Source: Eledone cirrhosa | Lineage: Eukaryota | Assembly: GCA_964016885.1 (NCBI GenBank) | Contig: OZ024748.1 | Coordinates: 39,804,001 to 39,868,000 of the forward strand | Direction of reading: 5' to 3' | Length of the DNA: 64,000 nucleotides | Part shown: piece after piece, positions 1 through 64,000 of the stretch | How positions within the stretch are numbered: the stretch's first letter is position 1 | Layout of the letters: every line of letters begins with the position of its first letter | Made by a program: the position numbers and the translations under genes | Notes under the pieces: generated by a model | The model's input: only the letters and a program-made list of their open reading frames with translations | The model's database searches: none | Told to the model about the DNA's origin: nothing

Positions 1-92
1 CATGACTGGTACTTTATTTTATCGGCCCTGTAAGGATGAAAGGCAAAGTTAACCTTGGCGGGATTTGAACTCAGTTTGTAAAGGACCGTAAA
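1..92 (-). mobile_element. tRNA-derived SINE family A, partial copy
   Basis: Reverse complement of the GAGTTCAAATCCCGCCGAGGTTAACTTTGCCTTTCATCC...GATAAAATAAAGTACCAG core seen about 9 times in the window. Confidence 0.8.
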
Positions 93-603
93 AAATAAGG
101 ATTTCTTTATTACATTCATTTATTTCGTGGATCGTGGGTTGTCTCCCCTTCCCACTTCGAGGTGCTATGATACTTCCTCAGCCAAAAACTGCTGGAATTT
201 CAAATTTGGCAGTCATTCGAGGCGAGAGAGAGTAACTTTACGGACACGATTTTTGACTGCGGTAAGAAATTATTTTCTTATATCAAAGTTTAACGGGCTT
301 CCACTGATGATTTATAAGTGCCACCTAAATATATTCGTACATGAATATATATTAGGCTTCTACATAAACTGGAAAAATTCTCCCAACTTGTAGAAAACTT
401 ATAATGAAACAATTGTTTGGAAAGAGATATACTTTAACTTTAATTATATCTCATAAAATAATACAACTGGTTTTTCCACATTATACATATTGTTAGCACC
501 CCAAACACTTAAATTGGGTTTATATTTAAATATAACCTACTGTTTGTTGAGTGAGATGGTTACCAGTCAGAGTTTAGCTTTAAACTATCTCTGTTATTGT
601 ATT

Positions 604-704
<101 letters not shown>

Positions 705-709
705 ATATT

Positions 710-1391
710 TGGGGAGGGTCATATTTGCGTAATATTGCCAGAATTAATAACAGAACACACTCACTGTTTGGTTGGTTTTCGCTTCTCGCTGTCTTTTATA
801 TATATATATCTGCGATCTAACTTACTCGGTCCTCAATGTTGCCATTGACTGACCGGCGGTCAAAAATAATACAGATACAATATAGATACAAACACATATA
901 TATAGTTTACATAATTTACATAAATCTTTCGTTGCACATCTGCAACATCGTCAGTGGTGTTATATTCATTGTTCCTCCTGTTGTGTTGTATGTCTACGCC
1001 ATTTTTTTTGTTCAGTCTGTCTATATATTTATTTATTTATTTGCTTGTTTGTTTATCTTATTTTATTTTGTCTTCTTTGCGCATGCGTTTGCGTATGTGT
1101 ATAGTGTTATGTGTGATGTGTGACTAGTGTGTATAGTGTTGTGTCTGCAGGACTAGTGTGTGTTTATGTGCTTGTGTATGTATTTGTTTATCTTATTTTA
1201 TTTAATTTTATTTACTTATTTATACTTCTCTTAGGTCAGTGTTGTTTGTTTGGGTGTTGTTGTTGTTCCACTCATTCTTTCTGTTTAGCTTTGGTCTTCT
1301 TATTTCTATTTCACTGGCCTCTCTGATTTGCCTATCTGCTGGGTCATTCCTATGTTTAGATATTATTCTAATTTCTATGTTGTCTATGTTA
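710..1391. mobile_element. Non-autonomous repeat, truncated copy of the element at 32663-33429
   Basis: Aligns along its length (with indels) to 32663-33307 and starts at GGGGAGGGTCATATTTG after a (TA)n tract. Confidence 0.7.
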
Positions 1392-1970
1392 CAGTAAAGT
1401 GATCAGTGAAAAAAAACTTGGTACATCTACATATGTATACGTGTGTGTATTCATATACATACTAGTATTTCAGTATACATATATGGATGTACATCTTTGA
1501 CTTAATTGTTTGAGCGTCAGTCATACAAAAGTGAGTTACAAACGAAACGAAATTTAATTTCGTTTCGTTATTTGTTTTTATCGTCTCCGTTGAACCGGTA
1601 CTTACTCACACTCTATGCAAGTTGGTCTGCCCACTACTAATTTTCATAGAAAAAGCATATAGCGATATGTGCTTTTACGATTCTCTAGAGAGGCCGGAAG
1701 ATAGGTAAATATTGCTGATGAGTTGTAACAACAACGAAACTAGTTCAATATTCCTTGTCTGGCTTTCTGGAGAATAGAGGAAAGGTGTTTCCTCAAAAAC
1801 CAGTATGACTCTAAAAACCGGTTTGTCTGTGTGTTTACATACAGAATAGCTGGCCACTCACAGTAAAGTGATCAGTGAAAAAAAACTTGGTACATCTACA
1901 TATGTATACGTGTGTGTATTCATATACATACTAGTATTTCAGTATACATATATGGATGTACATCTTTGAC

Positions 1971-1976
<6 letters not shown>
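1391..1976 (+). mobile_element. Element bounded by ~116 bp direct repeats and containing a hammerhead (Penelope pLTR/retrozyme-like)
   Basis: 1391-1506 is repeated at 1861-1976 (470 bp period); hammerhead at 1708-1752. Confidence 0.6.
1708..1752 (+). ncRNA. Minimal type I hammerhead ribozyme
   Basis: AATATTG-CTGATGA-GTTGT(AACA)ACAAC-GAAA-CTAG-TT-CAATATT: complete core, 7 bp stem I, 5 bp stem II, palindromic stem III. Confidence 0.85.
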
Positions 1977-2003
<27 letters not shown>

Positions 2004-2006
<3 letters not shown>

Positions 2007-3200
2007 TATAAAGCTAACGGCCGTATGTATGTAACAAACTTTTCGCCAAACGGCTGGACCAAACAGAACAAATTTACACTATAGATGTAACTTTTTCCAA
2101 GTAAAAAAGTGAGGGTATTTTTGTCTACTGAATTTTGTTAAAAGATTAAAGACATTATTTAAATATTCACTTCTTTAAAATTTCAAATGTCAACACTTCC
2201 TGTTATACGACATTCCTCACTTTTTTTCGTCGCACAACATTCCCCTCTTTTTCTTAGTCTGTCTTTTTAGATAGATATAGGGCTATAACGTAGCGTCTTT
2301 ATAATATGTCTCTGTAGGTCTGGCTGTCTGTATTAGATAACGTTTTTCGAAATATTTACTTCTGGGTTCACAGATTGATTTTTTTTAGTTTCAGAAGTTA
2401 AGGGTGAAAGCCTTTGCTTAAACATTGTTATTTTAATATATATATTCGTGTACAGATATTTTGCATACACAAAAACAAAAACCTATTTATTTCACTAAAG
2501 CACAGACGGCTTATCGTCATTGTTACTGTTCGAGGTTAGAGGACCACAGTCTTTCCAAGATCTGAGAACCATCAATAGCCAACAATGTTCCACTTACCGT
2601 TTGGCTTGCCAGATGCGTGGTTTGTTACACAATGACACCTATTGGCACCTCACCCTACAAGAAGCAGCAACTGCTAAAATCCCTTCTCAGCTGCGAAAAC
2701 CTTTTGCTATTATGCTGCACAACTGTGATCTCGCCACCCCGAAAGTCTAGCTGAGGACATCCTCCACCGCACACGCAGACACAATCCGAGCGTAACATAC
2801 GATGTCGTTTTCAATGAGGCGCTCATCTGTCTTGAAAACAGTCTCCTGGAGATTGATGGTAGGCTTCTAAGTCACTACAGCTTACCTGCTCCTGGCAGGA
2901 GTGTCCTGAGGTCAATGTCTACAGAGCTTCTCCGTGAGACGAGCTACGAGATCAGTGCTTCTCCAGTGGTCAATTGTATGTAGGATGCTCTAGGGTGAGC
3001 TCGCCAAACAATCTCTTCATCTTTGCTCCGGAGGGCTGAACAAAAAATATTGTATACTCTGAGGCTCTAACAATGTAATTTAAATATTTTCTGTTACTTG
3101 GAATTTTCATTTTGGTTGTACAAATTATTGTTTGTTAAAAAATATGTTCTCTGTTCAGCCTTTATTGTTGTAACTCTCAATTATCTTTAACGTACTGGCT
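2004..3200 (+). mobile_element. Internally deleted Helitron (RepHel fragments); 3' end uncertain
   Basis: ORF 2520-2750 LLFEVRGPQSFQDLRT..TYRLAC..RGLL..W..TLQEAA..PSQLR..FA.ML, and ~2955-3075 GQLYVGCSRVSSPNNL..TKNIVYSEAL (PIF1 helicase C-terminus); Helitron-type TACTATAAAG..(TGTA)n 5' end. Confidence 0.75.
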
Positions 3201-3586
3201 GCTGAACTGGGGAATCCTAAAACTATTCAAACCCAACATCAGAGCACGTTAACCATTTGGATAGTGAAAGAAAAAGAGAAAAATTTCAAATCTTTTATGA
3301 GGGATATGCAAATGAAGTAGAAGGGTAGACTGAAAATATCGTTATATTTAGACACCAGGTACATTTAAATAATTATTAGGATACTTTATAAAAGAAGATG
3401 AAGCAGAAGAAGGAAGAAAGATAGGCTCATATTATTATTAGGGTGCAAGTAGATTTAAAAATTAAAAATGTGTTGAAGTGGTAGAATACTAAACCAAAAA
3501 GTTTTCAATATATAACCAAATCATGAGTTATAATATATATATAATGTATATAATTATTTTTTAAGGAATTAAGGTTGTAGGTACAC

Positions 3587-3700
3587 TTTAGCTTATTATA
3601 TTGCAACCAGTCAGTTTAGCTTATTATATTTAAACCAGTCAATTTAGCTTATTATATGGAAACCAGTCAATTTAGCTTATTATATTGCAACCAGTCAATT
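3587..3700. repeat. 28 bp tandem repeat x4 (also at 38607-38720)
   Basis: TTTAGCTTATTATATTGCAACCAGTCAA units. Confidence 0.85.
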
Positions 3701-3804
3701 ATATACATATTTATATAAATAGATAAAAATATATACATGCTGTTATTAATTCAAATATAATTTAAGCGTTACGAAGGATATGTGTTTACATTTTCAATAT
3801 ATAG

Positions 3805-3875
3805 TTAAGAAAAAAAAGTCCAAGATGGCACGGATGGGGTGGTCAGGAAGGAGACGTCCATACCATAATGCCAAT
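3805..3875 (+). CDS. Predicted upstream exon of tryptophanase-like pseudoenzyme copy A
   Basis: ttttcaatatatAG acceptor and AT|GTAAGA phase-2 donor. Open frame LRKKSPRWHGWGGQEGDVHTIMP, with ATG at 3868, splices in frame to 4434. Both differences from copy B are synonymous Gly codons in this frame. Confidence 0.55.
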
Positions 3876-3974
3876 GTAAGACAGTAGCTATTGTCATTTT
3901 ATCGTGTCAGTTGATATTACGTTAAATATAATTCCGGTTTTATCTGTGATTTACTGATATAGCTTACGTCAATT

Positions 3975-4370
3975 GTTTCTTCTTCGTCCAGTTATTTCTG
4001 AGAGGGTCGTGGGGTCAGAGTCCTCCAACACTCCTTCCAGCAAGTCAGGTCAGAAGCAACCGTTTCCAACTGATCCGGCTGGATCTCCCAAGCATGACCA
4101 GCCAAGTTCATCGATCTTAGCAAACCATCTTACTCAGGGTGGGTCGATCCCTGGGTCTCTTGTCGGTTTGTTTTGCCCGTAAAATCTGTCCGGTGATTCT
4201 TTCCTGAGACATTCTAACCACATGTCCATAGTATCACAGCTGTGATCTCTCAATTCGGAGAAGTAGCGGCTCTACCTGGAGTAACTCTCTGATCTCAGAA
4301 CTACGCACTCTATCGAGTAACATTACTCCAAAGACCCTTCAGAGGAATCCCATTTCGGCCGCTTGTATTG
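3975..4370 (-). mobile_element. RTE-type LINE 3' fragment inside the predicted intron
   Basis: Homologous to the fragments at 7660-8290, 42630-43420 and 48760-48985 (AAEMGFL..IERSQL.YYGHVVRM-like RTE C-terminus). Confidence 0.65.
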
Positions 4371-4433
4371 TTTCTATTTACGAAATAACACAACTGAGGA
4401 TTTTAATAGTGTCAAATTTTCGTTTCCTTTCAG

Positions 4434-5931
4434 TTCCGACTTTATCGAACCATTTAAAATACATATCGTAGAGAACATAAAGATCAATAACCGTAACGAC
4501 AGATTAATTGCTCTCGAGAAAGCTGACTACAACATCTTTAAATTACAACCTGAAGATGTCATGATCGATTTCCTTACAGATGCTGGCACTAATGCTTTCA
4601 GTCTTGAACAAAACGCAAGAATATGGATGGGTGATGAAAGTTATGCCGGATCTACTAGTTATGAAACTTTGAAAGACACGGCAACATATATTTCTGGTTT
4701 TGAAAACATTCTGCCAGTTTTTTCTGAATGTATCAGCGAAGAAATTGTCGCTTCTTATTTCACAAAAGCTGGAGATAAGGTTATTGGGAATACTTTTACT
4801 TATTCATTTGAGAAGCATATAAAGGATCTTCATGCTGAAGCGATTTCTTTGTTAGATTGGTCAGATAATAATTTTGCAGGAAATCTAGATGTTCAAGCAC
4901 TCAAAAACTTATTGGCAGAAAATGATAAAAAATCAATTTCCTTTCTTATAATGAATGTACCAGCAAAAAGTAGTGGTGGCCAACCAGTTAGTATGTCAAA
5001 CATGAAAGCAGTTTCTGATCTCTGTCGCGAACATTCGATTCCGATATACATCGAAAGTAGTATGTATGGTGAGAACTGTTGGCTCAATAAAATGTACGAA
5101 GAGGCTTACTTCAATAAATCGTTAGTTGAGATATCGCAAGAAATGTTTTCTTTTTTCGATGGCTGCATTATTTCTGCTAAAAGAGATGGTAGAAGTGAGA
5201 TTGGAAGTGTCATTTGTCTTCAAGACAAAGAAATTACTCGAAAATTGGGCACTGTTATTACTCTTAAAGCAGGTTTCATAACTTATGGTGGGATGGCTGG
5301 CCGAGATATGGAAATGGTAGCGGATGGCATGCGAGGTGCTTTGGATGAACAACTGCAAGACTATCGACAAAAACAATTGGCATTTTTCAAAAGATCCCTG
5401 AAGGAATTTGGTGTTCCGATTGTGGAGCCAGTCGGTTGTAATACCATCTTCATTGATGCCGAAAATGCTTTTCCTAACTGTAAACACGCGTTTTATCCAG
5501 CCTGGTCTTTATCTTGTGCTGTTTATATCGTCGGGGGTATCCGATGCGCAGAGTTTGGTCAAGTTACTCGTCCAACAAGTAGCTTACCCACTAATCATTT
5601 TCTGAAAGACCGAGAATTACTAAAGCTTGAGATACCTCGTTTCATCTATACGACTTGTCACATTTTCTATGTTGCCTATGTTTTCGCTCAGCTTATTTCA
5701 CATGAAATGCTTTCTGGAATGAAACTTATTGCCTGCTCCGAAGACCAAATAAAAATCGTGAAAATAAAAATGAAACCAAATCATTCTCTGGAATATGACG
5801 ATATCCAACTCCTTCCGGTACAAGACTGTAAACACATTCACTTCTTTAAAAACATATCTAATCAAAGAGTTATGAAAAGAAATTCAATCGCCGAGGTATC
5901 TTCTATATGGTCAGTCGACATTCCTTCTTAA
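4434..5931 (+). CDS. Tryptophanase/tyrosine phenol-lyase-like protein lacking the PLP lysine (probable non-catalytic subunit), main exon, copy A
   Basis: EPFKI, YNIFKL..EDV.IDFLTDAGT, GDESYAGS, GGQPVSM.N, TYGGMAGRDME, GIRCAE motifs. SAKRD replaces SxKKD (AGA at 5182-5184). The ORF-track TTG start lies in a LINE fragment; the likely exon start follows tttcctttCAG (4431-4433). Confidence 0.9.
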
Positions 5932-6128
5932 AAAGGGGACAAACACGTTAGATAATGTAATCGTAGACACAAAAAAGACGTGGTAGTCATGATTGGAACG
6001 TCCCTGATCATATAATTGCTCTGTCAATGTTGACCTGAACTTAAACAACAGCTACAACAACACAGAGATTTTTTTTTTGTTGCACCCAAACAGGGTTCTG
6101 TAAATTCTAGATTGTACATTCTTTTATT

Positions 6129-6270
6129 CTTTTACTGGTTTCAGTCATTAGACTGTGGCCATGCTGGGGCACTGTTCTTTTACTGGTTTCAGTCATTAGA
6201 CTGTGGCCATGCTGGGGCAGTGGTCTTTTACTGGATTCAGTGATTCTACTGTGGCCATGCTAGGGCACCA
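6129..6270. repeat. 48 bp tandem repeat x3 (also at ~41147-41287)
   Basis: CTTTTACTGGTTTCAGTCATTAGACTGTGGCCATGCTGGGGCA units. Confidence 0.75.
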
Positions 6271-6459
6271 ATTGATTGTTAGTTTATTTTTTTTAATTGG
6301 TTTTATTACCAACAATTAAACTATTGAACTTGATTTTGAATAGAAAGTAAGGGAAAACATTGACAGTCTTGTCAAATATAGTTTTAATATTATGTTAACA
6401 AACCATGAAATAAAATATCTTTGGAAACTTAAATATATTTCTTGTGATGTTCTTTCTAC

Positions 6460-6748
6460 AATTATTTCACAAATATATAATTCATATGAAACATTGTGAT
6501 GTATGTTTCACCAATATATAATTAATATCAAACATTGTGATGTATGTTACACCAATATATAATTAATATCAAACATTGTGATGTATGTTTCACTAATATA
6601 TAATTAATATCAAACATTGTGATGTATGTTACACCAATATAAAATTAATATGAAACATTGTGATGTATGTTTCACCAATATATAATTAATATCAAACATT
6701 GTGATGTATGTTACACCAATATATAATTAATATCAAACATTGTGATGT
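6460..6748. repeat. 41 bp minisatellite
   Basis: CAATATATAATTAATATCAAACATTGTGATGTATGTTTCAC units; shorter in copy B. Confidence 0.9.
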
Positions 6749-7659
6749 GGTTGTGATAATTCGGGGAAAGATGGTACAACGAATATTAGATAAACTAAGG
6801 TGAAAAGATACAACAAATCAGCATTTTAAACTTTCGTCTTATATTTCTTGATGTTTTGAGGTGAGAAACTTTTTTCAAAAGAAAGAAATGGAGTCTGGTC
6901 TTGTCAACGCCCAAAGAAATGTTGATAAACGATTTATTTACATCAACTTATTATTGATGGTGACATGCTTTTGTTTCACTTTAAAAAAATATTATAATAA
7001 GGTGACATACTAATATAAATATTATTTTAAAAATAAAAAACAAATCTTGAAACATCTTATGACTGTGGCAGTGGCAAGGTTTATAGAGTTAAGAAGCCTC
7101 ACAACCATCTGATTTCTGGTTCCTTTAGACTACATGGCATCTTAAAGAAGCGTCTTTCTGCCATAGGTTCGAGTCAACAAAACGGACAGTTTGCCCTTTT
7201 CGGCTTGGCGGGCAGCAGGGCCTGGACTGGTGGTGGAATGCACCAGGTTGGCACTTGCAATTAATTGTAATATAACTGATAGATGTTGTTTCAATTCTGT
7301 GCCATTAATTGTAGATCAACGACAACATTGTTGCAGTAGTTATTTCAATTCTGTGCCATTAATAATCTGTGTTACGAACACTACATAAATAGTCTACAGG
7401 TGTTACCTTGATTTCACCAGATGGAAATATCAAAATCAAAATTGATTATGTAATTGTTCCAAACAATATTCTCGAAATGGTGAAAAACTGCCATGTGTAT
7501 ATTTCTACAGATATTGGTCTAGAATATTTCAACTTAGAGACTGGAAAACACAAACGTTATTATCATAAATGTACTGTGATTGTGTGAGGCTTAATTATTA
7601 AAGATTGTAAAATCCATTCCCAGTGAATTGGTCAAACTATATCCAAGAATTTTCTTTTT

Positions 7660-8291
7660 CTTCCTTCACTTATTCCTGAGAAGGTCGTGGGGGAAGAGTC
7701 TTGAAACACTCCTTCTAGCAGGTCCTGTCAGAAGCAACCATCTCCAACTGATTTGGCTGGATCCCCAAGCGAGACCTGCCAAGCTTATGGATGTTATCCA
7801 ACTATCTTGCTCAGGGTCTACTCCTGGGTCTCCTGCTGGTTGGTTTTGCCAATAAAATCTGTCCAGTATTTCCTTGGACATTCTAGCCATATAATATGTA
7901 ATATCAGAGCTATGATTTCTCAATTCGGAGAAGTATCAGTTCTACCAGGAGTGATTCACAAGTCTCCAAGCTACACACACTATCGAGTAATGATACTCCA
8001 AATACCCTTTTGGAGGAACCCCATTTTGGCTACTTGTATTTGCGATTGTATTCTTTCAGTCATTACACAAGATTCATGACCATAGGTAAGGGTTGGCACG
8101 AAAACCGAATTGAAGATAGTGAGTTTGGTATTTACACCTACCTCCCTTCTTCTGATTACCAAATGCCAAAGCTGTCACATTACTGCAGCAGCTCCTGCAA
8201 TTATTGCACTTAATTCGGCCTCCTGCCTTCCATCACTCGTGACCATGGCCCTGAGATACTTGAACTTCTCTACCAACTTCAGTAGAACTCC
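7660..8291 (-). mobile_element. RTE-type LINE fragment, truncated at the telomere-repeat junction
   Basis: TKLTIFNSVFVPTLTYGHESCVMT..IQVAKMGFL is typical of the RTE ORF C-terminal part; the sequence continues further in copy B. Confidence 0.75.
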
Positions 8292-9310
8292 CTAACCCTA
8301 ACCCTAACCCTAACCCTAACCCTAACCCTAACCCTACCCCTAACCCTAACCCTAACCCTAACCCTAACCCTAACCCTAACCCTAACCCTAACCCTAACCC
8401 TTATCCTAACACTACCCCTAACCATATTGGCCTGGTATGCTGAACAAACTCTAACTCTATCACTACGCCTAACCCTAACTCTAGCCATATTGGCCTGGTA
8501 TGCTGAACAAACTCTAACCCTAACCCTAACCCTAACTCTAAACATAACTCTGGCACTGACACTAATACTAACTCTAACCCTAACCCTAACACTAACCCTA
8601 ACACTAAAACTGACTCTAACCCTAACTTTAACCCTAACTCTAACCCTAACCTTTACTCTAACCCTAACACTAACACTAACTCAAACTCTTAACATTACTC
8701 TAACCCTAACTCTAACCTAACTTTAACTCTAAACCTAACTCTAACCCTAACACTAGCCCTAACTCTAACTCTAACTCTGACCCTAACGCTGACCATAAAT
8801 CTAAACCTAACTCTAACCCTAACTCTAACCCTAACTCTAATCTAAGCTTAACTCTAATCCTAACTCTAACCCCACCTCTAACTCTAAACCGTAACCTAAC
8901 TCTAACCCTAACTCTAACCCTAACTCTAACCCCAACTCTAACCTAACTCTAACCCTACCTCTAATTCTAGCCCTAACCCTACCCTTAACTCTAAACCTAA
9001 CTCTAACCATAACTCTAACCCTAACTCTAAGCCTGAATCTAATCCTAACTCTAAACTTAACACTATCCCTAACTCTAACCCTAACTCTAACCCTAACTCT
9101 AACCCTAAATCTATCCCTAACTCTAACCCTAACCCAAACCCTAACCCTACCTCTAACTCTAACCCTAACCCTAACTCTAACCCTAACCCTAACCCTAACT
9201 CTAACCCTAACTCTGACCCTACCTCTAACCCTACCTCTAACTCTACCCTTAACTCTGACTACAACCCTAATCAAACCCCTAACTGGTCTAACCCTAACTC
9301 TAACGAACCC
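8290..9310 (-). repeat. Interstitial telomere-like (TTAGGG)n tract, near-perfect at 8290-8400 and degenerate to the right
   Basis: (CCCTAA)n run, then mixed CTCTAA/CACTAA/CCCTAC units. Confidence 0.9.
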
Positions 9311-9729
9311 TCAATCTAAATACTTAGAGTCCCTGGTAAAGAATAAATAAGTTAAGTGGTCCTACATCTGTTTTAATGGAAAGTAGAACGGCGTGCTCAT
9401 CTACTCTCGGGATCCAGAGTGGAATAAACGGGGTTGTGGGGAAAATCGCTAATTTTTCTAGTTTGTCTCTGTGATTCTTTCTTAAACCAGAATTAGTCGT
9501 TTAGTTTACATATTGAAACCCCCTACCCATCTTATTTAATATGGGATTTCTAGTAATGTACTTCTATTTTGTCATGTGTGATCATTTTTTTAATGTCTAA
9601 ATAACATTAATTGTCGCAAGAATGCTACGACTTAAAATAATATTTCACCTGAGATAGATTAGTAAAATTTAATAAGTGGAAGTGGGTTAATCTGAAAAAT
9701 TTAATTTCCAGCAACGCTCTGAGAGTATA

Positions 9730-10050
9730 TCACATACACACATACATCCTGGTATACATATATATATACACATACACATATACATCCAGGTATACATATA
9801 TATACACATACACACATACATCCTGGTATATATAAACACACACACCCATACATATTCATCCAGGTATATATACACACACACATCCAGGTATATATATAGA
9901 CACATACACACATACATCCAGGTATATATATACACACATGCACATACAAACATCTAGGTATATATACACACTCACACACATCCAAGTATATATATAGACA
10001 CACTCACACACATCCAGGTATATATATAGACACATACACACACTCACAGG

Positions 10051-10141
<91 letters not shown>

Positions 10142-10203
10142 ATATATATATAGACACACATACACACACACAGGTATATATATAGACACACAAACATCCA
10201 GTA
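9730..10203. repeat. CA/TA-rich compound micro/minisatellite
   Basis: Repeated CACATACATCCAGGTATATATA units plus (CA)n. Confidence 0.85.
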
Positions 10204-10286
10204 CTGCAAACAAGTGTTTACAGTAGAATCTTTGCAACTAAACAGATTGTTAGGAACACGTGTAATTACTGTCTGAATAAAGTGAC

Positions 10287-13200
10287 AACATACTGACTAT
10301 GTTAAGACATCACAACATACTGACTGTGTTAAGACATCACAACATACTGACTGTGTTCAGACATCACAACATACTGACTATGTTCAGACATCACAACATA
10401 CTGACTGTGTTAAGACATCACAACATACTGACTATGTTAAGACATCACAACATACTGACTGTGTTAAGACATCACAACATACTGACTGTGTTCAGACATC
10501 ACAACATACTGACTGTGTTAAGACATCACAACATACTGACTGTGTTAAGACATCACAACATACTGACTGTGTTAAGACATCACAACATACTGACTGTGTT
10601 AAGACATCACAACATACTGACTGTGTTAAGACATCACAACATACTGACTATGTTAAGACATCACAACATACTGACTGTGTTCAGACATCACAACATACTG
10701 ACTGTGTTAAGACATCACAACATACTGACTATGTTAAGACATCACAACATACTGACTGTGTTCAGACATCACAACATACTGACTGTGTTCAGACATCACA
10801 ACATACTGACTGTGTTAAGACATCACAAGATACTGGCTGTTAAGACATCACAAGATACTGGCTGTTAAGACATTACAACATACTGACTGTGTTAAGACAT
10901 CACAATATACTGACTGTGTTAAGACATCACAACATACTGACTATGTTCAGACATCACAACATACTGACTGTGTTAAGACATCACAACATACTGACTGTGT
11001 TCAGACATCACAACATACTGACTGTGTTAAGAAATCACAACATACTGACTGTGTTAAGACATCACAACATACTGACTGTGTTCAGACATCACAACATACT
11101 GACTATGTTCAGACATCACAACATACTGACTGTGTTAAGACATCACAACATACTGACTGTGTTAAGACATCACAACATACTGACTGTGTTCAGACATCAC
11201 AACATACTGACTATGTTCAGACATCACAACATACTGACTGTGTTCAGACATCACAACATACTGACTGTGTTAAGACATCACAACATACTGACTGTGTTAA
11301 AACATCACAACATACTGACTGTGTTAAGACATCACAACATACTGACTGTGTTAAGACATCACAACATACTGACTGTGTTAAAACATCACAACATACTGAC
11401 TGTGTTAAGATATCACAACATACTGACTGTGTTCAGACATCACAACATACTGACTGTGTTAAGACATCACAACATACTGACTGTGTTAAAACATCACAAC
11501 ATACTGACTGTGTTAAGACATCACAACATACTGACTGTGTTAAGACATCACAACATACTGACTATGTTCAGACATCACAACATACTGACTGTGTTAAGAC
11601 ATCACAACATACTGACTGTGTTAAAACATCACAACATACTGACTGTGTTAAGACATCACAACATACTGATTATGTTCAGACATCACAACATACTGACTGT
11701 GTTAAGACATCACAACATACTGACTGTGTTAAGACATCACAACATACTGACTGTGTTAAGACATCACAACATACTGACTATGTTCAGACATCACAACATA
11801 CTGGCTGTGTTAAGACATCACAACATACTGACTGTGTTAAGACATCACAACATACTGACTGTGTTAAGACATCACAAGATACTGGCTGTGTTAAGACATC
11901 ACAAGATACTGGCTGTTAAGACATCACAACATACTGACTGTGTTAAGACATCACAACATACTGACTGTGTTAAGACATCACAACATACTGACTGTGTTAA
12001 GACATCACAACATACTGACTGTGTTAAGACATCACAACATACTGACTGTGTTAAAACATCACAACATACTGACTGTGTTAAGACATCACAACATACTGAC
12101 TATGTTCAGACATCACAACATACTGACTGTGTTAAGACATCACAACATACTGACTGTGTTCAGACATCACAACATACTGACTGTGTTAAGACATCACAAC
12201 ATACTGACTGTGTTCAGACATCACAACATACTGACTGTGTTAAAACATCACAACATACTGACTGTGTTCAGACATCACAACATACTGACTGTGTTAAAAC
12301 ATCACAACATACTGACTGTGTTCAGACATCACAACATACTGACTGTGTTAAGACATCACAACATACTGACTATGTTCAGACATCACAACATACTGACTGT
12401 GTTAAAACATCACAACATACTGACTGTGTTAAGACATCACAACATACTGACTATGTTCAGACATCACAACATACTGACTGTGTTAAAACATCACAACATA
12501 CTGACTGTGTTAAGACATCACAACATACTGACTATGTTCAGACATCACAACATACTGACTGTGTTAAAACATCACAACATACTGACTGTGTTAAGACATC
12601 ACAACATACTGACTATGTTAAGACATCACAACATACTGACTATGTTCAGACATCACAACATACTGACTGTGTTAAGACATCACAACATACTGACTGTGTT
12701 AAGACATCACAACATACTGACTGTGTTCAAACATCACAACATACTGACTGTGTTAAAACATCACAACATACTGACTGTGTTAAGACATCACAACATACTG
12801 ACTATGTTCAGACATCACAACATACTGACTGTGTTAAAACATCACAACATACTGACTGTGTTAAGACATCACAACATACTGACTATGTTCAGACATCACA
12901 ACATACTGACTGTGTTAAAACATCACAACATACTGACTGTGTTAAGACATCACAACATACTGACTGTGTTAAGACATCACAACATACTGACTATGTTCAG
13001 ACATCACAACATACTGACTGTGTTAAGACATCACAACATACTGACTATGTTCAGACATCACAACATACTGACTGTGTTAAAACATCACAACATACTGACT
13101 GTGTTAAGACATCACAACATACTGACTGTGTTAAGACATCACAACATACTGACTATGTTCAGACATCACAACATACTGACTGTGTTAAGACATCACAACA

Positions 13201-15702
13201 TACTGACTGTGTTCAGACATCACAACATACTGACTGTGTTCAGACATCACAACATACTGACTGTGTTAAAACATCACAACATACTGACTGTGTTAAGACA
13301 TCACAACATACTGACTGTGTTAAGACATCACAACATACTGACTGTGTTAAGACATCACAAGATACTGGCTGTGTTAAGACATCACAAGATACTGGCTGTT
13401 AAGACATCACAACATACTGACTGTGTTAAGACATCACAACATACTGGCTGTGTTAAGACATCACAACATACTGACTGTGTTAAGACATCACAACATACTG
13501 ACTGTGTTAAGACATCACAAGATACTGGCTGTGTTAAGACATCACAAGATACTGGCTGTTAAGACATCACAACATACTGGCTGTGTTAAGACATCACAAC
13601 ATACTGACTGTGTTAAGACATCACAACATACTGACTGTGTTAAGACATCACAAGATACTGGCTGTGTTAAGACATCACAAGATACTGACTATGTTCAGAC
13701 ATCACAACATACTGGCTGTGTTAAGACATCACAACATACTGACTGTGTTAAGACATCACAACATACTGACTGTGTTAAGACATCACAAGATACTGGCTGT
13801 GTTAAGACATCACAAGATACTGGCTGTTAAGACATCACAACATACTGACTGTGTTAAGACATCACAACATACTGACTGTGTTAAGACATCACAACATACT
13901 GACTGTGTTAAGACATCACAACATACTGACTGTGTTAAGACATCACAACATACTGACTGTGTTAAAACATCACAACATACTGACTGTGTTAAGACATCAC
14001 AACATACTGACTATGTTCAGACATCACAACATACTGACTGTGTTAAGACATCACAACATACTGACTGTGTTCAGACATCACAACATACTGACTGTGTTAA
14101 GACATCACAACATACTGACTGTGTTCAGACATCACAACATACTGACTGTGTTAAAACATCACAACATACTGACTGTGTTCAGACATCACAACATACTGAC
14201 TGTGTTAAAACATCACAACATACTGACTGTGTTCAGACATCACAACATACTGACTGTGTTAAGACATCACAACATACTGACTATGTTCAGACATCACAAC
14301 ATACTGACTGTGTTAAAACATCACAACATACTGACTGTGTTAAGACATCACAACATACTGACTATGTTCAGACATCACAACATACTGACTGTGTTAAAAC
14401 ATCACAACATACTGACTGTGTTAAGACATCACAACATACTGACTATGTTCAGACATCACAACATACTGACTGTGTTAAAACATCACAACATACTGACTGT
14501 GTTAAGACATCACAACATACTGACTATGTTAAGACATCACAACATACTGACTATGTTCAGACATCACAACATACTGACTGTGTTAAGACATCACAACATA
14601 CTGACTGTGTTAAGACATCACAACATACTGACTGTGTTCAAACATCACAACATACTGACTGTGTTAAAACATCACAACATACTGACTGTGTTAAGACATC
14701 ACAACATACTGACTATGTTCAGACATCACAACATACTGACTGTGTTAAAACATCACAACATACTGACTGTGTTAAGACATCACAACATACTGACTATGTT
14801 CAGACATCACAACATACTGACTGTGTTAAAACATCACAACATACTGACTGTGTTAAGACATCACAACATACTGACTGTGTTAAGACATCACAACATACTG
14901 ACTATGTTCAGACATCACAACATACTGACTGTGTTAAGACATCACAACATACTGACTATGTTCAGACATCACAACATACTGACTGTGTTAAAACATCACA
15001 ACATACTGACTGTGTTAAGACATCACAACATACTGACTGTGTTAAGACATCACAACATACTGACTATGTTCAGACATCACAACATACTGACTGTGTTAAG
15101 ACATCACAACATACTGACTGTGTTCAGACATCACAACATACTGACTGTGTTCAGACATCACAACATACTGACTGTGTTAAAACATCACAACATACTGACT
15201 GTGTTAAGACATCACAACATACTGACTGTGTTAAGACATCACAACATACTGACTATGTTCAGACATCACAACATACTGGCTGTGTTAAGACATCACAAGA
15301 TACTGGCTGTTAAGACATCACAAGATACTGGCTGTTCAGACATCACAACATACTGGCTGTGTTAAGACATCACAACATACTGGCGGTGTTAAGACATCAC
15401 AACGTTCTGACTGTGTTAAGACATCACAAGATACTGGCTGTGTTAAGACATCACAACGTACTGACTGTGTTAAGACATCACAAGATACTGGCTGTGTTAA
15501 GAAATCACAACATACTGACTGTGTTAAGACATCACAACATACTGGCTGTGTTAAGACATCACAAGATACTGGCTGTGTTAAGACATCACAACATACTGGC
15601 TGTGTTAAGACATCACAAGATATTGGCTGTGTTAAGACATCACAACATACTGACTGTGTTAAGACATCACAAGATACTGGCTGTTAAGACATCACAAGAT
15701 AC
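10287..15702. repeat. 27 bp minisatellite array (~200 units) with higher-order duplication
   Basis: GTTAAGACATCACAACATACTGACTGT units; the long ORFs here are artefacts of the repeat. Confidence 0.97.
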
Positions 15703-15980
15703 TATCAAAAGACACGTCAGGGTGAGTATCGAACCCAGGAAACTACGATCACTAATCAATCGGAATATTATATAAGCTATTATATAAACTGAATAACTTA
15801 GAAAAGTTATGCCAGAACAAGAGGTCAGATGTTGCGCTAATATCTTACATAATTACAGAGATTCTTTTTTACAACGTATTAATAAATGTGTTCCACACCT
15901 ATCCCTGTTTTTATATACCCTACACAGACACCTATATATTAGTGTGCGTAATGTATACGTATAATATAATATATACATAT

Positions 15981-16063
<83 letters not shown>

Positions 16064-16326
16064 ATCGCTGAAATACCAATGAATTGAAGATCATTGATGA
16101 AGGACTAATTTTATTCATATGTAACTCATGTGCGAATTTTATTCATATGTAACTCATATGCGAATTTTTAAAAATTAATTTTGAAACTTTTTCCTTATTT
16201 GCTAAACCTTGATTATATATGTTCTGGCTCGTTAATTTATTAACCTGCCATTGAACCACATTGGCATATGGTTAGACAATACATGTGTCCCTTAGCGCCT
16301 TGTGCGTGTAGGAACACATATCCTAT

Positions 16327-16391
<65 letters not shown>

Positions 16392-17103
16392 ATATATGTA
16401 TGTATATAGGTATAAGTACATAGGTTGGTGGTGGTGTTGTAAAGTGTGAAATCCCACAAAGGTGTCAAATCAAATAATACAGACAGTTACATAAATGTAA
16501 ACGAATAAAATAGGTGGAGAGGTGGGAAGAGAAAACTGACAGAGGAAATGGTTGAATGTACTAACATATTTAATTGGTTTGGGGTTCTTTAGAATCTTTA
16601 AACAAATGTAAATCTTTTACAATTGTTTATCAATTATATAACCCTATAGGATTGCCATATTGTGTCATAATTATAAAGTTGTTTGAGAATTACGCAGGGT
16701 TATATAACGATTGGGGAACAGTGTTGAAACATTAAGTAAGTTGTTCAGCCTGGGAGAGTGTTTAGATAAAGGTAGGTAGGTAGGTACGTATGTACGTATG
16801 TACGTATGTAGGTTGGTAGGCAAGGACATAGATAGATATATGGATGGATAGATAGGTAGATAGATAGATTTCTTTATTAGCCACAAGGGCGCAACAAGAA
16901 AAGGGGACAATACAAAGACATACCGGGGATTTTACATACACTTGTGTAAAAAATATAAAAACAAACAATTACAACAATCTAAATCCCCAATAGGGGGGAG
17001 GCGCCACAAATGGGTTGTTTAATACCCCGTCGATCGAACAACCCTCAACTCCAGGAGCGTGTTGTGCAAGTGCTCCTTTCTTCCTTTTGCTCTCTTCCTC
17101 AAC

Positions 17104-20100
17104 CTACAGGCTTATAAACAGAGAAGGCCCAATCACTCGGGCCATTTTCGCTTCATTCACCCACCTTTCAGTAAATTTACTGGGGTGCAGTGCCTCTCTT
17201 TCCACCCTGATTCTCCTTCTAAAGTGATACTTAAAGAAGGGAATCAATTGTTGTCCGGAGAGAAAGGCATCTGTCCTCAGTCCTCTCAACCTCGTCCACC
17301 ATATAACTTCTTTCACAATAACCACCGTACAGAGGAAAACCGCCTCTCTTTCGTTTTTGAAAGAGGCTGGCGGTTTGATCCTTACTATGGACTCGGCAGT
17401 CAACTGGATTTGTCCTATACGCGACAGCATTTGTTCTGCATAGTTCCACAGGTCGGTTACGCCCGGACAGTGTACAATTGCGTGCAGAACTGTTTCAATG
17501 TCCTGCGCACATCTTGGACACGTCCTCTTGGAAGGATCCTTGCCGGGGCGTCCGTGCCTGTAGATCTTGTCACGAACCGGTAGAGCTCCTCGGTAGCACT
17601 GCCAGGCCAGGGATCTCTGGAAGTTGTCCATAGGTCCCGGGCGGAAAGTCCTACCAAACAGACTGGTGAGCTCATCGTATTCGACGCCCAGAGTCTCTCC
17701 AAGCACGTCGTCGCCCTCGTAACGTACAATCCCTCTATAGAATGTCGAAGTGGAGTCTCCACTGATTGCTGCGCCCGCTTGCCAGAGGACTGTGAGCGCC
17801 TGAGCGCATTCAATGTGCCAGGCGCCCATCGTTTTCGGTCTTTTCTTCACCCAGGACTGCAGCTCCGTTAGCGAGACGAGCTGTGGGAAAGCCTGACTCA
17901 CAAACGGTTCCCACACCGGTTGTGGGTCGGTGAGGAATACCGGAGATGCGGCAGCCTCAGAGCATGTTTGCGCATCATCAGCCACGGCATTCCCAGCCCT
18001 CTGTTGGAAGGGTGCTGACAGCAGACGGATCTCCTCACCAGCGGAGCCTGCTTCTTCCACAGAAACTGGAAGAGCATGCGTACCATCTTGGCGAGGTGTT
18101 CACGGGGACAAGGCACGACAGTCAAGCGGTAGTAGATGACGGACGCTATGAAAGTGTTCGCCACCTCCGCTCGACCTTTCAAGGACAGTTTGCACTCTGC
18201 CCACTTCTGAGTGAGTGAAAACACCTTGGCCGTGACCTCGTTCCAGTTTTTCTCCACCTGGAGGTCTGGACCGAACCAGACCCCGAACAATTTCACCGGT
18301 CCGTCCGTCCAGTGTCCAACGACGCTGTCGGATGTCATCGGTTTGCCTCTCCACGTACCGAGTTGCAAACCGACAGACTTGTCTGGGTTTAGTTTTGCTC
18401 CCGTCAGCGTTTCGTATTCTTTCAGTAAGTTGCCGATCACCCCGATTTCCGAGGTGCTCGACACCATTACCGTTACGTCGTCGGCATAAGCCGACGCCGC
18501 TTTGCGCAGTCCCGGTTCTAGGGGATGCCCTGCAACAGCTCCAATTTCCGCAGTAGTGGCTTTAGAGTCAATACATACAGAATGGAGGGGAGAGGGCATC
18601 CCTGTCGAATGGAACGCGTGATTGCGAACGGCTCCGATAGGTAGCCGTTCACCTTGACCCTCGAGCAGATGCTGGTGTGCATCGCCTCGATCCATCCTCT
18701 GAACACGGGACCGAAACCGGCCGCCTTGAGAACCACTGGTCGACCCTATCGAATGCCTTAGACTGATCCAAGTTGATCAGAGCCCCCACCGAAGCCGGAT
18801 TTACTACCCACCCTCTCTATGATGTATCGCATGAGGTGGAGGTTGTCGTGTATGGACCTGGTCGGGATTGCACACGTTTGCGCTTTCCCTACCAGGTTCT
18901 CGACGACAAGCGCCAACCTCGTCGCTAGCACCTTGGCCAAAATCTTTAACTCTGTGTTGAGCAGAGTTATGGGCCTGAAGTTGTTAATTTCGTCCCCCTT
19001 GTTCTCGTCTTTCCTAATCAGCGTTACTACGCCCTTGCATGCAGAACTGGGAATTCTCCCGTTCTGCTGCCAATTGCAGTAGACGGCTTCGAGGACGCCA
19101 GAAAACAAGTCCGACATGCCTATGTAAAATTCGTAGGGTTGACCATCTAGACCGGGTGACTTGCGTTTCCCGCAGCGGCCCAGAGCGACCCGTATCTCAG
19201 TGTCCGTGATCGGTCTTTCGCAGAACTCGGCGTCCGTGTTCGAGAGACGCGGCAGGCCGTCGAGGTATGAACTAAAGTCCATTGCCCCGTTCAGCTCACC
19301 GTCGTTCTGCTCAAACAGTCACGCAAAGTGCCGCTGAAAGGCCGCGCACATTTGCTTGGGGTCAAGTAGCACGCGTCCGTTTTGGTCTTTCAAAGACCGA
19401 ATCGTGGACTTGTTGCCACTTTTTGCCTCCGCCACTCGGGCCCAGCTGACAGCTTTCGCTCCTTCGTTTCCTAGAGCACGTGTTTTGCTTCTGACCACGC
19501 AGCCTTCGTGTTTCGCATCGAAGAACTGGTCCAGTGCCGTTCTCGACGCTAACACTCTAGCCGCGTTGCCACTTCTAAGTGCCTCCTCTACCTTGGCTAC
19601 TAGTTCTCTTTCTATTCTGTTTTTCTCTAAGGCTATCTCTCTGCTATACCCTATCGATTCTATTCTAATTGCTTTCTTGAGAGAGTACCACCATCTATTG
19701 TTGACGATGGCTCCCGTTAACTGTTGCTTGACTAGTCTACTTATCCGTTCACTGTAAGCTTTACGTGCCGGCAACGACATGTTCAGCTTCCAGTATCCGG
19801 GACCCTGTCTATGTATTCTATCACGGTTGACTAAGCAGACGACTAACGTGTGATCTGAATAGGCAACCATGTGCATTCGTGGAGAGCTTAACATCTCCTT
19901 GTCCCTTTCTCTAATGAAGAACCTATCTAAATACGATCTAGATGTCCCACTGCGGTTTACCCACGTCCACTGTGGTGCAGTCGGGAAATCCAGTCGATAC
20001 CTATCGGCCAGTTGGAATTGGCCGATTAAAGTTTTGAGGCTGTTGCACCCGCTCTACTGGGACATGCTCCCACATAGTCCCATCGTGCATCTAGGATACC

Positions 20101-20533
20101 ATTCCAGTCCCCCACTAAAATTAAGGAGCGAGACGTTCCCAGAAAAGACTAGACGCTTAAAGAAGTCTGGCCGTGATTGCGATTTCCCGGTCGGGGCATA
20201 AACGGCCACCAGTCTGAAGGCTCCACCTCCGATACTGTTCACGTCTAGGACTACCAGTCTACCCTCCGGGTCCAAGTGTACTTGCTGTACTCCGACGTCC
20301 AGGTTCTTCCGAAACATAACAGCCACTCCACCTCCACCTCCTAGCTGACAGAGAGATGCGTAGATCTCAAAGTCGTCGAAGATGGGGGTTAGTTGTTGCC
20401 TGTTGTGGATCCTGGACTCGGTGATGGCTATCACATCCATACTGTGTGACCTAAGGTCGTTTAAAAGTTGGCCCTGTTTCCAGGGCATCCCTAGGCCACG
20501 CACATTCACGGTTCCAACTCGTAAACCAGCCAT
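17104..20533 (-). pseudogene. Tx1/L1 ORF2 (APE endonuclease-reverse transcriptase), disrupted
   Basis: Six consecutive minus-strand ORF pieces carrying the APE, RT and zinc motifs. Confidence 0.88.
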
Positions 20534-21167
20534 GTTGGTGAAGAAAAGTTGGAGAAAAAGGACGAAATGTGCACTTACCTTTTCGTTTCCTGGAGATCGG
20601 GTTGTTCAATCTCCATTTGGGTGCTGGATGGGGTGTTGGGTGGGGTGGGGGACACATTTTAACAGGACGCGGTTGATGGGTTTGTGGCAGGGGTTGCCCA
20701 CCTCCTGTGAAAATTTAATTTTTAGGTCTTTATAGGTTTCCATAGAAACCCTTATAAGTTTAAGGTGTGGAGACGATTCTGCCTTGACGAAAGTTTTGAC
20801 CTCCGTCTCCACCTTGGGGTTTGGGGAGATGACCTCCATCAAACTCTTGTTGTTTGTGTTGATGTATGCGTATTGTTGTTTGTGTTTTTGTTGTGTTGTT
20901 TTAGTTTGTTGTTCATCCGGGAGTTTTCTTTTTATGGTGGGTGCTTGTGTTTGGGGTGGTGTTGGTGCTGGTTTTGCTGATAGGGGGATGTTTGACTGTG
21001 GTGTTGTTTGTGTTGTTGTTTGTGTCTGTGGCTGTGTGTTGGTGTTGGTGATTGGAGTTTTTAGGGTTTTGTGGTGTCTCCTTTTTTGTTGTTTAGATTT
21101 CCGCGGTTCTCCCTCTTCTTCACTTAAAGAAGGAGAAGCAGCTTCATCCGTCGATGAATAATAATCG

Positions 21168-22472
21168 TCAGGTGTGTGGGGTAAGGGTATGTTGTGTGCT
21201 GGTGGTGTTTCGGTATGTGTGTTTGTGGTAGTGTTTGATGGAGTGTGATGGAGTGGGGATGTGTTCTTCAGGGGTGTTGTCTCTGTTTTTTTCTGTTGTT
21301 GTTGGTTGAGTGTCTGTTTGTTTTGGTGTGGTTGCTCGTTTCGTCTGTCGTTGTACTTGTGGTGGTGGTGGTTGTTTTGGTGTTGGTGTTGGTAATAGCG
21401 TTTTTTTTATGATGTTGTTGTTGTGTGTTTGTGGACAAGAGGCTTTTAGGTGAGCTGTGCTACCACAGCGAAAGCATTGAAATTTTCGTCCTTCTACCGA
21501 AATGTTTATTTTGTTGTTATTATCAATAACGACTCTTTCGGGTATTTTGGAGATTCTCTCCGGTTTCATTTGCAACAGAATCTCCAAATCTGTGTCCGCC
21601 CACCTTTGTCGAATAGATTTTCGTATTGAAAGTATCATATCTGTTTCTGGCTCTACGAAGCCAGCCAAGATCCACCAGATGTTAATGTTTGGAGGTATGT
21701 TTTTTTGTTTTTTTTGTGTCCTTTTCCCCATGTATGTAGGGAAAAAGGTGTATGCTTTTGACACCACTGGTGTCACAGAGTTTTTTTGGGCGAGTGCCTC
21801 GCTTTTAAACAGTACGGAAACACTTCCGTACTGTTTTCCTCGCTGGAGAAAATCGACATTTGCTAGAATTTCCTTGAAAGTATCTTCTATATCTGCTTGA
21901 TTAACAAATTTCGGCTTTCTTGTCGAATTTGAAAAAGTCCTAAAAGTGACTGATCTGCGGATTGTGTCTTCCTTTATTTCAAGGGGTGAGTTAATTCTAA
22001 ACCCACCTCTTTCTTCGAAAGTTACAAATTTTCTCCCTTGCTGGAACATATCTCTTGCGTTGGAGATATCAAGATTTATAAAATCTTGTTTTTTGTTCAC
22101 TGTTTCAGGGAAAGACATCTTCTTTTTTTGTGTGGTGTTACTGTTGATGTTGTTGTTATCGTTGTTGGAAATCTCAGTTCCTTGTCGAGGTGAAACTTTA
22201 TGTGTAGATGTATCTGTAGAGTTGTTGATGTCTTTTTCATGTGTATGTATGTCAATGGGTTTAATTGCTGTGTTTTCCTGTGTGTTATTGTTATTTTTCT
22301 CAGCTTCGACGGTGGAAATTTTAAAATTTTCAAGCGTTAAAATATTTTTCTCTTTGGTGACAGTTGTATCTATGGCGACGTCCATAGTAGCAGAAGCAGA
22401 TATAACGTTAATATCTGCCTCTTTCTCTCTCTTTTCTCTATTAACGTTGTCCAGCGTTCTTGTGTTGCTCAA
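21168..22472 (-). CDS. Tx1/L1 ORF1 (nucleic-acid-binding, zinc knuckle); continues out of frame toward ~20600
   Basis: CFRCGSTAHLKASC followed by a Pro/Thr-rich tail. Confidence 0.75.
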   Translation of the reverse strand: MSNTRTLDNVNREKREKEADINVISASATMDVAIDTTVTKEKNILTLENFKISTVEAEKNNNNTQENTAIKPIDIHTHEKDINNSTDTSTHKVSPRQGTEISNNDNNNINSNTTQKKKMSFPETVNKKQDFINLDISNARDMFQQGRKFVTFEERGGFRINSPLEIKEDTIRRSVTFRTFSNSTRKPKFVNQADIEDTFKEILANVDFLQRGKQYGSVSVLFKSEALAQKNSVTPVVSKAYTFFPTYMGKRTQKKQKNIPPNINIWWILAGFVEPETDMILSIRKSIRQRWADTDLEILLQMKPERISKIPERVVIDNNNKINISVEGRKFQCFRCGSTAHLKASCPQTHNNNIIKKTLLPTPTPKQPPPPQVQRQTKRATTPKQTDTQPTTTEKNRDNTPEEHIPTPSHSIKHYHKHTYRNTTSTQHTLTPHT

Positions 22473-22706
22473 GTTATTTACTTTGTAAAATCTGATATTT
22501 TAAAACAAATTTTTAAAATAAAATTTTCGCCCCTGCAAGGGCGAAAAATGGGATTGCCTCCCAGCTGACAATTCAGGTTGGGGGTTAATCTACAAAATAA
22601 TGTTTTTTCAAACAATTAGTTCGGTTTTTTGCATAGAAATTAACAAAAAAGCTTACCGGCGATGTTCCACACGTCAGACAGAAAGAGAGATAGGTAGATA
22701 GATATG

Positions 22707-25700
22707 TTTCTTTATTAGCCACAGGGGCACAAAAGAAGGGGAAAAATACAAAGGGGGAAGTTTACATACAATAAAAACGTGTAAAATGTTATCACAAATG
22801 CAATTTAAAAAGTTAGTCGATTTTCGCCAATAGAGGGAGACAGTTTATATGGGTAACACATACCCCCGAAAAAATGTGCAACCCTCATCTCCAGGAGTAC
22901 GAAGAGTTTGTACTCCTTTCCTCTCCTCCTCCTTTTCCTCAACCTAAAGGCTGATATAGAGAGAAAGCCCATTCACTCGGGCCATTCTCGCCACTTTCAC
23001 CCACCTTTCATAAAACTTGCTGGGGTACAGCACCTCTCTCTCCATCCTGATTCTTCTTCCAAAGTGGTATTTGAAAAAAAGAATCAGTTGTTGGCCGGAG
23101 AGAAAGGTGTCTGACCTCAGCCCTTTCAACCTTGTCCACCATACAACCTCTTTCGCCATAGCTATCACACAAATGAAGACCGCCTCTCCTTCGTTTTTGA
23201 AGGAGGGTGGCGGTTTGATCATGACAATGGACTCGGTGGTCAACCGGATTGGTCCCACCCGTGACAATAGTCGTTCTACATAGCCCCACAGGTCAGTGAC
23301 GCCCGGGCAGTGTATGAATGCGTGCGCGACGGTTTCTTCGTCTCGCACGCACCTCGGACAGATCTCTTTTGCAGGGTCCCTGCCCGTGCGCCCATGTCTG
23401 TAGAGCTTGTCTCGAACTGGTAGAGCTCCTCGGTAGCATTGCCAGGCCAGGGACTTTTGGAAGTTGTCCATCGGTCCCGGGCGGAAGGTCCTACCGAACA
23501 GACTGGCCAGTTCATCTTCCTCTACGCCCAAAGTTTTCCCGAGCGCGACGTCACACTTGCTGCGGATCAACCCTCTATAGAATGACGAAGTGGAGTCTCC
23601 ACTGATCGCCGGGTCCGCCTGCCAGAGGGCTGTGAGCGCCTGAGCACATTCGATGTGCCAGTCGCCCATTTTCCTCGGTCTTTGCTTGACCCAGGACTGC
23701 AGCTCGGTCAGCGAGACGAGTCGTGGGAAGGCTCGCCTCACGAACGGGACCCACACCGGTTGTCCGGTGAGGAATACGTAGAGATGCCGCAGCCTGAGCG
23801 CGTGTTTGCGCATCGTCAACCACGGCATCCCCAGCCCTCCGTTAGAAGGGTGTTGGCAGCAGATGGATCTTCTCACCAAAAGAGCCCGCCTCTTCCAAAG
23901 GAATTGGAAGAGCGCGCGCTCCATTTTGGCGAGCGTTTTGGCTGGACAAGGCACGACGGTCAAGCGGTAGTAGATGGCGTACGCTATAAAAGTGTTCGCC
24001 ACCTCCGCTCGACCTTTCAATGATAGTTTGCACTCGGCCCACTTCTGGGTGAGTGCAAATACCTTGGCCGTCACTTCGTTCCAGTTCTTCTCCACCTGGA
24101 GGTCCGGATCAAACCAGACCCCGAGCAGCTTTACCGGTCCTTTCGTCCAGCGTCTGACGACGCCATCGGAGGGCATCGGTTTGCCTCTCCACGATCCGAG
24201 TTGCAAACCGATGGACTTGTCCCGGTTCAGCTTCGCTCCTGTGAAACTTTCGTATTCCTTCAGTAAAGTGTCGACTTCCTCGATTTGCGAGGCGCTCGAC
24301 ACCATTACTTACACGTCGTCGGCGTAGGCCGACGCCGCTTTCCGCAGTCCCGGTTCCAGAGGGATGCCCTGCAATAGCTCCAACTTCCGCAGTAGTGGCT
24401 CGAGAGTCAGTACGTACAGAAGGGAGGAGAGAGGGCATCCCTGTCGAATGGATCGCGTAATATGGAACGGCTCCGAGAGGTAGCCGTTCACCTTGACCCT
24501 TGAGCAGATGTTGCAGTTGTGCATTGCAGCAATCTAGCCCCTGAACACGGGTCCGAAGCCTGCCGCCTCGAGCACCGCATCCAGGTAACGATGGTCAACC
24601 CTATCGAATGCCTTAGACTGATCCAAGTTGATCAGGGCCCCACCGAAGCCGGGTTTACACCCTACCCTCTCTATGATGTATCGCATGAGGTGGAGGTTGT
24701 CGTGTATGGACCTGGTCGGGATTGCGCATGTCTGCACTTCTCCCACCAGGTTCTCGACGACAAGCGCCAGCCTCTTTGCCAACACCTTGGCCAAAATCTG
24801 TAACTCTGTGTTTAGCAGAATTATGGGCCGGAAGTTGCCTATGTCATCCCCCTTATTCTCGTCCTTCCTGATTAGTGTGACCACACCCGCGGCTACAGAA
24901 CTGGGAATTCTCCCATTCTGTTGCCAGTTGCAGTAGACCGCTTCCAGGAGACCGGAGAATAAGTCCGGCATTGCTACGTAAAATTCGTAGGGTAGACCGT
25001 CGAGACCTGGAGATTTGCGTTTGCCGCATTGGCTCAGCGCGTCCCCTATCTCAGCGGCTGAAATCGGCTTTTCGCAGAACTTTGCCTCGCTGTCCGAGAG
25101 TCGCGGTAGGCCGTCGAGGTATGGACCGAAATCCATAGCCCCTCCCGGCGCGCCGCCCCTCCCGAACAGTTGAGCAAAATGCCGCTGAAAGGCCGCACAC
25201 ATCTGCTTCGGCTCACGTATCACGCGTCCGTTTTGGTCCTTCAAAGACCGAATCGTGGACTTGTTGCCACTTTTTGCCTCCGTCACTCGGGCCCAGCTAA
25301 CATCTTTGGCTCCCTCGTTTCCCAGAGCACGTATTTTGCTTCTGACAACGCAGCCCTCGTGCTTTGCGTCGAAGAACTGGTCCAAGGCCGTTATCGTTGC
25401 TAGCACGCTGGCTACGTTGCCACTTCTAATTGCCTCTTCTACTTTATCTACCAGTTCCTTCTCGGTTCTATTTCTATCTAACGCTAATTCTTTACTAAAA
25501 ATTAACGAGTCTAATCTAACTGCCCTCTTGAGAGAGTACCACCATCTGTTGTTGACAATGGCCCCTGTCAAGTGCTGTTTAACTAAAGTGCTAATCCGCC
25601 TACTGTAAGTGTAAGTGTAATTTTCTTGTGTTGTGTTTGTTTTTGTCTGTAGTTCTTGTGTGTGCTTTCGTTTTGTTGTAGGTATTTTGTTTTCAGGAGG

Positions 25701-26290
25701 TGGGGGTTTTGTTTGTGATGTTTTTGTTGTTTGTGTTGGTGGTTGTATGTTTGTGGTAGTGTTTGCTGGTTTTTTGCTTTTGTGATGTCTTTTCTTTCTT
25801 TTCAAGCGATGGGGTTCTCCCTCGTCTTCACTGGGTGATGGCGAGATAGCCTCATCTGTTGTATCGTCTGTGTGATTGGAGAGGGGTATGTCTTGGGGAG
25901 CTGTTGTGTCTGTATGTGATTTTGCAGTGGTTTTAGGTGGAGTGGGGTTGGGTGGGACTGTGTTTGTTGTGGTTATTTTTGTGTGTTGGCGTTGTTGTTG
26001 TGGTGGTGGTGTTGGTGGTTGTGTTGTTTTGATGGGTGTCGGCAGAAGAGCCTTTTTTTTATTCATTAATTTAGGACAGGAAGCCCTCAGGTGACCCCTG
26101 CTAAAGCAATGGTAACATGAAGGCCACCTACCCTCAACCGAAAAGTTTATGTAAGTGAGTCCGTCCAGGAGTACACGTTGTGGGATCATAGCTATTCGCT
26201 CTGGGCTCATTTGCACCAGAACTTCAATGCTAGTCCCATTGAATACATCTCTGGGGGACTTGCCTACTGACAGTATTCTGTCACTACCAA
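22707..26290 (-). mobile_element. Second Tx1/L1 element, 5'-truncated and internally deleted (ORF1 tail fused to RT, APE missing)
   Basis: ORF 24534-26216 joins CYHCFSRGHLRASC and a P/T-rich linker to the post-APE part of ORF2; RT and C-terminus at 22944-24524; AATAAA tail at ~22712. Confidence 0.88.
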
Positions 26291-26607
26291 CGCTTGATTG
26301 GGTCTACTCCACCCCCTCCCCTCTTTTTCCTACTGGCAGGTTTAGCCACCATCTCCCCTAATAATTTGCAATCACAGAATTACTACTGACTTTTGACAAT
26401 CACTTTGACCATATATGGAATTACCCCTTGAGAAGATCGGCTATTTAAATACCAGGATAAATTTTCATTTAGTCCAGAATTAGCCGTCGAAACGGCTTGA
26501 GCTCAGCCGTCGGGGTCTTACTGGTTCCTATTACCCACTCTACTACCCCAAGTATTGAGTACTTTGGTGTGTTATGGTCCACCTGGTTCCTTACCACATT
26601 TCCTTCG

Positions 26608-26683
<76 letters not shown>

Positions 26684-26822
26684 GTTAAAATACTGGAGCG
26701 TGTTGGAGTAAAACAATATTATAGAAATGACAGTAAGAGGTATAGCTCAATGTAATTAAACAGAGCCGAAGAATTATGAAAGTAAAACAAAGAAGCCTTC
26801 AATACATCAAAAGTCTTTAATA

Positions 26823-26860
26823 GCCAACAATGTTTCGTCCTATTAAGGACTCATCAGGGC
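26823..26860 (-). ncRNA. Minimal type I hammerhead ribozyme
   Basis: Reverse complement GCC-CTGATGA-GTCC(TTAATA)GGAC-GAAA-CATTG-TT-GGC. Confidence 0.8.
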
Positions 26861-28534
26861 AAATAAAACAACAAGAAGTATTATCGGCCAATACAAGCCA
26901 GAAACTCCGAAGAATATGGAGTGTACATACACTAAAGTATTGCAAGATTATGGGTAAAAATATATAATAAAAATTACCAAGGAGGAGTATAACATTTAGA
27001 ACCATATTACAAATATAGTCCAAAGCAAAAACAATCCTAGAGCTAAACAAAGGTGGTTATATAGAGCAGGTATTATATATAATACAATATAATATAATAT
27101 AATATAATATACCAATATTAAAATTACAATAAAAATCAAAAGGTACAATATACATATGTATATATATACGCACACGTACGCACATATACACATACATCAA
27201 TACACATATCCATCTTCAACAGCACAAATTAAACCTTATTAAGAGTTTAAATATAAATAAGCATGATAGGAATAAAAATAATAATAATAATAATACATAT
27301 ACCCAATATACATGAGGTAATAATATGATATTATTATAAGTAGCACATATAATATATAATAAGCTATACAATTATATACTATATAATATAATATAATAGA
27401 ATAGATAGTCTCCGGTTAATTTACACAAACAATATAGATGTCACAATAATACTATAATAATAATATAATATAATAACATATATAATATACAATATATAAT
27501 GGCATTGAAGTTAACAAATCAATTCATATAGAGTTACAGAGTAGGTGAGGAAAATAAATTGTACAATATCCAAAATTATGATGGTACAAAAATATAAACA
27601 TCGTACATGGTATATAAAGTTTAACATATCACATTGTTACATATAATCAACGGTAAGTAATAAGGATCGATGGTCCTATAACCAATACAATATAAAATAA
27701 TTAACATAATATAATATATAATTACTTATAATTACAAGGTTGGTAAACAGACAAAAATATATGTGGATGAGTGAGTAAGGGCCAGACAGTAAATATAAAG
27801 CACAGTAGTATTACAAATAAAATAAAATAAAATAAAATAAATAGATAGAATCAGCCGGAAATTAAAAAACAAAAACAAAAGTATACATTCAGGTCTCACA
27901 TGCCGTTAAGTAAAAACTTAGGAAATAACCCCGGTAAATGACTCGAAAACCCTATTTGATAAATTAATATTAAAAAATGCTTCAAATATCCAATAAGGCA
28001 ATACTATATTAGCTATGGTTTAAGTAATCAAAGTTTATAAACGTTAATATTTCATTACAAATATTTACAAAAAGGAATGACATTTTTTACTATCATATAC
28101 ATAACGATATCTAAAAAACTGACTTAAGCAGAATTATGGTAGGCTAATAGGGACAGAAATAGAGAAATATATGGAGGATACAAAGGGGCATAAAATCATA
28201 GTCCATATACTATATTAAATATTAGAAAGGAGCGTAAAAGATGGGGGAGGATTAAATATAATTATAATCAATTTGGAGGGGTTGACAATAAGTTTATGTG
28301 CGCATGGGGGGAGGGGGGGGGTTATCCAAAGAAGAATCCAAATAAAAATAAAAATAAAATAAAATAAAATAAAGAAAAGTGAAATAAAATAAAATAATGT
28401 AAAATATATAATCAGATATATACTCATAAGGTGTTAATAGTGAAAATTTAATGCGTAAGAAGATAGATATGGTATAGTAGCCAAAAGATTATGAGAGCTA
28501 GAATAAAGAGTTGTCAAAAACCAATGATAATAAT

Positions 28535-28674
28535 TGTTTCTACTTTTTGGCACAAGGCCAGCAATTACCCAGTACATTACTGGTACTTTATTTTATCGAC
28601 CCCGAAAGGATGAAAGGCAAAGTTAACCTCGGCAGGATTTGAACTCGGATCAGAAAGGGGCGTAACTCGGTACT
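28535..28674 (-). mobile_element. SINE family A, 5'-truncated, with 19 bp target-site duplication
   Basis: Flanked by AAAAACCAATGATAATAAT at 28516 and 28675. Confidence 0.85.
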
Positions 28675-29086
28675 AAAAACCAATGATAATAATGATGATA
28701 ATAATGGTGGTAAACAAAAAACAAAAAGAATCTAAACTAAAAAATAAGTAATGGAACATATCAGCTAACGGATACAATTTATAGTACTAGAACCTTTAGG
28801 TTTATAATAAAAGTAAGAATTAGAAATAACGTGGGGGCAAGAAGAGAATATCTCAGACTTTCTATTAAGTAAGGATTCGCTAGAGAAAATTATAGAGTGT
28901 GTCTCGAGGATACAGAGATTACAAAATTTAGTATATATATATAGTAATAAGCAGCGATTCTTTGCTTAAACTTTTGTATATATATATAGAGAGAGAGATA
29001 CATATAGATATAGATATATGTATATGTGTATATATGTGTGTGTATATGTATATATGTGTGTATATATATATGTATATATAAGTTTA

Positions 29087-29336
29087 ATCTAACCCTAACT
29101 CTAACCCTACCTCTAAATTTAAGTTTAATTCTAAACCTAACCCTAACCCTAACTCTAACTCTAACCCTAACCCTAACTCTAACTCTAACCCTAACTCTAA
29201 CCCTAACTCTAAACCTAACCCTAACTCTAACTCTAAACCTAACTCTAGCCCTACCTCTAACCCTAACTCTAAATCTAACTCCAACCCTACCTCTAACTCT
29301 AAACCTACCTCTAACTCTAACCCTACCTCTAACTCT
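29087..29336 (-). repeat. Degenerate telomere-like (CCCTAA/CTCTAA)n tract
   Basis: Hexamer repeats. Confidence 0.85.
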
Positions 29337-29349
29337 CCGGCCATTCCCT

Positions 29350-29748
29350 GGTTAACTTTTTCAAGTTTCACTTGAAGAGGAAAATCAAGGTGGAGAGGCA
29401 AGTGCTGTCTTCTAGTAAGTTTGTTGAAAGGTGGGTGAAAGTGGCGAGTCTAGTCCGAGTGAACGGGCCCGCTCTGAGGATGCACCTGTAGACTGAGGAG
29501 TGGGAAAACTGAGAGAGGGCGCTTGCCCTGGTGGTCAGGGTGGCCGTGATCTTTTGTGTGGTTTTCGCCACGAGTGACCCTCTGAGATTTCCCCCTTTTG
29601 GGGGAATTTTTGTTGTTTGAATTTTTTTTTTTCTAACTTGTTATAACCTTTTTACACGGCCAAAACCCACTTTGTATTGTCGTGTACTGTTCTGTGCCGT
29701 CTGTAATGTTTTTCTTCCTGTTAGCCCTTGTGGCCAATAAAGAAACCA
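29350..29748 (+). mobile_element. Tx1/L1 3' end fragment
   Basis: Homologous to the ORF2 end (FF..H..RKIKVER..KFVERWVKVA..VRVNGP) and 3' UTR ending GCCAATAAAGAAA. Confidence 0.8.
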
Positions 29749-29754
29749 TTATTA

Positions 29755-30156
29755 AGGGTCGGACACCATGCTTTGACGCATAGTTACGGCCCTTGCCATT
29801 CTGAGTTCAAATCCCGCCGAGGTTAACTTTGCCTTTCATTCTTACGGGGTCGATAAAATAAAGTACCAGTCACGCACTGGGGTCGATTTAATCGACTTTC
29901 CCCTCCCCCAGAATTGCTGGCCTTGTGCCTATAGAAGAAATCATTATTATTATTGTTCTGGGCGGTGGATTGGCAGTATCGGTAGAGGGTCGGACGCCAT
30001 GCTTTCCAGTTAAGTTACGTCCCTTTACGATCTGAGTTCAAATCCCGCCGAGGTTGACTTTGCCTTTCATCCTTACGGGGTCGATAAAATAAAGTACCAG
30101 TAATGAACTGGATAATTTCTGGCCTTGTGCCTAAAGTAGAAACAATTATTATTATT
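29755..30156 (+). mobile_element. Two tandem SINE family A copies
   Basis: A-box-like TGGCAGTATCGG, B-box GAGTTCAAATCC, shared core and (TTA)n tails. Confidence 0.85.
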
Positions 30157-31940
30157 GTTCCTTGAGACTCAGTCATTGATGTTATTTAACTGGAAAGTTT
30201 GTTGAAATGAATATCAAGCCGCTACCTGCAGCCTCAGATATTCAGGACGTATTGGAGGGTTCTTGCTGTTCCCAGCAAGCATGCCTTTTGAAGTGTTCCA
30301 AAAAGCGGGGCTGGACTAATCTTCTTTAACCATCCTTGGAAACTCTTTGAGATAGTACCTAGTGCGCCTATGACAATCGGGACGACCTTGATTTCATGGC
30401 AGTTCCAAATCCTTTTTAACTCTCACTTTAAGTCCTGATATCGGTTAATTTTCTCCCTCTCCTTTTCTTGTACTCTCGTGAAAAATGGGCAGGCTACATC
30501 TACAATCAGGCACGATCTTTTTTCCTTGTCCAAAACCACCAGGTCAGGTCTATTGTGTTCTAATTTCTTGTCCGTCTGTATCCTAAAATCCCACAGCACC
30601 TTCACCTGATCGTTTTCTATCACCGACTCTGGCTTATGCTCATGCCACTTCTCAGAATGTGGTAAATTGTTTCCTTTGTATAGATGCCAGTGGATCACCC
30701 TGCCCATCACATCATGTCTCCAGCCTTTATAGTGAGTCTGGGCTTGGTGTTTACACTCGGATACAATGTGAGTCTCAGTCTCCTCTCTCTCCACAGATCC
30801 TACACATTGGACTAGCCTCCTTGTAAATATGGCGTTTCACCCACTTCGTTCTGAGGGCCTGCTCTTGCGCAGCCATTAGCATTCCTTCTGTAGCTTTTTT
30901 AAGGTCTCCTCTTTTTAACCAGTTCCATGTCTGTGGATCTCTAAATTCAGTTTTCCTAAAGAAGGTACTATGAAGGGATATTTCATGAAGGTTGCTCTTC
31001 CTCCTTGTTGTTATTTCCTCCTTGGACATCCCCTGGTCTATTGTCTTCTCCTTCAGTACAATTTTGAGCATTGGCTCCTTACTGTCAGTCGCGTATTTGT
31101 GCAGGTTGTTTTTCTCCATCTGAACACAGTCCTCTATGCTGATAAGACCTCTTCCACCTTCAGATATCCTTAAGTCGAGTCTATCGACATCACTCCTCTT
31201 GTGGAACATGTTGTAGATAGTCAATAGCTTCCTAGTCTTTCTATCCATTTCTTTTTGTTCAGCAACATTCTATTTCAGAATAGACACAGCTCGGGAATTC
31301 ACTGCACTTATGACATTCCTACTGTTCAGGTGTGACTTTAATACGCTCCTTACTCTCCTTATGTACTCAGATCTTATCAATTCCTTCATTTTTTTGTTCT
31401 TGATGTCATCTGCCTCCCGAACACCTAAATATTTGTATCCTTCTTCAGTGTCAATTTCCTTTATCATCTCATCTGTTGGTACATGGATTCCGTTGCTTCT
31501 GCTCAATTTACCCCTCTTCATCACTAGGACTCCACACTTATTAATACCAAATTGCATACATATATCATTGCTGAAAATACGGACAGTGTCAACAAGCACA
31601 TCCAACTCCTTCTCACTCTTCCCGAAGAGCTTAAGTTCGTCCATGAAGAGGAGGTGATTGATGGTAAGCTCTCCTTTTCCCAACTTGTATCCTGCTCTCA
31701 CTTTTCGCAATATAATGGTCAGGGGTATCAAGGCAAGGACAAACAGCAGAGGGGACAAACTCTCTCCCTGGAAGATACCTCTCTTGATCTTCACGCCTCC
31801 CAAGGATTCTCCACTCGATGTTAACTCTGTTTCTCAGGACTTCATACTTTTGCTCAACAACTGTCTGATGTTATCTGCCACCTTGAAGATCTCTAGGCTT
31901 TTGGTGATCCAAGAATGAGGTACCATGTCGAATAGCTTTT
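30157..31940 (-). mobile_element. R4/Dong-clade (RLE) non-LTR retrotransposon, 5'-truncated and frameshifted
   Basis: RGIFQGESLSPLLF, HLLFMDELKL, GGRGL, CRICG..ETETHIVSEC, RHD, LWDFRIQTDK..HNRPDLV..IVDVACP..EKI.RY; (TAA)n 3' flank. Confidence 0.88.
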
Positions 31941-31973
31941 AGCAGTAGCAGTAGTAATGTTATTATTAAAATT

Positions 31974-32167
31974 GCCAGTGGATTGGCAGTATCGGTAGAG
32001 GGTCGGACGCCCTGCTTTATAGCAAAGAGTTACGGCCCTTTATGTTCTGAGTTCAAATCCCGCCGAGGTTAACTTTGCCTTTCATCCTTACGGGGTCGAT
32101 AAAATAAAGTACCAGTAATACACTGGAATAATTGCTGGCCTTGTGCCAAAAGTAGAAACAATTATTA
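31974..32167 (+). mobile_element. SINE family A
   Basis: Full head, core and tail. Confidence 0.85.
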
Positions 32168-32502
32168 AAATTGCCTTTTCTATATCCTACACTGTTACGT
32201 AAACCCTCCCTTTTCTATCGCCTCTCTCTCTTTCTTTCTGCCTCAATACATACATACAGACAGACACACACACGCTATCTATCTAGGACATAATTATTCC
32301 ACGATCGACAAGTAACAGTACACAATAGCGCACTTATGACAGGCCAGAGATTTGCGTGGGAGGTGATCTACCATAAATAACATCAATTCTACGAAACATC
32401 TGCCAAACCAACAAGAAACAGCCATGGACTTCTCCGATCTGTAAGAAAATCTTCTTTTCAATATTTTTTTCGAAATTATATATATGTGTATATATATATA
32501 TG

Positions 32503-32595
<93 letters not shown>

Positions 32596-32662
32596 CGGCG
32601 ATGAATTAGTTTTGCGAGGTTTTTTATATGAAATCGTGTGTCGAAACAAATATTGTTATACT

Positions 32663-33428
32663 TGGGGAGGGTCATATTTGTGTAACATTGCCAGAATTAA
32701 TAACAGAACACACTCACTGTTTGGTTGGTTTTCGCTTCTCGCTGTCTTTTATATCGGTAATCTAAATTACTCGGTCCTCAATGTTGCCATTGACTGACCG
32801 ACGGTCAAAAATAATACAGATACAATATAGACACAAACACATATATATAGTTTATCATAAATCTTTCGTTGCACATCTGCAACATCGTTAGTGGTGTTAT
32901 ATTTTCCTCCTGTTGTGTTGTATGTCTACGCCATTTTTATTCAGTCTGTCTATATATTTATTTATTTATTTGCTTGTTTGTTTATTTTATTTCGTCTTCT
33001 TTGCGCATGCGTTTGCGTGTGTGTATAGTGTTATGTTTGCTGTGTGATGGGTGACTAGTGTGTGTTTATGTGCTTGTTGTTATTGTGCTTGTGTATGTAT
33101 TTATTTATTTATTTATCTTATTTTATTAACTTATTTATACTTCTCTTAGGTCAGTATTGTTTGTTTGGGTGTTGTTGTTATTCCATTCATTCTTTCTGTT
33201 TAGCTTTGGTCTTCTAATTTCTATTTCACTGGCCTCTCTGATTTGCCTATCTGCTGGGTCATTTCTATGTTTAGATATTATTCTAATTTCTATGTTGTCT
33301 ATGTTACCGTCATGTTGTTGTCTAGCATGTTCGTATAGTACTGAGTACTATACGAACATGCTAGACATCAACATGATGGTAACATAGACAACATATTCTG
33401 GCAATATTACACAAATATGACCCTCCCC

Positions 33429-33429
<1 letters not shown>
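32663..33429. mobile_element. Non-autonomous element with ~34 bp inverted termini and a long internal hairpin
   Basis: TGGGGAGGGTCATATTTGTGTAACATTGCCAGAAT ... ATTCTGGCAATATTACACAAATATGACCCTCCCCA; 51 bp stem at 33291-33395. Confidence 0.7.
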
Positions 33430-33475
<46 letters not shown>

Positions 33476-33505
33476 CGTGTATATATATATGTATATATGT
33501 ATATA

Positions 33506-33615
<110 letters not shown>

Positions 33616-33623
33616 CATACATA

Positions 33624-34311
33624 CGGGGGTTGGACAAAATAATGGAAACACCTAGCATCATAGAATCATAATTTGGAAATATCTATAAAACCGTCAAAAG
33701 CTTGTTTATTTTTATTGTTCTCGGGGTGGTCATTAATTTTGGTAGTAATTTTGGTAGTAATTTTGGTAGTAATTTTGGTAGTAATTTTGGTAGTAATTTT
33801 GGTAGTAATTTTGGTAGTAATTTTGGTAGTAATTTTGGTAGTAATTTTGGTAGTAATTTGGCAGTAATTTTGGGAGCTGTACTTTTGTGATCCTTTCTAA
33901 CAATTCGCGTAAGAGTCCGACGGTATCTATCTGAAAGTTTTGGTTTTCTTCCGGAGTTTTGTTTCGACGAGGAGATTTTTCCCTCTTTCTCAAAGACTGT
34001 CATTACTTTCGAGACAGTACTTCTTGATACACCAAACATTTCGGCTGTTTTCGTTACGCTAGCGCCTGCCATACGAGCACCAACAATTTGACCTCTTTGA
34101 AAGTCCGATAGATCTGTCATTTTAATGAATTTTAATTACCTTTTTCTGATGATATCTGGAGAGAAACAGCAATTTTAACAAATCATATTAAGCAACACTA
34201 ATAATAAATATAAAAAAACATAAAAATAAACAATCTTTTGACGGTTTTATAGATATTTCAAAATTATGATGCTATGATGCTAGGTGTTTCCATTATTTTG
34301 TCGAACCCCTG
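33624..34311 (-). mobile_element. Tc1-like DNA transposon, internally deleted, with a 12 bp minisatellite expansion
   Basis: ~90 bp TIRs (C.GGGGTT.GACAAAATAATGGAAACACC), TA flanks, paired-type HTH MTDLSDFQRGQIVGAR..GRKPKLS; (AATTTTGGTAGT)n at 33735-33870. Confidence 0.9.
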
Positions 34312-34354
34312 TATATATATATATATACATAATGTATAATATATATACATAATG

Positions 34355-34443
<89 letters not shown>

Positions 34444-34497
34444 ATATATATAGTGACGAAACATAAGTCAATTGCATGAACTCATAATCCTTTATTT

Positions 34498-34553
34498 ACT
34501 GCTATATATATTTCGATGATAGCCATTGAGTGGCTATGACCTCATCAGGCAGT
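34498..34553 (-). ncRNA. Minimal type I hammerhead ribozyme
   Basis: Reverse complement ACTGC-CTGATGA-GGTCATAGCCA(CTCAA)TGGCTATCATC-GAAA-TATATA-TA-GCAGT. Confidence 0.85.
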
Positions 34554-34621
34554 TAGTAAGTTCTTAGATATGCCAGCTCTGTGCTTATGGTGTTGATTGT
34601 ATCAGAGCCTTGGGGCATATC

Positions 34622-34677
<56 letters not shown>

Positions 34678-34730
34678 ATGTATAATATATATATATAATG
34701 TATAGCTATACACTGTATATATAATCATAC

Positions 34731-34822
<92 letters not shown>

Positions 34823-34839
34823 CATATTCCAGCATAGCT

Positions 34840-34951
34840 ACGTCCGTTAACGATCTTAGTTCAAATCCCGACGAGGTTGACTTTGCCTTTCATCCTTACT
34901 GGGTCGATAAAATAAAGAAGCAGTAATGTACTGGGTAATTGCTGGCCTTGT
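34840..34951 (+). mobile_element. SINE family A, partial
   Basis: Core match. Confidence 0.75.
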
Positions 34952-35267
34952 GCCAAAAAGATGAAACAATTATATATATATATAATATATAATATAGATA
35001 TGTATATATATAATGTAGTGTGTGTTAGTGTGTATATATGTATGTATATATATATACATGTGTGTGTGTGTAACAATTGTTCTCGGTATGGTGAACTAAC
35101 TGTTGTGTTAAAGGGTGAAAGCAGCGATTCTTTGCTTAAACTTTAATCTGTTATTTTAATAAATATTTCCTCTAGGGTTCTTATATATTTGATATATATT
35201 TATCCTTATCGAGCCCTCTTTGGATTTTAGTCTTCATATTTATTATTATTATTACTATATATATATA

Positions 35268-36091
35268 CTAGCTGAGGTTCCCGGTTATACCCGGGAGCGG
35301 GAGTATTCCCAGTTCCCATTAAAATGCCCAATGCCTCTCAGACTAAAAATGAAATACAAATATACGACAGATAATCAAAAGCGAAGACAAATTCATTTAC
35401 GAAACAATAATACAAACAAATATTGTTGATTACATTGGTCAGGTGAAAATATGTTCGTCAGAGAAGTTGAGTGTTGCTATAAATAAACAAATAGAACCCC
35501 ATTAGGGTGTCTCAATATTATTGACATTTGCTGAAATTTTGTGAATAAGTATCATATCTTGTCATTTACCTATGATTTAAATTTCATATAAATCGAAGGG
35601 AAAACATTTTCAGTGGGGGTTTTCAACGGGGTTTTGTGCCCCTAGGGACCCTTTGATTAAAATGAAATATACTTATCGAAGTACCCTGGGCAATGTAGTT
35701 TTAAAATATATATGGTTATGGGGGTCTATCTCCAAAAAGCATAGGAGGAGTTCGTGAAATCTTGTTCCATTTATTGGCCAAAATGTTCACTATAGGGGGT
35801 TTAACCCCCAATAGGGTGTCTTAATATTATTGAAATTTGCTGAATTTTTGTGAATAGGCATCATATCTTGTCATTTACCTATTGTTTAAATTTCTTATAA
35901 ATCGATGGGAAAAAATTAAGCGGGGGTTTTCAGCAGAGGTTTGAACACCCGGGGAACCCTTTGATTAAAATGAAATATACGTAAGAAATCAAATGGGCAT
36001 GAGGCCCCACACACGTGTCAAGCTACATCAAGATCCGTTTGTTAGTTTTTGAGTTTTAGGTTCACAAACAAACAAACAGACAGACATTGCC

Positions 36092-36098
<7 letters not shown>
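35268..36098 (-). mobile_element. Non-autonomous Helitron-like element
   Basis: Minus-strand 3' hairpin TCCCGG(GTATAA)CCGGGA followed by CTAG; 5' (TGTC/TGTT)n; internal tandem duplication; related fragment at 47610-47863. Confidence 0.7.
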
Positions 36099-36122
<24 letters not shown>

Positions 36123-36125
<3 letters not shown>

Positions 36126-37010
36126 CACCTTTCTAGTGGGTCCGGGTATGATTTTACATTCATTTAAATTATTGATGTATTGATTTATTGATATTTTTTA
36201 TCTGATTGTCCCGAATCTTCTATTATCGATTTTTTATCGTATCGTTGATTTTAGACTTGTTCTATGTGTGACGGTATTTTAACGATAGTTATAGCTCTGA
36301 TTCATCTGAATTATTGAGCCCTCTCCCGCTCATTTCGAATTTTGTTTATCGTGAACTCGTGCGCCGATTTTTCGATACTCGATCATTCTAATATTTTTAG
36401 CTCTGGACATAGCTATCCACCAGTTAATTTTATTGCTCATTTTTTGTCGATTCTATTGAGTGATGAATAGCTCCTGTTTTATTTTAACATGTCTATTGAG
36501 CACTTTTATTCGATATGTGTATTTCCACATTTCCTCGAATAGTTTTCGCGGATGTAGAGGTTATCTCCCTTGCCGGATTCCATGTGCGTATTTTGCTTGT
36601 AGTTAGCCTCTTATCCGCTAGGACGAAGCTCGTTGAAGAAGTAAACTTCCAGTCCGCTTGCTCTAGAAGTCTTATATATTTATATGTGAGCTGATAGAGT
36701 ACAGTCTAAGGATTTACAGAAACCCAAGAAGCTAGATTTTACACCTTTCTAGTGGGTCCGGGTATGATTTTACATTCATTTAAATTATTGATGTATTGAT
36801 TTATTGATATTTTTTATCTGATTGTCCCGAATCTTCTATTATCGATTTTTTATCGTATGGTTGATTTTAGACTTGTTCTATGTGTGACGGTATTTTAACG
36901 ATAGTTATAGCTCTGATTCATCTGAATTATTGAGCCCTCTGCCGCTCATTTCGAATTTTGTTTATCGTGAACTCGTGCGCCGATTTTTCGATACTCGATC
37001 ATTCTAATAT
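36123..37010. repeat. Element with ~270 bp direct repeats (616 bp period) inserted in (TA)n
   Basis: 36123-36394 is repeated at 36739-37010. Confidence 0.8.
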
Positions 37011-37020
37011 ATATATATAT

Positions 37021-38220
37021 ATACTATAAAGCTAACGGCCGTATGTATGTAACAAACTTTTCGCCAAACGGCTGGACCAAACAGCACCAAATTTGCACTA
37101 TAGATGTAACTTTTTCCAAGTAAAAAAGTGAGGGTATTTTTGTCTACTGAATTTTGTTAAAAGATTAAAGACATTACTTAAATATTCACTTCTTTAAAAT
37201 TTCAAATGTCAACACTTCCTGTTATACGACATTCCTCACTTTTTTTCGTCGCACAACATTCCCCTCTTTTTCTTAGTCTGTCTTTTTAGATAGATATAGG
37301 GCTATAACGTAGCGTCTTTATAATATGTCTCTGTATGTCTGGCTGTCTGTATTAGATAACGTTTTTCGAAATATTTACTTCTGGGTTCACAGATTGATTT
37401 TTTTTAGTTTCAGAAGTTAAGGGTGAAAGCCTTTGCTTAAACATTGTTATTTTAATATATATATTCGTGTACAGATATTTTGCATACACAAAAACAAAAA
37501 CCTATTTATTTCACTAAAGCACAGACGGCTTATCGTCATTGTTACTGTTCGAGGTTAGAGGCCCACAGTCTATCCAAGATCTGAGAACCATCAATAGCCA
37601 ACAATGTTCCACTTACCGTTTGGCTTGCCAGATGCGTGGTTTGTTACACGATGACACCTATTGGCACCTCACCCTGCAAGAAGCAGCAACTGCTAAAGTC
37701 CCTTCTCAGCTGCGAAAACCTTTTGCTATTATGCTGCACAACTGTGATCTCGCCACCCCGAAAGTCTAGCTGAGGACATCCTCCACCGCACACGCAGACA
37801 CAATCCGAGCGTAAGATACGATGTCTTTTTCAATGAGGCGCTCATCTGTCTTGAAAACAGTGTCCTGGAGATTGGTGGTAGGCTTCTAAGTCACTACAGC
37901 TTACCTGCTCCTGGCAGGAGTGTCCTGAGGTCAATGTCTACAGAGCTTCTCCGCGAGACGAGCTACGAGATCAGTGCTTCTCCAGTGGTCAATTGTATGT
38001 AGGATGCTCTAGGGTGAGCTCGCCAAACTATCTCTTCATCTTTGCTCCGGAGGGCCGAACAAAAAATATTGTATACTCTGAGGCTCTAACAATGTAATTT
38101 AAATATTTTCTGTTACTTGGAATTTTCATTTTGGTTGTACAAATTATTGTTTGTTAAAAAATGTGTTCTCTGTTCAGCCTTTATTGTTGTAACTCTCAAT
38201 TATCTTTAACGTACTGGCTG
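37021..38220 (+). mobile_element. Internally deleted Helitron (copy B)
   Basis: As for 2004-3200; ORF 37539-37769. Confidence 0.75.
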
Positions 38221-38824
38221 CTGAACTGGGGAATCCTAAACCTATTCAAACCCAACATCAGAGCACGTTAACCATTTTGGATAGTGAAAGAAAAAGAGAA
38301 AAATTTCAAATCTTTTATGAGGGATATGCAAATGAAGTAGAAGGGTAGACTGAAAATATCGTTATATTTAGACACCAGGTACATTTAAATAATTATTAGG
38401 ATACTTTATAAAAGAAGATGAAGCAGAAGAAGGAAGAAAGATAGGCTCATATTATTATTAGGGTGCAAGTAGATTTAAAAATTAAAAATGTGTTGAAGTG
38501 GTAGAATACTAAACCAAAAAGTGTTCAATATATAACCAAATCATGAGTTATAATATATATATAATGTATATAATTATATTTTAAGGAATTAAGGTTGTAG
38601 GTACACTTTAGCTTATTATATTGCAACCAGTCAATTTAGCTTATTATATTGAAACCAGTCAATTTAGCTTATTATATGGAAACCAGTCAATTTAGCTTAT
38701 TATATTGCAACCAGTCAATTATATACATATTTATATAAATAGATAAAAATATATACATGCTGTTATTAATTCAAATATAATTTAAGGGTTACGAAGGATA
38801 TGTGTTTACATTTTCAATATATAG

Positions 38825-38895
38825 TTAAGAAAAAAAAGTCCAAGATGGCACGGTTGGGGTGGGCAGGAAGGAGACGTCCATACCATAATGCCAAT
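38825..38895 (+). CDS. Predicted upstream exon of pseudoenzyme copy B
   Basis: Same splice sites and open frame as 3805-3875. Confidence 0.55.
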
Positions 38896-38994
38896 GTAAG
38901 ACAGTAGCTATTGTCATTTTATCGTGTCAGTTGATATTACGTTAAATATAATTCCGGTTTTATCTGTGATTTACTGATATAGCTTACGTCAATT

Positions 38995-39390
38995 GTTTCT
39001 TCTTCGTCCAGTTATTTCTGAGAGGGTCGTGGGGTCAGAGTCCTCCAACACTCCTTCCTGCAAGTCATGTCAGAAGCAACCGTTTCCAACTGATCCGGCT
39101 GGATCTCCCAAGCATGACCAGCCAAGCTCATGGATGTTAGCAAACCATCTTACTCAGGGTGGGTCGATCCCTGGGTTTCTTGTCGGTTTGTTTTGCCCGT
39201 AAAATCTGTCCGGTGATTCTTTCCTGAGACATTCTAACCACATGTCCATAGTATCAGAGCTGTGATCTCTCAATTCGGAGAAGTAGCGGCTCTACCTGGA
39301 GTAACTCTCTGATCTCAGAACTACGCACCCTATCGAGTAACATTACTCCAAAGACCCTTCAGAGGAATCCCATTTCGGCCGCTTGTATTG
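38995..39390 (-). mobile_element. RTE-type LINE fragment (intronic, copy B)
   Basis: Duplicate of 3975-4370. Confidence 0.65.
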
Positions 39391-39453
39391 TTTCTATTTA
39401 CGAAATAACACAACTGAGGATTTTAATAGTGTCAAATTTTCGTTTCCTTTCAG

Positions 39454-40951
39454 TTCCGACTTTATCGAACCATTTAAAATACATATTGTAGAGAACATAA
39501 AGATCAATAACCGTAACGACAGATTAATTGCTCTCGAGAAAGCTGACTACAACATTTTTAAATTACAACCTGAAGATGTCATGATCGATTTCCTTACAGA
39601 TGCTGGCACTAATGCTTTCAGTCTTGAACAAAACGCAAGAATATGGATGGGTGATGAAAGTTATGCCGGATCTACTAGTTATGAAACTTTGAAAGACGCG
39701 GCAACATATATTTCTGGTTTTGAAAACATTCTGCCAGTTTTTTCTGAATGTATCAGCGAAGAGATTGTCGCTTCTTATTTCACAAAAGCTGGAGATAAGG
39801 TTATTGGGAATACTTTTACTTATTCACTTGAGAAGCATATAAAGGATCTTCATGCTGAAGCGATTTCTTTGTTAGATTGGTCAGATAATAATTTTGCAGG
39901 AAATCTAGATGTTCAAGCACTCAAAAACTTATTGGCAGAAAATGATAAAAAATCAATTTCCTTTCTTATAATGAATGTACCAGCAAAAAGTAGTGGTGGC
40001 CAACCAGTTAGTATGTCAAACATGAAAGCAGTTTCTGATCTCTGTCGCGAACATTCGATTCCGATATACATCGAAAGTAGTATGTATGGTGAGAACTGTT
40101 GGCTCAATAAAATGTACGAAGAGGCTTACTTCAATAAATCGTTAGTTGAGATATCGCAAGAAATGTTTTCTTTTTTCGATGGCTGCATTATTTCTGCTAA
40201 AAGAGATGGTAGAAGTGAGATTGGAAGTGTCATTTGTCTTCAAGACAAAGAAATGACTCGAAAATTGGGCACTGTTATTACTCTTAAAGCAGGTTTCATA
40301 ACTTATGGTGGGATGGCTGGCCGAGATATGGAAATGGTAGCGGTTGGCATGCGAGGTGCTTTGGATGAACAACTGCAAGACTATCGACAAAAACAATTGG
40401 CATTTTTCAAAAGATCCCTGAAGGAATTTGGTGTTCCGATTGTGGAGCCAGTCGGTTGTAATACCATATTCATTGATGCCGAAAATGCTTTTCCTAACTG
40501 TAAACACGCGTTTTATCCAGCCTGGTCTTTATCTTGTGCTGTTTATATCGTCGGGGGTATCCGATGCGCAGAGTTTGGTCAAGTTACTCGTCCAACAAGC
40601 AGCTTACCCACTAATCATTTTCTGAAAGACCGAGAATTACTAAAGCTTGAGATACCTCGTTTCATCTATACGACTTGTCACATTTTCTATGTTGCCTATG
40701 TTTTCGCTCAGCTTATTTCACATGAAATGCTTTCTGGAATGAAACTTATTGCCTGCTCCGAAGACCAAATAAAACTCGTGAAAATAAAAATGAAACCAAA
40801 TCATTCTCTGGAATATGACGATATCCAACTCCTTCCGGTACAAGACTGTGAACACATTCACTTCTTTAAAAACATATCTAATCAAAGAGTTATGAAAAGA
40901 AATTCAATCGCCGAGGCATCTTCTATATGGTCAGTCGACATTCCTTCTTAA
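39454..40951 (+). CDS. Tryptophanase/tyrosine phenol-lyase-like protein lacking the PLP lysine, main exon, copy B
   Basis: 7 aa differences from copy A; SAKRD (AGA at 40202-40204); acceptor CAG at 39451-39453. Confidence 0.9.
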
Positions 40952-41479
40952 AAAGGGGACAAACACGTTAGATAATGTAATCGTAGACACAAAAAAGACG
41001 TGGTAGTCATGATTGGAACGTCCCTGATCATAGAATTGCTCTGTCAATGTTCACCTGAACTTAAACAACAGCAACAACAACACAGAGATTTTTTTTGTTG
41101 CACCCAAACAGGATTCTGTAAATTCTAGATTGTACATTCTTTTATTCTTTTACTGGTTTCAGTCATTAGACTGTGGCCATGCTGGGGCACTGTTCTTTTA
41201 CTGGTTTCAGTCATTAGACTGTGGCCATGCTGGAGCAGTGGTCTTTTACTGGATTCAGTGATTCTACTGTGGCCATGCTAGGGCACCAATTGATTGTTAG
41301 TTTGTTTTTTTTAATTGGTTTTATTCCCAACAATTAAACTATTGAACATGATTTTGAATAGAAAGTAGGGGAAAACATTGACAGTCTTGTCAAATATAGT
41401 TTTAATATTATGTTAACAAAAAAAGGAAATAAAATATCTTTGGAAACTTAAATATATTTCTTGTGATGTTCTTTTACAA

Positions 41480-41725
41480 TTATTTCACCAATATATAATT
41501 AATATCAAACATTGTGATGTATGTTTCACCAATATATAATTAATAACAAACATTGTGATGTATGTTACACCAATATATAATTAATATCAAACATTGTGAT
41601 GTATGTTACACCAATATATAATTAATATCAAACATTGTGATGTATGTTTCACCAATATATAATTAATATGAAACATTGTGATGTATGTTTCACCAATATA
41701 TAATTAATATGAAACATTGTGATGT
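41480..41725. repeat. 41 bp minisatellite (copy B)
   Basis: Same unit as 6460-6748. Confidence 0.9.
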
Positions 41726-42629
41726 GGTTGTGATAATTCGGGGAAAGATGGTACAACGAATATTAGATAAACTAAGGTGAAAAGATACAACAAATCAGCA
41801 TTTTAAACTTTCGTCTTATATTTCTTGATATTTTGAGGTGAGAAACTTTTTTCAAAAGAAAGAAATGGAGTCTGGTGTTGTCAACGCCCAAAGAAATGTT
41901 GATAAACGATTTATTTACATCAACTTATTATTGATGGTGACATGCTTTTGTTTCACTTTAAAAAAATATTATAATAAGGTGACATACTAATATAAATATT
42001 ATTTTAAAAATAAAAAACAAATCTTGAAACATCTTATGACTGTGGCAGTGGCAAGGTTTATAGAGTTAAGAAGCCTCACAACCATCTGATTTCTGGTTCC
42101 TTTAGACTACATGGCATCTTAAAGAAGTGTCTTTCTGCCATAGGTTCGAGTCAACAAAACGGACAGTTTGCCCTTTTCGGCTTGGCGGGCAGCAGGGCCT
42201 GGACTGGTGGTGGAATGCACCAGGTTGGCACTTGCAATTAATTGTAATATAACTGATAGATGTTGTTTCAATTCTCTGCCATTAATTGTAGATCAACGAC
42301 AACATTGTTGCAGTAGTTATTTCAATTATGTGCCATTAATAATCTGTGTTACGAACACTACATAAATAGTCTACAGGTGTTACCTTGATTTCACCAGATG
42401 GAAATATCAAAATCAAAATTGATTATGTAATTGTTCCAAACAATATTCTCGAAATGGTGAAAAACTGCCATGTGTATATTTCTACAGATATTGGTCTAGA
42501 ATATTTCAACTTAGAGACTGGAAAACACAAACGTTATTATCATAAATGTACTGTGATTGTGTGAGGCTTAATTATTAAAGATTGTAAAATCCATTCCCTG
42601 TGAATTATATCCAAGAATTTTCTTTTTCT

Positions 42630-43420
42630 TCCTTCACTTATTCCTGAGAAGGTCGTGGGGGAAGAGTCTTGAAACACTCCTTCTAGCAGGTCCTGTCAGA
42701 AGCAACCATCTCGAACTGATTTGGCTGGATCCCCAAGCGATACCTGCCAAGCTTATGGATGTTATCCAACTATCTTGCTCAGGGTCTACTCCTGGGTCTC
42801 CTGCTGGTTGGTTTTGCCAATAAAATCTGTCCAGTATTTCCTTGGACATTCTAGCCATATAATATGTAATATCAGAGCTATGATTTCTCAATTCGGAGAA
42901 GTATCAGTTCTACCAGGAGTGATTCACAAGTCTCCAAGCTACACACACTATCGAGTAATGATACTCCAAATACCCTTTTGGAGGAACCCCATTTTGGCCA
43001 CTTGTATTTGCGATTGTATTCTTTCAGTCATTACACAAGATTCATGACCATAGGTAAGGGTTGGCACGAAAATCGAATTGAAGATAGTGAGTTTGGTGTT
43101 TACACCTACCTCCCTTCTTCTGATTACCAAATGCCAAAGCTGTCACATTACTGCAGCAGCTCCTGCAATTATTGCACTTAATTCGGCCTCCTGCCTTCCA
43201 TCACTCGTGACCATGGCCCTGAGATACTTGAACTTCTCTACCAACTTCAGTAGAACTCCTTTCGCATGTAGAATGCACTGCGCAGGCTTCCTTTAGAAGA
43301 CGAGTGTCTCAGTTTTCACAGCACTGAATTTCATTCCAGCCATGCAGCACTCTGCATCAAACCTATCAAGTGCAAGTCAGAGATCACCTTTTGTTGAGTT
43401 TGTAACACCATGTTGTCTGC
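42630..43420 (-). mobile_element. RTE-type LINE fragment (longer version)
   Basis: Extends past the copy A breakpoint toward the RT core (FADNM.L). Confidence 0.75.
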
Positions 43421-43513
43421 AAATTCCAGCCACAAATTGCTGGCCATGTGCCTAAATTAGAAAACCTTATTCCTGCAAAAGGTCCTGTTAATCCTTAATT
43501 ATTATTAAATATA

Positions 43514-43920
43514 ACATATATACAAACTGGAGCTGTGTCAGGGACCAGTCCGCAAACATATATACAAACTGGAGCTGTGTCAGGGACCAGCCTGCAAACA
43601 TATATACAAACTGGAGCTGTGTCAGGGACCAGTCCACAAACATATATACAAACTGGAGCTGTGTCAGGGACCAGTCCGCAAACATATATACAAACTGGAG
43701 CTGTGTCAGGGACCAGTCCGCAAACATATATACAAACTGGAGCTGTGTCAGGGACCAGCCTGCAAACATATATACAAACTGGAGCTGTGTCAGGGACCAG
43801 TCCGCAAACATATATACAAACTGGAGCTGTGTCAGGGACCAGTCCGCAAACATATATACAAACTGGAGCTGTGTAAGGGACCAGTCCGCAAAAATATATA
43901 CAAACTGGAGCTGTGTCAGT
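43514..43920. repeat. 42 bp minisatellite (~9.5 units)
   Basis: AAACATATATACAAACTGGAGCTGTGTCAGGGACCAGTCCGC units. Confidence 0.92.
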
Positions 43921-44268
43921 GACAATGTCTGCAAACAATGAGTTGAACATTTTAACACCAAGAAATATATGATAAATAAAAACTACAGTTAACAGATTTT
44001 TGTGTTTTGAATTACTAAAGTGACTCGTGTACAATGTAATTGGTATATATATATATATATATATATACTCACTCTATATGTATGTGTTTTTATATAAATA
44101 TGTAAATATTTGTGTATATATATATATAGTTGTTATATAGTAAGGTGTATTATTGGTTGTGTCATACGGTCCAATAAACTTTTGTTAGCAATATTAAGTT
44201 CTCCACGCTTTTGTATATCTCCAATTCCATTTAAGGGAACAGCTAGATGATGTAAAACGGAGTATTTG

Positions 44269-45867
44269 TATCAAAATAAAGATCCGAAAGCATGGTATAA
44301 ATTTCCAATCATTTTAATCACAACACGTTTCAATAAGGGATAGATCGATCGTGTGGTCATGATCGATTATCACTGATTTCATCATTCTTAACTGAGCGTG
44401 TAATACGTCTATTTACTAACTGAGAGAACTCTATGGTTAGGGTATTCTAAACCTTCCTCAGGATTTTTGGAAAGTAACCTACCACTAACTCCCCCCTTTT
44501 TACCTTAGCCATAGAGTTCTCTCAATTAGCAAAATATAGACAATCACATACTCAGGTAGTAGACAGCTAAGATCGTTTGCGCACTTACACACTGTACTCG
44601 GTATGTTTCCACAGAGTTCTCACAGTTGAGTGCATATTTACCATTACTTTAGAATACCTAGTTAGTAAATAGTTAGAACAATTACACTCGCAGTTAAGAC
44701 CGATTACGCGCATTCACCATTACTTTAGAATACCCTAACCATAGAGTTCTCTCAGTTAGTAAATAGACGTATTACACACTCAGTTAAGAACGTTACGCTC
44801 TTTATACATAATTCTACACAGTACCCGGTTTCTTTAGACACAGAGTTGCCACAGTTATGACCAGTCATGATCTTGTCGATTGAATACTACACTAGGTTTT
44901 GGTCTGTGATCCTCTAACCAAGGAGTGCTCACAGTTTGCTGAATGGACAATACTACTTACACGCCATCAATGGACTTACACACATCCCCGGGGTTTTGTT
45001 ATTTTATTTTGTGTTGGGTAACACACCTCCACCACTCAAACACTTATCTTAAAGGCCCGAGGGCCCATTTGACGGGAAAACGCACACACTGACACCTTAA
45101 CTCAAATACCCAACCCTACATGGAGCCCCTTGTTGGCCTACATGGCAGGTGCTTGCACGCACAGACTCGGGGACCCAGATTCTCAACGGGACAACGGCAC
45201 ATATAGAGTTCGATACGAGCTGACTACTTGCTCTACACATGGATGTGTATATACCAAAACATACACTATTTAGACGATACAGATGTTACAATTCAATCGA
45301 TACACGTATAGCAGAACGTTGAAGGGAATTTACTTGCGTGTGTATAGTGTTGTGGTTGACCCAATTTTTTTCTAATTTACATCGTGAAAATTGAGATTTG
45401 ACCAATATAACGTTTGTTGTTTTGTAACCTAACTTTTGGTGCATACTGTGTTGCTGTGTATATTTTTTTTTCTCTGACCTCGCGTCGGTGTGTGTGAGTG
45501 TGTGTGCACTCAATAACACTAATTGTGACGGACCAAAATTCTACAGATCTGGTGTGGAGATTAGACCTGTCCAGCGTCTTTTACAGCTATTGAGAGATAG
45601 AGACTTCATAGATTTATGACCCTGACTGAAGACAATAGCAGTTGTCGTGTTTTGGCTGCTGATTATTCATATGGGGAACAAAACTCCAGTGAGTGAACAT
45701 CGTTAGTTTTTCCTCCCTCATATCAAAGATTTGAAGACATTTCATTATTCACCTGATGAGATCAGTGATAATCGATCATGACCACACGATCGATCCCTTA
45801 TTGAAAAATGTCTCGTGATTAAAATGATTGGAAATGTATACCATGCCTTCGGATCTTTATTTTGATA
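44269..45867. mobile_element. Non-coding element with ~115 bp inverted termini containing a hammerhead-like motif (Penelope-like relic)
   Basis: 44269-44384 is the reverse complement of 45754-45867; TCAC-CTGATGA...GAAA...TC-GTGA at 45749-45818. Confidence 0.7.
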
Positions 45868-45914
45868 TATATATATAAAACTGAATTTACATTTTTTTTT
45901 CCAGTCTCCAAGCA

Positions 45915-47294
45915 ATGGAACCTTACAGGATTAAGGTATTTTATCCAGTCAATTTAATCCCCAAGTCTGACCGTATTGCATGTCTAAAAGCTGCCAACTA
46001 CAACCCCTTTCTACTTAAATCGAAAGACATATTTATAGATTTGCTAACAGATTCTGGTACAGGAAGTCAAAGCAGTGCCCAGTGGTCGGCTATGACTAAA
46101 GCCGGCTATTCAACTATTAATTCCGAATACGTTAAGGAATTTGTACGTACAATTCAACACATTACCAATTTCAAACATGTATTTCCAGTTCATCAAGGTC
46201 GAGGAGCCGAAGGTTTGTTGGCAAAACTCCTACTGAATAAAGAGAGTGTTGTACTGAGTAATTCTCTCTTTGACACAACACGAGCACACGTTGAGTCATC
46301 TGGTGCAATTGGAATAGATTTGGCAACAAAGTCTTCAAAATTCTTAGGTGATGCCGATGTGGAAAAATTTGAAGAAACACTGGATGAATATGGTTCTAGA
46401 GTTCATCTTGTAATAATAACCTGCACCAATAATGTGGTAGCCGGAGCTCCTGTGAGCATGCAAAATATAGAAATCATAACAAAATTATGTCGAAACAAGA
46501 ATATCCCAGTTATAATGGACGCATGCCGTTTTGTTGAAAATGCTTATTTTATCAAGACCTTAGACGAAAAATATTCTAAACACACAATCTTAGATATTGC
46601 CAGCGAAATGTTTTCTTATTTTGATGGTGCAACTATGTCTTTAAAGAAAGATGGTATGAGCAATGAAGGTGGGTTTATAGCTTTCAACAACGACAAATGG
46701 GCCACCAAAATATTTGACATAATCGAATATAAAAGTGGTTATTCAACTTACGGGGGAATAACTGGATCAAATCTTGTAGCATGTACTGTCGGAATTTCTG
46801 AGGCTATGAACGAAAATTACCTCCGATCAAGAATCTATCAGGCTAAATTACTGGCTGATTTCTTGGAAGATAATAATATTCCCGTATTTAAACCAGTAGG
46901 GGCCCATGCCGTCTACGTGAAAGCAAACAAAGTCTTGCCACACCTTGATTTCTTGAAGTATCCAGCATGGTCCCTTAATTGTGCCGTATATATCGAAGGT
47001 GGTATTCGATGTGCAGAAATTGGCAATATAATGTTTGGTGAAAATTCAGATGGAACAAAACAAATTCATCCCTTTGAATATGTGCGTTTGGCTTTACCCA
47101 GAAGAACCTATACGGTCAACCATCTGCATTTTGTGGCCAAAACTTTTGGTTTTGTTGCCAAAAAAGCCCATTTAATCCACGGAATGGAAATTGTCAAATC
47201 TTCGCATCTCCTAAGACATTTCACAATTTGGATGAGACCATTAAATGAATACCACCTTGAAAAGAATAATAATCAGAAAAAAATAAACTGTTGA
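45915..47294 (+). CDS. tnaA: Tryptophanase (tryptophan indole-lyase)-like PLP enzyme, 459 aa
   Basis: MEPYRIK, IDLLTDSGT, HQGRGAE, FDTTRAH, TNN, DACRFVENAYFIK, MSLKKD (PLP Lys at 46647-46649), GIRCAEIG, VRLALPRRTY, LRHFT. Asp in FDTT, Ile in EIG and His in LRHF are tryptophanase-type rather than TPL-type. The GDEAY motif is lost. Confidence 0.9.
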   Translation: MEPYRIKVFYPVNLIPKSDRIACLKAANYNPFLLKSKDIFIDLLTDSGTGSQSSAQWSAMTKAGYSTINSEYVKEFVRTIQHITNFKHVFPVHQGRGAEGLLAKLLLNKESVVLSNSLFDTTRAHVESSGAIGIDLATKSSKFLGDADVEKFEETLDEYGSRVHLVIITCTNNVVAGAPVSMQNIEIITKLCRNKNIPVIMDACRFVENAYFIKTLDEKYSKHTILDIASEMFSYFDGATMSLKKDGMSNEGGFIAFNNDKWATKIFDIIEYKSGYSTYGGITGSNLVACTVGISEAMNENYLRSRIYQAKLLADFLEDNNIPVFKPVGAHAVYVKANKVLPHLDFLKYPAWSLNCAVYIEGGIRCAEIGNIMFGENSDGTKQIHPFEYVRLALPRRTYTVNHLHFVAKTFGFVAKKAHLIHGMEIVKSSHLLRHFTIWMRPLNEYHLEKNNNQKKINC

Positions 47295-47609
47295 AGTTTG
47301 CCATAAATTACAATGTCAGTTATCTCTTGTGTACAGAAGAAGTTCATTAGAAGTATATATCACACTGGCCAAATTACCCACACCTTGCTGCGTTTCACAC
47401 TTTTTTTTTTTTAAAGAAAATGATGAATGATTTTAAATCAGCGATATAATTTATGGAGAAAAACTCTGCATTTCAATATTACTCAATGTAAAATGTAATG
47501 CATGAAAAATTGGAAAACATTATTTTTTGTTATATATCAAATCAAAATTACATCATTAAATCTGATTCTTATTTTGTTTCTTGTAAATAATTTTTTTCAA
47601 AATATCAAT

Positions 47610-47863
47610 TCAAAACTTTTGTGAATAGGGCATCATATCTTGTCATTTACCTATGGTTTAAATTTCATATAAATCGAAAGGAAAAAATTTTCAGCAGGGA
47701 TTTGTGCCTCCGGGGAACCCTTTGATTAAAATGAAATATACTTATCCAAGTAACCTGGGAAATGTAGTTTCAGAATATATATGGTTATGGGGATCTAGCT
47801 CCAAAACTATAGGAGGAGTTCATGAACAAACAAACAGACAGGAACTACAACTTTATATATATA
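47610..47863 (-). mobile_element. Helitron-like non-autonomous fragment
   Basis: Homologous to 35540-35760 and 36060-36098. Confidence 0.65.
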
Positions 47864-47997
47864 GATTACTACCTACGTTTAAATGGGTTTTATATAAATG
47901 AATTTAAATGGCTTTTAATGGGTACATGTGTGTGCTTATATTAGTGAAGAAGTGCTTGCTTAAGAACTATGACATATGACTTCATAACACATATTAT

Positions 47998-48188
47998 TGT
48001 GGTGGATTGGCAGTATTAGGAGAGGGTCTGATGCCATGCTTTGACGTATAGAGTTACGGCCCTTGCCATTCTGAGTTCAAATCCCGCCGAGGTTAACTTT
48101 GCCTTTCATCCTTACGGGGTCGATAAAATAAAGTACCAGTAATGCACTGGATATTTGCTGACCGTGTGCCTAACTTAGAAACAATTAT
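47998..48188 (+). mobile_element. SINE family A
   Basis: Full head and core. Confidence 0.85.
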
Positions 48189-48759
48189 AAAGAGAAATTC
48201 GTATTTTCTTGCATGTTTACATGCCTACATATTAAATATATGTATAGTTCTACACACAGTTTCAGCTACACACTCTGTATTTATACAGATATAATTTTAT
48301 CATTCACTATGGCTGTTAGCATACTTCTTAATATATATATATTAAATAAGTACCAATACAAACGCTAATTAAATGCAAATTAATTTCATTGGTACAAGAG
48401 ATTTCAACACATTCTGCTTTTCAACTCGGCAAAAATACAGAGAGTTTGGCTAATATAGCAACATAGCTACACACACTTGCTAACCCTAACCCCTGCCGAA
48501 ATTGAAACTAGCTGAGTTTGCTTCACAGGTTACTAAATATCACGACTATGTATTCTACAATTGCACACACAATATACTGCATGTATACTTGCACCTTTTT
48601 CTGTTTTCATTGCTGCACCTTAACAACGAAGTAAATCATTTTATAAATAAAAATATTTAAATTAGCAGTGTCTTGTTTATTTGTTAATTCTTATCCACGT
48701 GATTTGGAAAAATCATCTTACCCAGGGTAATATCACTTCACAGTACACATCAGGAGTGG

Positions 48760-48985
48760 TTTATTTGACCAATACGGTCAAACTTCTCTGGACTCGCAGA
48801 CATACTTGGCATTGCTTCACCAACATAGTAAAACCAACCAGCAGGAGTCCCAGGGGTAGACCCCAAGCAGGATGGATGGATAACATCCATGAGCTTGGCT
48901 GGTCTTGCTTGGGGATCGAGCCAGATCAGTTGGAAACGGTTGCTTCTGACAGAACCTGCTGGAAGGAGTGTCTGAGGATTCTGCA
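48760..48985 (+). mobile_element. RTE-type LINE 3' fragment
   Basis: SPRGRPQAGWMDNI..ASDRTCWK; homologous to 7690-7900. Confidence 0.7.
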
Positions 48986-48999
48986 ACAGCATTTGGAAG

Positions 49000-49345
49000 A
49001 TTATACTGAAGACTTGGGCATGTGGAAGAGCTGCATGAAGCTACTTAATGATGAGCAGAAAGAGCGACATGTGCAGGTGCGTAAGCACATCCTCAAGCAT
49101 TTTGAAATCAAACCAGACATTTTCCTTTTCCCCAAGCTGAAGAGGGTCATCAGAGGAACCTGAGGTAGAAGCCATGAAGAGGGCTATATTAGCAGAGCTA
49201 TGGAGAATTCTGGGTGAATCCATCCAAGAGTGCAGGGAGAAGAAAGATGGGAAATTGTGTTTGACCCAAGGGGGATTATTCTGAAAAGGAAAACTTCTAG
49301 TTCGGATTTAAAATATTTTATTTTGCAACTTCTGTCCTGTTTCTT
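49000..49345 (+). mobile_element. Mariner transposase relic (internally deleted)
   Basis: EDLGMWK..EQKER..V, then DIFLFPKLKR..GT and a RWE.CV..KGDY.E-like C-terminus. Confidence 0.6.
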
Positions 49346-49364
49346 TTCATATATATATATATAC

Positions 49365-49693
49365 ATGGCTTAGTGGTTAGAGCATTTGCCTTGCAATCGA
49401 AAGGTTTGAGTTCAATTCTCAGACCGGGTGATGTGTTGTTTCCTTGAGCAAGACACTTTATTTCACATTGCTCCAGTTTACTCAGCTGTAGAAATGAGAT
49501 GATAGGGACTGGGGTCCCTATCATTCCACTGCAAAGTGGTCATGGAGGTGCCACGGCAAAAAAGCACCCAGCACTCACTGTAAATGAGGTTGGTGTTAGG
49601 AAGGGCATCCAGCTGTAGAAATCAAGCCAGAATCAGTTCCCGTCCTACCCTTGCAAGCAGGGAAAAGTGGACGTAAAATGATGATGATGATGA
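49365..49693 (+). mobile_element. tRNA-derived SINE family B
   Basis: TGGCTTAGTGG A box, GAGTTCAATTC B box, CCTTGAGCAAGACACTT core, (ATG)n tail; near-identical copy at 58763-59099. Confidence 0.85.
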
Positions 49694-50459
49694 TATATAT
49701 GGATAATAGGATAAATTTGGTACAACCAATAAATTATAAAGGCAACAAATATTTTCTTGTTTTAATATTGCAGTTTATACATATCTTAAGAAGCAGTATA
49801 AGAAAAGCTTACATTTCATTTTCAAACTTAAGTAAAAAATAAAATATATATTTATTTTCAATTTTTAAAATGCGAGCAAAAACATAAAATCGATTTGAAT
49901 ATTCATCACACATACATATATATACATGTATATTATTTCGAAAAAAAAGGGGGTGGGGTAAAGTTTTATACAAAAAAATGATGACCAGTTCGAATATTTG
50001 AGAGAAAACTCAAGTATATTCGAACTGCTCAGATATTAAAAAAATTTCTTTTATTAATATTCAATATTTAACATCTAATATTTGATAAAATTGTTTTACC
50101 AATCGAAACCAGTTATATTTAATGCAACAATTATAAAATTATTCATTCTGTCAGATTAAAGAAAAAATAATCTTTTAATATTCCCTGGACATTGGCAATT
50201 TCAACCCCCTACCAACAGTACTGCTGGTTCACTCTGGGTCACAGCGTCTGAGACAAGTCAGAGCGTAGTGTCCAAATAATTATTTTAAATTATTCTATGA
50301 AAAATAAAAATTAATTACACGTATCTAAATATCACAATTTGTTTTGTTGGATGATCTACCAACTTTGCCATCAACCAGTCATTTCTATCAAATAATTTCC
50401 AATAATATTTGTGAATATGAAAAGGTAAAGAAAGATCGATATATGTGCGTGTATATATA

Positions 50460-52025
50460 ACGTCTGAATAGCTCAGGCTGTCATACCTGACAGTCCTCAG
50501 TGAAATATGTATAACGTCTGAAGAGCTCAGGCTGTCATAACTGATAGTCCTCAGTGAAATATGTATAACGTCTGAAGAGCTCAGGCTGTCATAACTGATA
50601 GTCCTCAGAGAAATGTGTATAACGTCTGAATAGCTCAGGCTGTCATACCTGACAGTCCTCAGAGAAATGTGTATAACGTCTGAAGAGCTCAGGCTGTCAT
50701 AACTGATAGTCCTCAGTGAAATGTGTATAACGTCTGAAGAGCTCAGGCTGTCATACCTGATAGTCCTCAGTGAAATATGTATAACGTCTGAAGAGCTCAG
50801 GCTGTCATACCTGATAGTCCTCAGAGAAATGTGTATAACGTCTGAAGAGCTCAGGCTGTCATACCTGACAGTCCTCAGTGAAATGTGTATAACGTCTGAA
50901 GAGCTCAGGCTGTCATACCTGACAGTCCTCAGTGAAATGTGTATAACGTCTGAAGAGCTCAGGCTGTCATACCTGATAGTCCTCAGAGAAATGTGTATAA
51001 CGTCTGAAGAGCTCAGGCTGTCATAACTGATAGTCCTCAGTGAAATATGTATAACGTCTGAAGAGCTCAGGCTGTCATACCTGATAGTCCTCAGAGAAAT
51101 GTGTATAACGTCTGAAGAGCTCAGGCTGTCATAACTGATAGTCCTCAGTGAAATATGTATAACGTCTGAAGAGCTCAGGCTGTCATAACTGATAGTCCTC
51201 AGTGAAATATGTATAGCGTCTGAAGAGCTCAGGCTGTCATACCTGATAGTCCTCAGAGAAATGTGTATAACGTCTGAAGAGCTCAGGCTGTCATAACTGA
51301 TAGTCCTCAGTGAAATATGTATAACGTCTGAAGAGCTCAGGCTGTCATAACTGATAGTCCTCAGTGAAATATGTATAACGTCTGAAGAGCTCAGGCTGTC
51401 ATAACTGATAGTCCTCAGTGAAATATGTATAACGTCTGAAGAGCTCAGGCTGTCATAACTGATAGTCCTCAGTGAAATATGTATAGCGTCTGAAGAGCTC
51501 AGGCTGTCATACCTGACAGTCCTCAGTGAAATATGTATAACGTCTGAAGAGCTCAGGCTGTCATAACTGATAGTCCTCAGAGAAATGTGTATAACGTCTG
51601 AAGAGCTCAGGCTGTCATAACTGATAGTCCTCAGTGAAATATGTATAACGTCTGAAGAGCTCAGGCTGTCATAACTGATAGTCCTCAGTGAAATATGTAT
51701 AACGTCTGAAGAGCTCAGGCTGTCATAACTGATAGTCCTCGGTGAAATGTGTATAACGTCTGAAGAGCTCAGGCTGTCATAACTGATAGTCCTCAGAGAA
51801 ATATGGATAACTTCTGAAGAGCTCAGGCTGTCATAACTGATAGTCCTCAGTGAAATATATATAACGTCTGAAGAGCTCAGGCTGTCATAACTGATAGTCC
51901 TCAGTGAAATGTGTATAACGTCTGAAGAGCTCAGGCTGTCATAACTGATAGTCCTCAGTGAAATATGTATAACGTCTGAAGAGCTCAGGCTGTCATAACT
52001 GATAGTCCTCGGTGAAATGTGCATA
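50460..52025 (+). ncRNA. Tandem array of 29 x 54 bp units, each a minimal hammerhead ribozyme motif
   Basis: Unit ACGT-CTGAAGA-GCTCAGGCTGTCA(TAAC)TGATAGTCCTCAGT-GAAA-TATGTA-TA; the self-complementary ACGT forms stem I with the next unit. Confidence 0.8.
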
Positions 52026-52244
52026 GCAGAGTTTTAAATAAATCTGAATTGACTGGTAATGGCCTCCAACCTTTTAATAGTGTGTGTGTGTGTATACATA
52101 TGAGATTGTTTAGCCTTATATACCTTTCCACAATAATATATATATATATATAAGTAAAAGTGGTATTTAATTTGTTGGAAGTCCGACAAACATAGATGTT
52201 TATAACTGATTTAGAGCACTCAACAAATTACTGGAGTAAATATT

Positions 52245-53099
52245 CAATGATATTAAATAAATGGAAACTATATTTATAAAAGTATATTTATAAACTATAG
52301 TTTTATAAATATAGTTTTTTAAATATAGTTTTATAAATATAGTTTATAAATATAGTTTTATAAACTATATTTATAAAACTATATTTATAAAACTATATTT
52401 ATAAAACTATATTTATAAAACTATTTTATAAGACTATTTTATAAAACTATTTTATAAAACTATATTTATAAATCTATATTTATAAAACTATATTTATAAA
52501 ACTATATTTATAAAACTATATTTATAAAACTATTTTATAAAACTATTTTATAAAATTATATTTATAAAACTATATTTATAAAACTATATTTATAAAACTA
52601 TATTTATAAAACTATATTTATAAAACTATATTTATAAAACTATTTTATAAAACTATTTTATAAAACTATATTTATAAAACTATATTTATAAAACTATATT
52701 TATAAAACTATATTTATAAAACTATTTTATAAAACCATATTTATAAAACTATATTTATAAAATTATATTTATAAAACCATATTTATAAAATTATATTTAT
52801 AAAACTATTTTATAAAACTATATTTATAAAACTATATTTATAAAACTATATTTATAAAACTATATTTATAAAACCATATTTATAAAACTATATTTATAAA
52901 ACTATATTTATAAAATTCCCTATCCAGTGAATTTCCAACCGATAAGGTATGCTTTTCGTGGGTATGTCTCTATTTATAAAACAAACTTTGTATTTTATCT
53001 GATGAAAGCATACCAATGTAGTCTTGGTTACCCTTGAAATATATATAATAAAATAAATATGGTTTTATAAATATAGTTTCCATTTATTTAATATCATTG
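52245..53099. mobile_element. Inverted-terminus element with an internal 13-14 bp AT satellite and a hammerhead
   Basis: CAATGATATTAAATAAATGGAAACTATATTTATAAAA is inverted at 53063-53099; (AAACTATATTTATA)n at 52265-52915. Confidence 0.65.
52991..53055 (+). ncRNA. Minimal type I hammerhead ribozyme
   Basis: TATTTTAT-CTGATGA-AAG..ACCAA..TTGGT..CTT-GAAA-TATATA-TA-ATAAAATA (8 bp stem I). Confidence 0.8.
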
Positions 53100-53120
53100 T
53101 ATATATATATATATATATAT

Positions 53121-55025
53121 TCATTAGTTAAGCAAAACAAGACAACAAATTTCACAAGGAAGACATTATTAAAAGATTGTCAACATATTTTAGTTTGATG
53201 TAAGGAATGTAGAGAATAATAATAATTTCTACTTTAGGCACAAAGCCAGCTATTACCCAGTACATTACTGGTACTTTATTTTATCGACCCCGTAAGGATG
53301 AAAGGCAAAGTTAACCTCGGCGGGATTTGAACTCAAACCGTAAAGGGACGTAACTATGCTAGAAATCATGGCGTTCAACCCTCTGCCAATCCACCGCCCT
53401 TTTATATAATAATATTAATAATAATAATGTCCGTTTACAATTGTTTCGCTACTCCATATAATATTTCTGGATCAAATGATTATATATCATTATTGATCTG
53501 GTTCAGTTGAAAATAATTACTATAGGTAAAGATAGAGCAGCTCATCGGAACTTCAAAAGGAATATAAATTAAAATAAGGAAAGAATGTTACATAAATGTA
53601 ATGTTCCATATATTGGTATTTCACTATGGTGACCTGGGTATATCAATTGTCTGCCATAGTCGAGCAGTATTCTTCTGTCGAGGCTGCATTGTGTGAGATC
53701 TGCCTATGGGTAACAAGATGGCCGCCAATGTACATATTTACCTTACTAATTAGAGGGTGGTTTCAGGGGAAGTAACTCCTCGAGAGATTAGAAATTGTGG
53801 GTAGTTTATAGTTAAGTGCTAATTTTTTTTATTTTGAGACAATGTAAGGGAGGTAACTTATAATTATTTAAGTTAGTTATAGCTATTTAACTTATTAGCT
53901 ACAAGTAAAAATGGGGCTAGATGACTATGTTGGCGAAGGAATTAGCCCTTCGATGTTGACAGCTAATAGTTACCTTCGTTCTATCATTAATCAGTAGAGG
54001 TTGTGATAGAGTTATGTAATATGCTTCAGTAAGACAGAGGTCACAAGATTTTCTTCGTCCATTGAACGGTTGGGCCCTGAGTGTTAGTGAGTGTTCAATG
54101 TTGGTTAATTTAAGGTTTTTAATGAGCCTAGCTAGAGATGTCGAACATCTGTTGTTAGGGTCTCAGAAGGAAAAAGAGTGCGCGTTATAGCGTACCTTAA
54201 AAGGGTTAGAGGTAGACCCAATATAGGAGCTGGTATGCGAAGCAGTTTTAACTGTGCACCTATAGACTATGTTGGGTGTCAGGCAATGTCCATTTAGTGG
54301 GCATGCATTAGGGTAACGGCAGTTGCAGTTACTTCTGCGGTTAGTGAGAGTAGGGTTGTTTAACCTAAGCGGTTGGTCAGTGCTAGAAGGATTAGATGGG
54401 GGATGTGTGCTACTAGAGTAAGTATTGGTGTAGTGGCGTGGTGTATCCGATGGGGGTGGTGGTACCGCGGTGTGGGAGTTATACTGTCTTAGTTTATCAT
54501 GGTTACTGAATGTGATGTGGCAAGCTAAGTTAGGTATTGTGGAGAATGAGATTTTAATGTTATTTTTATTAAAGAGTTTGTAATATCTATGGTGGGGGAG
54601 GGGTTTAGATAGGATAGACAAGAAGCATTTAGGGATATTAGTGGCTAGATTAGATGAGAATGGGGGGTTAAGCCAGGTGATATTTCTACGCATATTCCTT
54701 CTAGGGGTTCTAGTGGAGTTGGAACATTACATTTATGTAACATTCTTTCCTTATTTTAATTTATATTCCTTTTGAAGTTCCGATGAGCTGCTCTATCTTT
54801 ACCTATGTTAATTATTTTCAACTGAACCAGATCAATAATGATATATAATCATTTGATCCAGAAATATTATATGGAGTAGAGAAACAATTGTAAACGGACA
54901 TTATTATTATTATTATTATTATTATTAGTCTCTACATTCCTTACATCAAACTAAAATATGTTGACAATCTTTTAATAATGTCTTCCTTGTGAAATGTGTG
55001 GTCTTGTTTCGCTTAACTAATGAAT
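53121..55025 (-). mobile_element. Penelope-like element, 5'-truncated, with inverted pLTRs
   Basis: GIY-YIG fragment 54163-54693 (WLNPPFS..CNC..CPLNGHCL..IVY.C..YIGST..FK.R); 53121-53607 is inverted at 54720-55025; SINE A nested at 53226-53399. Confidence 0.85.
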
Positions 55026-55181
55026 ATTTCCAGCTCTGTGCACCTAACCTCTGCATGAAACCAGCCACCTAGCTGCTTTCTACTGCATATTGCACATTGA
55101 GCACATGCCTTTACGCTTTGGCTTCTAACTAATTCACCAATCTCTCCTTTATCTCTCTCTTTAAGATTGGTTACTCTTGAA

Positions 55182-55279
<98 letters not shown>

Positions 55280-55548
55280 TCGTTCACAGAATACATAAAA
55301 AAAATGTTTAATATTTCATATTTATTAAGATTGTTATACTAATCGAAACTGATTATAATAAATGTAACAATTATAAAATTATTCCTTCCGTCGGATTAAA
55401 GAAAAAAGTATTCGGCGGCGTCGTCGTCGTCATCGTCATCTATATATATATATATAATAGAAAAAATGAGGAAGTTTCATTTACATATGAAAATATATAT
55501 AAATAGGGATAGAGAGAGGTATGTAGATAGATAGAGAAACACATTATA

Positions 55549-55601
<53 letters not shown>

Positions 55602-55777
55602 TAAGACAAAATACAGGTCTGTACCCGCAAGACATGGTCTCCTGACCCAAGTTATCTCATAACGCAACAAGCCATCTAACATCCAACACATGCATGTGTG
55701 GAAAATGGACCTTAAATGATGATGATTGTAATGATGACACACACAGACACACAATTTAACATCTGTCTAATGAAAAC

Positions 55778-56241
55778 ATGTTAAAGGGTTAGTATGCAAT
55801 CACTTTGATGTCTTTGAAATGCACAAAACAGGATTATATAATTTTGTTATTAAAATAATGTTATTTCTCTGAGGAACTGGAATCATATGATTCCAGTTCC
55901 TCTAAGAGAAATAACAACCCAACCAGGAACTGGGCATATCGGAGTATTGACAGAGTTAAACACCTCAACAACATGTGTACCCGTCTCTACCACACCAATT
56001 CGGACTGCCTGAAGAGGTCACAGCCAAAGATGGCTGTCACCAAAATATATATAGCAGTACACCGTTAATAAACGAAGCCAAATTTTAAATATTTGACTAA
56101 TTTATTTTGTTTATGTATATATATATATATATATATATTACAAAGAGAGACGGTTTTATGTATACATCCTCTGTTTATTATATAATCCTGTTTTGTGCAT
56201 TTCAAAGACATCAAAGTCATTGCATAATAACCCTTTAACAT
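55778..56241. mobile_element. Inverted-terminus element with a palindrome and a variant hammerhead
   Basis: 55778-55841 is inverted at 56177-56241; perfect palindrome at 55871-55902; hammerhead variant at 56004-56058 with GAAA changed to AAAA. Confidence 0.65.
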
Positions 56242-56799
56242 ATATATATATACATATATATATAGAGATATATATATATATAATGAACCAGTTGTCCAAG
56301 GGAGTTAATTTATTTCAGGTAAGATATCATAGTTAGTTTGGACCAAGCCGTTACTATCAAACATGTGATCAAAATCATATTCATAGTTGGGAGAAAAGTC
56401 TTCTAAATTCAGATCCGCAATGCTGAAAAGTATGGAAGAAAAACACAGAAAAAAGACAAATCAATGTTTATGAAGGAACAAGAAAATAAGAGAGGCAAGT
56501 TAAAACAATTATATTTCAAAGACTCAATGTATAGTCATGACACAAGTATTATAACGAGGAATTGGTAGACACATTTACTCTTAACGCCTGTTTTACATGA
56601 AACCACATTAGTAGGACACTCTTGAAAAGTTCAAAACAAGACTATGACTGGATCATATTAAGTATTCAAGTCTTTAGTTTACAGCAAATTTTCACAACAG
56701 TGTGTCCAATTGTAAAGACACTATAAACATTAGAATAAACAAAACAGTTTTTAGATATTTTCTATTGAAGAATTGCAAGATGTTAAGAGTTCAATGTCA

Positions 56800-57321
56800 G
56801 CTTAATTCATTACCATATTTCTCACAAAAGATACTGTATGTCATTAACCCGTTCATTACCTTATTTTGAATGAAAGACAAAGTCTATGTCATTAAACCTT
56901 TCATTACCATATTTCTAATGAAAGACACTGTCTATGTCATTAACCCTTTCATTACCATATTTCTAATGAAAGACACAGTCTATGTCATTAACCCTTTCAT
57001 TACCATATTTCTAATAAAAGACACTGTTTATGTCATTACCATATTTCTAATGAAAGACACTGTCTACGTCATTAACCCTGTCATTACCATATTTCTAATG
57101 AAAGACACTGCCGATGTCATTAACCCTTTCATTACCATATTTCTGACACTGTGTATTTCATTAACCCTTTCATTACCATATTTCTAATGAAAGACACTGT
57201 CTATGTCATTAACCCTTTCAATACCATATTTCTAATGAAAGACACTGACTATGTCATTAACCCTTTCATTACCATATTTCTAATGAAAGACACTGTCTAT
57301 GTCATTAACCCTTTCATTACC
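56800..57321. repeat. 48 bp minisatellite
   Basis: TTCATTACCATATTTCTAATGAAAGACACTGTCTATGTCATTAACCCT units. Confidence 0.9.
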
Positions 57322-57432
57322 AAATATACCAATAATAATAATCTATACTATAAAAGAGAAGCTGTTTGTCCCTCTGTCTGTCCGTCACAACATATAGGTA
57401 GAAGTGAAATGGGAAGAAGTGGATTGTTGTTG

Positions 57433-57510
<78 letters not shown>

Positions 57511-57744
57511 AAGAGTATGTGAAATAAAGATAAATAGTTTAAAGTGTAATTCAAGGATTATGATGAGAATAAATTAACATATTTCAATATCTTTCTTTAG
57601 GAAATATTTTCTCTCGCGTTTATTTGCTTAATAATATTCAAAGTGTTATTAAAGTTCAGCAAGAAAGTCAATCTATTATTTGAACAATTTATAAAGGTAA
57701 GTACATGATGATTAACAAATACTTTTACTGGCAGTGTAGCAACA

Positions 57745-57903
57745 ATATAATAATAACAGCAATTTTGGAGGAGGGGAAAGTTGACTAAATCTACCCCAGT
57801 GTGTTACTGGTACTTTATTTTATCGACCCTGTAAGGATGAAAGGCAAAGCTAATCTTGGCAGGATTTGAACTCAGAACATAAAGGGCCGTAACTCTATGT
57901 CGC
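57745..57903 (-). mobile_element. SINE family A, diverged
   Basis: Core match. Confidence 0.75.
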
Positions 57904-58762
57904 GAATACTTATATACATAAATAATAATAATAATAATAATAATAATAACTACGTAGTACTTACTGTGGCATAGGGCTATCTTCACACTCCATTCTATCA
58001 GTGTCATTCTGATAAATGTTTTCGTCCATTCTAAATTGTGAGATAAAGCATCGAGATTAGATTCAAGTTACTATAGGAAGAATTAAACTGTCTAAAAGTT
58101 GCTTCAAATGTATTGAAACTACCTTGGCCAGAAAATAACGCACAACATATATAGAAATAATTCTTTTACTGATTCCAGTAACTGCAGCCATGAAATATAC
58201 TTAATCATATCAACTCCAGTACTAATCTTTAGTCAACCATAACACCAATCTATACAATTAGAAATATACCCATTTGAAACTTGTCCCAATTTACCTGTCA
58301 CACCCTGTGTGTGTAGAGAGAGAGAAATTGCTGTATATGTGTTTACTCATCTCTTAATGAGCAAAGAGAGATCGATAAAATATGTTACTTGACTTAAAAC
58401 TAAGTACTGGGATCAATATGATTGACTTAACATTTCTAGGTTGTGCCCCAGTATGACCAGTTTCATGGCCGAAAGCAAGAATAATGAAATAAGAAATAAA
58501 ATACATTTTCCTTACCCAGGTACGCTATCAATAAGGGTATTTGGTACATAGCCATGCAGCATCATCTGTCCATTGTCCTCTGAAGAAACACAAGAAAAAA
58601 AATTAATTAATGAAGAATTTTGAGTTATTTACTAAAATTATTAATTATTTCATTACTAAGACAGTAACGTAACCCTTTCATGGCCACATTTCTAATGAAA
58701 TACACTATTTTAATTAACTAATGAAGTATTTCAAGTTATTTACTAAAATTATTAATTAGGCA

Positions 58763-59099
58763 CATGGCTTAGTGGTTAGAGCATTGGCTTTGCAATCGAA
58801 AGGTTGTGAGTTCAATTCTCAGACCGGGTGATGTGTTGTTTCCTTGAGCAAGACACTTTATTTCACATTGCTCCAGTTTACTCAGCTGTAGAAATGAGAT
58901 GATAGGACTGTGGTCCCTATCATTCCACTGTAAAGTGGACGTGGAGGCGACACGGCAAAAAAAAAGCACCCAGCACTCACTGTAAATGAGGTTGGTGTTA
59001 GGAAGGGCATCCAGCTGTAGAAATCAAGCCAGAATCAGTTCCTGTCCCACCCTTGCAAGCAGGGAAAAGTGGACGTAAAATGAAATGATGATGATGATT
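58763..59099 (+). mobile_element. tRNA-derived SINE family B
   Basis: Matches 49365-49693. Confidence 0.85.
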
Positions 59100-60201
59100 T
59101 CATTACTAAGATAGTAACTTAATGTAAGGTTCTTATATAAAATTATGTTGGGAGATTTTAATTTAAATTGGAAACATTAAAAATGGGTTTTATTTTATAG
59201 AATCAGCAGCAGTTTTGGCCGTGACGAGGGTTAGTAACTAAAGGGTGGGAGTTGGTAACTAAAGGGTGGGGGGTGGTAACTAAAGAGAGAGAGAGAGATT
59301 AATAAAAACAATGAATAAAAACAAAGAAACAGTTCCTTATATTAACAAATTCATCATTTTACGATCGTTTCTAGGTTATATATGTGTGTGTTGGTATGTA
59401 TATCATATAGATCTATGTAAACATTTTACAAAGTATCAGAGGAATTATACATACCTACACATATATATGCTGAATATATGAAATAATGATATTTGTTTAT
59501 TGAAAAACACCAACAAAGATTTAATATAAGTCTGTTTGGGAACAGGTTTTTAATTGACCAATAGAAGAGTAGTAAGTGGTCAAGTTGATAGAATAGTAGT
59601 AGTAGAAATTTAATTTAGGGGTAGAGGAATGCAGACTTCAGTTTTGAATGGAAATAATACTTTGAATGAAAAGATTACTTTGGGGATGAAAAGAGGTCAA
59701 GCCGGTGAAAGGTACACGAAAATTTTATGTTATTAAAGAATAATGCTAATGTTAAAATCGAAGGAGAATAAAATTTTAGGATAAATGTGTTAGTGAGAAA
59801 TACCAATCTTATTAAAAACATAAGGAATTTAGATCTATAAAAAGAAATTAAATTAATTAATAGGTATACTTATAGGGATAAATTTATATTAATTCATATA
59901 GATGTGATAAATAAGAGTTAGATGTTATTAAAGAATGTTGTTAAAAACGAAGGAAAAAAATTGGGGGGGGGGGGATAAATGTATTAGTGAGAAATAACAA
60001 ACTTATATAGACTACAAGGAATTTAGATTCATAACAGGAAATTAAAATAGTTTATATGTATACTTATAGGTATTAATTTTAGGAAAAGATAGCTGTAACA
60101 GGGAAATAAAATTATGAAGTTCTCAGTAGTAAAATACTAATTATAGGTTAACTAAATTTAAAAAAAGCTAATTATAAGAATTTGTAATATAAAAGTGTAT
60201 A

Positions 60202-60616
60202 TTAATTAGGTTTATAATATTTGAAAGTTCTTCTAATTCTATGATTGCACGATATAATTAATTCTTGTTGCTTATTTAATAGGATATCCTTAGATTTCAT
60301 TATTTCGAAAAGTTCCTGGGAACATAATCTACACTCATATCTGTTATTTTGATAAGGGATGGCCCTTCTGAGCACACTCCAGGTCAGGTTATAATTGATA
60401 TACTTTTTTCTATAATTATTAATTATTTCAGCCAAGGATGTTATATTAGCTAATGCGGCATTTCTAAACTGTGTTTGTGGGTATTAAATCTTACTTTAAA
60501 TTCGTTAGAAGTAGCTCCTATATATGAATAAGTTGAGTCCTTAGTGCTAATTTTACATTTATATACTATGTTATTAATAAGGCAATTTCCTTTTACTGGG
60601 CAATTTGCATTGTTTC
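60202..60616 (-). mobile_element. Penelope-like GIY-YIG endonuclease fragment
   Basis: Minus strand CPVKGNCL..IVYKC..YIGATSNEFKVRFNTH, then W..L..A.PY..CRLC..E..LLNK..E...C.H. Confidence 0.75.
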
Positions 60617-63600
60617 TCAAGGATCAATTTCCCCCTCGTCCTTCTGCATATGAAAGTCTGCTGTCCAGGTTGGTGGTTTGCGACTTCTTTGCGATCTCCG
60701 CAGTGTTGGGGCGGCACTTTGGGTTTCCTCTTCCTCGGAGTCCGTTGACACAGTGATTCTACGGACATCCAGGACATGACGTGGTACTCCGTCCAAGGAC
60801 ACATTGTTCTGGGAATTTATGGCCGTCACCGTTCCCCTTCCCCATTGAGATGTGCAACGTGCATATGGGGGCTTAACCCAGACTTCTTCGCCCACCTGCA
60901 CGAATGCACTCTCTCTCCCCACTGGCCGTTGTGATGGCGTGCACGGGTGCCGCCACTCGTATCTGAATACTGCTCTGTGTGGCACCGATTCCTCGACCTG
61001 TCTCACCCGAGGGGACATGTTGTACCAGAACACTGCCTCCATTGATGAGATATGACCCCGCTCCACCATTGCCTTGATCGTCCGGTGGTGTCGCTCTACA
61101 ATTCCATTCCCGCTCGGCCTGTGCGCTGCTCTGAAGAAACGGTCCACCTTCCATCCATCGAGCATCTCCCTCAGCGCCTCCGAGCGCAACGCTGCGCTGT
61201 TGTCCATCAGCAGTTCGTCCACAGGGCCCCGCTCCAAGAACACCTCTCTCAACGTCCGCATGATTTCCTCGGCCGTTCCAGTCTTCATCTCCCTCCATAT
61301 CGCCATCCGTCCTGATCCACAGTCGACCATCGAGAGGTACGTTCCCTGTCGATAGTGTGTTACATCCACCGCCAATCGCTTCCAGTCGCGATCCACCGAG
61401 AGGCTTCCCGTTTCGTGCACACCCGGGGCGGGATCAATGGACTGACATCGGACGCAGCCTCTAACCACCCTTTGAACACTGTGTCTGTTAACGTCCGAGT
61501 CGATTCTCCTGGCTAGGAACAGGCTCCTATCCACTCCCATGTGGTGCATGTCATGCAACCCTTTCAGATCCGACTCGGTCAGCCGACACACGGCAGCTAT
61601 CTCATCATCTACCTCCTCCGGTGCTTCCATCCAGGCTTTATTCACCCTAGTTAAGACGTCCGCCCTATTTTTCTCTGAGAGCACGAAAACTACACTCAGC
61701 TTCGGGTCGAACTCGGTGGCCAGCTCTCCTAAAGTTCCCAGGCGGCGCTTTATCAGCATCTCCGCCGCCCCTCTCGTTCGCACTCTCTTCTCACTGGTGA
61801 GCACTGATCTCACCCATCCGAGTACAGTAGCCGAGTCGGTGCGTATCTCGATGGATGCGCATTCCCCACCTCAGGGCGAGGTTCACCCCTCTCAACACTG
61901 CGTCCAGTTCGGCTACATTGATGTGGTTGCAGTCGTCCTTCTTCCTAAGCCAGGCTGCATCCTCGACCTCAACACCTCCTATCTCCAACGTGACACCCAG
62001 CGCTATGCTGCTGGCATCGCACCATACGGTCCCGCTCTGTGATTTGGGAACATACCACCCTCCCCACGAACTCCTGCATCGTGACCATCTCTTGACATAG
62101 CTGCATGCCGTCCGGAGCCACCCAGCAATCGGGTAGTCACCCACCAACTTTCCACACACCGAGAAAAGCTCCCGCCTACTCATACTTGGGCCCAGTTCTG
62201 GAACTTCATTTCCCCTCTGGAATACCAAGACGCCCGTCCTGGCTCGCCGTAGCCTAAGTCCCAGCACGGCTCCTCCCTCCAACGCTTCTGACGGTTTCGC
62301 AGCCAGTCCATACCCCTGTAAATGGCTCCTGACCTCCGCCGCCGACACCACAAACTCGTCCACTAGGATGTCGTCATGTAGGAGTTAGTGGCCCTCTTCA
62401 TCTTGTCGGCCTTTCCCAGAATGGCCTTGAGGACCACCGCCATGATCTTCGGTGCGGAGCTCAGCCCGAAACCGAGCCTGGTCAGGCAATGTGTCCGGCC
62501 CTTATACCTGACCAACTGATACTGCCAGAGCTTCTCATCTATATGCAATTGCAAGTATGCCGACTTTAGATCTACGATTGCGTCTCCACTCACGCAGGGT
62601 TTCCCCCACAGAAATCCGTGACCTCGCCACTCGTGTGGCATGACACGTGCTCGTTCAGTTCCCGAAGGTCCAGCACCGGCCTCACCTTGTTCTTCGTGGG
62701 TTGCGCCACCGCCATTAACGGCAATACTCCGCACTTCACCTCCTCTTTCCAGGGAAGCAGTATGCCCTCCTCAATCCATCTCTCTACCTCTCGCTCGAAC
62801 TCGCCCCTAATGTTTCCCTTCAATGTGTGTTGATAGCAGCCCACTTTGGTCTTCAGTGTTGGTGGTTCTCTCTTCCAGTACCACTCAACAACCCATCGCT
62901 GCCTATCGAACACGGCCTTGAAGTCTTTGTCCTGCACAGTGTAAGCGGGGTATTTCTCCTCGTGGGCCTTCTGGTTCTCCTGTCGCGTACTCACAGCGCA
63001 TACCGATGCAGCGGCACCAAACGACACACCGACGTTGTTCACTGTGACGCCTCCTAGACGGCAAATTGCGTCCATGCCCATAACCACGCCGATCCCATCC
63101 ACCACGCTGTCTACTACGATGGCAGAAAGCCTTATTTTCCTTCCCCGTACCGCTATTTCCATCTCGCTGCGATCTCGGCATTCAATTTTCGTGCCATCGA
63201 CTGCCCTTACGCTGCTCTTCCCTCTTCACCTCTGCGCCACCCCCGCGATCACCAGTGTCGTCGTACAACCCGTGTCCACGAGGGCTCGCTGTGGCTTTCC
63301 CCTCACGAAGACACCCACCACGGAGAGCGCCTCTACTCGTAACGGGCAACTACCGGCGCAGTAGTTCCTCTTGGATCGTTTCCCTGGTCGCAGTTAGTAG
63401 CGATGTGGCCTGGTCGCTTACACCGGTAGCATATTATTTCCGGCCTTGACTCTCTGCAGTCTCTAGCCATGTGCGGGCCCTGGCACCGAAAACAGCGACC
63501 TCTAAACGTTCGCGGGCGACCGCGTGCCGTGGTTGCCTACCTTTCACCATTTCGCTGCCAGCTGTCTTGAGCCTCTGTAGTTGCTATCGCCGCGACACTC

Positions 63601-64000
63601 TTCTTGGCATCTTCTGCTATGATCCGGGCTATTTCCACCAGTGAACGCATTTCCATTTCTTTGTAACCCGGGACTTGCTGCAGTTTCACCGCTATCTCGT
63701 CTGGAATTCCATTTATGAACGCCAACCGCACCGTGCGTTCGCATTCCACCTGATATCCAGCCAACATGGCCAATCGCCGTATTTCCGCTGCGAAAAGGTC
63801 AACGCGTTCACCGTTCCATCTAATTCTTGCCAGGTTAGCGAAAGCGGCTAACGGTCCCTCTGCGAACGCTTCCATCATGCGCCTCTCAATCTTTTGCGCA
63901 TCTCTTTGGCTGTGTTCGTCCAACTCAAGGAAGAGTACCAACGCGTCCCACTCGACGTACAGTGCCATGAGGCCAGCCACATCTTCTATCTTCTGCAAGC
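60617..64000 (-). mobile_element. Gypsy/Ty3 LTR retrotransposon internal region (gag-PR-RT-RH-IN), frameshifted, runs off the window
   Basis: gag with CCHC knuckles, ALVDTG protease, RPVLDLRELN/DLKSAYLQ/RLGFGLSSAP RT, CDASS..HINVAEL RNase H, HHMG..C..C/DVTH/MDN/GNGIVER integrase; PPT-like GAGGGGGAAA at the end. Confidence 0.92.

Follow-up and report, generated by a model that had tools for sequence, protein, structure and literature searches.

A 64,000-nucleotide window of the genome of the octopod Eledone cirrhosa (contig OZ024748.1, positions 39,804,001 to 39,868,000) carries two tryptophanase-like reading frames that each lack part of the active site, and raises the question of how such a pair could make a working enzyme. 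We refer to the upstream protein as B and the downstream protein as A. Both match solved tyrosine phenol-lyase (TPL) and tryptophanase sequences over nearly the whole chain (A, E 4e-99; B, E 3e-84) and are 29% identical to each other. Active site residues were assigned to the subunit that supplies them using PMC11301627 and PMC2770544, the former describing Tyr71 as acting from the partner chain. Alignment of A to TPL and tryptophanase placed the PLP lysine (TPL Lys257) at codon 46647..46649 of the forward strand, a Thr at the Tyr71 position (46113..46115, forward strand) and a Tyr at Glu69 (46107), and all 12 of the same-subunit site residues were kept. Glu69 is a partner-supplied residue of the cation site. 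Alignment of B to TPL showed the mirror image. Tyr71 (39662..39664, forward strand; the proposed general acid lent to the partner's site), Glu69 and Tyr291 are present and the lysine is replaced by Arg (40202..40204, forward strand), as it is across all B-type rows. Asp214 is further replaced by Glu, Asn185 by Lys, Arg217 by Met and Arg404 by Lys, and B keeps 2 of 12 same-subunit residues (Thr49 and Ser254). The partner residues (Tyr71, Tyr291 and Glu69) are all kept in B, and one of the three in A; this one, Tyr291, is Phe in 3 of 7 A-type rows. These alignments agree with the initial annotation, which had A keeping the cis set with Tyr71 and Glu69 lost and B the reverse, and the motifs it listed for A and B are all in place, although the FTYSL it gave for a twin copy of exon B is actually FTYSF.

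Every cephalopod-type orthologue that we aligned had the same A/B residue pattern. Lys257 was found in 7/7 A-type and 0/6 B-type rows and Tyr71 in 0/7 A-type and 6/6 B-type rows, while all 222 of 222 single-domain homologues carried both; a seventh B-type protein (P0370) was in agreement. As this split holds across the rows of both types, the pattern is not chance decay. Among 93 columns that are each at least 99% conserved in the 222 single-domain homologues, 8 were lost only in A-type proteins (5 of them in the D-E-x-Y-A-G loop), 29 only in B-type proteins and 1 in both. Mutual exclusion of the A and B losses was not significant when tested by column (Fisher p 0.26). A near-invariant Glu (A position 274) is gone from both subunits. 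Of the observations that the initial annotation named as counting against a split site, two came out in favor of it. The first was substitution for Tyr71 by the Tyr at 46107, which we rejected as a stand-in acid because the residue is not conserved, the other six A-type rows having His, Phe or Val there. The second was loss of GDESY from orthologues of B, and GDESY was retained in all B-type rows.

Family profiles placed both proteins among the tryptophanases in the broad sense. A (493 bits) and B (398 bits) pass the PF01212 / NF009709 (PRK13238) cut-off of 285, neither reaches the equivalog cut-offs, and the TIGR02618 profile gave 382 bits against its cut-off of 720.7. The canonical homotetrameric tryptophanase (EC 4.1.99.1) has the lysine and Tyr71/72 in one polypeptide; A is without the Tyr and B without the Lys. 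The tyrosine phenol-lyase (EC 4.1.99.2) marks Thr124, Arg381 and Phe448 are absent, with Asp, Ile and His in A. The signatures of A and B are of the tryptophanase type (Asp133 and His458, P. vulgaris numbers). These two positions are Asp and His in 7/7 A-type rows, and PMC11301627 describes them as indole-binding residues. Bacterial tryptophanases (P. vulgaris 1AX4, E. coli 2C44) and TPL (C. freundii 2EZ1) share the fold family with A and B over the full length and build the site from two chains, as A and B would. However, the bacterial enzymes are homotetramers with four full sites, whereas A has Lys257 without Tyr71 and B has Tyr71 without Lys257.

We propose, with a probability of roughly 0.86, that this is an octopod tryptophan indole-lyase locus in which alternative splicing joins one first exon to exon B or to exon A and the resulting proteins pair as catalytic A:B dimers with a single composite working site. 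In this site, PLP and tryptophan would be bound by A, while Tyr71, Tyr291 and Glu69 of the cation site would come from B. The subunits would probably form an A2B2 tetramer that has two sites where the homotetramers have four, and its Trp-to-indole activity would be low. The initial annotation suggested an obligate heteromer with a composite site, which the sequence supports well; its description as enzyme and pseudoenzyme is too one-sided because each subunit lacks a catalytic residue. AlphaFold2 run on B from a 7-row alignment gave a pLDDT of 52, too low for use. It is improbable that A instead acts alone, as a homo-oligomeric beta-lyase on cysteine, serine or S-conjugates with good leaving groups, for which no general acid would be needed, and that B regulates or switches it, either by adding activity on Trp or by damping A, with the mix set by the splice ratio. 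A has the whole PLP pocket, 15 representatives with one matched domain naturally lack Tyr71 (ten of the 15 have Phe), and Tyr71-to-Phe mutants are active on good leaving groups. An Asp133 mutant is also still active on good leaving groups, according to PMC11301627. However, A lost the whole loop including Glu69 and not just the hydroxyl, its Asp133 and His458, kept in every A-type row, are sensible only with a Tyr donor, and the donor residues of B are invariant. In addition, neither cephalopod subunit is reportedly active alone on Trp.

Pairing of two disabled tryptophanase subunits in cephalopods appears to have been published already. Yuasa 2023 (J Mol Evol 91:912) is said to describe the cephalopod tryptophan indole-lyases TIL-alpha and TIL-beta, in which a duplication before octopus and squid parted reportedly gave two subunits with disabling substitutions in each. 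The subunits were reportedly inactive alone and the co-expressed heterotetramer weakly active. The statement in the initial annotation that no such split had been described is therefore very probably wrong, as the title of that paper (PMID 38007709; cited in PMC12980246) concerns the cephalopod enzymes. Among the papers whose text a literature search could reach, none describes the split, a shared exon or a bacterial fusion. The window's locus mainly carries the apparently published cephalopod split into another octopod, one with about ten tandem units, and the new aspects may be the encoding (one gene, two exons) and the number of evolutionary origins. Shared-site complementation is known from serine palmitoyltransferase LCB1/LCB2 and reportedly from trypanosomatid deoxyhypusine synthase (Afanador 2018), and E. 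coli TIL H463F/Y74F hybrid dimers (Phillips 2002) are said to rebuild one interface site from two defective subunits. The E. coli hybrids were engineered and the other two systems are different families encoded by separate genes, whereas alternative exons are probably used here.

The encoding was assessed from the exon structure. The initial annotation treated A and B as neighbouring paralogous genes; they most likely belong to a single gene, as alternative last exons behind a 17-nt coding exon 1. A and B are not whole genes because both start at a splice acceptor (B, 39454; A, 45905), the two acceptors having one phase, with exon 1 at 32424..32440, and the ATG at 45915 sits inside exon A and not at its start. 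All three exons are on the forward strand. Exon 1 encodes Met-Asp-Phe-Ser-Asp plus two bases of Leu, ends at a GT donor (32441) with a phase-2 intron, and is the only place in the window that the back-translated N-terminus of the Octopus bimaculoides isoforms matches strictly. Exon B (39454..40951) encodes the donor subunit, with Glu69, Tyr71, Tyr291 and the 287-298 loop kept and a dead PLP pocket. Exon A (45905..47294) encodes the cofactor subunit, with the PLP lysine, the same-subunit site and the tryptophanase-type Asp133/His458 kept and Glu69 and Tyr71 absent. Joining exon 1 in silico to B or A gave open frames for proteins of 504 and 468 residues, which start like isoforms X1 and X2. In O. 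bimaculoides RefSeq the two proteins are named isoforms X1 and X2, have consecutive accessions and share their N-terminus, and both are present in O. sinensis RefSeq. This one-gene, two-exon design would explain the continued co-regulation of both subunits.

Contigs from sequencing runs also pointed to these acceptors. The reads came from runs none of which is recorded as RNA and were placed on 39300-47600 only, an interval that excludes the exon 1 junction. In run X4, one sample of one study with its type not on record, one contig begins exactly at 39454 (the B acceptor) and extends to 41162, and another begins exactly at 45905 (the A acceptor) and extends to 47412. Both have 29 unaligned letters ahead of the acceptor, and the number and position of these letters suggest a joint to exon 1; the junctions of exon 1 with B and with A are thus presumed. 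Introns were mostly without coverage in X4, while sequence from the DNA-like runs X1 and X3 continues across both acceptors. X4 contig depth, a poor measure, was 56 for B and 27 for A, and this inequality favors a splice ratio that sets the mix around an independently active A. We also considered B and A translated as one fused chain (a pseudo-dimer), like the bacterial 880-residue proteins. B lies ahead of A on the same strand, matching the order of the bacterial halves, and an 847-residue Argonauta model combines both types. However, the Argonauta model has the reverse order and lacks the C-terminal part of A with Arg404, and a stop ends B in 10/10 copies compared (40951 in the window). The X4 contig passes this stop into the 3' UTR, the contig over A has a separate loose 5' end, and RefSeq has two separate isoforms, making a fused chain very unlikely.

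The exon unit is present about 10 times in the assembly, with five copies complete and open and the other five lacking exon 1 or carrying a stop or frameshift. The AG acceptor is kept in 9/9 A and 10/10 B loci compared. B-to-A spacing is different in each of the nine units with both exons (5.4-6.5 kb). The copy count is taken from the assembly; a pure assembly artefact is unlikely because both the spacings and the lesions differ between units. Contamination is also unlikely given the 60.6-Mb contig, the introns and the orthologues in named octopods. The window also holds an orphan second copy of exon B, the twin (4434..5931, forward strand), with an open frame, no exon 1 upstream and no exon A downstream. 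No exon 1 pattern was found upstream of it, either in window positions 1-4434 or over the 10 kb that precede the window. Its homology to the intact unit ends at 8291, and a telomere-type hexamer array of 160 copies (8290..9253) lies at this break-off point.

Both exons were spliced-looking in run X4 with alleles of another copy. These alleles equal those of the copy at C8:39.13 Mb (12/12 in A, 11/11 in B) and did not match the window's copy, and the DNA-like contigs carry window-type alleles. It is possible, though we lean against it, that the array is young and the window's unit in it a duplicate that is silent or drifting, with the heteromer made mainly from another copy; such a reading is compatible with the heteromer explanation for the family. 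The defects in five of ten units fit this, as do the A-copy variants, with 15 non-synonymous changes and 1 stop to 4 synonymous, near the site ratio of 3.65. In contrast, B variants (23 to 13) fall under the site ratio of 3.8, and in the window's unit exon 1 and the two acceptors are present and the A and B frames are open. Furthermore, minor alleles are dropped in contigs, and the X4 sample differs from that of X1 and X3.

Trees were built without a true outgroup and without a solved TPL sequence among the rows. A and B were sisters (SH-aLRT 87-88, below 95, and 18 in a smaller tree) within a starred, mainly animal clade. The A clade and the B clade each consist of an octopod group and a deeper group whose rows are presumably squid or cuttlefish. 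The two subunit types, each with disabling changes, predate the divergence of the cephalopod lineages sampled. Identity to the Octopus orthologues is 82-83% for the window's A and 75-76% for its B. We infer an origin by exon duplication early in the sampled cephalopod line, in which an ancestral animal tryptophanase with one large exon would have had that exon duplicated behind one promoter and each duplicate would then have shed the half of the shared site that its partner could supply.

At least 119 clusters of bacterial tyrosine phenol-lyases fused in tandem into a chain of about 880-930 residues show the same partition, which means that the design recurs in cis. In 119/119, Tyr71 is in the N-half only and Lys257 in the C-half only; the N-half carries Tyr71/Tyr291 and no lysine and the C-half the lysine and no Tyr71. 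Losses in the fusions overlap with those of B beyond chance (p 3e-6), and one fusion protein had a predicted fold with pTM 0.91. The fusions are one chain with TPL-type Thr124/Phe448, whereas the window's B ends in a stop and its A is tryptophanase-type. A first tree grouped B with the fusion N-halves and was flagged as long branches meeting; a mixture-model tree with more rows grouped the two fusion halves with each other and kept them separate from A and B. A clade of A with the fusion C-halves was rejected (AU p 0.0015 and 1e-8), and B with the N-halves was 42 log-likelihood units worse and not rejected (p 0.107). The fusions are therefore firmly separate from A, less firmly from B, and probably of independent origin.

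More tentatively, at slightly under even odds, we suggest an obligate heteromer from one gene, in which exon duplication provided one promoter for both subunits, the split arose at least twice in the family and the roughly tenfold array is a dosage increase for indole chemistry. If so, splice choice would set subunit ratio and activity, and the cephalopod alternative exons and bacterial tandem fusion would be a natural replicate of homomer-to-heteromer entrenchment. With both cases in one family, neutral entrenchment versus adaptive heteromers becomes testable. A related-locus search from the fusion of Plebeiibacterium marinum (P0305, locus L021) returned only its own locus, and its neighbours gave no pathway clue. 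Among the bacterial fusions, intermediates exist with the lysine still in both halves.

The two large tryptophanase-family exons of the window, A (45905-47294, cofactor subunit) and B (39454-40951, donor subunit), were aligned to solved enzymes and are described here in tyrosine phenol-lyase (TPL) numbering. As the initial annotation had claimed, A had Thr at the Tyr71 position and retained Lys257, B retained GDESYAGS and had Arg at the Lys257 position, and all motifs quoted for the two were found in the sequence. In A the position of Glu69, which we take to have a cation role, was Tyr. PMC11301627 places Thr50, Ser52, Arg101, Phe132, Asp133, Asn194, Asp223, Ser263, Lys266, Arg414, His458 and Phe459 around the tryptophanase ligand, with Tyr72 reaching the site from the second chain of the catalytic dimer. 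Two further papers describe Tyr74 and Tyr307 contacting the neighbour's PLP cofactor (PMC2770544) and name Lys257 and Tyr71 as TPL residues (PMC10170061). The same-subunit residues, as the twelve listed in PMC11301627, were present at 12/12 positions in A and 2/12 in B, and the partner residues (Tyr71, Tyr291 and Glu69) at 3/3 in B and 1/3 in A.

The split was conserved among cephalopod-type relatives. Lys257 was present in 7/7 A-type and 0/6 B-type rows and Tyr71 in 0/7 and 6/6, and both were present in 222/222 single-domain homologues, a set taken from the top matches of the A and B searches and biased to tryptophanase-like relatives. P0370 was an additional B-type protein, and chiton, bivalve and coral proteins carried both residues. 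The Tyr at 46107, proposed as a possible substitute acid in A, is ruled out because its position is not conserved. Among 93 columns conserved at 99% or more, 8 were lost in A only, 29 in B only and 1 in both, which was not significant (Fisher p 0.26). A second paralogue of the chiton Liolophura sinensis (P0534/P0378) kept Lys257 and Tyr71 with decaying same-subunit residues; P0534 shared the Asp214-to-Glu change with cephalopod B, and Asn185 and Phe123 were also changed. This paralogue is perhaps an early stage of the same split. A natural Phe at Tyr71 was seen in ten single-domain members (P0405, P0421, P0386, P0434, P0435, P0439, P0456, P0465, P0470 and P0497), possibly lyases acting on other substrates.

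A and B had been annotated as two genes; isoform names, a common exon 1, the acceptors and contigs from sequencing run X4 instead pointed to one gene with two alternative last exons. The Octopus bimaculoides proteins XP_014791032 (B) and XP_014791033 (A) carry the isoform names X1 and X2 and have identical first six residues, and isoforms X1 and X2 are present in O. sinensis too. A 17-nt coding exon at 32424-32440, followed by a GT donor, matched the Octopus isoform start and was the sole strict match within the window. Both large exons are preceded by AG and share one phase; exon 1 joined to B or to A encodes an uninterrupted product, of 504 and 468 residues respectively. Two contigs of run X4 (type not on record, 88 million letters of contigs) started precisely at these acceptors, one at 39454 and the other at 45905, and introns were mostly bare; contigs of runs X1 and X3 continued through both acceptors. 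Each of these two X4 contigs carried 29 letters ahead of the acceptor that matched nothing in the examined stretch, and the first base of both exons was T. We infer that the 29 letters plus this shared one are what transcripts branching behind one leading exon would produce in a 31-letter-word assembly. The best reading of the sequence, with a probability of about 0.86, is that A and B would form a heteromer encoded by one alternatively spliced gene.

Yuasa is said to have found in 2023 that two cephalopod tryptophan indole-lyases (TILs), each inactive alone, are weakly active together as a heterotetramer. The heteromer core therefore appears to be already known for cephalopods, against the earlier statement that no such split had been described; the present analysis adds to it the exon design, the array of units and the parallel in bacteria. 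Our search, with most subscription papers outside its reach, found no literature on the common first exon or the bacterial fusions. Octopus tnaA appears in a list in the available part of PMC8537960, which does not mention the split there; a whelk tryptophanase transcript is reported in PMC4962025, and a trypanosomatid deoxyhypusine synthase case is cited by title (PMC10216422).

Genome-wide, 23 matches were found, each of them on C8 at 39.13-40.13 Mb (25/25 candidates scored). Forward exons numbered 10 for B and 9 for A, two of the latter being split into two pieces, and 2 partial B exons were inverted. In 5/10 units, including the window's, exon 1 was present and both frames were open, one of the five having a longer B frame; a stop or frameshift was found in three copies of A and one of B. 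X4 alleles matched the unit at 39.13 Mb at 12/12 coding differences in A and 11/11 in B, so expression of the window's own unit is putative. Variants among the A copies comprised 15 non-synonymous, 1 stop and 4 synonymous, and among the B copies the two classes stood at 23 to 13; on these small numbers variation in A was near neutral. For the second B copy (4434-5931) no exon 1 was found within 14 kb upstream. A telomere-type hexamer array of 160 copies (8290-9253) starts exactly where the homology of this orphan B to the intact unit ends, resembling a healed break inside the array. Minus-strand partial units at G000:C8:39591894-39594754 and 39656305-39659239 comprised the exon 1 region together with the beginning of B; the two face broken forward units and could be a source of antisense or hairpin RNA. 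In Argonauta hians the consecutive models P0007, P0123 and P0246 (Ahia01_001214700/800/900) read A, A-part plus B, and A; the unit seems to be tandemly repeated there too, and the 847-residue Argonauta protein is probably a gene-model join.

Searching with B also returned two proteins of ~850 residues, and a follow-up search with one gave at least 120 clusters. With the Argonauta model set aside, all 119 stored proteins above 800 residues, the bacterial fusions, had two domains: the N-half had Tyr71, Tyr291 and Glu69 and lacked Lys257 (119/119), and the C-half had Lys257 and TPL-type Thr124 and Phe448 and lacked Tyr71 and Tyr291 (119/119). Losses in B overlapped those of the N-half (p 3e-6, 99% level), and overlap between A and the C-half was weaker (p 0.089, or 0.009 with columns taken at the 90% level). 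Scoring of 186 domains, from 149 new ids and the two window proteins, identified ten as donor-only; two were of cephalopod type B and eight were the first domains of 617-928-residue proteins. The two-domain bacterial proteins P0374, P0376 and P0394 had the lysine in both halves and are possibly intermediates or a second fusion event. The fusion protein P0305 had a confidently predicted fold (pLDDT 93, pTM 0.91, 123 rows) and matched TPL best, and its two halves would form a catalytic dimer; none of 22 PDB sequence matches was a double-length chain.

In a 96-row mixture-model tree (an earlier 85-row set minus 31 near-duplicates plus 42 new), A and B were sisters (support 87) within a clade that otherwise comprised mollusc, horsehair-worm and coral rows and a single unnamed one (97-99), and both fusion halves clustered apart from them (99). 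A first tree had united B with the N-halves as long branches. Grouping A with the C-halves was rejected in two tests (AU p 0.0015 and 1e-8) and grouping B with the N-halves was not (p 0.107); A is therefore firmly independent of the fusions, and B is likely so. The best named relatives were Octopus and Argonauta proteins (71-83% identity), which places the host among the octopods.

The window lies at C8:39,804,001-39,868,000 in a genome of 3.0 Gb. It contained debris of LINE and LTR elements, satellites and three frames of the tryptophanase family. By the look of their translations only, 17100-26200, 30775-31650, 33683-34120 and 60600-64000 held decayed LINE-like, Tc1-like and LTR-integrase-like frames. 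A 27-bp minisatellite of ~201 copies (10285-15703) had long plus-strand open frames and is probably a non-coding satellite.

Follow-up and report, generated by a model that had tools for sequence, protein, structure and literature searches.

Introduction

Tryptophan indole-lyase (TIL) draws on two chains for its active site. Within the catalytic dimer, the general acid, Tyr72*, is supplied by the partner chain (PMC11301627), and the phosphate-contacting tyrosine of the E. coli enzyme, Y307, likewise comes from the partner (PMC2770544); activity is reportedly rescued in hybrid dimers of the E. coli variants Y74F and H463F (Phillips 2002). Animal TIL is already known: an Octopus protein carries the name in RefSeq, and cephalopod TILs have a dedicated paper. 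Yuasa, in 2023, is said to have found the cephalopod TIL subunits each inactive alone and, when co-expressed, assembled into a weakly active heterotetramer. Of three other papers, one lists octopus, coral and anemone tnaA with an origin called unresolved (PMC8537960), one reports that the transcriptome of a muricid snail contains a match to tryptophanase (PMC4962025), and one cites a metazoan TIL paper (PMC13342648).

Here we describe a locus of Eledone cirrhosa contained in a 64,000-nt stretch of contig OZ024748.1 (hereafter the window, to whose positions all unprefixed coordinates refer). The open reading frame at 45915-47294 is a real host-encoded gene, and it encodes the alpha subunit of octopod TIL rather than a stand-alone single-exon enzyme; as such, it is a further example of an already described system. 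In our main reading, to which we assign a probability of roughly 0.85, the alpha subunit probably functions only when combined with a linked beta subunit in a heteromer, and both are predicted to arise from one first exon by alternative splicing to different terminal exons.

Results

A host-encoded member of the TIL family

Inspection of the open reading frames gives an uninterrupted frame of 459 aa at 45915-47294. It matches the Pfam family Beta_elim_lyase (PF01212; E 5e-53, 180.7 bits against a cut-off of 27) and the NCBIfam tryptophanase model PRK13238 (493 bits against 285), and scores below cut-off for the canonical TnaA equivalogs (348 against 826 for TIGR02617, and 390 against 750 for NF053783). 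An AlphaFold model of alpha (pLDDT 86.8) searched with Foldseek belongs to the fold shared by TIL and tyrosine phenol-lyase (TPL), with TM-scores of 0.87-0.91 to the top TPL/TIL chains and an E of about 1e-49. The tryptophanase-type residues named in the initial annotation of this DNA (FDTT Asp, EIG Ile and LRHF His) are all found in the alignment. The residues separating TIL from TPL are likewise present, namely Asp133 (D129), His458 (H444) and an Ile (I378) at the position of TPL Arg381, with position labels that were assigned by motif.

The gene sits in host surroundings. Its GC content (37.3%, against 37.9% for the window) agrees with the host-like low GC remarked on earlier, and the window is part of a 60.6-Mb contig in a 3.0-Gb genome. 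The closest named proteins, from Octopus and Argonauta, are alpha-type orthologues with 80-84% identity and a clade support of 100/100; identity to the Octopus orthologues is 82-84% for alpha and 75-76% for beta. The earlier statement that animal SINEs and LINEs lie on both sides holds in part: LINE reverse transcriptase/endonuclease frames lie upstream and an integrase frame downstream, and a dispersed 25-nt motif has nine matches in the window on both sides of the gene (including 48089-48113 on the forward strand, and others at 32065 and 34873), against none expected by chance, but the label SINE is one that we infer for this repeat. The window also contains, at 17104-26210 and 60617-63968, two stacked LINE elements (reverse transcriptase, endonuclease, zf-RVT) and an element resembling an LTR retrotransposon that carries an integrase domain. 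A helix-turn-helix transposase-like remnant lies at 33683-34120, inside the first intron.

One first exon, probably shared by two terminal exons

All parts of the gene lie on the forward strand. The 3' part of the first exon occupies 32412-32440, with its ATG at 32424, and encodes MDFSD plus 2 nt of Leu6 before a GTAAG donor at 32441; the coding stretch at 32424-32440 is the only MDFSD exon within the window. A GT-AG intron of 13,464 nt in phase 2 (32441-45904), seen both in a junction contig and in the sequence, encloses the entire beta exon and leads to the alpha terminal exon at 45905-47294. Its polypyrimidine-AG acceptor (AG at 45903-45904) stands 10 nt 5' of the ATG at 45915, which is an internal Met, so that the protein has 468 aa with exon 1 and the claim of a coding region without introns falls. 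The evidence for this junction is one 1,537-nt contig from one run (X4) of one study, a run judged RNA-like by the splice junction alone, which joins 32440 to 45905 and reaches 47412, giving the 3' UTR a minimum extent of 47295-47412.

The beta terminal exon lies at 39454-40951 behind an acceptor AG at 39452-39453 and would yield 504 aa with exon 1. Beta and alpha are 30% identical, and their acceptors have identical position and phase. The motif AATAAA at 41428-41433 is a candidate poly(A) signal for the beta transcript. In both O. bimaculoides and O. sinensis, the alpha and beta proteins all start with MDFSDL, and the two are entered in RefSeq as isoforms, alpha as X2 and beta as X1 (XP_014791033/32), each with this start; further cephalopod TIL entries are XP_029647098 and XP_036366181. 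Judged by accession order, beta and alpha also lie next to each other in Argonauta and O. vulgaris. At its loose 5' end, the X4 contig has 29 nt of exon 1 (32412-32440), which together with the T common to both acceptors makes 30, the length to be expected of a graph that branches into a second (beta) junction if the contigs were built on 31-mers. The in-frame acceptor, the RefSeq isoforms and this overhang length suggest that exon 1 is likely spliced to beta as well.

Other gene structures were considered and set aside. A private first exon for alpha was not found in the interval between beta and alpha, and a natural beta-alpha fusion is not present here, as beta has a terminal stop and the alpha transcript skips beta. 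The beta protein P0356 has an N-terminus unlike the MDF/MNF start of alpha-type proteins, and the shared first exon may thus be limited to octopods.

Reciprocal losses in the active site

The two subunits have complementary sets of active-site residues. Alpha keeps the PLP-binding Lys254 along with D211, R214, N182, R400, D129 and H444, and so has the canonical TnaA set of PLP Lys, Asp223, Arg226, Asn194 and Arg414. A canonical TnaA also carries the trans Tyr72* and Glu70* in the same chain; in alpha, the catalytic Tyr (P. vulgaris Y72*) has become Thr76 and the Glu of GDExY has become Tyr74. Alpha also lacks the AGRDME loop, part of the set donated to the neighbouring subunit. The linked beta (39454-40951) shows the mirror-image losses: it keeps GDESY (E74, Y76) and TYGGMAGRDME (Y290), while its PLP Lys is replaced by Arg256 and the equivalents of D223, R226, N194 and R414 are lost.

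The same division is found in an alignment of 8 alphas, 5 betas and 7 unsplit homologues, whose rows include near-copies and whose residue labels come from motif matches to a bacterial homologue. Lys266, Asp223, Arg226, Asn194, Arg414, Asp133 and His458 are kept in all eight alphas, none of which has Tyr72*. All five betas keep Tyr72*, Glu70* and Tyr301* and have lost Lys266 (Arg in every one), Asp223, Arg226, Asn194, Asp133 and Arg414. We take the position numbers of Glu70, Arg226 and Tyr301 to be those of the bacterial enzyme. The unsplit homologues share 138 invariant columns, of which alpha alone retains 37, beta alone 26, both 60 and neither 15. Alpha holds the PLP Lys and the cis residues and beta the trans Tyr, which makes it likely that the two form a heteromer in which each alpha/beta dimer has a single active site. 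The suggestion that the gene gives the animal its own indole does not carry over to alpha by itself, which should not make indole because, without the trans catalytic Tyr, it needs the beta subunit.

Young tandem copies of the unit

All matches in this genome lie on one contig (C8) between 39.12 and 40.13 Mb. The array contains at least 9 alpha exons, at least 10 full beta exons, at least 2 inverted beta fragments and at least 9 exon-1 matches, 6 of them forward, and in 9/9 alpha copies a beta lies 5.4-6.5 kb upstream. Pairwise differences among the nine beta-alpha units amount to 0.36-1.3% over 8-11 kb, and the units vary in spacer lengths and lesions. Three of the nine alphas are broken (two frameshifts, one nonsense), two of the ten betas are altered (one frameshift, one lost stop), and exon 1, beta and alpha are all intact in four units, that of the window included. 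Three of the alpha exons show no difference across 1,390 nt. Within the window, 1989-8291 (forward) is a segmental duplicate (about 98.4% by self-BLAST) of 37007-43259, a part of the tandem array, and an orphan beta copy with an intact frame lies at 4434-5931 (forward), which no alpha follows and upstream of which no exon 1 was found. About ten young tandem copies, 0.4-1.3% apart, are a possible addition to the known system.

With two stop-codon entries dropped and broken copies included, pN/pS among the copies is 1.1 (16:4) for alpha and 0.46 (23:13, p = 0.037) for beta. Positive selection on the amplified alphas was considered and rejected, the value of 1.1, which includes broken copies, being indistinguishable from neutral.

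As for which copy is expressed, the DNA-like runs X1-X3 carry the window's majority alpha type at a depth of 69-81, while the spliced X4 contig derives not from the window copy but from u1, an outlying copy at C8:39.134 Mb: all 13 differences between the contig and the window are the genomic letters of u1, which also excludes A-to-I editing as their source. In that one X4 sample, which consists of assembled contigs, a form that drops minor variants, u1 is the dominant transcript. The window copy, though intact, is probably a minor or silent extra one.

Several smaller observations concern the array and its counterparts elsewhere. Downstream of two units lies an inverted exon 1 with a 5' beta fragment and a much shorter intron, of about 1.7 kb (G000:C8:39591882-39594574, L025; 39656293-39659059, L028), and a further inverted exon 1 lies at G000:C8:39975908-39976008 (L038); these pieces are possibly antisense or rearrangement relics. 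Minisatellite arrays with 27-, 42- and 54-nt units occur inside and between units (window 9726-15703, 43513-43937 and 50315-52024), and changes in their length may account for spacer differences between copies. In Argonauta hians, adjacent locus tags (P0005, P0121, P0247) have at least two alpha copies, about 98% identical, on either side of a beta, a layout suggestive of tandem amplification that took place separately; P0121 itself is an alpha-beta chimera and probably a gene-model artefact. P0004 and P0243 represent an alpha-type paralog whose active-site motifs near the C-terminus are changed (PNR for PRR, RHL for RHF), which suggests that some cephalopods have a third subunit that has diverged further.

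A parallel division in bacterial two-domain proteins

The search matches include, with the Argonauta model excluded, 20 two-domain family proteins of 800-960 aa, about 14 of them distinct. Their N-halves have Tyr72* and Tyr301* in every case, with Lys266 in 5/20 and Asn194 in 1/20; their C-halves have Lys266, Asp223, Arg226 and Arg414 in every case, with Tyr72* in 4/20 and Tyr301* in 1/20. P0407 is an exception to this pattern, and the split is only partial in P0361, P0362 and P0366. Most of the bacterial C-halves have TPL-type residues, and in a quick tree both halves fall outside the TIL clade, from which it follows that the split is convergent; a common origin with the cephalopod split was rejected on the tree placement. 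The 15 best literature matches listed for a fused or heterodimeric TPL held nothing relevant, which is weak evidence of absence. Reciprocal active-site loss was seen in the prokaryotic tandem proteins P0126, P0134, P0357-P0363, P0366, P0367, P0376 and P0393.

A probably old animal TIL

Alpha and beta group with other animal TILs both in a 342-row FastTree and in mixture-model trees of 41, 40 and 43 rows. In the 43-row tree, 18 rows, a group defined after earlier trees had been inspected, form one clade (100/98) nested inside prokaryote-like TILs; the group comprises coral, the nematomorph Gordionus, Haliotis, bivalves, chiton and octopods, and 7 further rows. A 154-row FastTree does not place the coral with the molluscs. 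Monophyly of alpha plus beta is weak (81/76 in the 43-row tree, with the chiton separating the two in the 41-row tree), and a single alpha-beta clade is not rejected (p-AU 0.33). Haliotis has several divergent tryptophanase-like paralogs (the P0377 and P0409 clusters).

Since coral, nematomorph and mollusc TILs fall in one clade, any transfer must be ancient. The pattern of a recent lineage-specific transfer, with bacterial nearest relatives and no orthologues in related animal classes, is not what we see, and the entry of TIL long predates cephalopods. No fungal or protist TILs were identified among the sequences sampled for the trees, so TIL may have reached animals either by transfer or by inheritance from an earlier eukaryote. 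On these trees, animal TIL is probably old and mostly vertically inherited, with any transfer predating the coral, nematomorph and mollusc lineages, and a bacterial source is plausible. The initial annotation had proposed an old horizontal transfer followed by duplication, and had named a vertically inherited metazoan clade as the outcome that would speak against it. The nesting among bacterial-type TILs and the later duplication fit that proposal, but any transfer lies before the split of those lineages, and a clade of coral, nematomorph, abalone, bivalve, chiton and cephalopod homologues is largely what the phylogeny gives.

Discussion

Proposed mechanism and alternatives

In the arrangement that we propose, the catalytic dimer would consist of one alpha and one beta, with PLP on alpha and Tyr76 of beta protonating the indole leaving group; each dimer would have one working site and an alpha2beta2 tetramer two. 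At the composite site Trp would be split slowly into indole, pyruvate and ammonia, and a common promoter would keep both halves co-expressed. An ancient bacterial-type animal TIL, inherited through the molluscs, would have been duplicated in cephalopods, each copy then losing the half of the site that its partner could supply, and the unit would recently have been amplified about tenfold in this genome.

The main functional alternative is that alpha is a homomeric PLP beta-lyase whose substrates carry good leaving groups (Cys, from which H2S would form; Ser; S-alkyl-Cys), and that beta is a regulator or scaffold. Alpha does retain the complete PLP and carboxylate apparatus, and the TIL variants H458A and D133A, defective on Trp, retain activity on S-ethyl-Cys (PMC11301627). 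We nevertheless consider this unlikely: E. coli Y74F has negligible activity and binds PLP more weakly (PMC2770544), and the indole-specific D129 and H444 are conserved in all eight alphas while beta conserves exactly the trans Tyr and Glu, a combination that makes sense only for a composite Trp site. The origin of the pair could also be imagined differently, as a cephalopod-specific transfer of a bacterial tryptophanase, or of a fused gene of beta-alpha type, that established a new indole pathway. The animal clade does nest among prokaryote-like TILs, nearly all of the coding sequence is in one exon, and the bacterial fusions show the identical split in the identical order; yet both subunits fall together with the TILs of chiton, bivalve, abalone, nematomorph and coral (100/98), and the fusion halves lie outside the TIL clade with mostly TPL-type residues, which makes such a transfer very improbable.

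Two further doubts concern the assembly rather than the enzyme. That the tenfold array is largely an assembly artefact, in a genome with one or two units, draws some force from the three identical alpha exons, but we hold it to be improbable given the sequence differences among the nine units, their distinct spacer lengths and lesions, and the finding of the majority (window) alpha type in the DNA-like runs and of the u1 type in the spliced contig. Bacterial contamination, brought to mind by a family of bacterial type and one long exon, is practically negligible as an explanation: the GT-AG intron joining the gene to a host exon rules it out, and the chromosome-scale contig with host transposons around the gene and the octopod orthologues further support the initial annotation on this point.

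With the alpha/beta heteromer as our reading, the locus would be a natural case in which reciprocal loss has turned a homomeric enzyme into an obligate heteromer whose two halves are apparently under one promoter. A wider reading, to which we give even odds, is that the cis/trans site of TIL/TPL was split twice independently, once into cephalopod subunits of one alternatively spliced gene and once in an undescribed bacterial family of tandem-fused, one-site TPL-like proteins, with whole-gene amplification here and separately in Argonauta possibly raising the indole output of a slow enzyme. With the cephalopod split and its independent bacterial counterpart side by side, constructive neutral evolution of shared active sites would become open to comparative tests. 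Unless a higher copy number proves to increase indole production, the tenfold array is a curiosity at the level of the species.

Comparison with known systems

Bacterial TnaA (P. vulgaris 1AX4, E. coli, B. thetaiotaomicron 8SBG) and TPL share with the octopod alpha the fold (TM-score 0.87-0.91 for the top chains) and the PLP Lys motif, and the TIL-type Asp, Ile and His of TnaA are likewise present in alpha. The bacterial enzymes are homotetramers with cis and trans residues in every chain, whereas the octopod sets are divided over two chains. The remaining animal TILs (Liolophura, Sinanodonta, Potamilus, Haliotis, Gordionus, Oculina; see also Yuasa 2023, CBP-B 263:110801) form one clade with both octopod subunits; the three that were checked, from chiton, bivalve and coral, have Tyr72* and Lys266 in one chain, unlike the octopod subunits. 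The prokaryotic tandem TPL-like proteins (P0126 and P0357-P0363, entries from metagenome-assembled genomes and metagenomes named tryptophanase or tyrosine phenol-lyase) resemble the octopod pair in the split itself, with the trans tyrosines in the N-half and the PLP lysine in the C-half; unlike octopod TIL, they are one fused chain, have mostly TPL-type specificity residues and have an independent origin in the tree. The cephalopod TILs represented by the Octopus RefSeq entries match the Eledone genes in the reciprocal losses and in the MDFSDL first exon; relative to the cephalopod TILs of Yuasa 2023 (J Mol Evol 91:912, PMID 38007709), the difference here is the presence of about ten tandem units, several of them broken.

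Follow-up and report, generated by a model that had tools for sequence, protein, structure and literature searches.

A spacer-free array of 54-nt minimal hammerhead ribozymes in Eledone cirrhosa, most likely duplicated in place within a Penelope-like copy

The array and its surroundings

The window analyzed here is a 64,000-nt stretch of Eledone cirrhosa DNA (GCA_964016885.1, contig OZ024748.1, positions 39,804,001 to 39,868,000, forward strand), to whose first letter the coordinates below refer. It contains a tandem array of hammerhead motifs between two microsatellites, a lyase-like ORF upstream and three solo minimal hammerheads:

34490..34552 (-): solo minimal hammerhead of another family, same architecture, core at 34548
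45915..47294 (+): uninterrupted tyrosine phenol-lyase/tryptophanase-like ORF, ending ~3.2 kb upstream of the array, on the ribozyme-sense strand
50439..50459 (no strand): TA/TG microsatellite at the 5' end of the array; the upstream flank of the parent element is absent here
50460..52025 (+): tandem array, 29 × 54 nt, every unit a single minimal type I hammerhead whose predicted cleavage site follows ...GUAUA
52026..52079 (+): 3' tail of the parent element, comprising the native stem I 3' arm and a short-tail end, and resembling the second subfamily
52080..52100 (no strand): TG/TA microsatellite after the tail, a likely insertion target
52991..53055 (+): solo minimal hammerhead with an A/U-rich, 8-bp stem I, core at 52999
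56005..56062 (+): solo minimal hammerhead of the same architecture, core at 56009, broken by G12>A

The units of the array are exactly 54 nt long, follow each other with zero spacer and are laid out as ACGT/CTGAAGA/31-nt stem II/GAAA/TATGTA/TA; 11 of the 29 are identical to the consensus. The 11 core positions are whole in 27 units, which carry CUGANGA, GAAA and UH in type I order, the exceptions being units 1 and 4 (both G8>U). Core plus the G10.1-U11.1 pair is kept in only 20 units, with U11.1>A in eight, and stem III carries A>G in 13. Both the array and the parent element thus have G-U, or in those eight units A at 11.1, in place of the G10.1-C11.1 pair of minimal hammerheads. The stem III strand pairs with itself over eight positions, two of them G-U. 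When the array unit is shuffled 40,000 times with its circular dinucleotide composition kept, a relaxed minimal-hammerhead descriptor finds a match, on either strand, in 2 of the shuffles. An earlier, sequence-only reading of this DNA had described 29 spacer-free units, each one hammerhead, with the conserved core present in most; the unit count proves exact and the description holds.

In an alignment of eight rows (two array units, two parent solos and four other hammerheads of the genome), both sides change in 8 of 12 pairs and 96.9% of cells pair. Slid alignments pair in 25-45% of cells and 0 of 500 shuffles reach the observed value, a result that is not to be read as a probability for rows that are few and partly related. 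The array thus combines stems I and II that covary with a short palindromic stem III, as in minimal type I hammerheads. Its intact cores, the shuffle test and the cross-family covariation indicate that the array motif is, judged by its sequence, real ribozyme architecture. The C-C mismatch of stem II and the palindromic stem III, which had been noticed in other hammerheads of the window, do recur at 34548(-), 56009(+) and 52999(+), and also in a second dispersed family of the genome described below. The profile search that had been suggested as a check fared less well: with E<=1 as the limit, the array is missing from the Rfam matches. Two canonical-looking type I hammerheads elsewhere in the window, at 1697-1768 (+) (HH9, 37.7 bits) and 26820-26863 (-) (Hammerhead_1, 25.4 bits), score under the gathering threshold.

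The window array is one of nine paralogous arrays on C8, of 12-95 units each, which are carried in a recent segmental duplication of ~55-65 kb whose paralogues are 98.7-99.8% identical. The segment with the lyase ORF is present in all nine paralogues, each time in the ribozyme-sense orientation, and for the ORF at 45885-47294 the structural matches are bacterial tyrosine phenol-lyase and tryptophanase (E ~1e-99). Two further long uninterrupted ORFs of the beta-eliminating lyase family are found at 4321-5928 and 39341-40948 (+), all three sitting in the segment amplified at least nine times on C8; these lyase ORFs in an animal genome possibly go back to an old horizontal transfer. An internal duplication of ~6.3 kb (1989-8291 and 37007-43259, 98% identity) contains one lyase ORF and minisatellites of 28, 48 and 41 nt.

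Other repeats of the window include a 27-nt minisatellite at 10285-15703 (201 copies; both strands have long open frames, and the hammerhead motif is absent) and degenerate interstitial telomere-like (CCCTAA) tracts at 8290-9253 and 29088-29336. LINE-like, LTR-like and Tc1/mariner-like remnants, recognized by eye from translations, lie at 17000-26300, 30800-31830, 61400-64000 and 33700-34135 (all -). The ORF remnant at 54166-54726 (-), which we take to resemble the C-terminal part of a Penelope-type reverse transcriptase, has no match in Pfam.

An assembly artefact is an unlikely source of the array: ordered variants differ among the paralogues, and arrays occur on C1, C7, C8, C773 and C1765. 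Contigs from four sequencing runs of one study span both array ends, not the array length, and these runs may derive from the source sample and so are not independent.

The parent element and the stem I junction

The 54 bases 3' of the array (52026-52079) belong to a dispersed family, for which a 31-letter pattern finds 507 matches and its control finds 0. The family comprises at least 507 scattered, non-coding copies that diverge by ~7%. A solo copy reads ...TTTTG CCGT CTGAAGA ... TATGTATA ACGG AG..., so that its stem I arms are CCGU/ACGG, and a distal helix, missing from the inner array units, extends stem I. The genome-wide search for solo relatives with stem covariation, proposed in the sequence-only reading, therefore turned out in its favor, and its picture of a ribozyme-only concatemer drawn from a real hammerhead family is borne out by solo relatives with covarying helices.

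The parent element is a head-to-tail unit of 1.2-1.8 kb. At L229, L234, L237 and L257 the hammerhead and tail continue into the element body, forming partial tandems or pseudo-LTRs, and L229 contains two hammerheads on the same strand 1170 nt apart. Copies are 5'-truncated and have two alternative tail ends; in 6 of 30 loci the parent tail is found on both strands as inverted copies, and in 27 of 30 a TA run lies within 230 nt of the cleavage site, clustering near +50-70 and +150-180. Such 5' truncation, inversion of 5' copies, tail ends and (TA)n targets are among the marks of Penelope-like elements as these are described in PMC8557442 and PMC11167929. The 1.2-1.8 kb unit has no intact ORF, in particular none for a reverse transcriptase plus GIY-YIG, and a Pfam search with two parent fragments gave 0 matches and no protein-coding link to a Penelope reverse transcriptase or endonuclease. 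We treat the parent as a putative non-autonomous Penelope-like derivative, by structure rather than by protein homology.

Direct reading of the solos explains the ACGT that joins the array units: it is the 3' arm ACG(G) overlapping the 5' arm (C)CGT at their common CG. Because the arms of a stem are reverse complements, the self-complementary CG forms a direct repeat exactly one hammerhead apart. By the same logic, we infer that a self-complementary dinucleotide in any stem arm would have a direct repeat on the other arm, one ribozyme away. Stem I had been read earlier as a self-complementary ACGU shared between neighbors; the sharing is real, but identical arms are not ancestral, since the parent arms are CCGU/ACGG and ACGU is the product of the junction.

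The junction pattern has 644 matches in the genome, one of them on the reverse strand. The nine C8 arrays give 317, and a satellite on the unplaced contig C1765 plausibly supplies the remaining forward matches. The junction is also found at four further loci that retain parent sequence on both sides: C1 has two dimers, C7 a 12-mer and C8:35.9 Mb a trimer. The same junction therefore occurs in copies with different flanks and of different subfamilies. Parent tail ends the arrays on C8, C7 and C1765, and every array end that was read sits in a parent copy.

Several of these arrays carry changes of their own when compared with 45 ungapped solos (9 of 54 were set aside for gaps or truncation). In each C1 dimer, two changes common to both units are found in 0-1 of the 45 solos. 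C1765 opens with a satellite of ~40.9 kb (positions 1-40900; L290, L292-L294, L300) built of a 54-nt hammerhead, cut by the contig start and ending in the parent tail; its pattern has 697 matches, and the first 100 listed are all on C1765. Its units share the fixed changes G17A (0/45 solos) and T22C (1/45 solos), and we regard it as independently derived. The second dispersed family (559 matches) has stem I arms GCUGU/ACAGC, and on C773 (L288:330-680) it forms a hexamer of 58-nt hammerhead-only units joined as ACA[GC]TGT. All six units share an 8-nt duplication missing from the one solo read, and three of them show GAAA>AAAA at the first copy; the private duplication could give a stem III that closes within one unit. 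We thus count at least five separate births in two families under one junction rule, from searches that covered hammerheads with TATRTATA as stem III.

Some candidates did not survive reading. Five zero- or short-spacer matches on C1-C4 were not hammerhead tandems. One C21 match and the four matches to a third junction proved to be solos, and in four of these five a TA repeat marks the 5' truncation. At L302, L303, L304 and L301, solo hammerheads of two other families are 5'-truncated in such a way that they follow a TA repeat and open directly with the stem I 5' arm; truncation thus often stops at the ribozyme boundary. Searches for the reciprocal 54-nt deletion gave 0 matches and those for a junction with a longer spacer gave none, both with strict patterns that have low sensitivity at the ~7% divergence of the family.

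Origin of the array and predicted activity

As the array ends in the parent tail, it was probably duplicated inside a parent copy, and we propose that it is most likely a satellite formed from the hammerhead of a 5'-truncated, non-autonomous Penelope-like copy by duplication in place. We put the probability that it originated by duplication at the stem I dinucleotide, followed by neutral satellite growth, at roughly 0.6. The proposed course starts from what is observed, namely hundreds of old solo copies with the stem I arms CCGT...ACGG. A structure-assisted slip or repair at CG would then duplicate exactly the ribozyme and leave a palindromic ACGT junction; the junction is seen in the DNA and the mechanism is our proposal. 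The dimer may subsequently expand and be homogenized by unequal exchange or slippage like any minisatellite, be carried along in the ~55-65 kb segmental duplication, and perhaps sometimes enter other solos by ectopic conversion. None of the three steps would require catalysis. The sequence-only reading had invoked slippage between identical stem I arms: a slippage-like origin in stem I is indeed likely, but the arms are reverse-complementary and have only CG in common. Its other suggestion, rolling-circle reverse transcription of a tiny circle of 54 nt, cannot have been the origin of the array, since a solo has one cleavage site and no ACGU junction.

Duplication in place is favored by the rare or private changes common to the units of both C1 dimers, the C1765 satellite and the C773 hexamer, by the copy numbers of 12-95 among near-identical paralogues, by the lack of purifying selection and by the predicted rod folds described below. 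Against it, the microhomology amounts to just 2-3 nt, and changes shared by neighbors can also arise by later homogenization, so that they do not prove birth at the DNA level. Plain slippage would moreover also yield reciprocal 54-nt deletions, for which the strict search returned nothing. Further difficulties are the distribution of A21G, by which some arrays were probably copied between loci, and the first unit of the window array, whose first bases are the junction-type ACGT, so that it starts at or close to the point of predicted cleavage, a position ambiguous with the TA repeat. This start would fit the end of a self-cleaved RNA, a microsatellite-mediated deletion or a TA-primed truncation alike.

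The missing reciprocal deletions and longer-spacer junctions would be expected if the first duplication had instead occurred during retrotransposition, with a Penelope reverse transcriptase switching template at the CG of a dimeric hammerhead. The 5' arm of one RNA would pair with the 3' arm of another, two hammerheads would be written in a row, and later growth would again be ordinary satellite expansion at the DNA level. This route explains a unit of exactly one ribozyme and a stem I junction in two families, and it fits the inversions and partial tandems of the parent family. Nevertheless, the locus-private changes of the C1 dimers and the private 8-nt change of C773 are simplest if duplication followed insertion, and the two negatives in its favor come from the strict, insensitive patterns mentioned above. 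We hold a template switch to be a possible origin, of clearly lower probability than duplication in place.

Among 335 units, core mutations are not depleted: the 11 core sites carry 7 distinct alleles and the 43 other sites 29 (p = 0.54). Among the C1765 units that were read, GAAA is unchanged in 7 of 29 and in 23 of 33, and about half of the satellite units have GAAA>GGAA; expansion thus does not need an intact ribozyme. In ViennaRNA predictions, multimers form rods via the GAGCUC palindrome and CUGA/UCAG. The predicted probability of the active site is ~1e-4 for the monomer, ~3e-4 when the following unit serves as stem III partner, ~2e-2 in an isolated trimer when the partner lies two units away and ~1e-7 (summed) for the central unit of a 7-mer, in a nearest-neighbor model that ignores Mg2+, tertiary contacts, kinetics and proteins. 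The parent's own dimer is predicted to show the same competing fold and is likewise disfavored. A core also cannot cut the unit just before it, because both arms are the same ACGU. An RNA-editing signature was not found: on the strand, A>G is no commoner than T>C among distinct alleles (5 each). Predicted folding and the unconstrained core disfavor self-processing of an array transcript, which would probably cleave weakly at best and likely only with a helper protein or high Mg2+. The array is, to judge from its DNA, probably a neutral satellite growing like ordinary satellite DNA.

Certain variants nevertheless recur between loci. A21G (4/45 solos) is fixed in the C8 cluster and on C7 and occurs in the second and third units of the trimer at C8:35.9 Mb, and T32C is common to C7 and the C8 cluster. 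The trimer has a resident-type first unit, after which its units and the start of its tail match the 3' end of the C8 cluster, including A40G (2/45 solos) and tail A1G (0/26 solos). Because the host copies differ in subfamily and flanks yet share variants, units were probably copied between loci by one route or another; ectopic DNA conversion suffices for the shared variants, and an RNA route is also possible. Quasi-palindrome correction can create changes that restore hairpin pairs, and T32C, which restores such a pair, may have arisen in this way.

These shared variants and the start of the window array at the predicted cleavage site are also what a minimal mobile retrozyme might leave behind, in which the multimer is transcribed, self-cleaves to 54n-nt RNAs, circularizes and is reverse-transcribed by a Penelope enzyme into new loci or resident solos. 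The site predicted for the isolated trimer is in keeping with this, as are published minimal hammerheads, which cleave weakly as dimers and trimers (PMC4209133) or, in one case, need the protein of their element, in a system where the ribozyme is dispensable for insertion in vitro (PMC11167929). Such a retrozyme cannot, however, account for the first junction, and every array end that was read carries the parent tail. The core is unselected, about half of the units in the largest satellite are mutated in GAAA, rod folds are predicted to prevail in long multimers, and ectopic conversion explains the shared variants equally well. In addition, eight of nine Xenopus tandem dimers were uncleaved in vitro, according to a preprint (bioRxiv 10.64898/2026.07.22.740005). 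We therefore consider a mobile retrozyme unlikely. The same doubt applies to the wider proposition that hammerheads with a stem I dinucleotide repeatedly spawn ribozyme-only repeats, of which the A21G lineage (C8 and C7) is transcribed, self-cleaves into circularizing 54/108-nt RNAs and homes into solos via a Penelope reverse transcriptase.

Co-option of the array to cleave or terminate read-through transcripts coming from the lyase gene, which lies 3.2 kb upstream, is highly improbable: the ribozyme-sense orientation behind the ORF in all nine paralogues goes back to one recent duplication and so is a single event with the odds of a coin toss, and neither unit number nor core is constrained.

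Comparison with known hammerhead repeats

Even if all of these loci are inert, the series from dimers and a trimer through 12-95-mers to a 41-kb array documents how a satellite arises from a single known seed, with every stage represented. It also provides a testable rule: where stem I contains a self-complementary dinucleotide, this sets the monomer, and the units come to be joined by a palindrome. Tallies of "active retrozymes" that rely on the motif alone are too high when they include such repeats. If multimers should indeed cleave and circularize, an animal genome would contain in them a ribozyme replicon about as small as can be conceived.

The minimal hammerheads in the pseudo-LTRs of Penelope-like elements, as presented in PMC4209133, likewise have a 4-bp stem I, a long stem II and a dimer-forming palindromic stem III, and are mostly dispersed solos of truncated elements, as in the parent family. 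They occur as pairs ~3 kb apart or inverted, whereas here the motif alone is the repeat unit, neighbors share one palindromic stem I strand and G10.1 pairs with U instead of the usual C. Non-LTR retrozymes are also tandem, with one type I hammerhead per unit and up to large multimers, but are described in PMC7229834 as ~170-400 nt long, mostly with canonical ribozymes, and expressed as circles; the array is 54 nt per unit, minimal and spacerless. It shares with the 2020 description of non-LTR retrozymes the tandem arrangement with one type I hammerhead per unit, and lies outside its canonical monomer of 150-450 nt.

The operational definition in the preprint of Li, Clavereau and Pollet (2026; bioRxiv 10.64898/2026.07.22.740005), at least two consecutive canonical or minimal hammerhead units, includes the array. 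The preprint gives consensus lengths of 51-972 bp for tandem non-LTR retrozymes derived from Penelope-like elements and proposes local amplification of the ends of these elements into minisatellites. The statement in the sequence-only reading that hammerhead repeats come in units of hundreds of nucleotides thus describes the usual case but does not extend to families with a consensus from 51 bp. Tandem hammerhead repeats from Penelope ends are therefore a class already reported computationally, and the same probably holds for their size. The sample of the preprint is mostly vertebrates, and in its main text we found neither monomers made of the ribozyme alone nor a palindromic stem I common to neighbors nor a junction rule; in the main texts of the hammerhead, Penelope and minisatellite literature we found no description of the latter two. 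Satellites from transposable-element fragments start from a microhomology-based duplication and grow by unequal exchange (PMC12628747), and newt and Schistosoma satellites contain hammerheads, some with broken cores (PMC8490949). Compared with these cases as published, the duplicated fragment here coincides exactly with the boundaries of the ribozyme, in at least five births and two families, and the junction rule suggests, at the level of sequence, how tandem hammerhead repeats could arise from Penelope ends as has been proposed.
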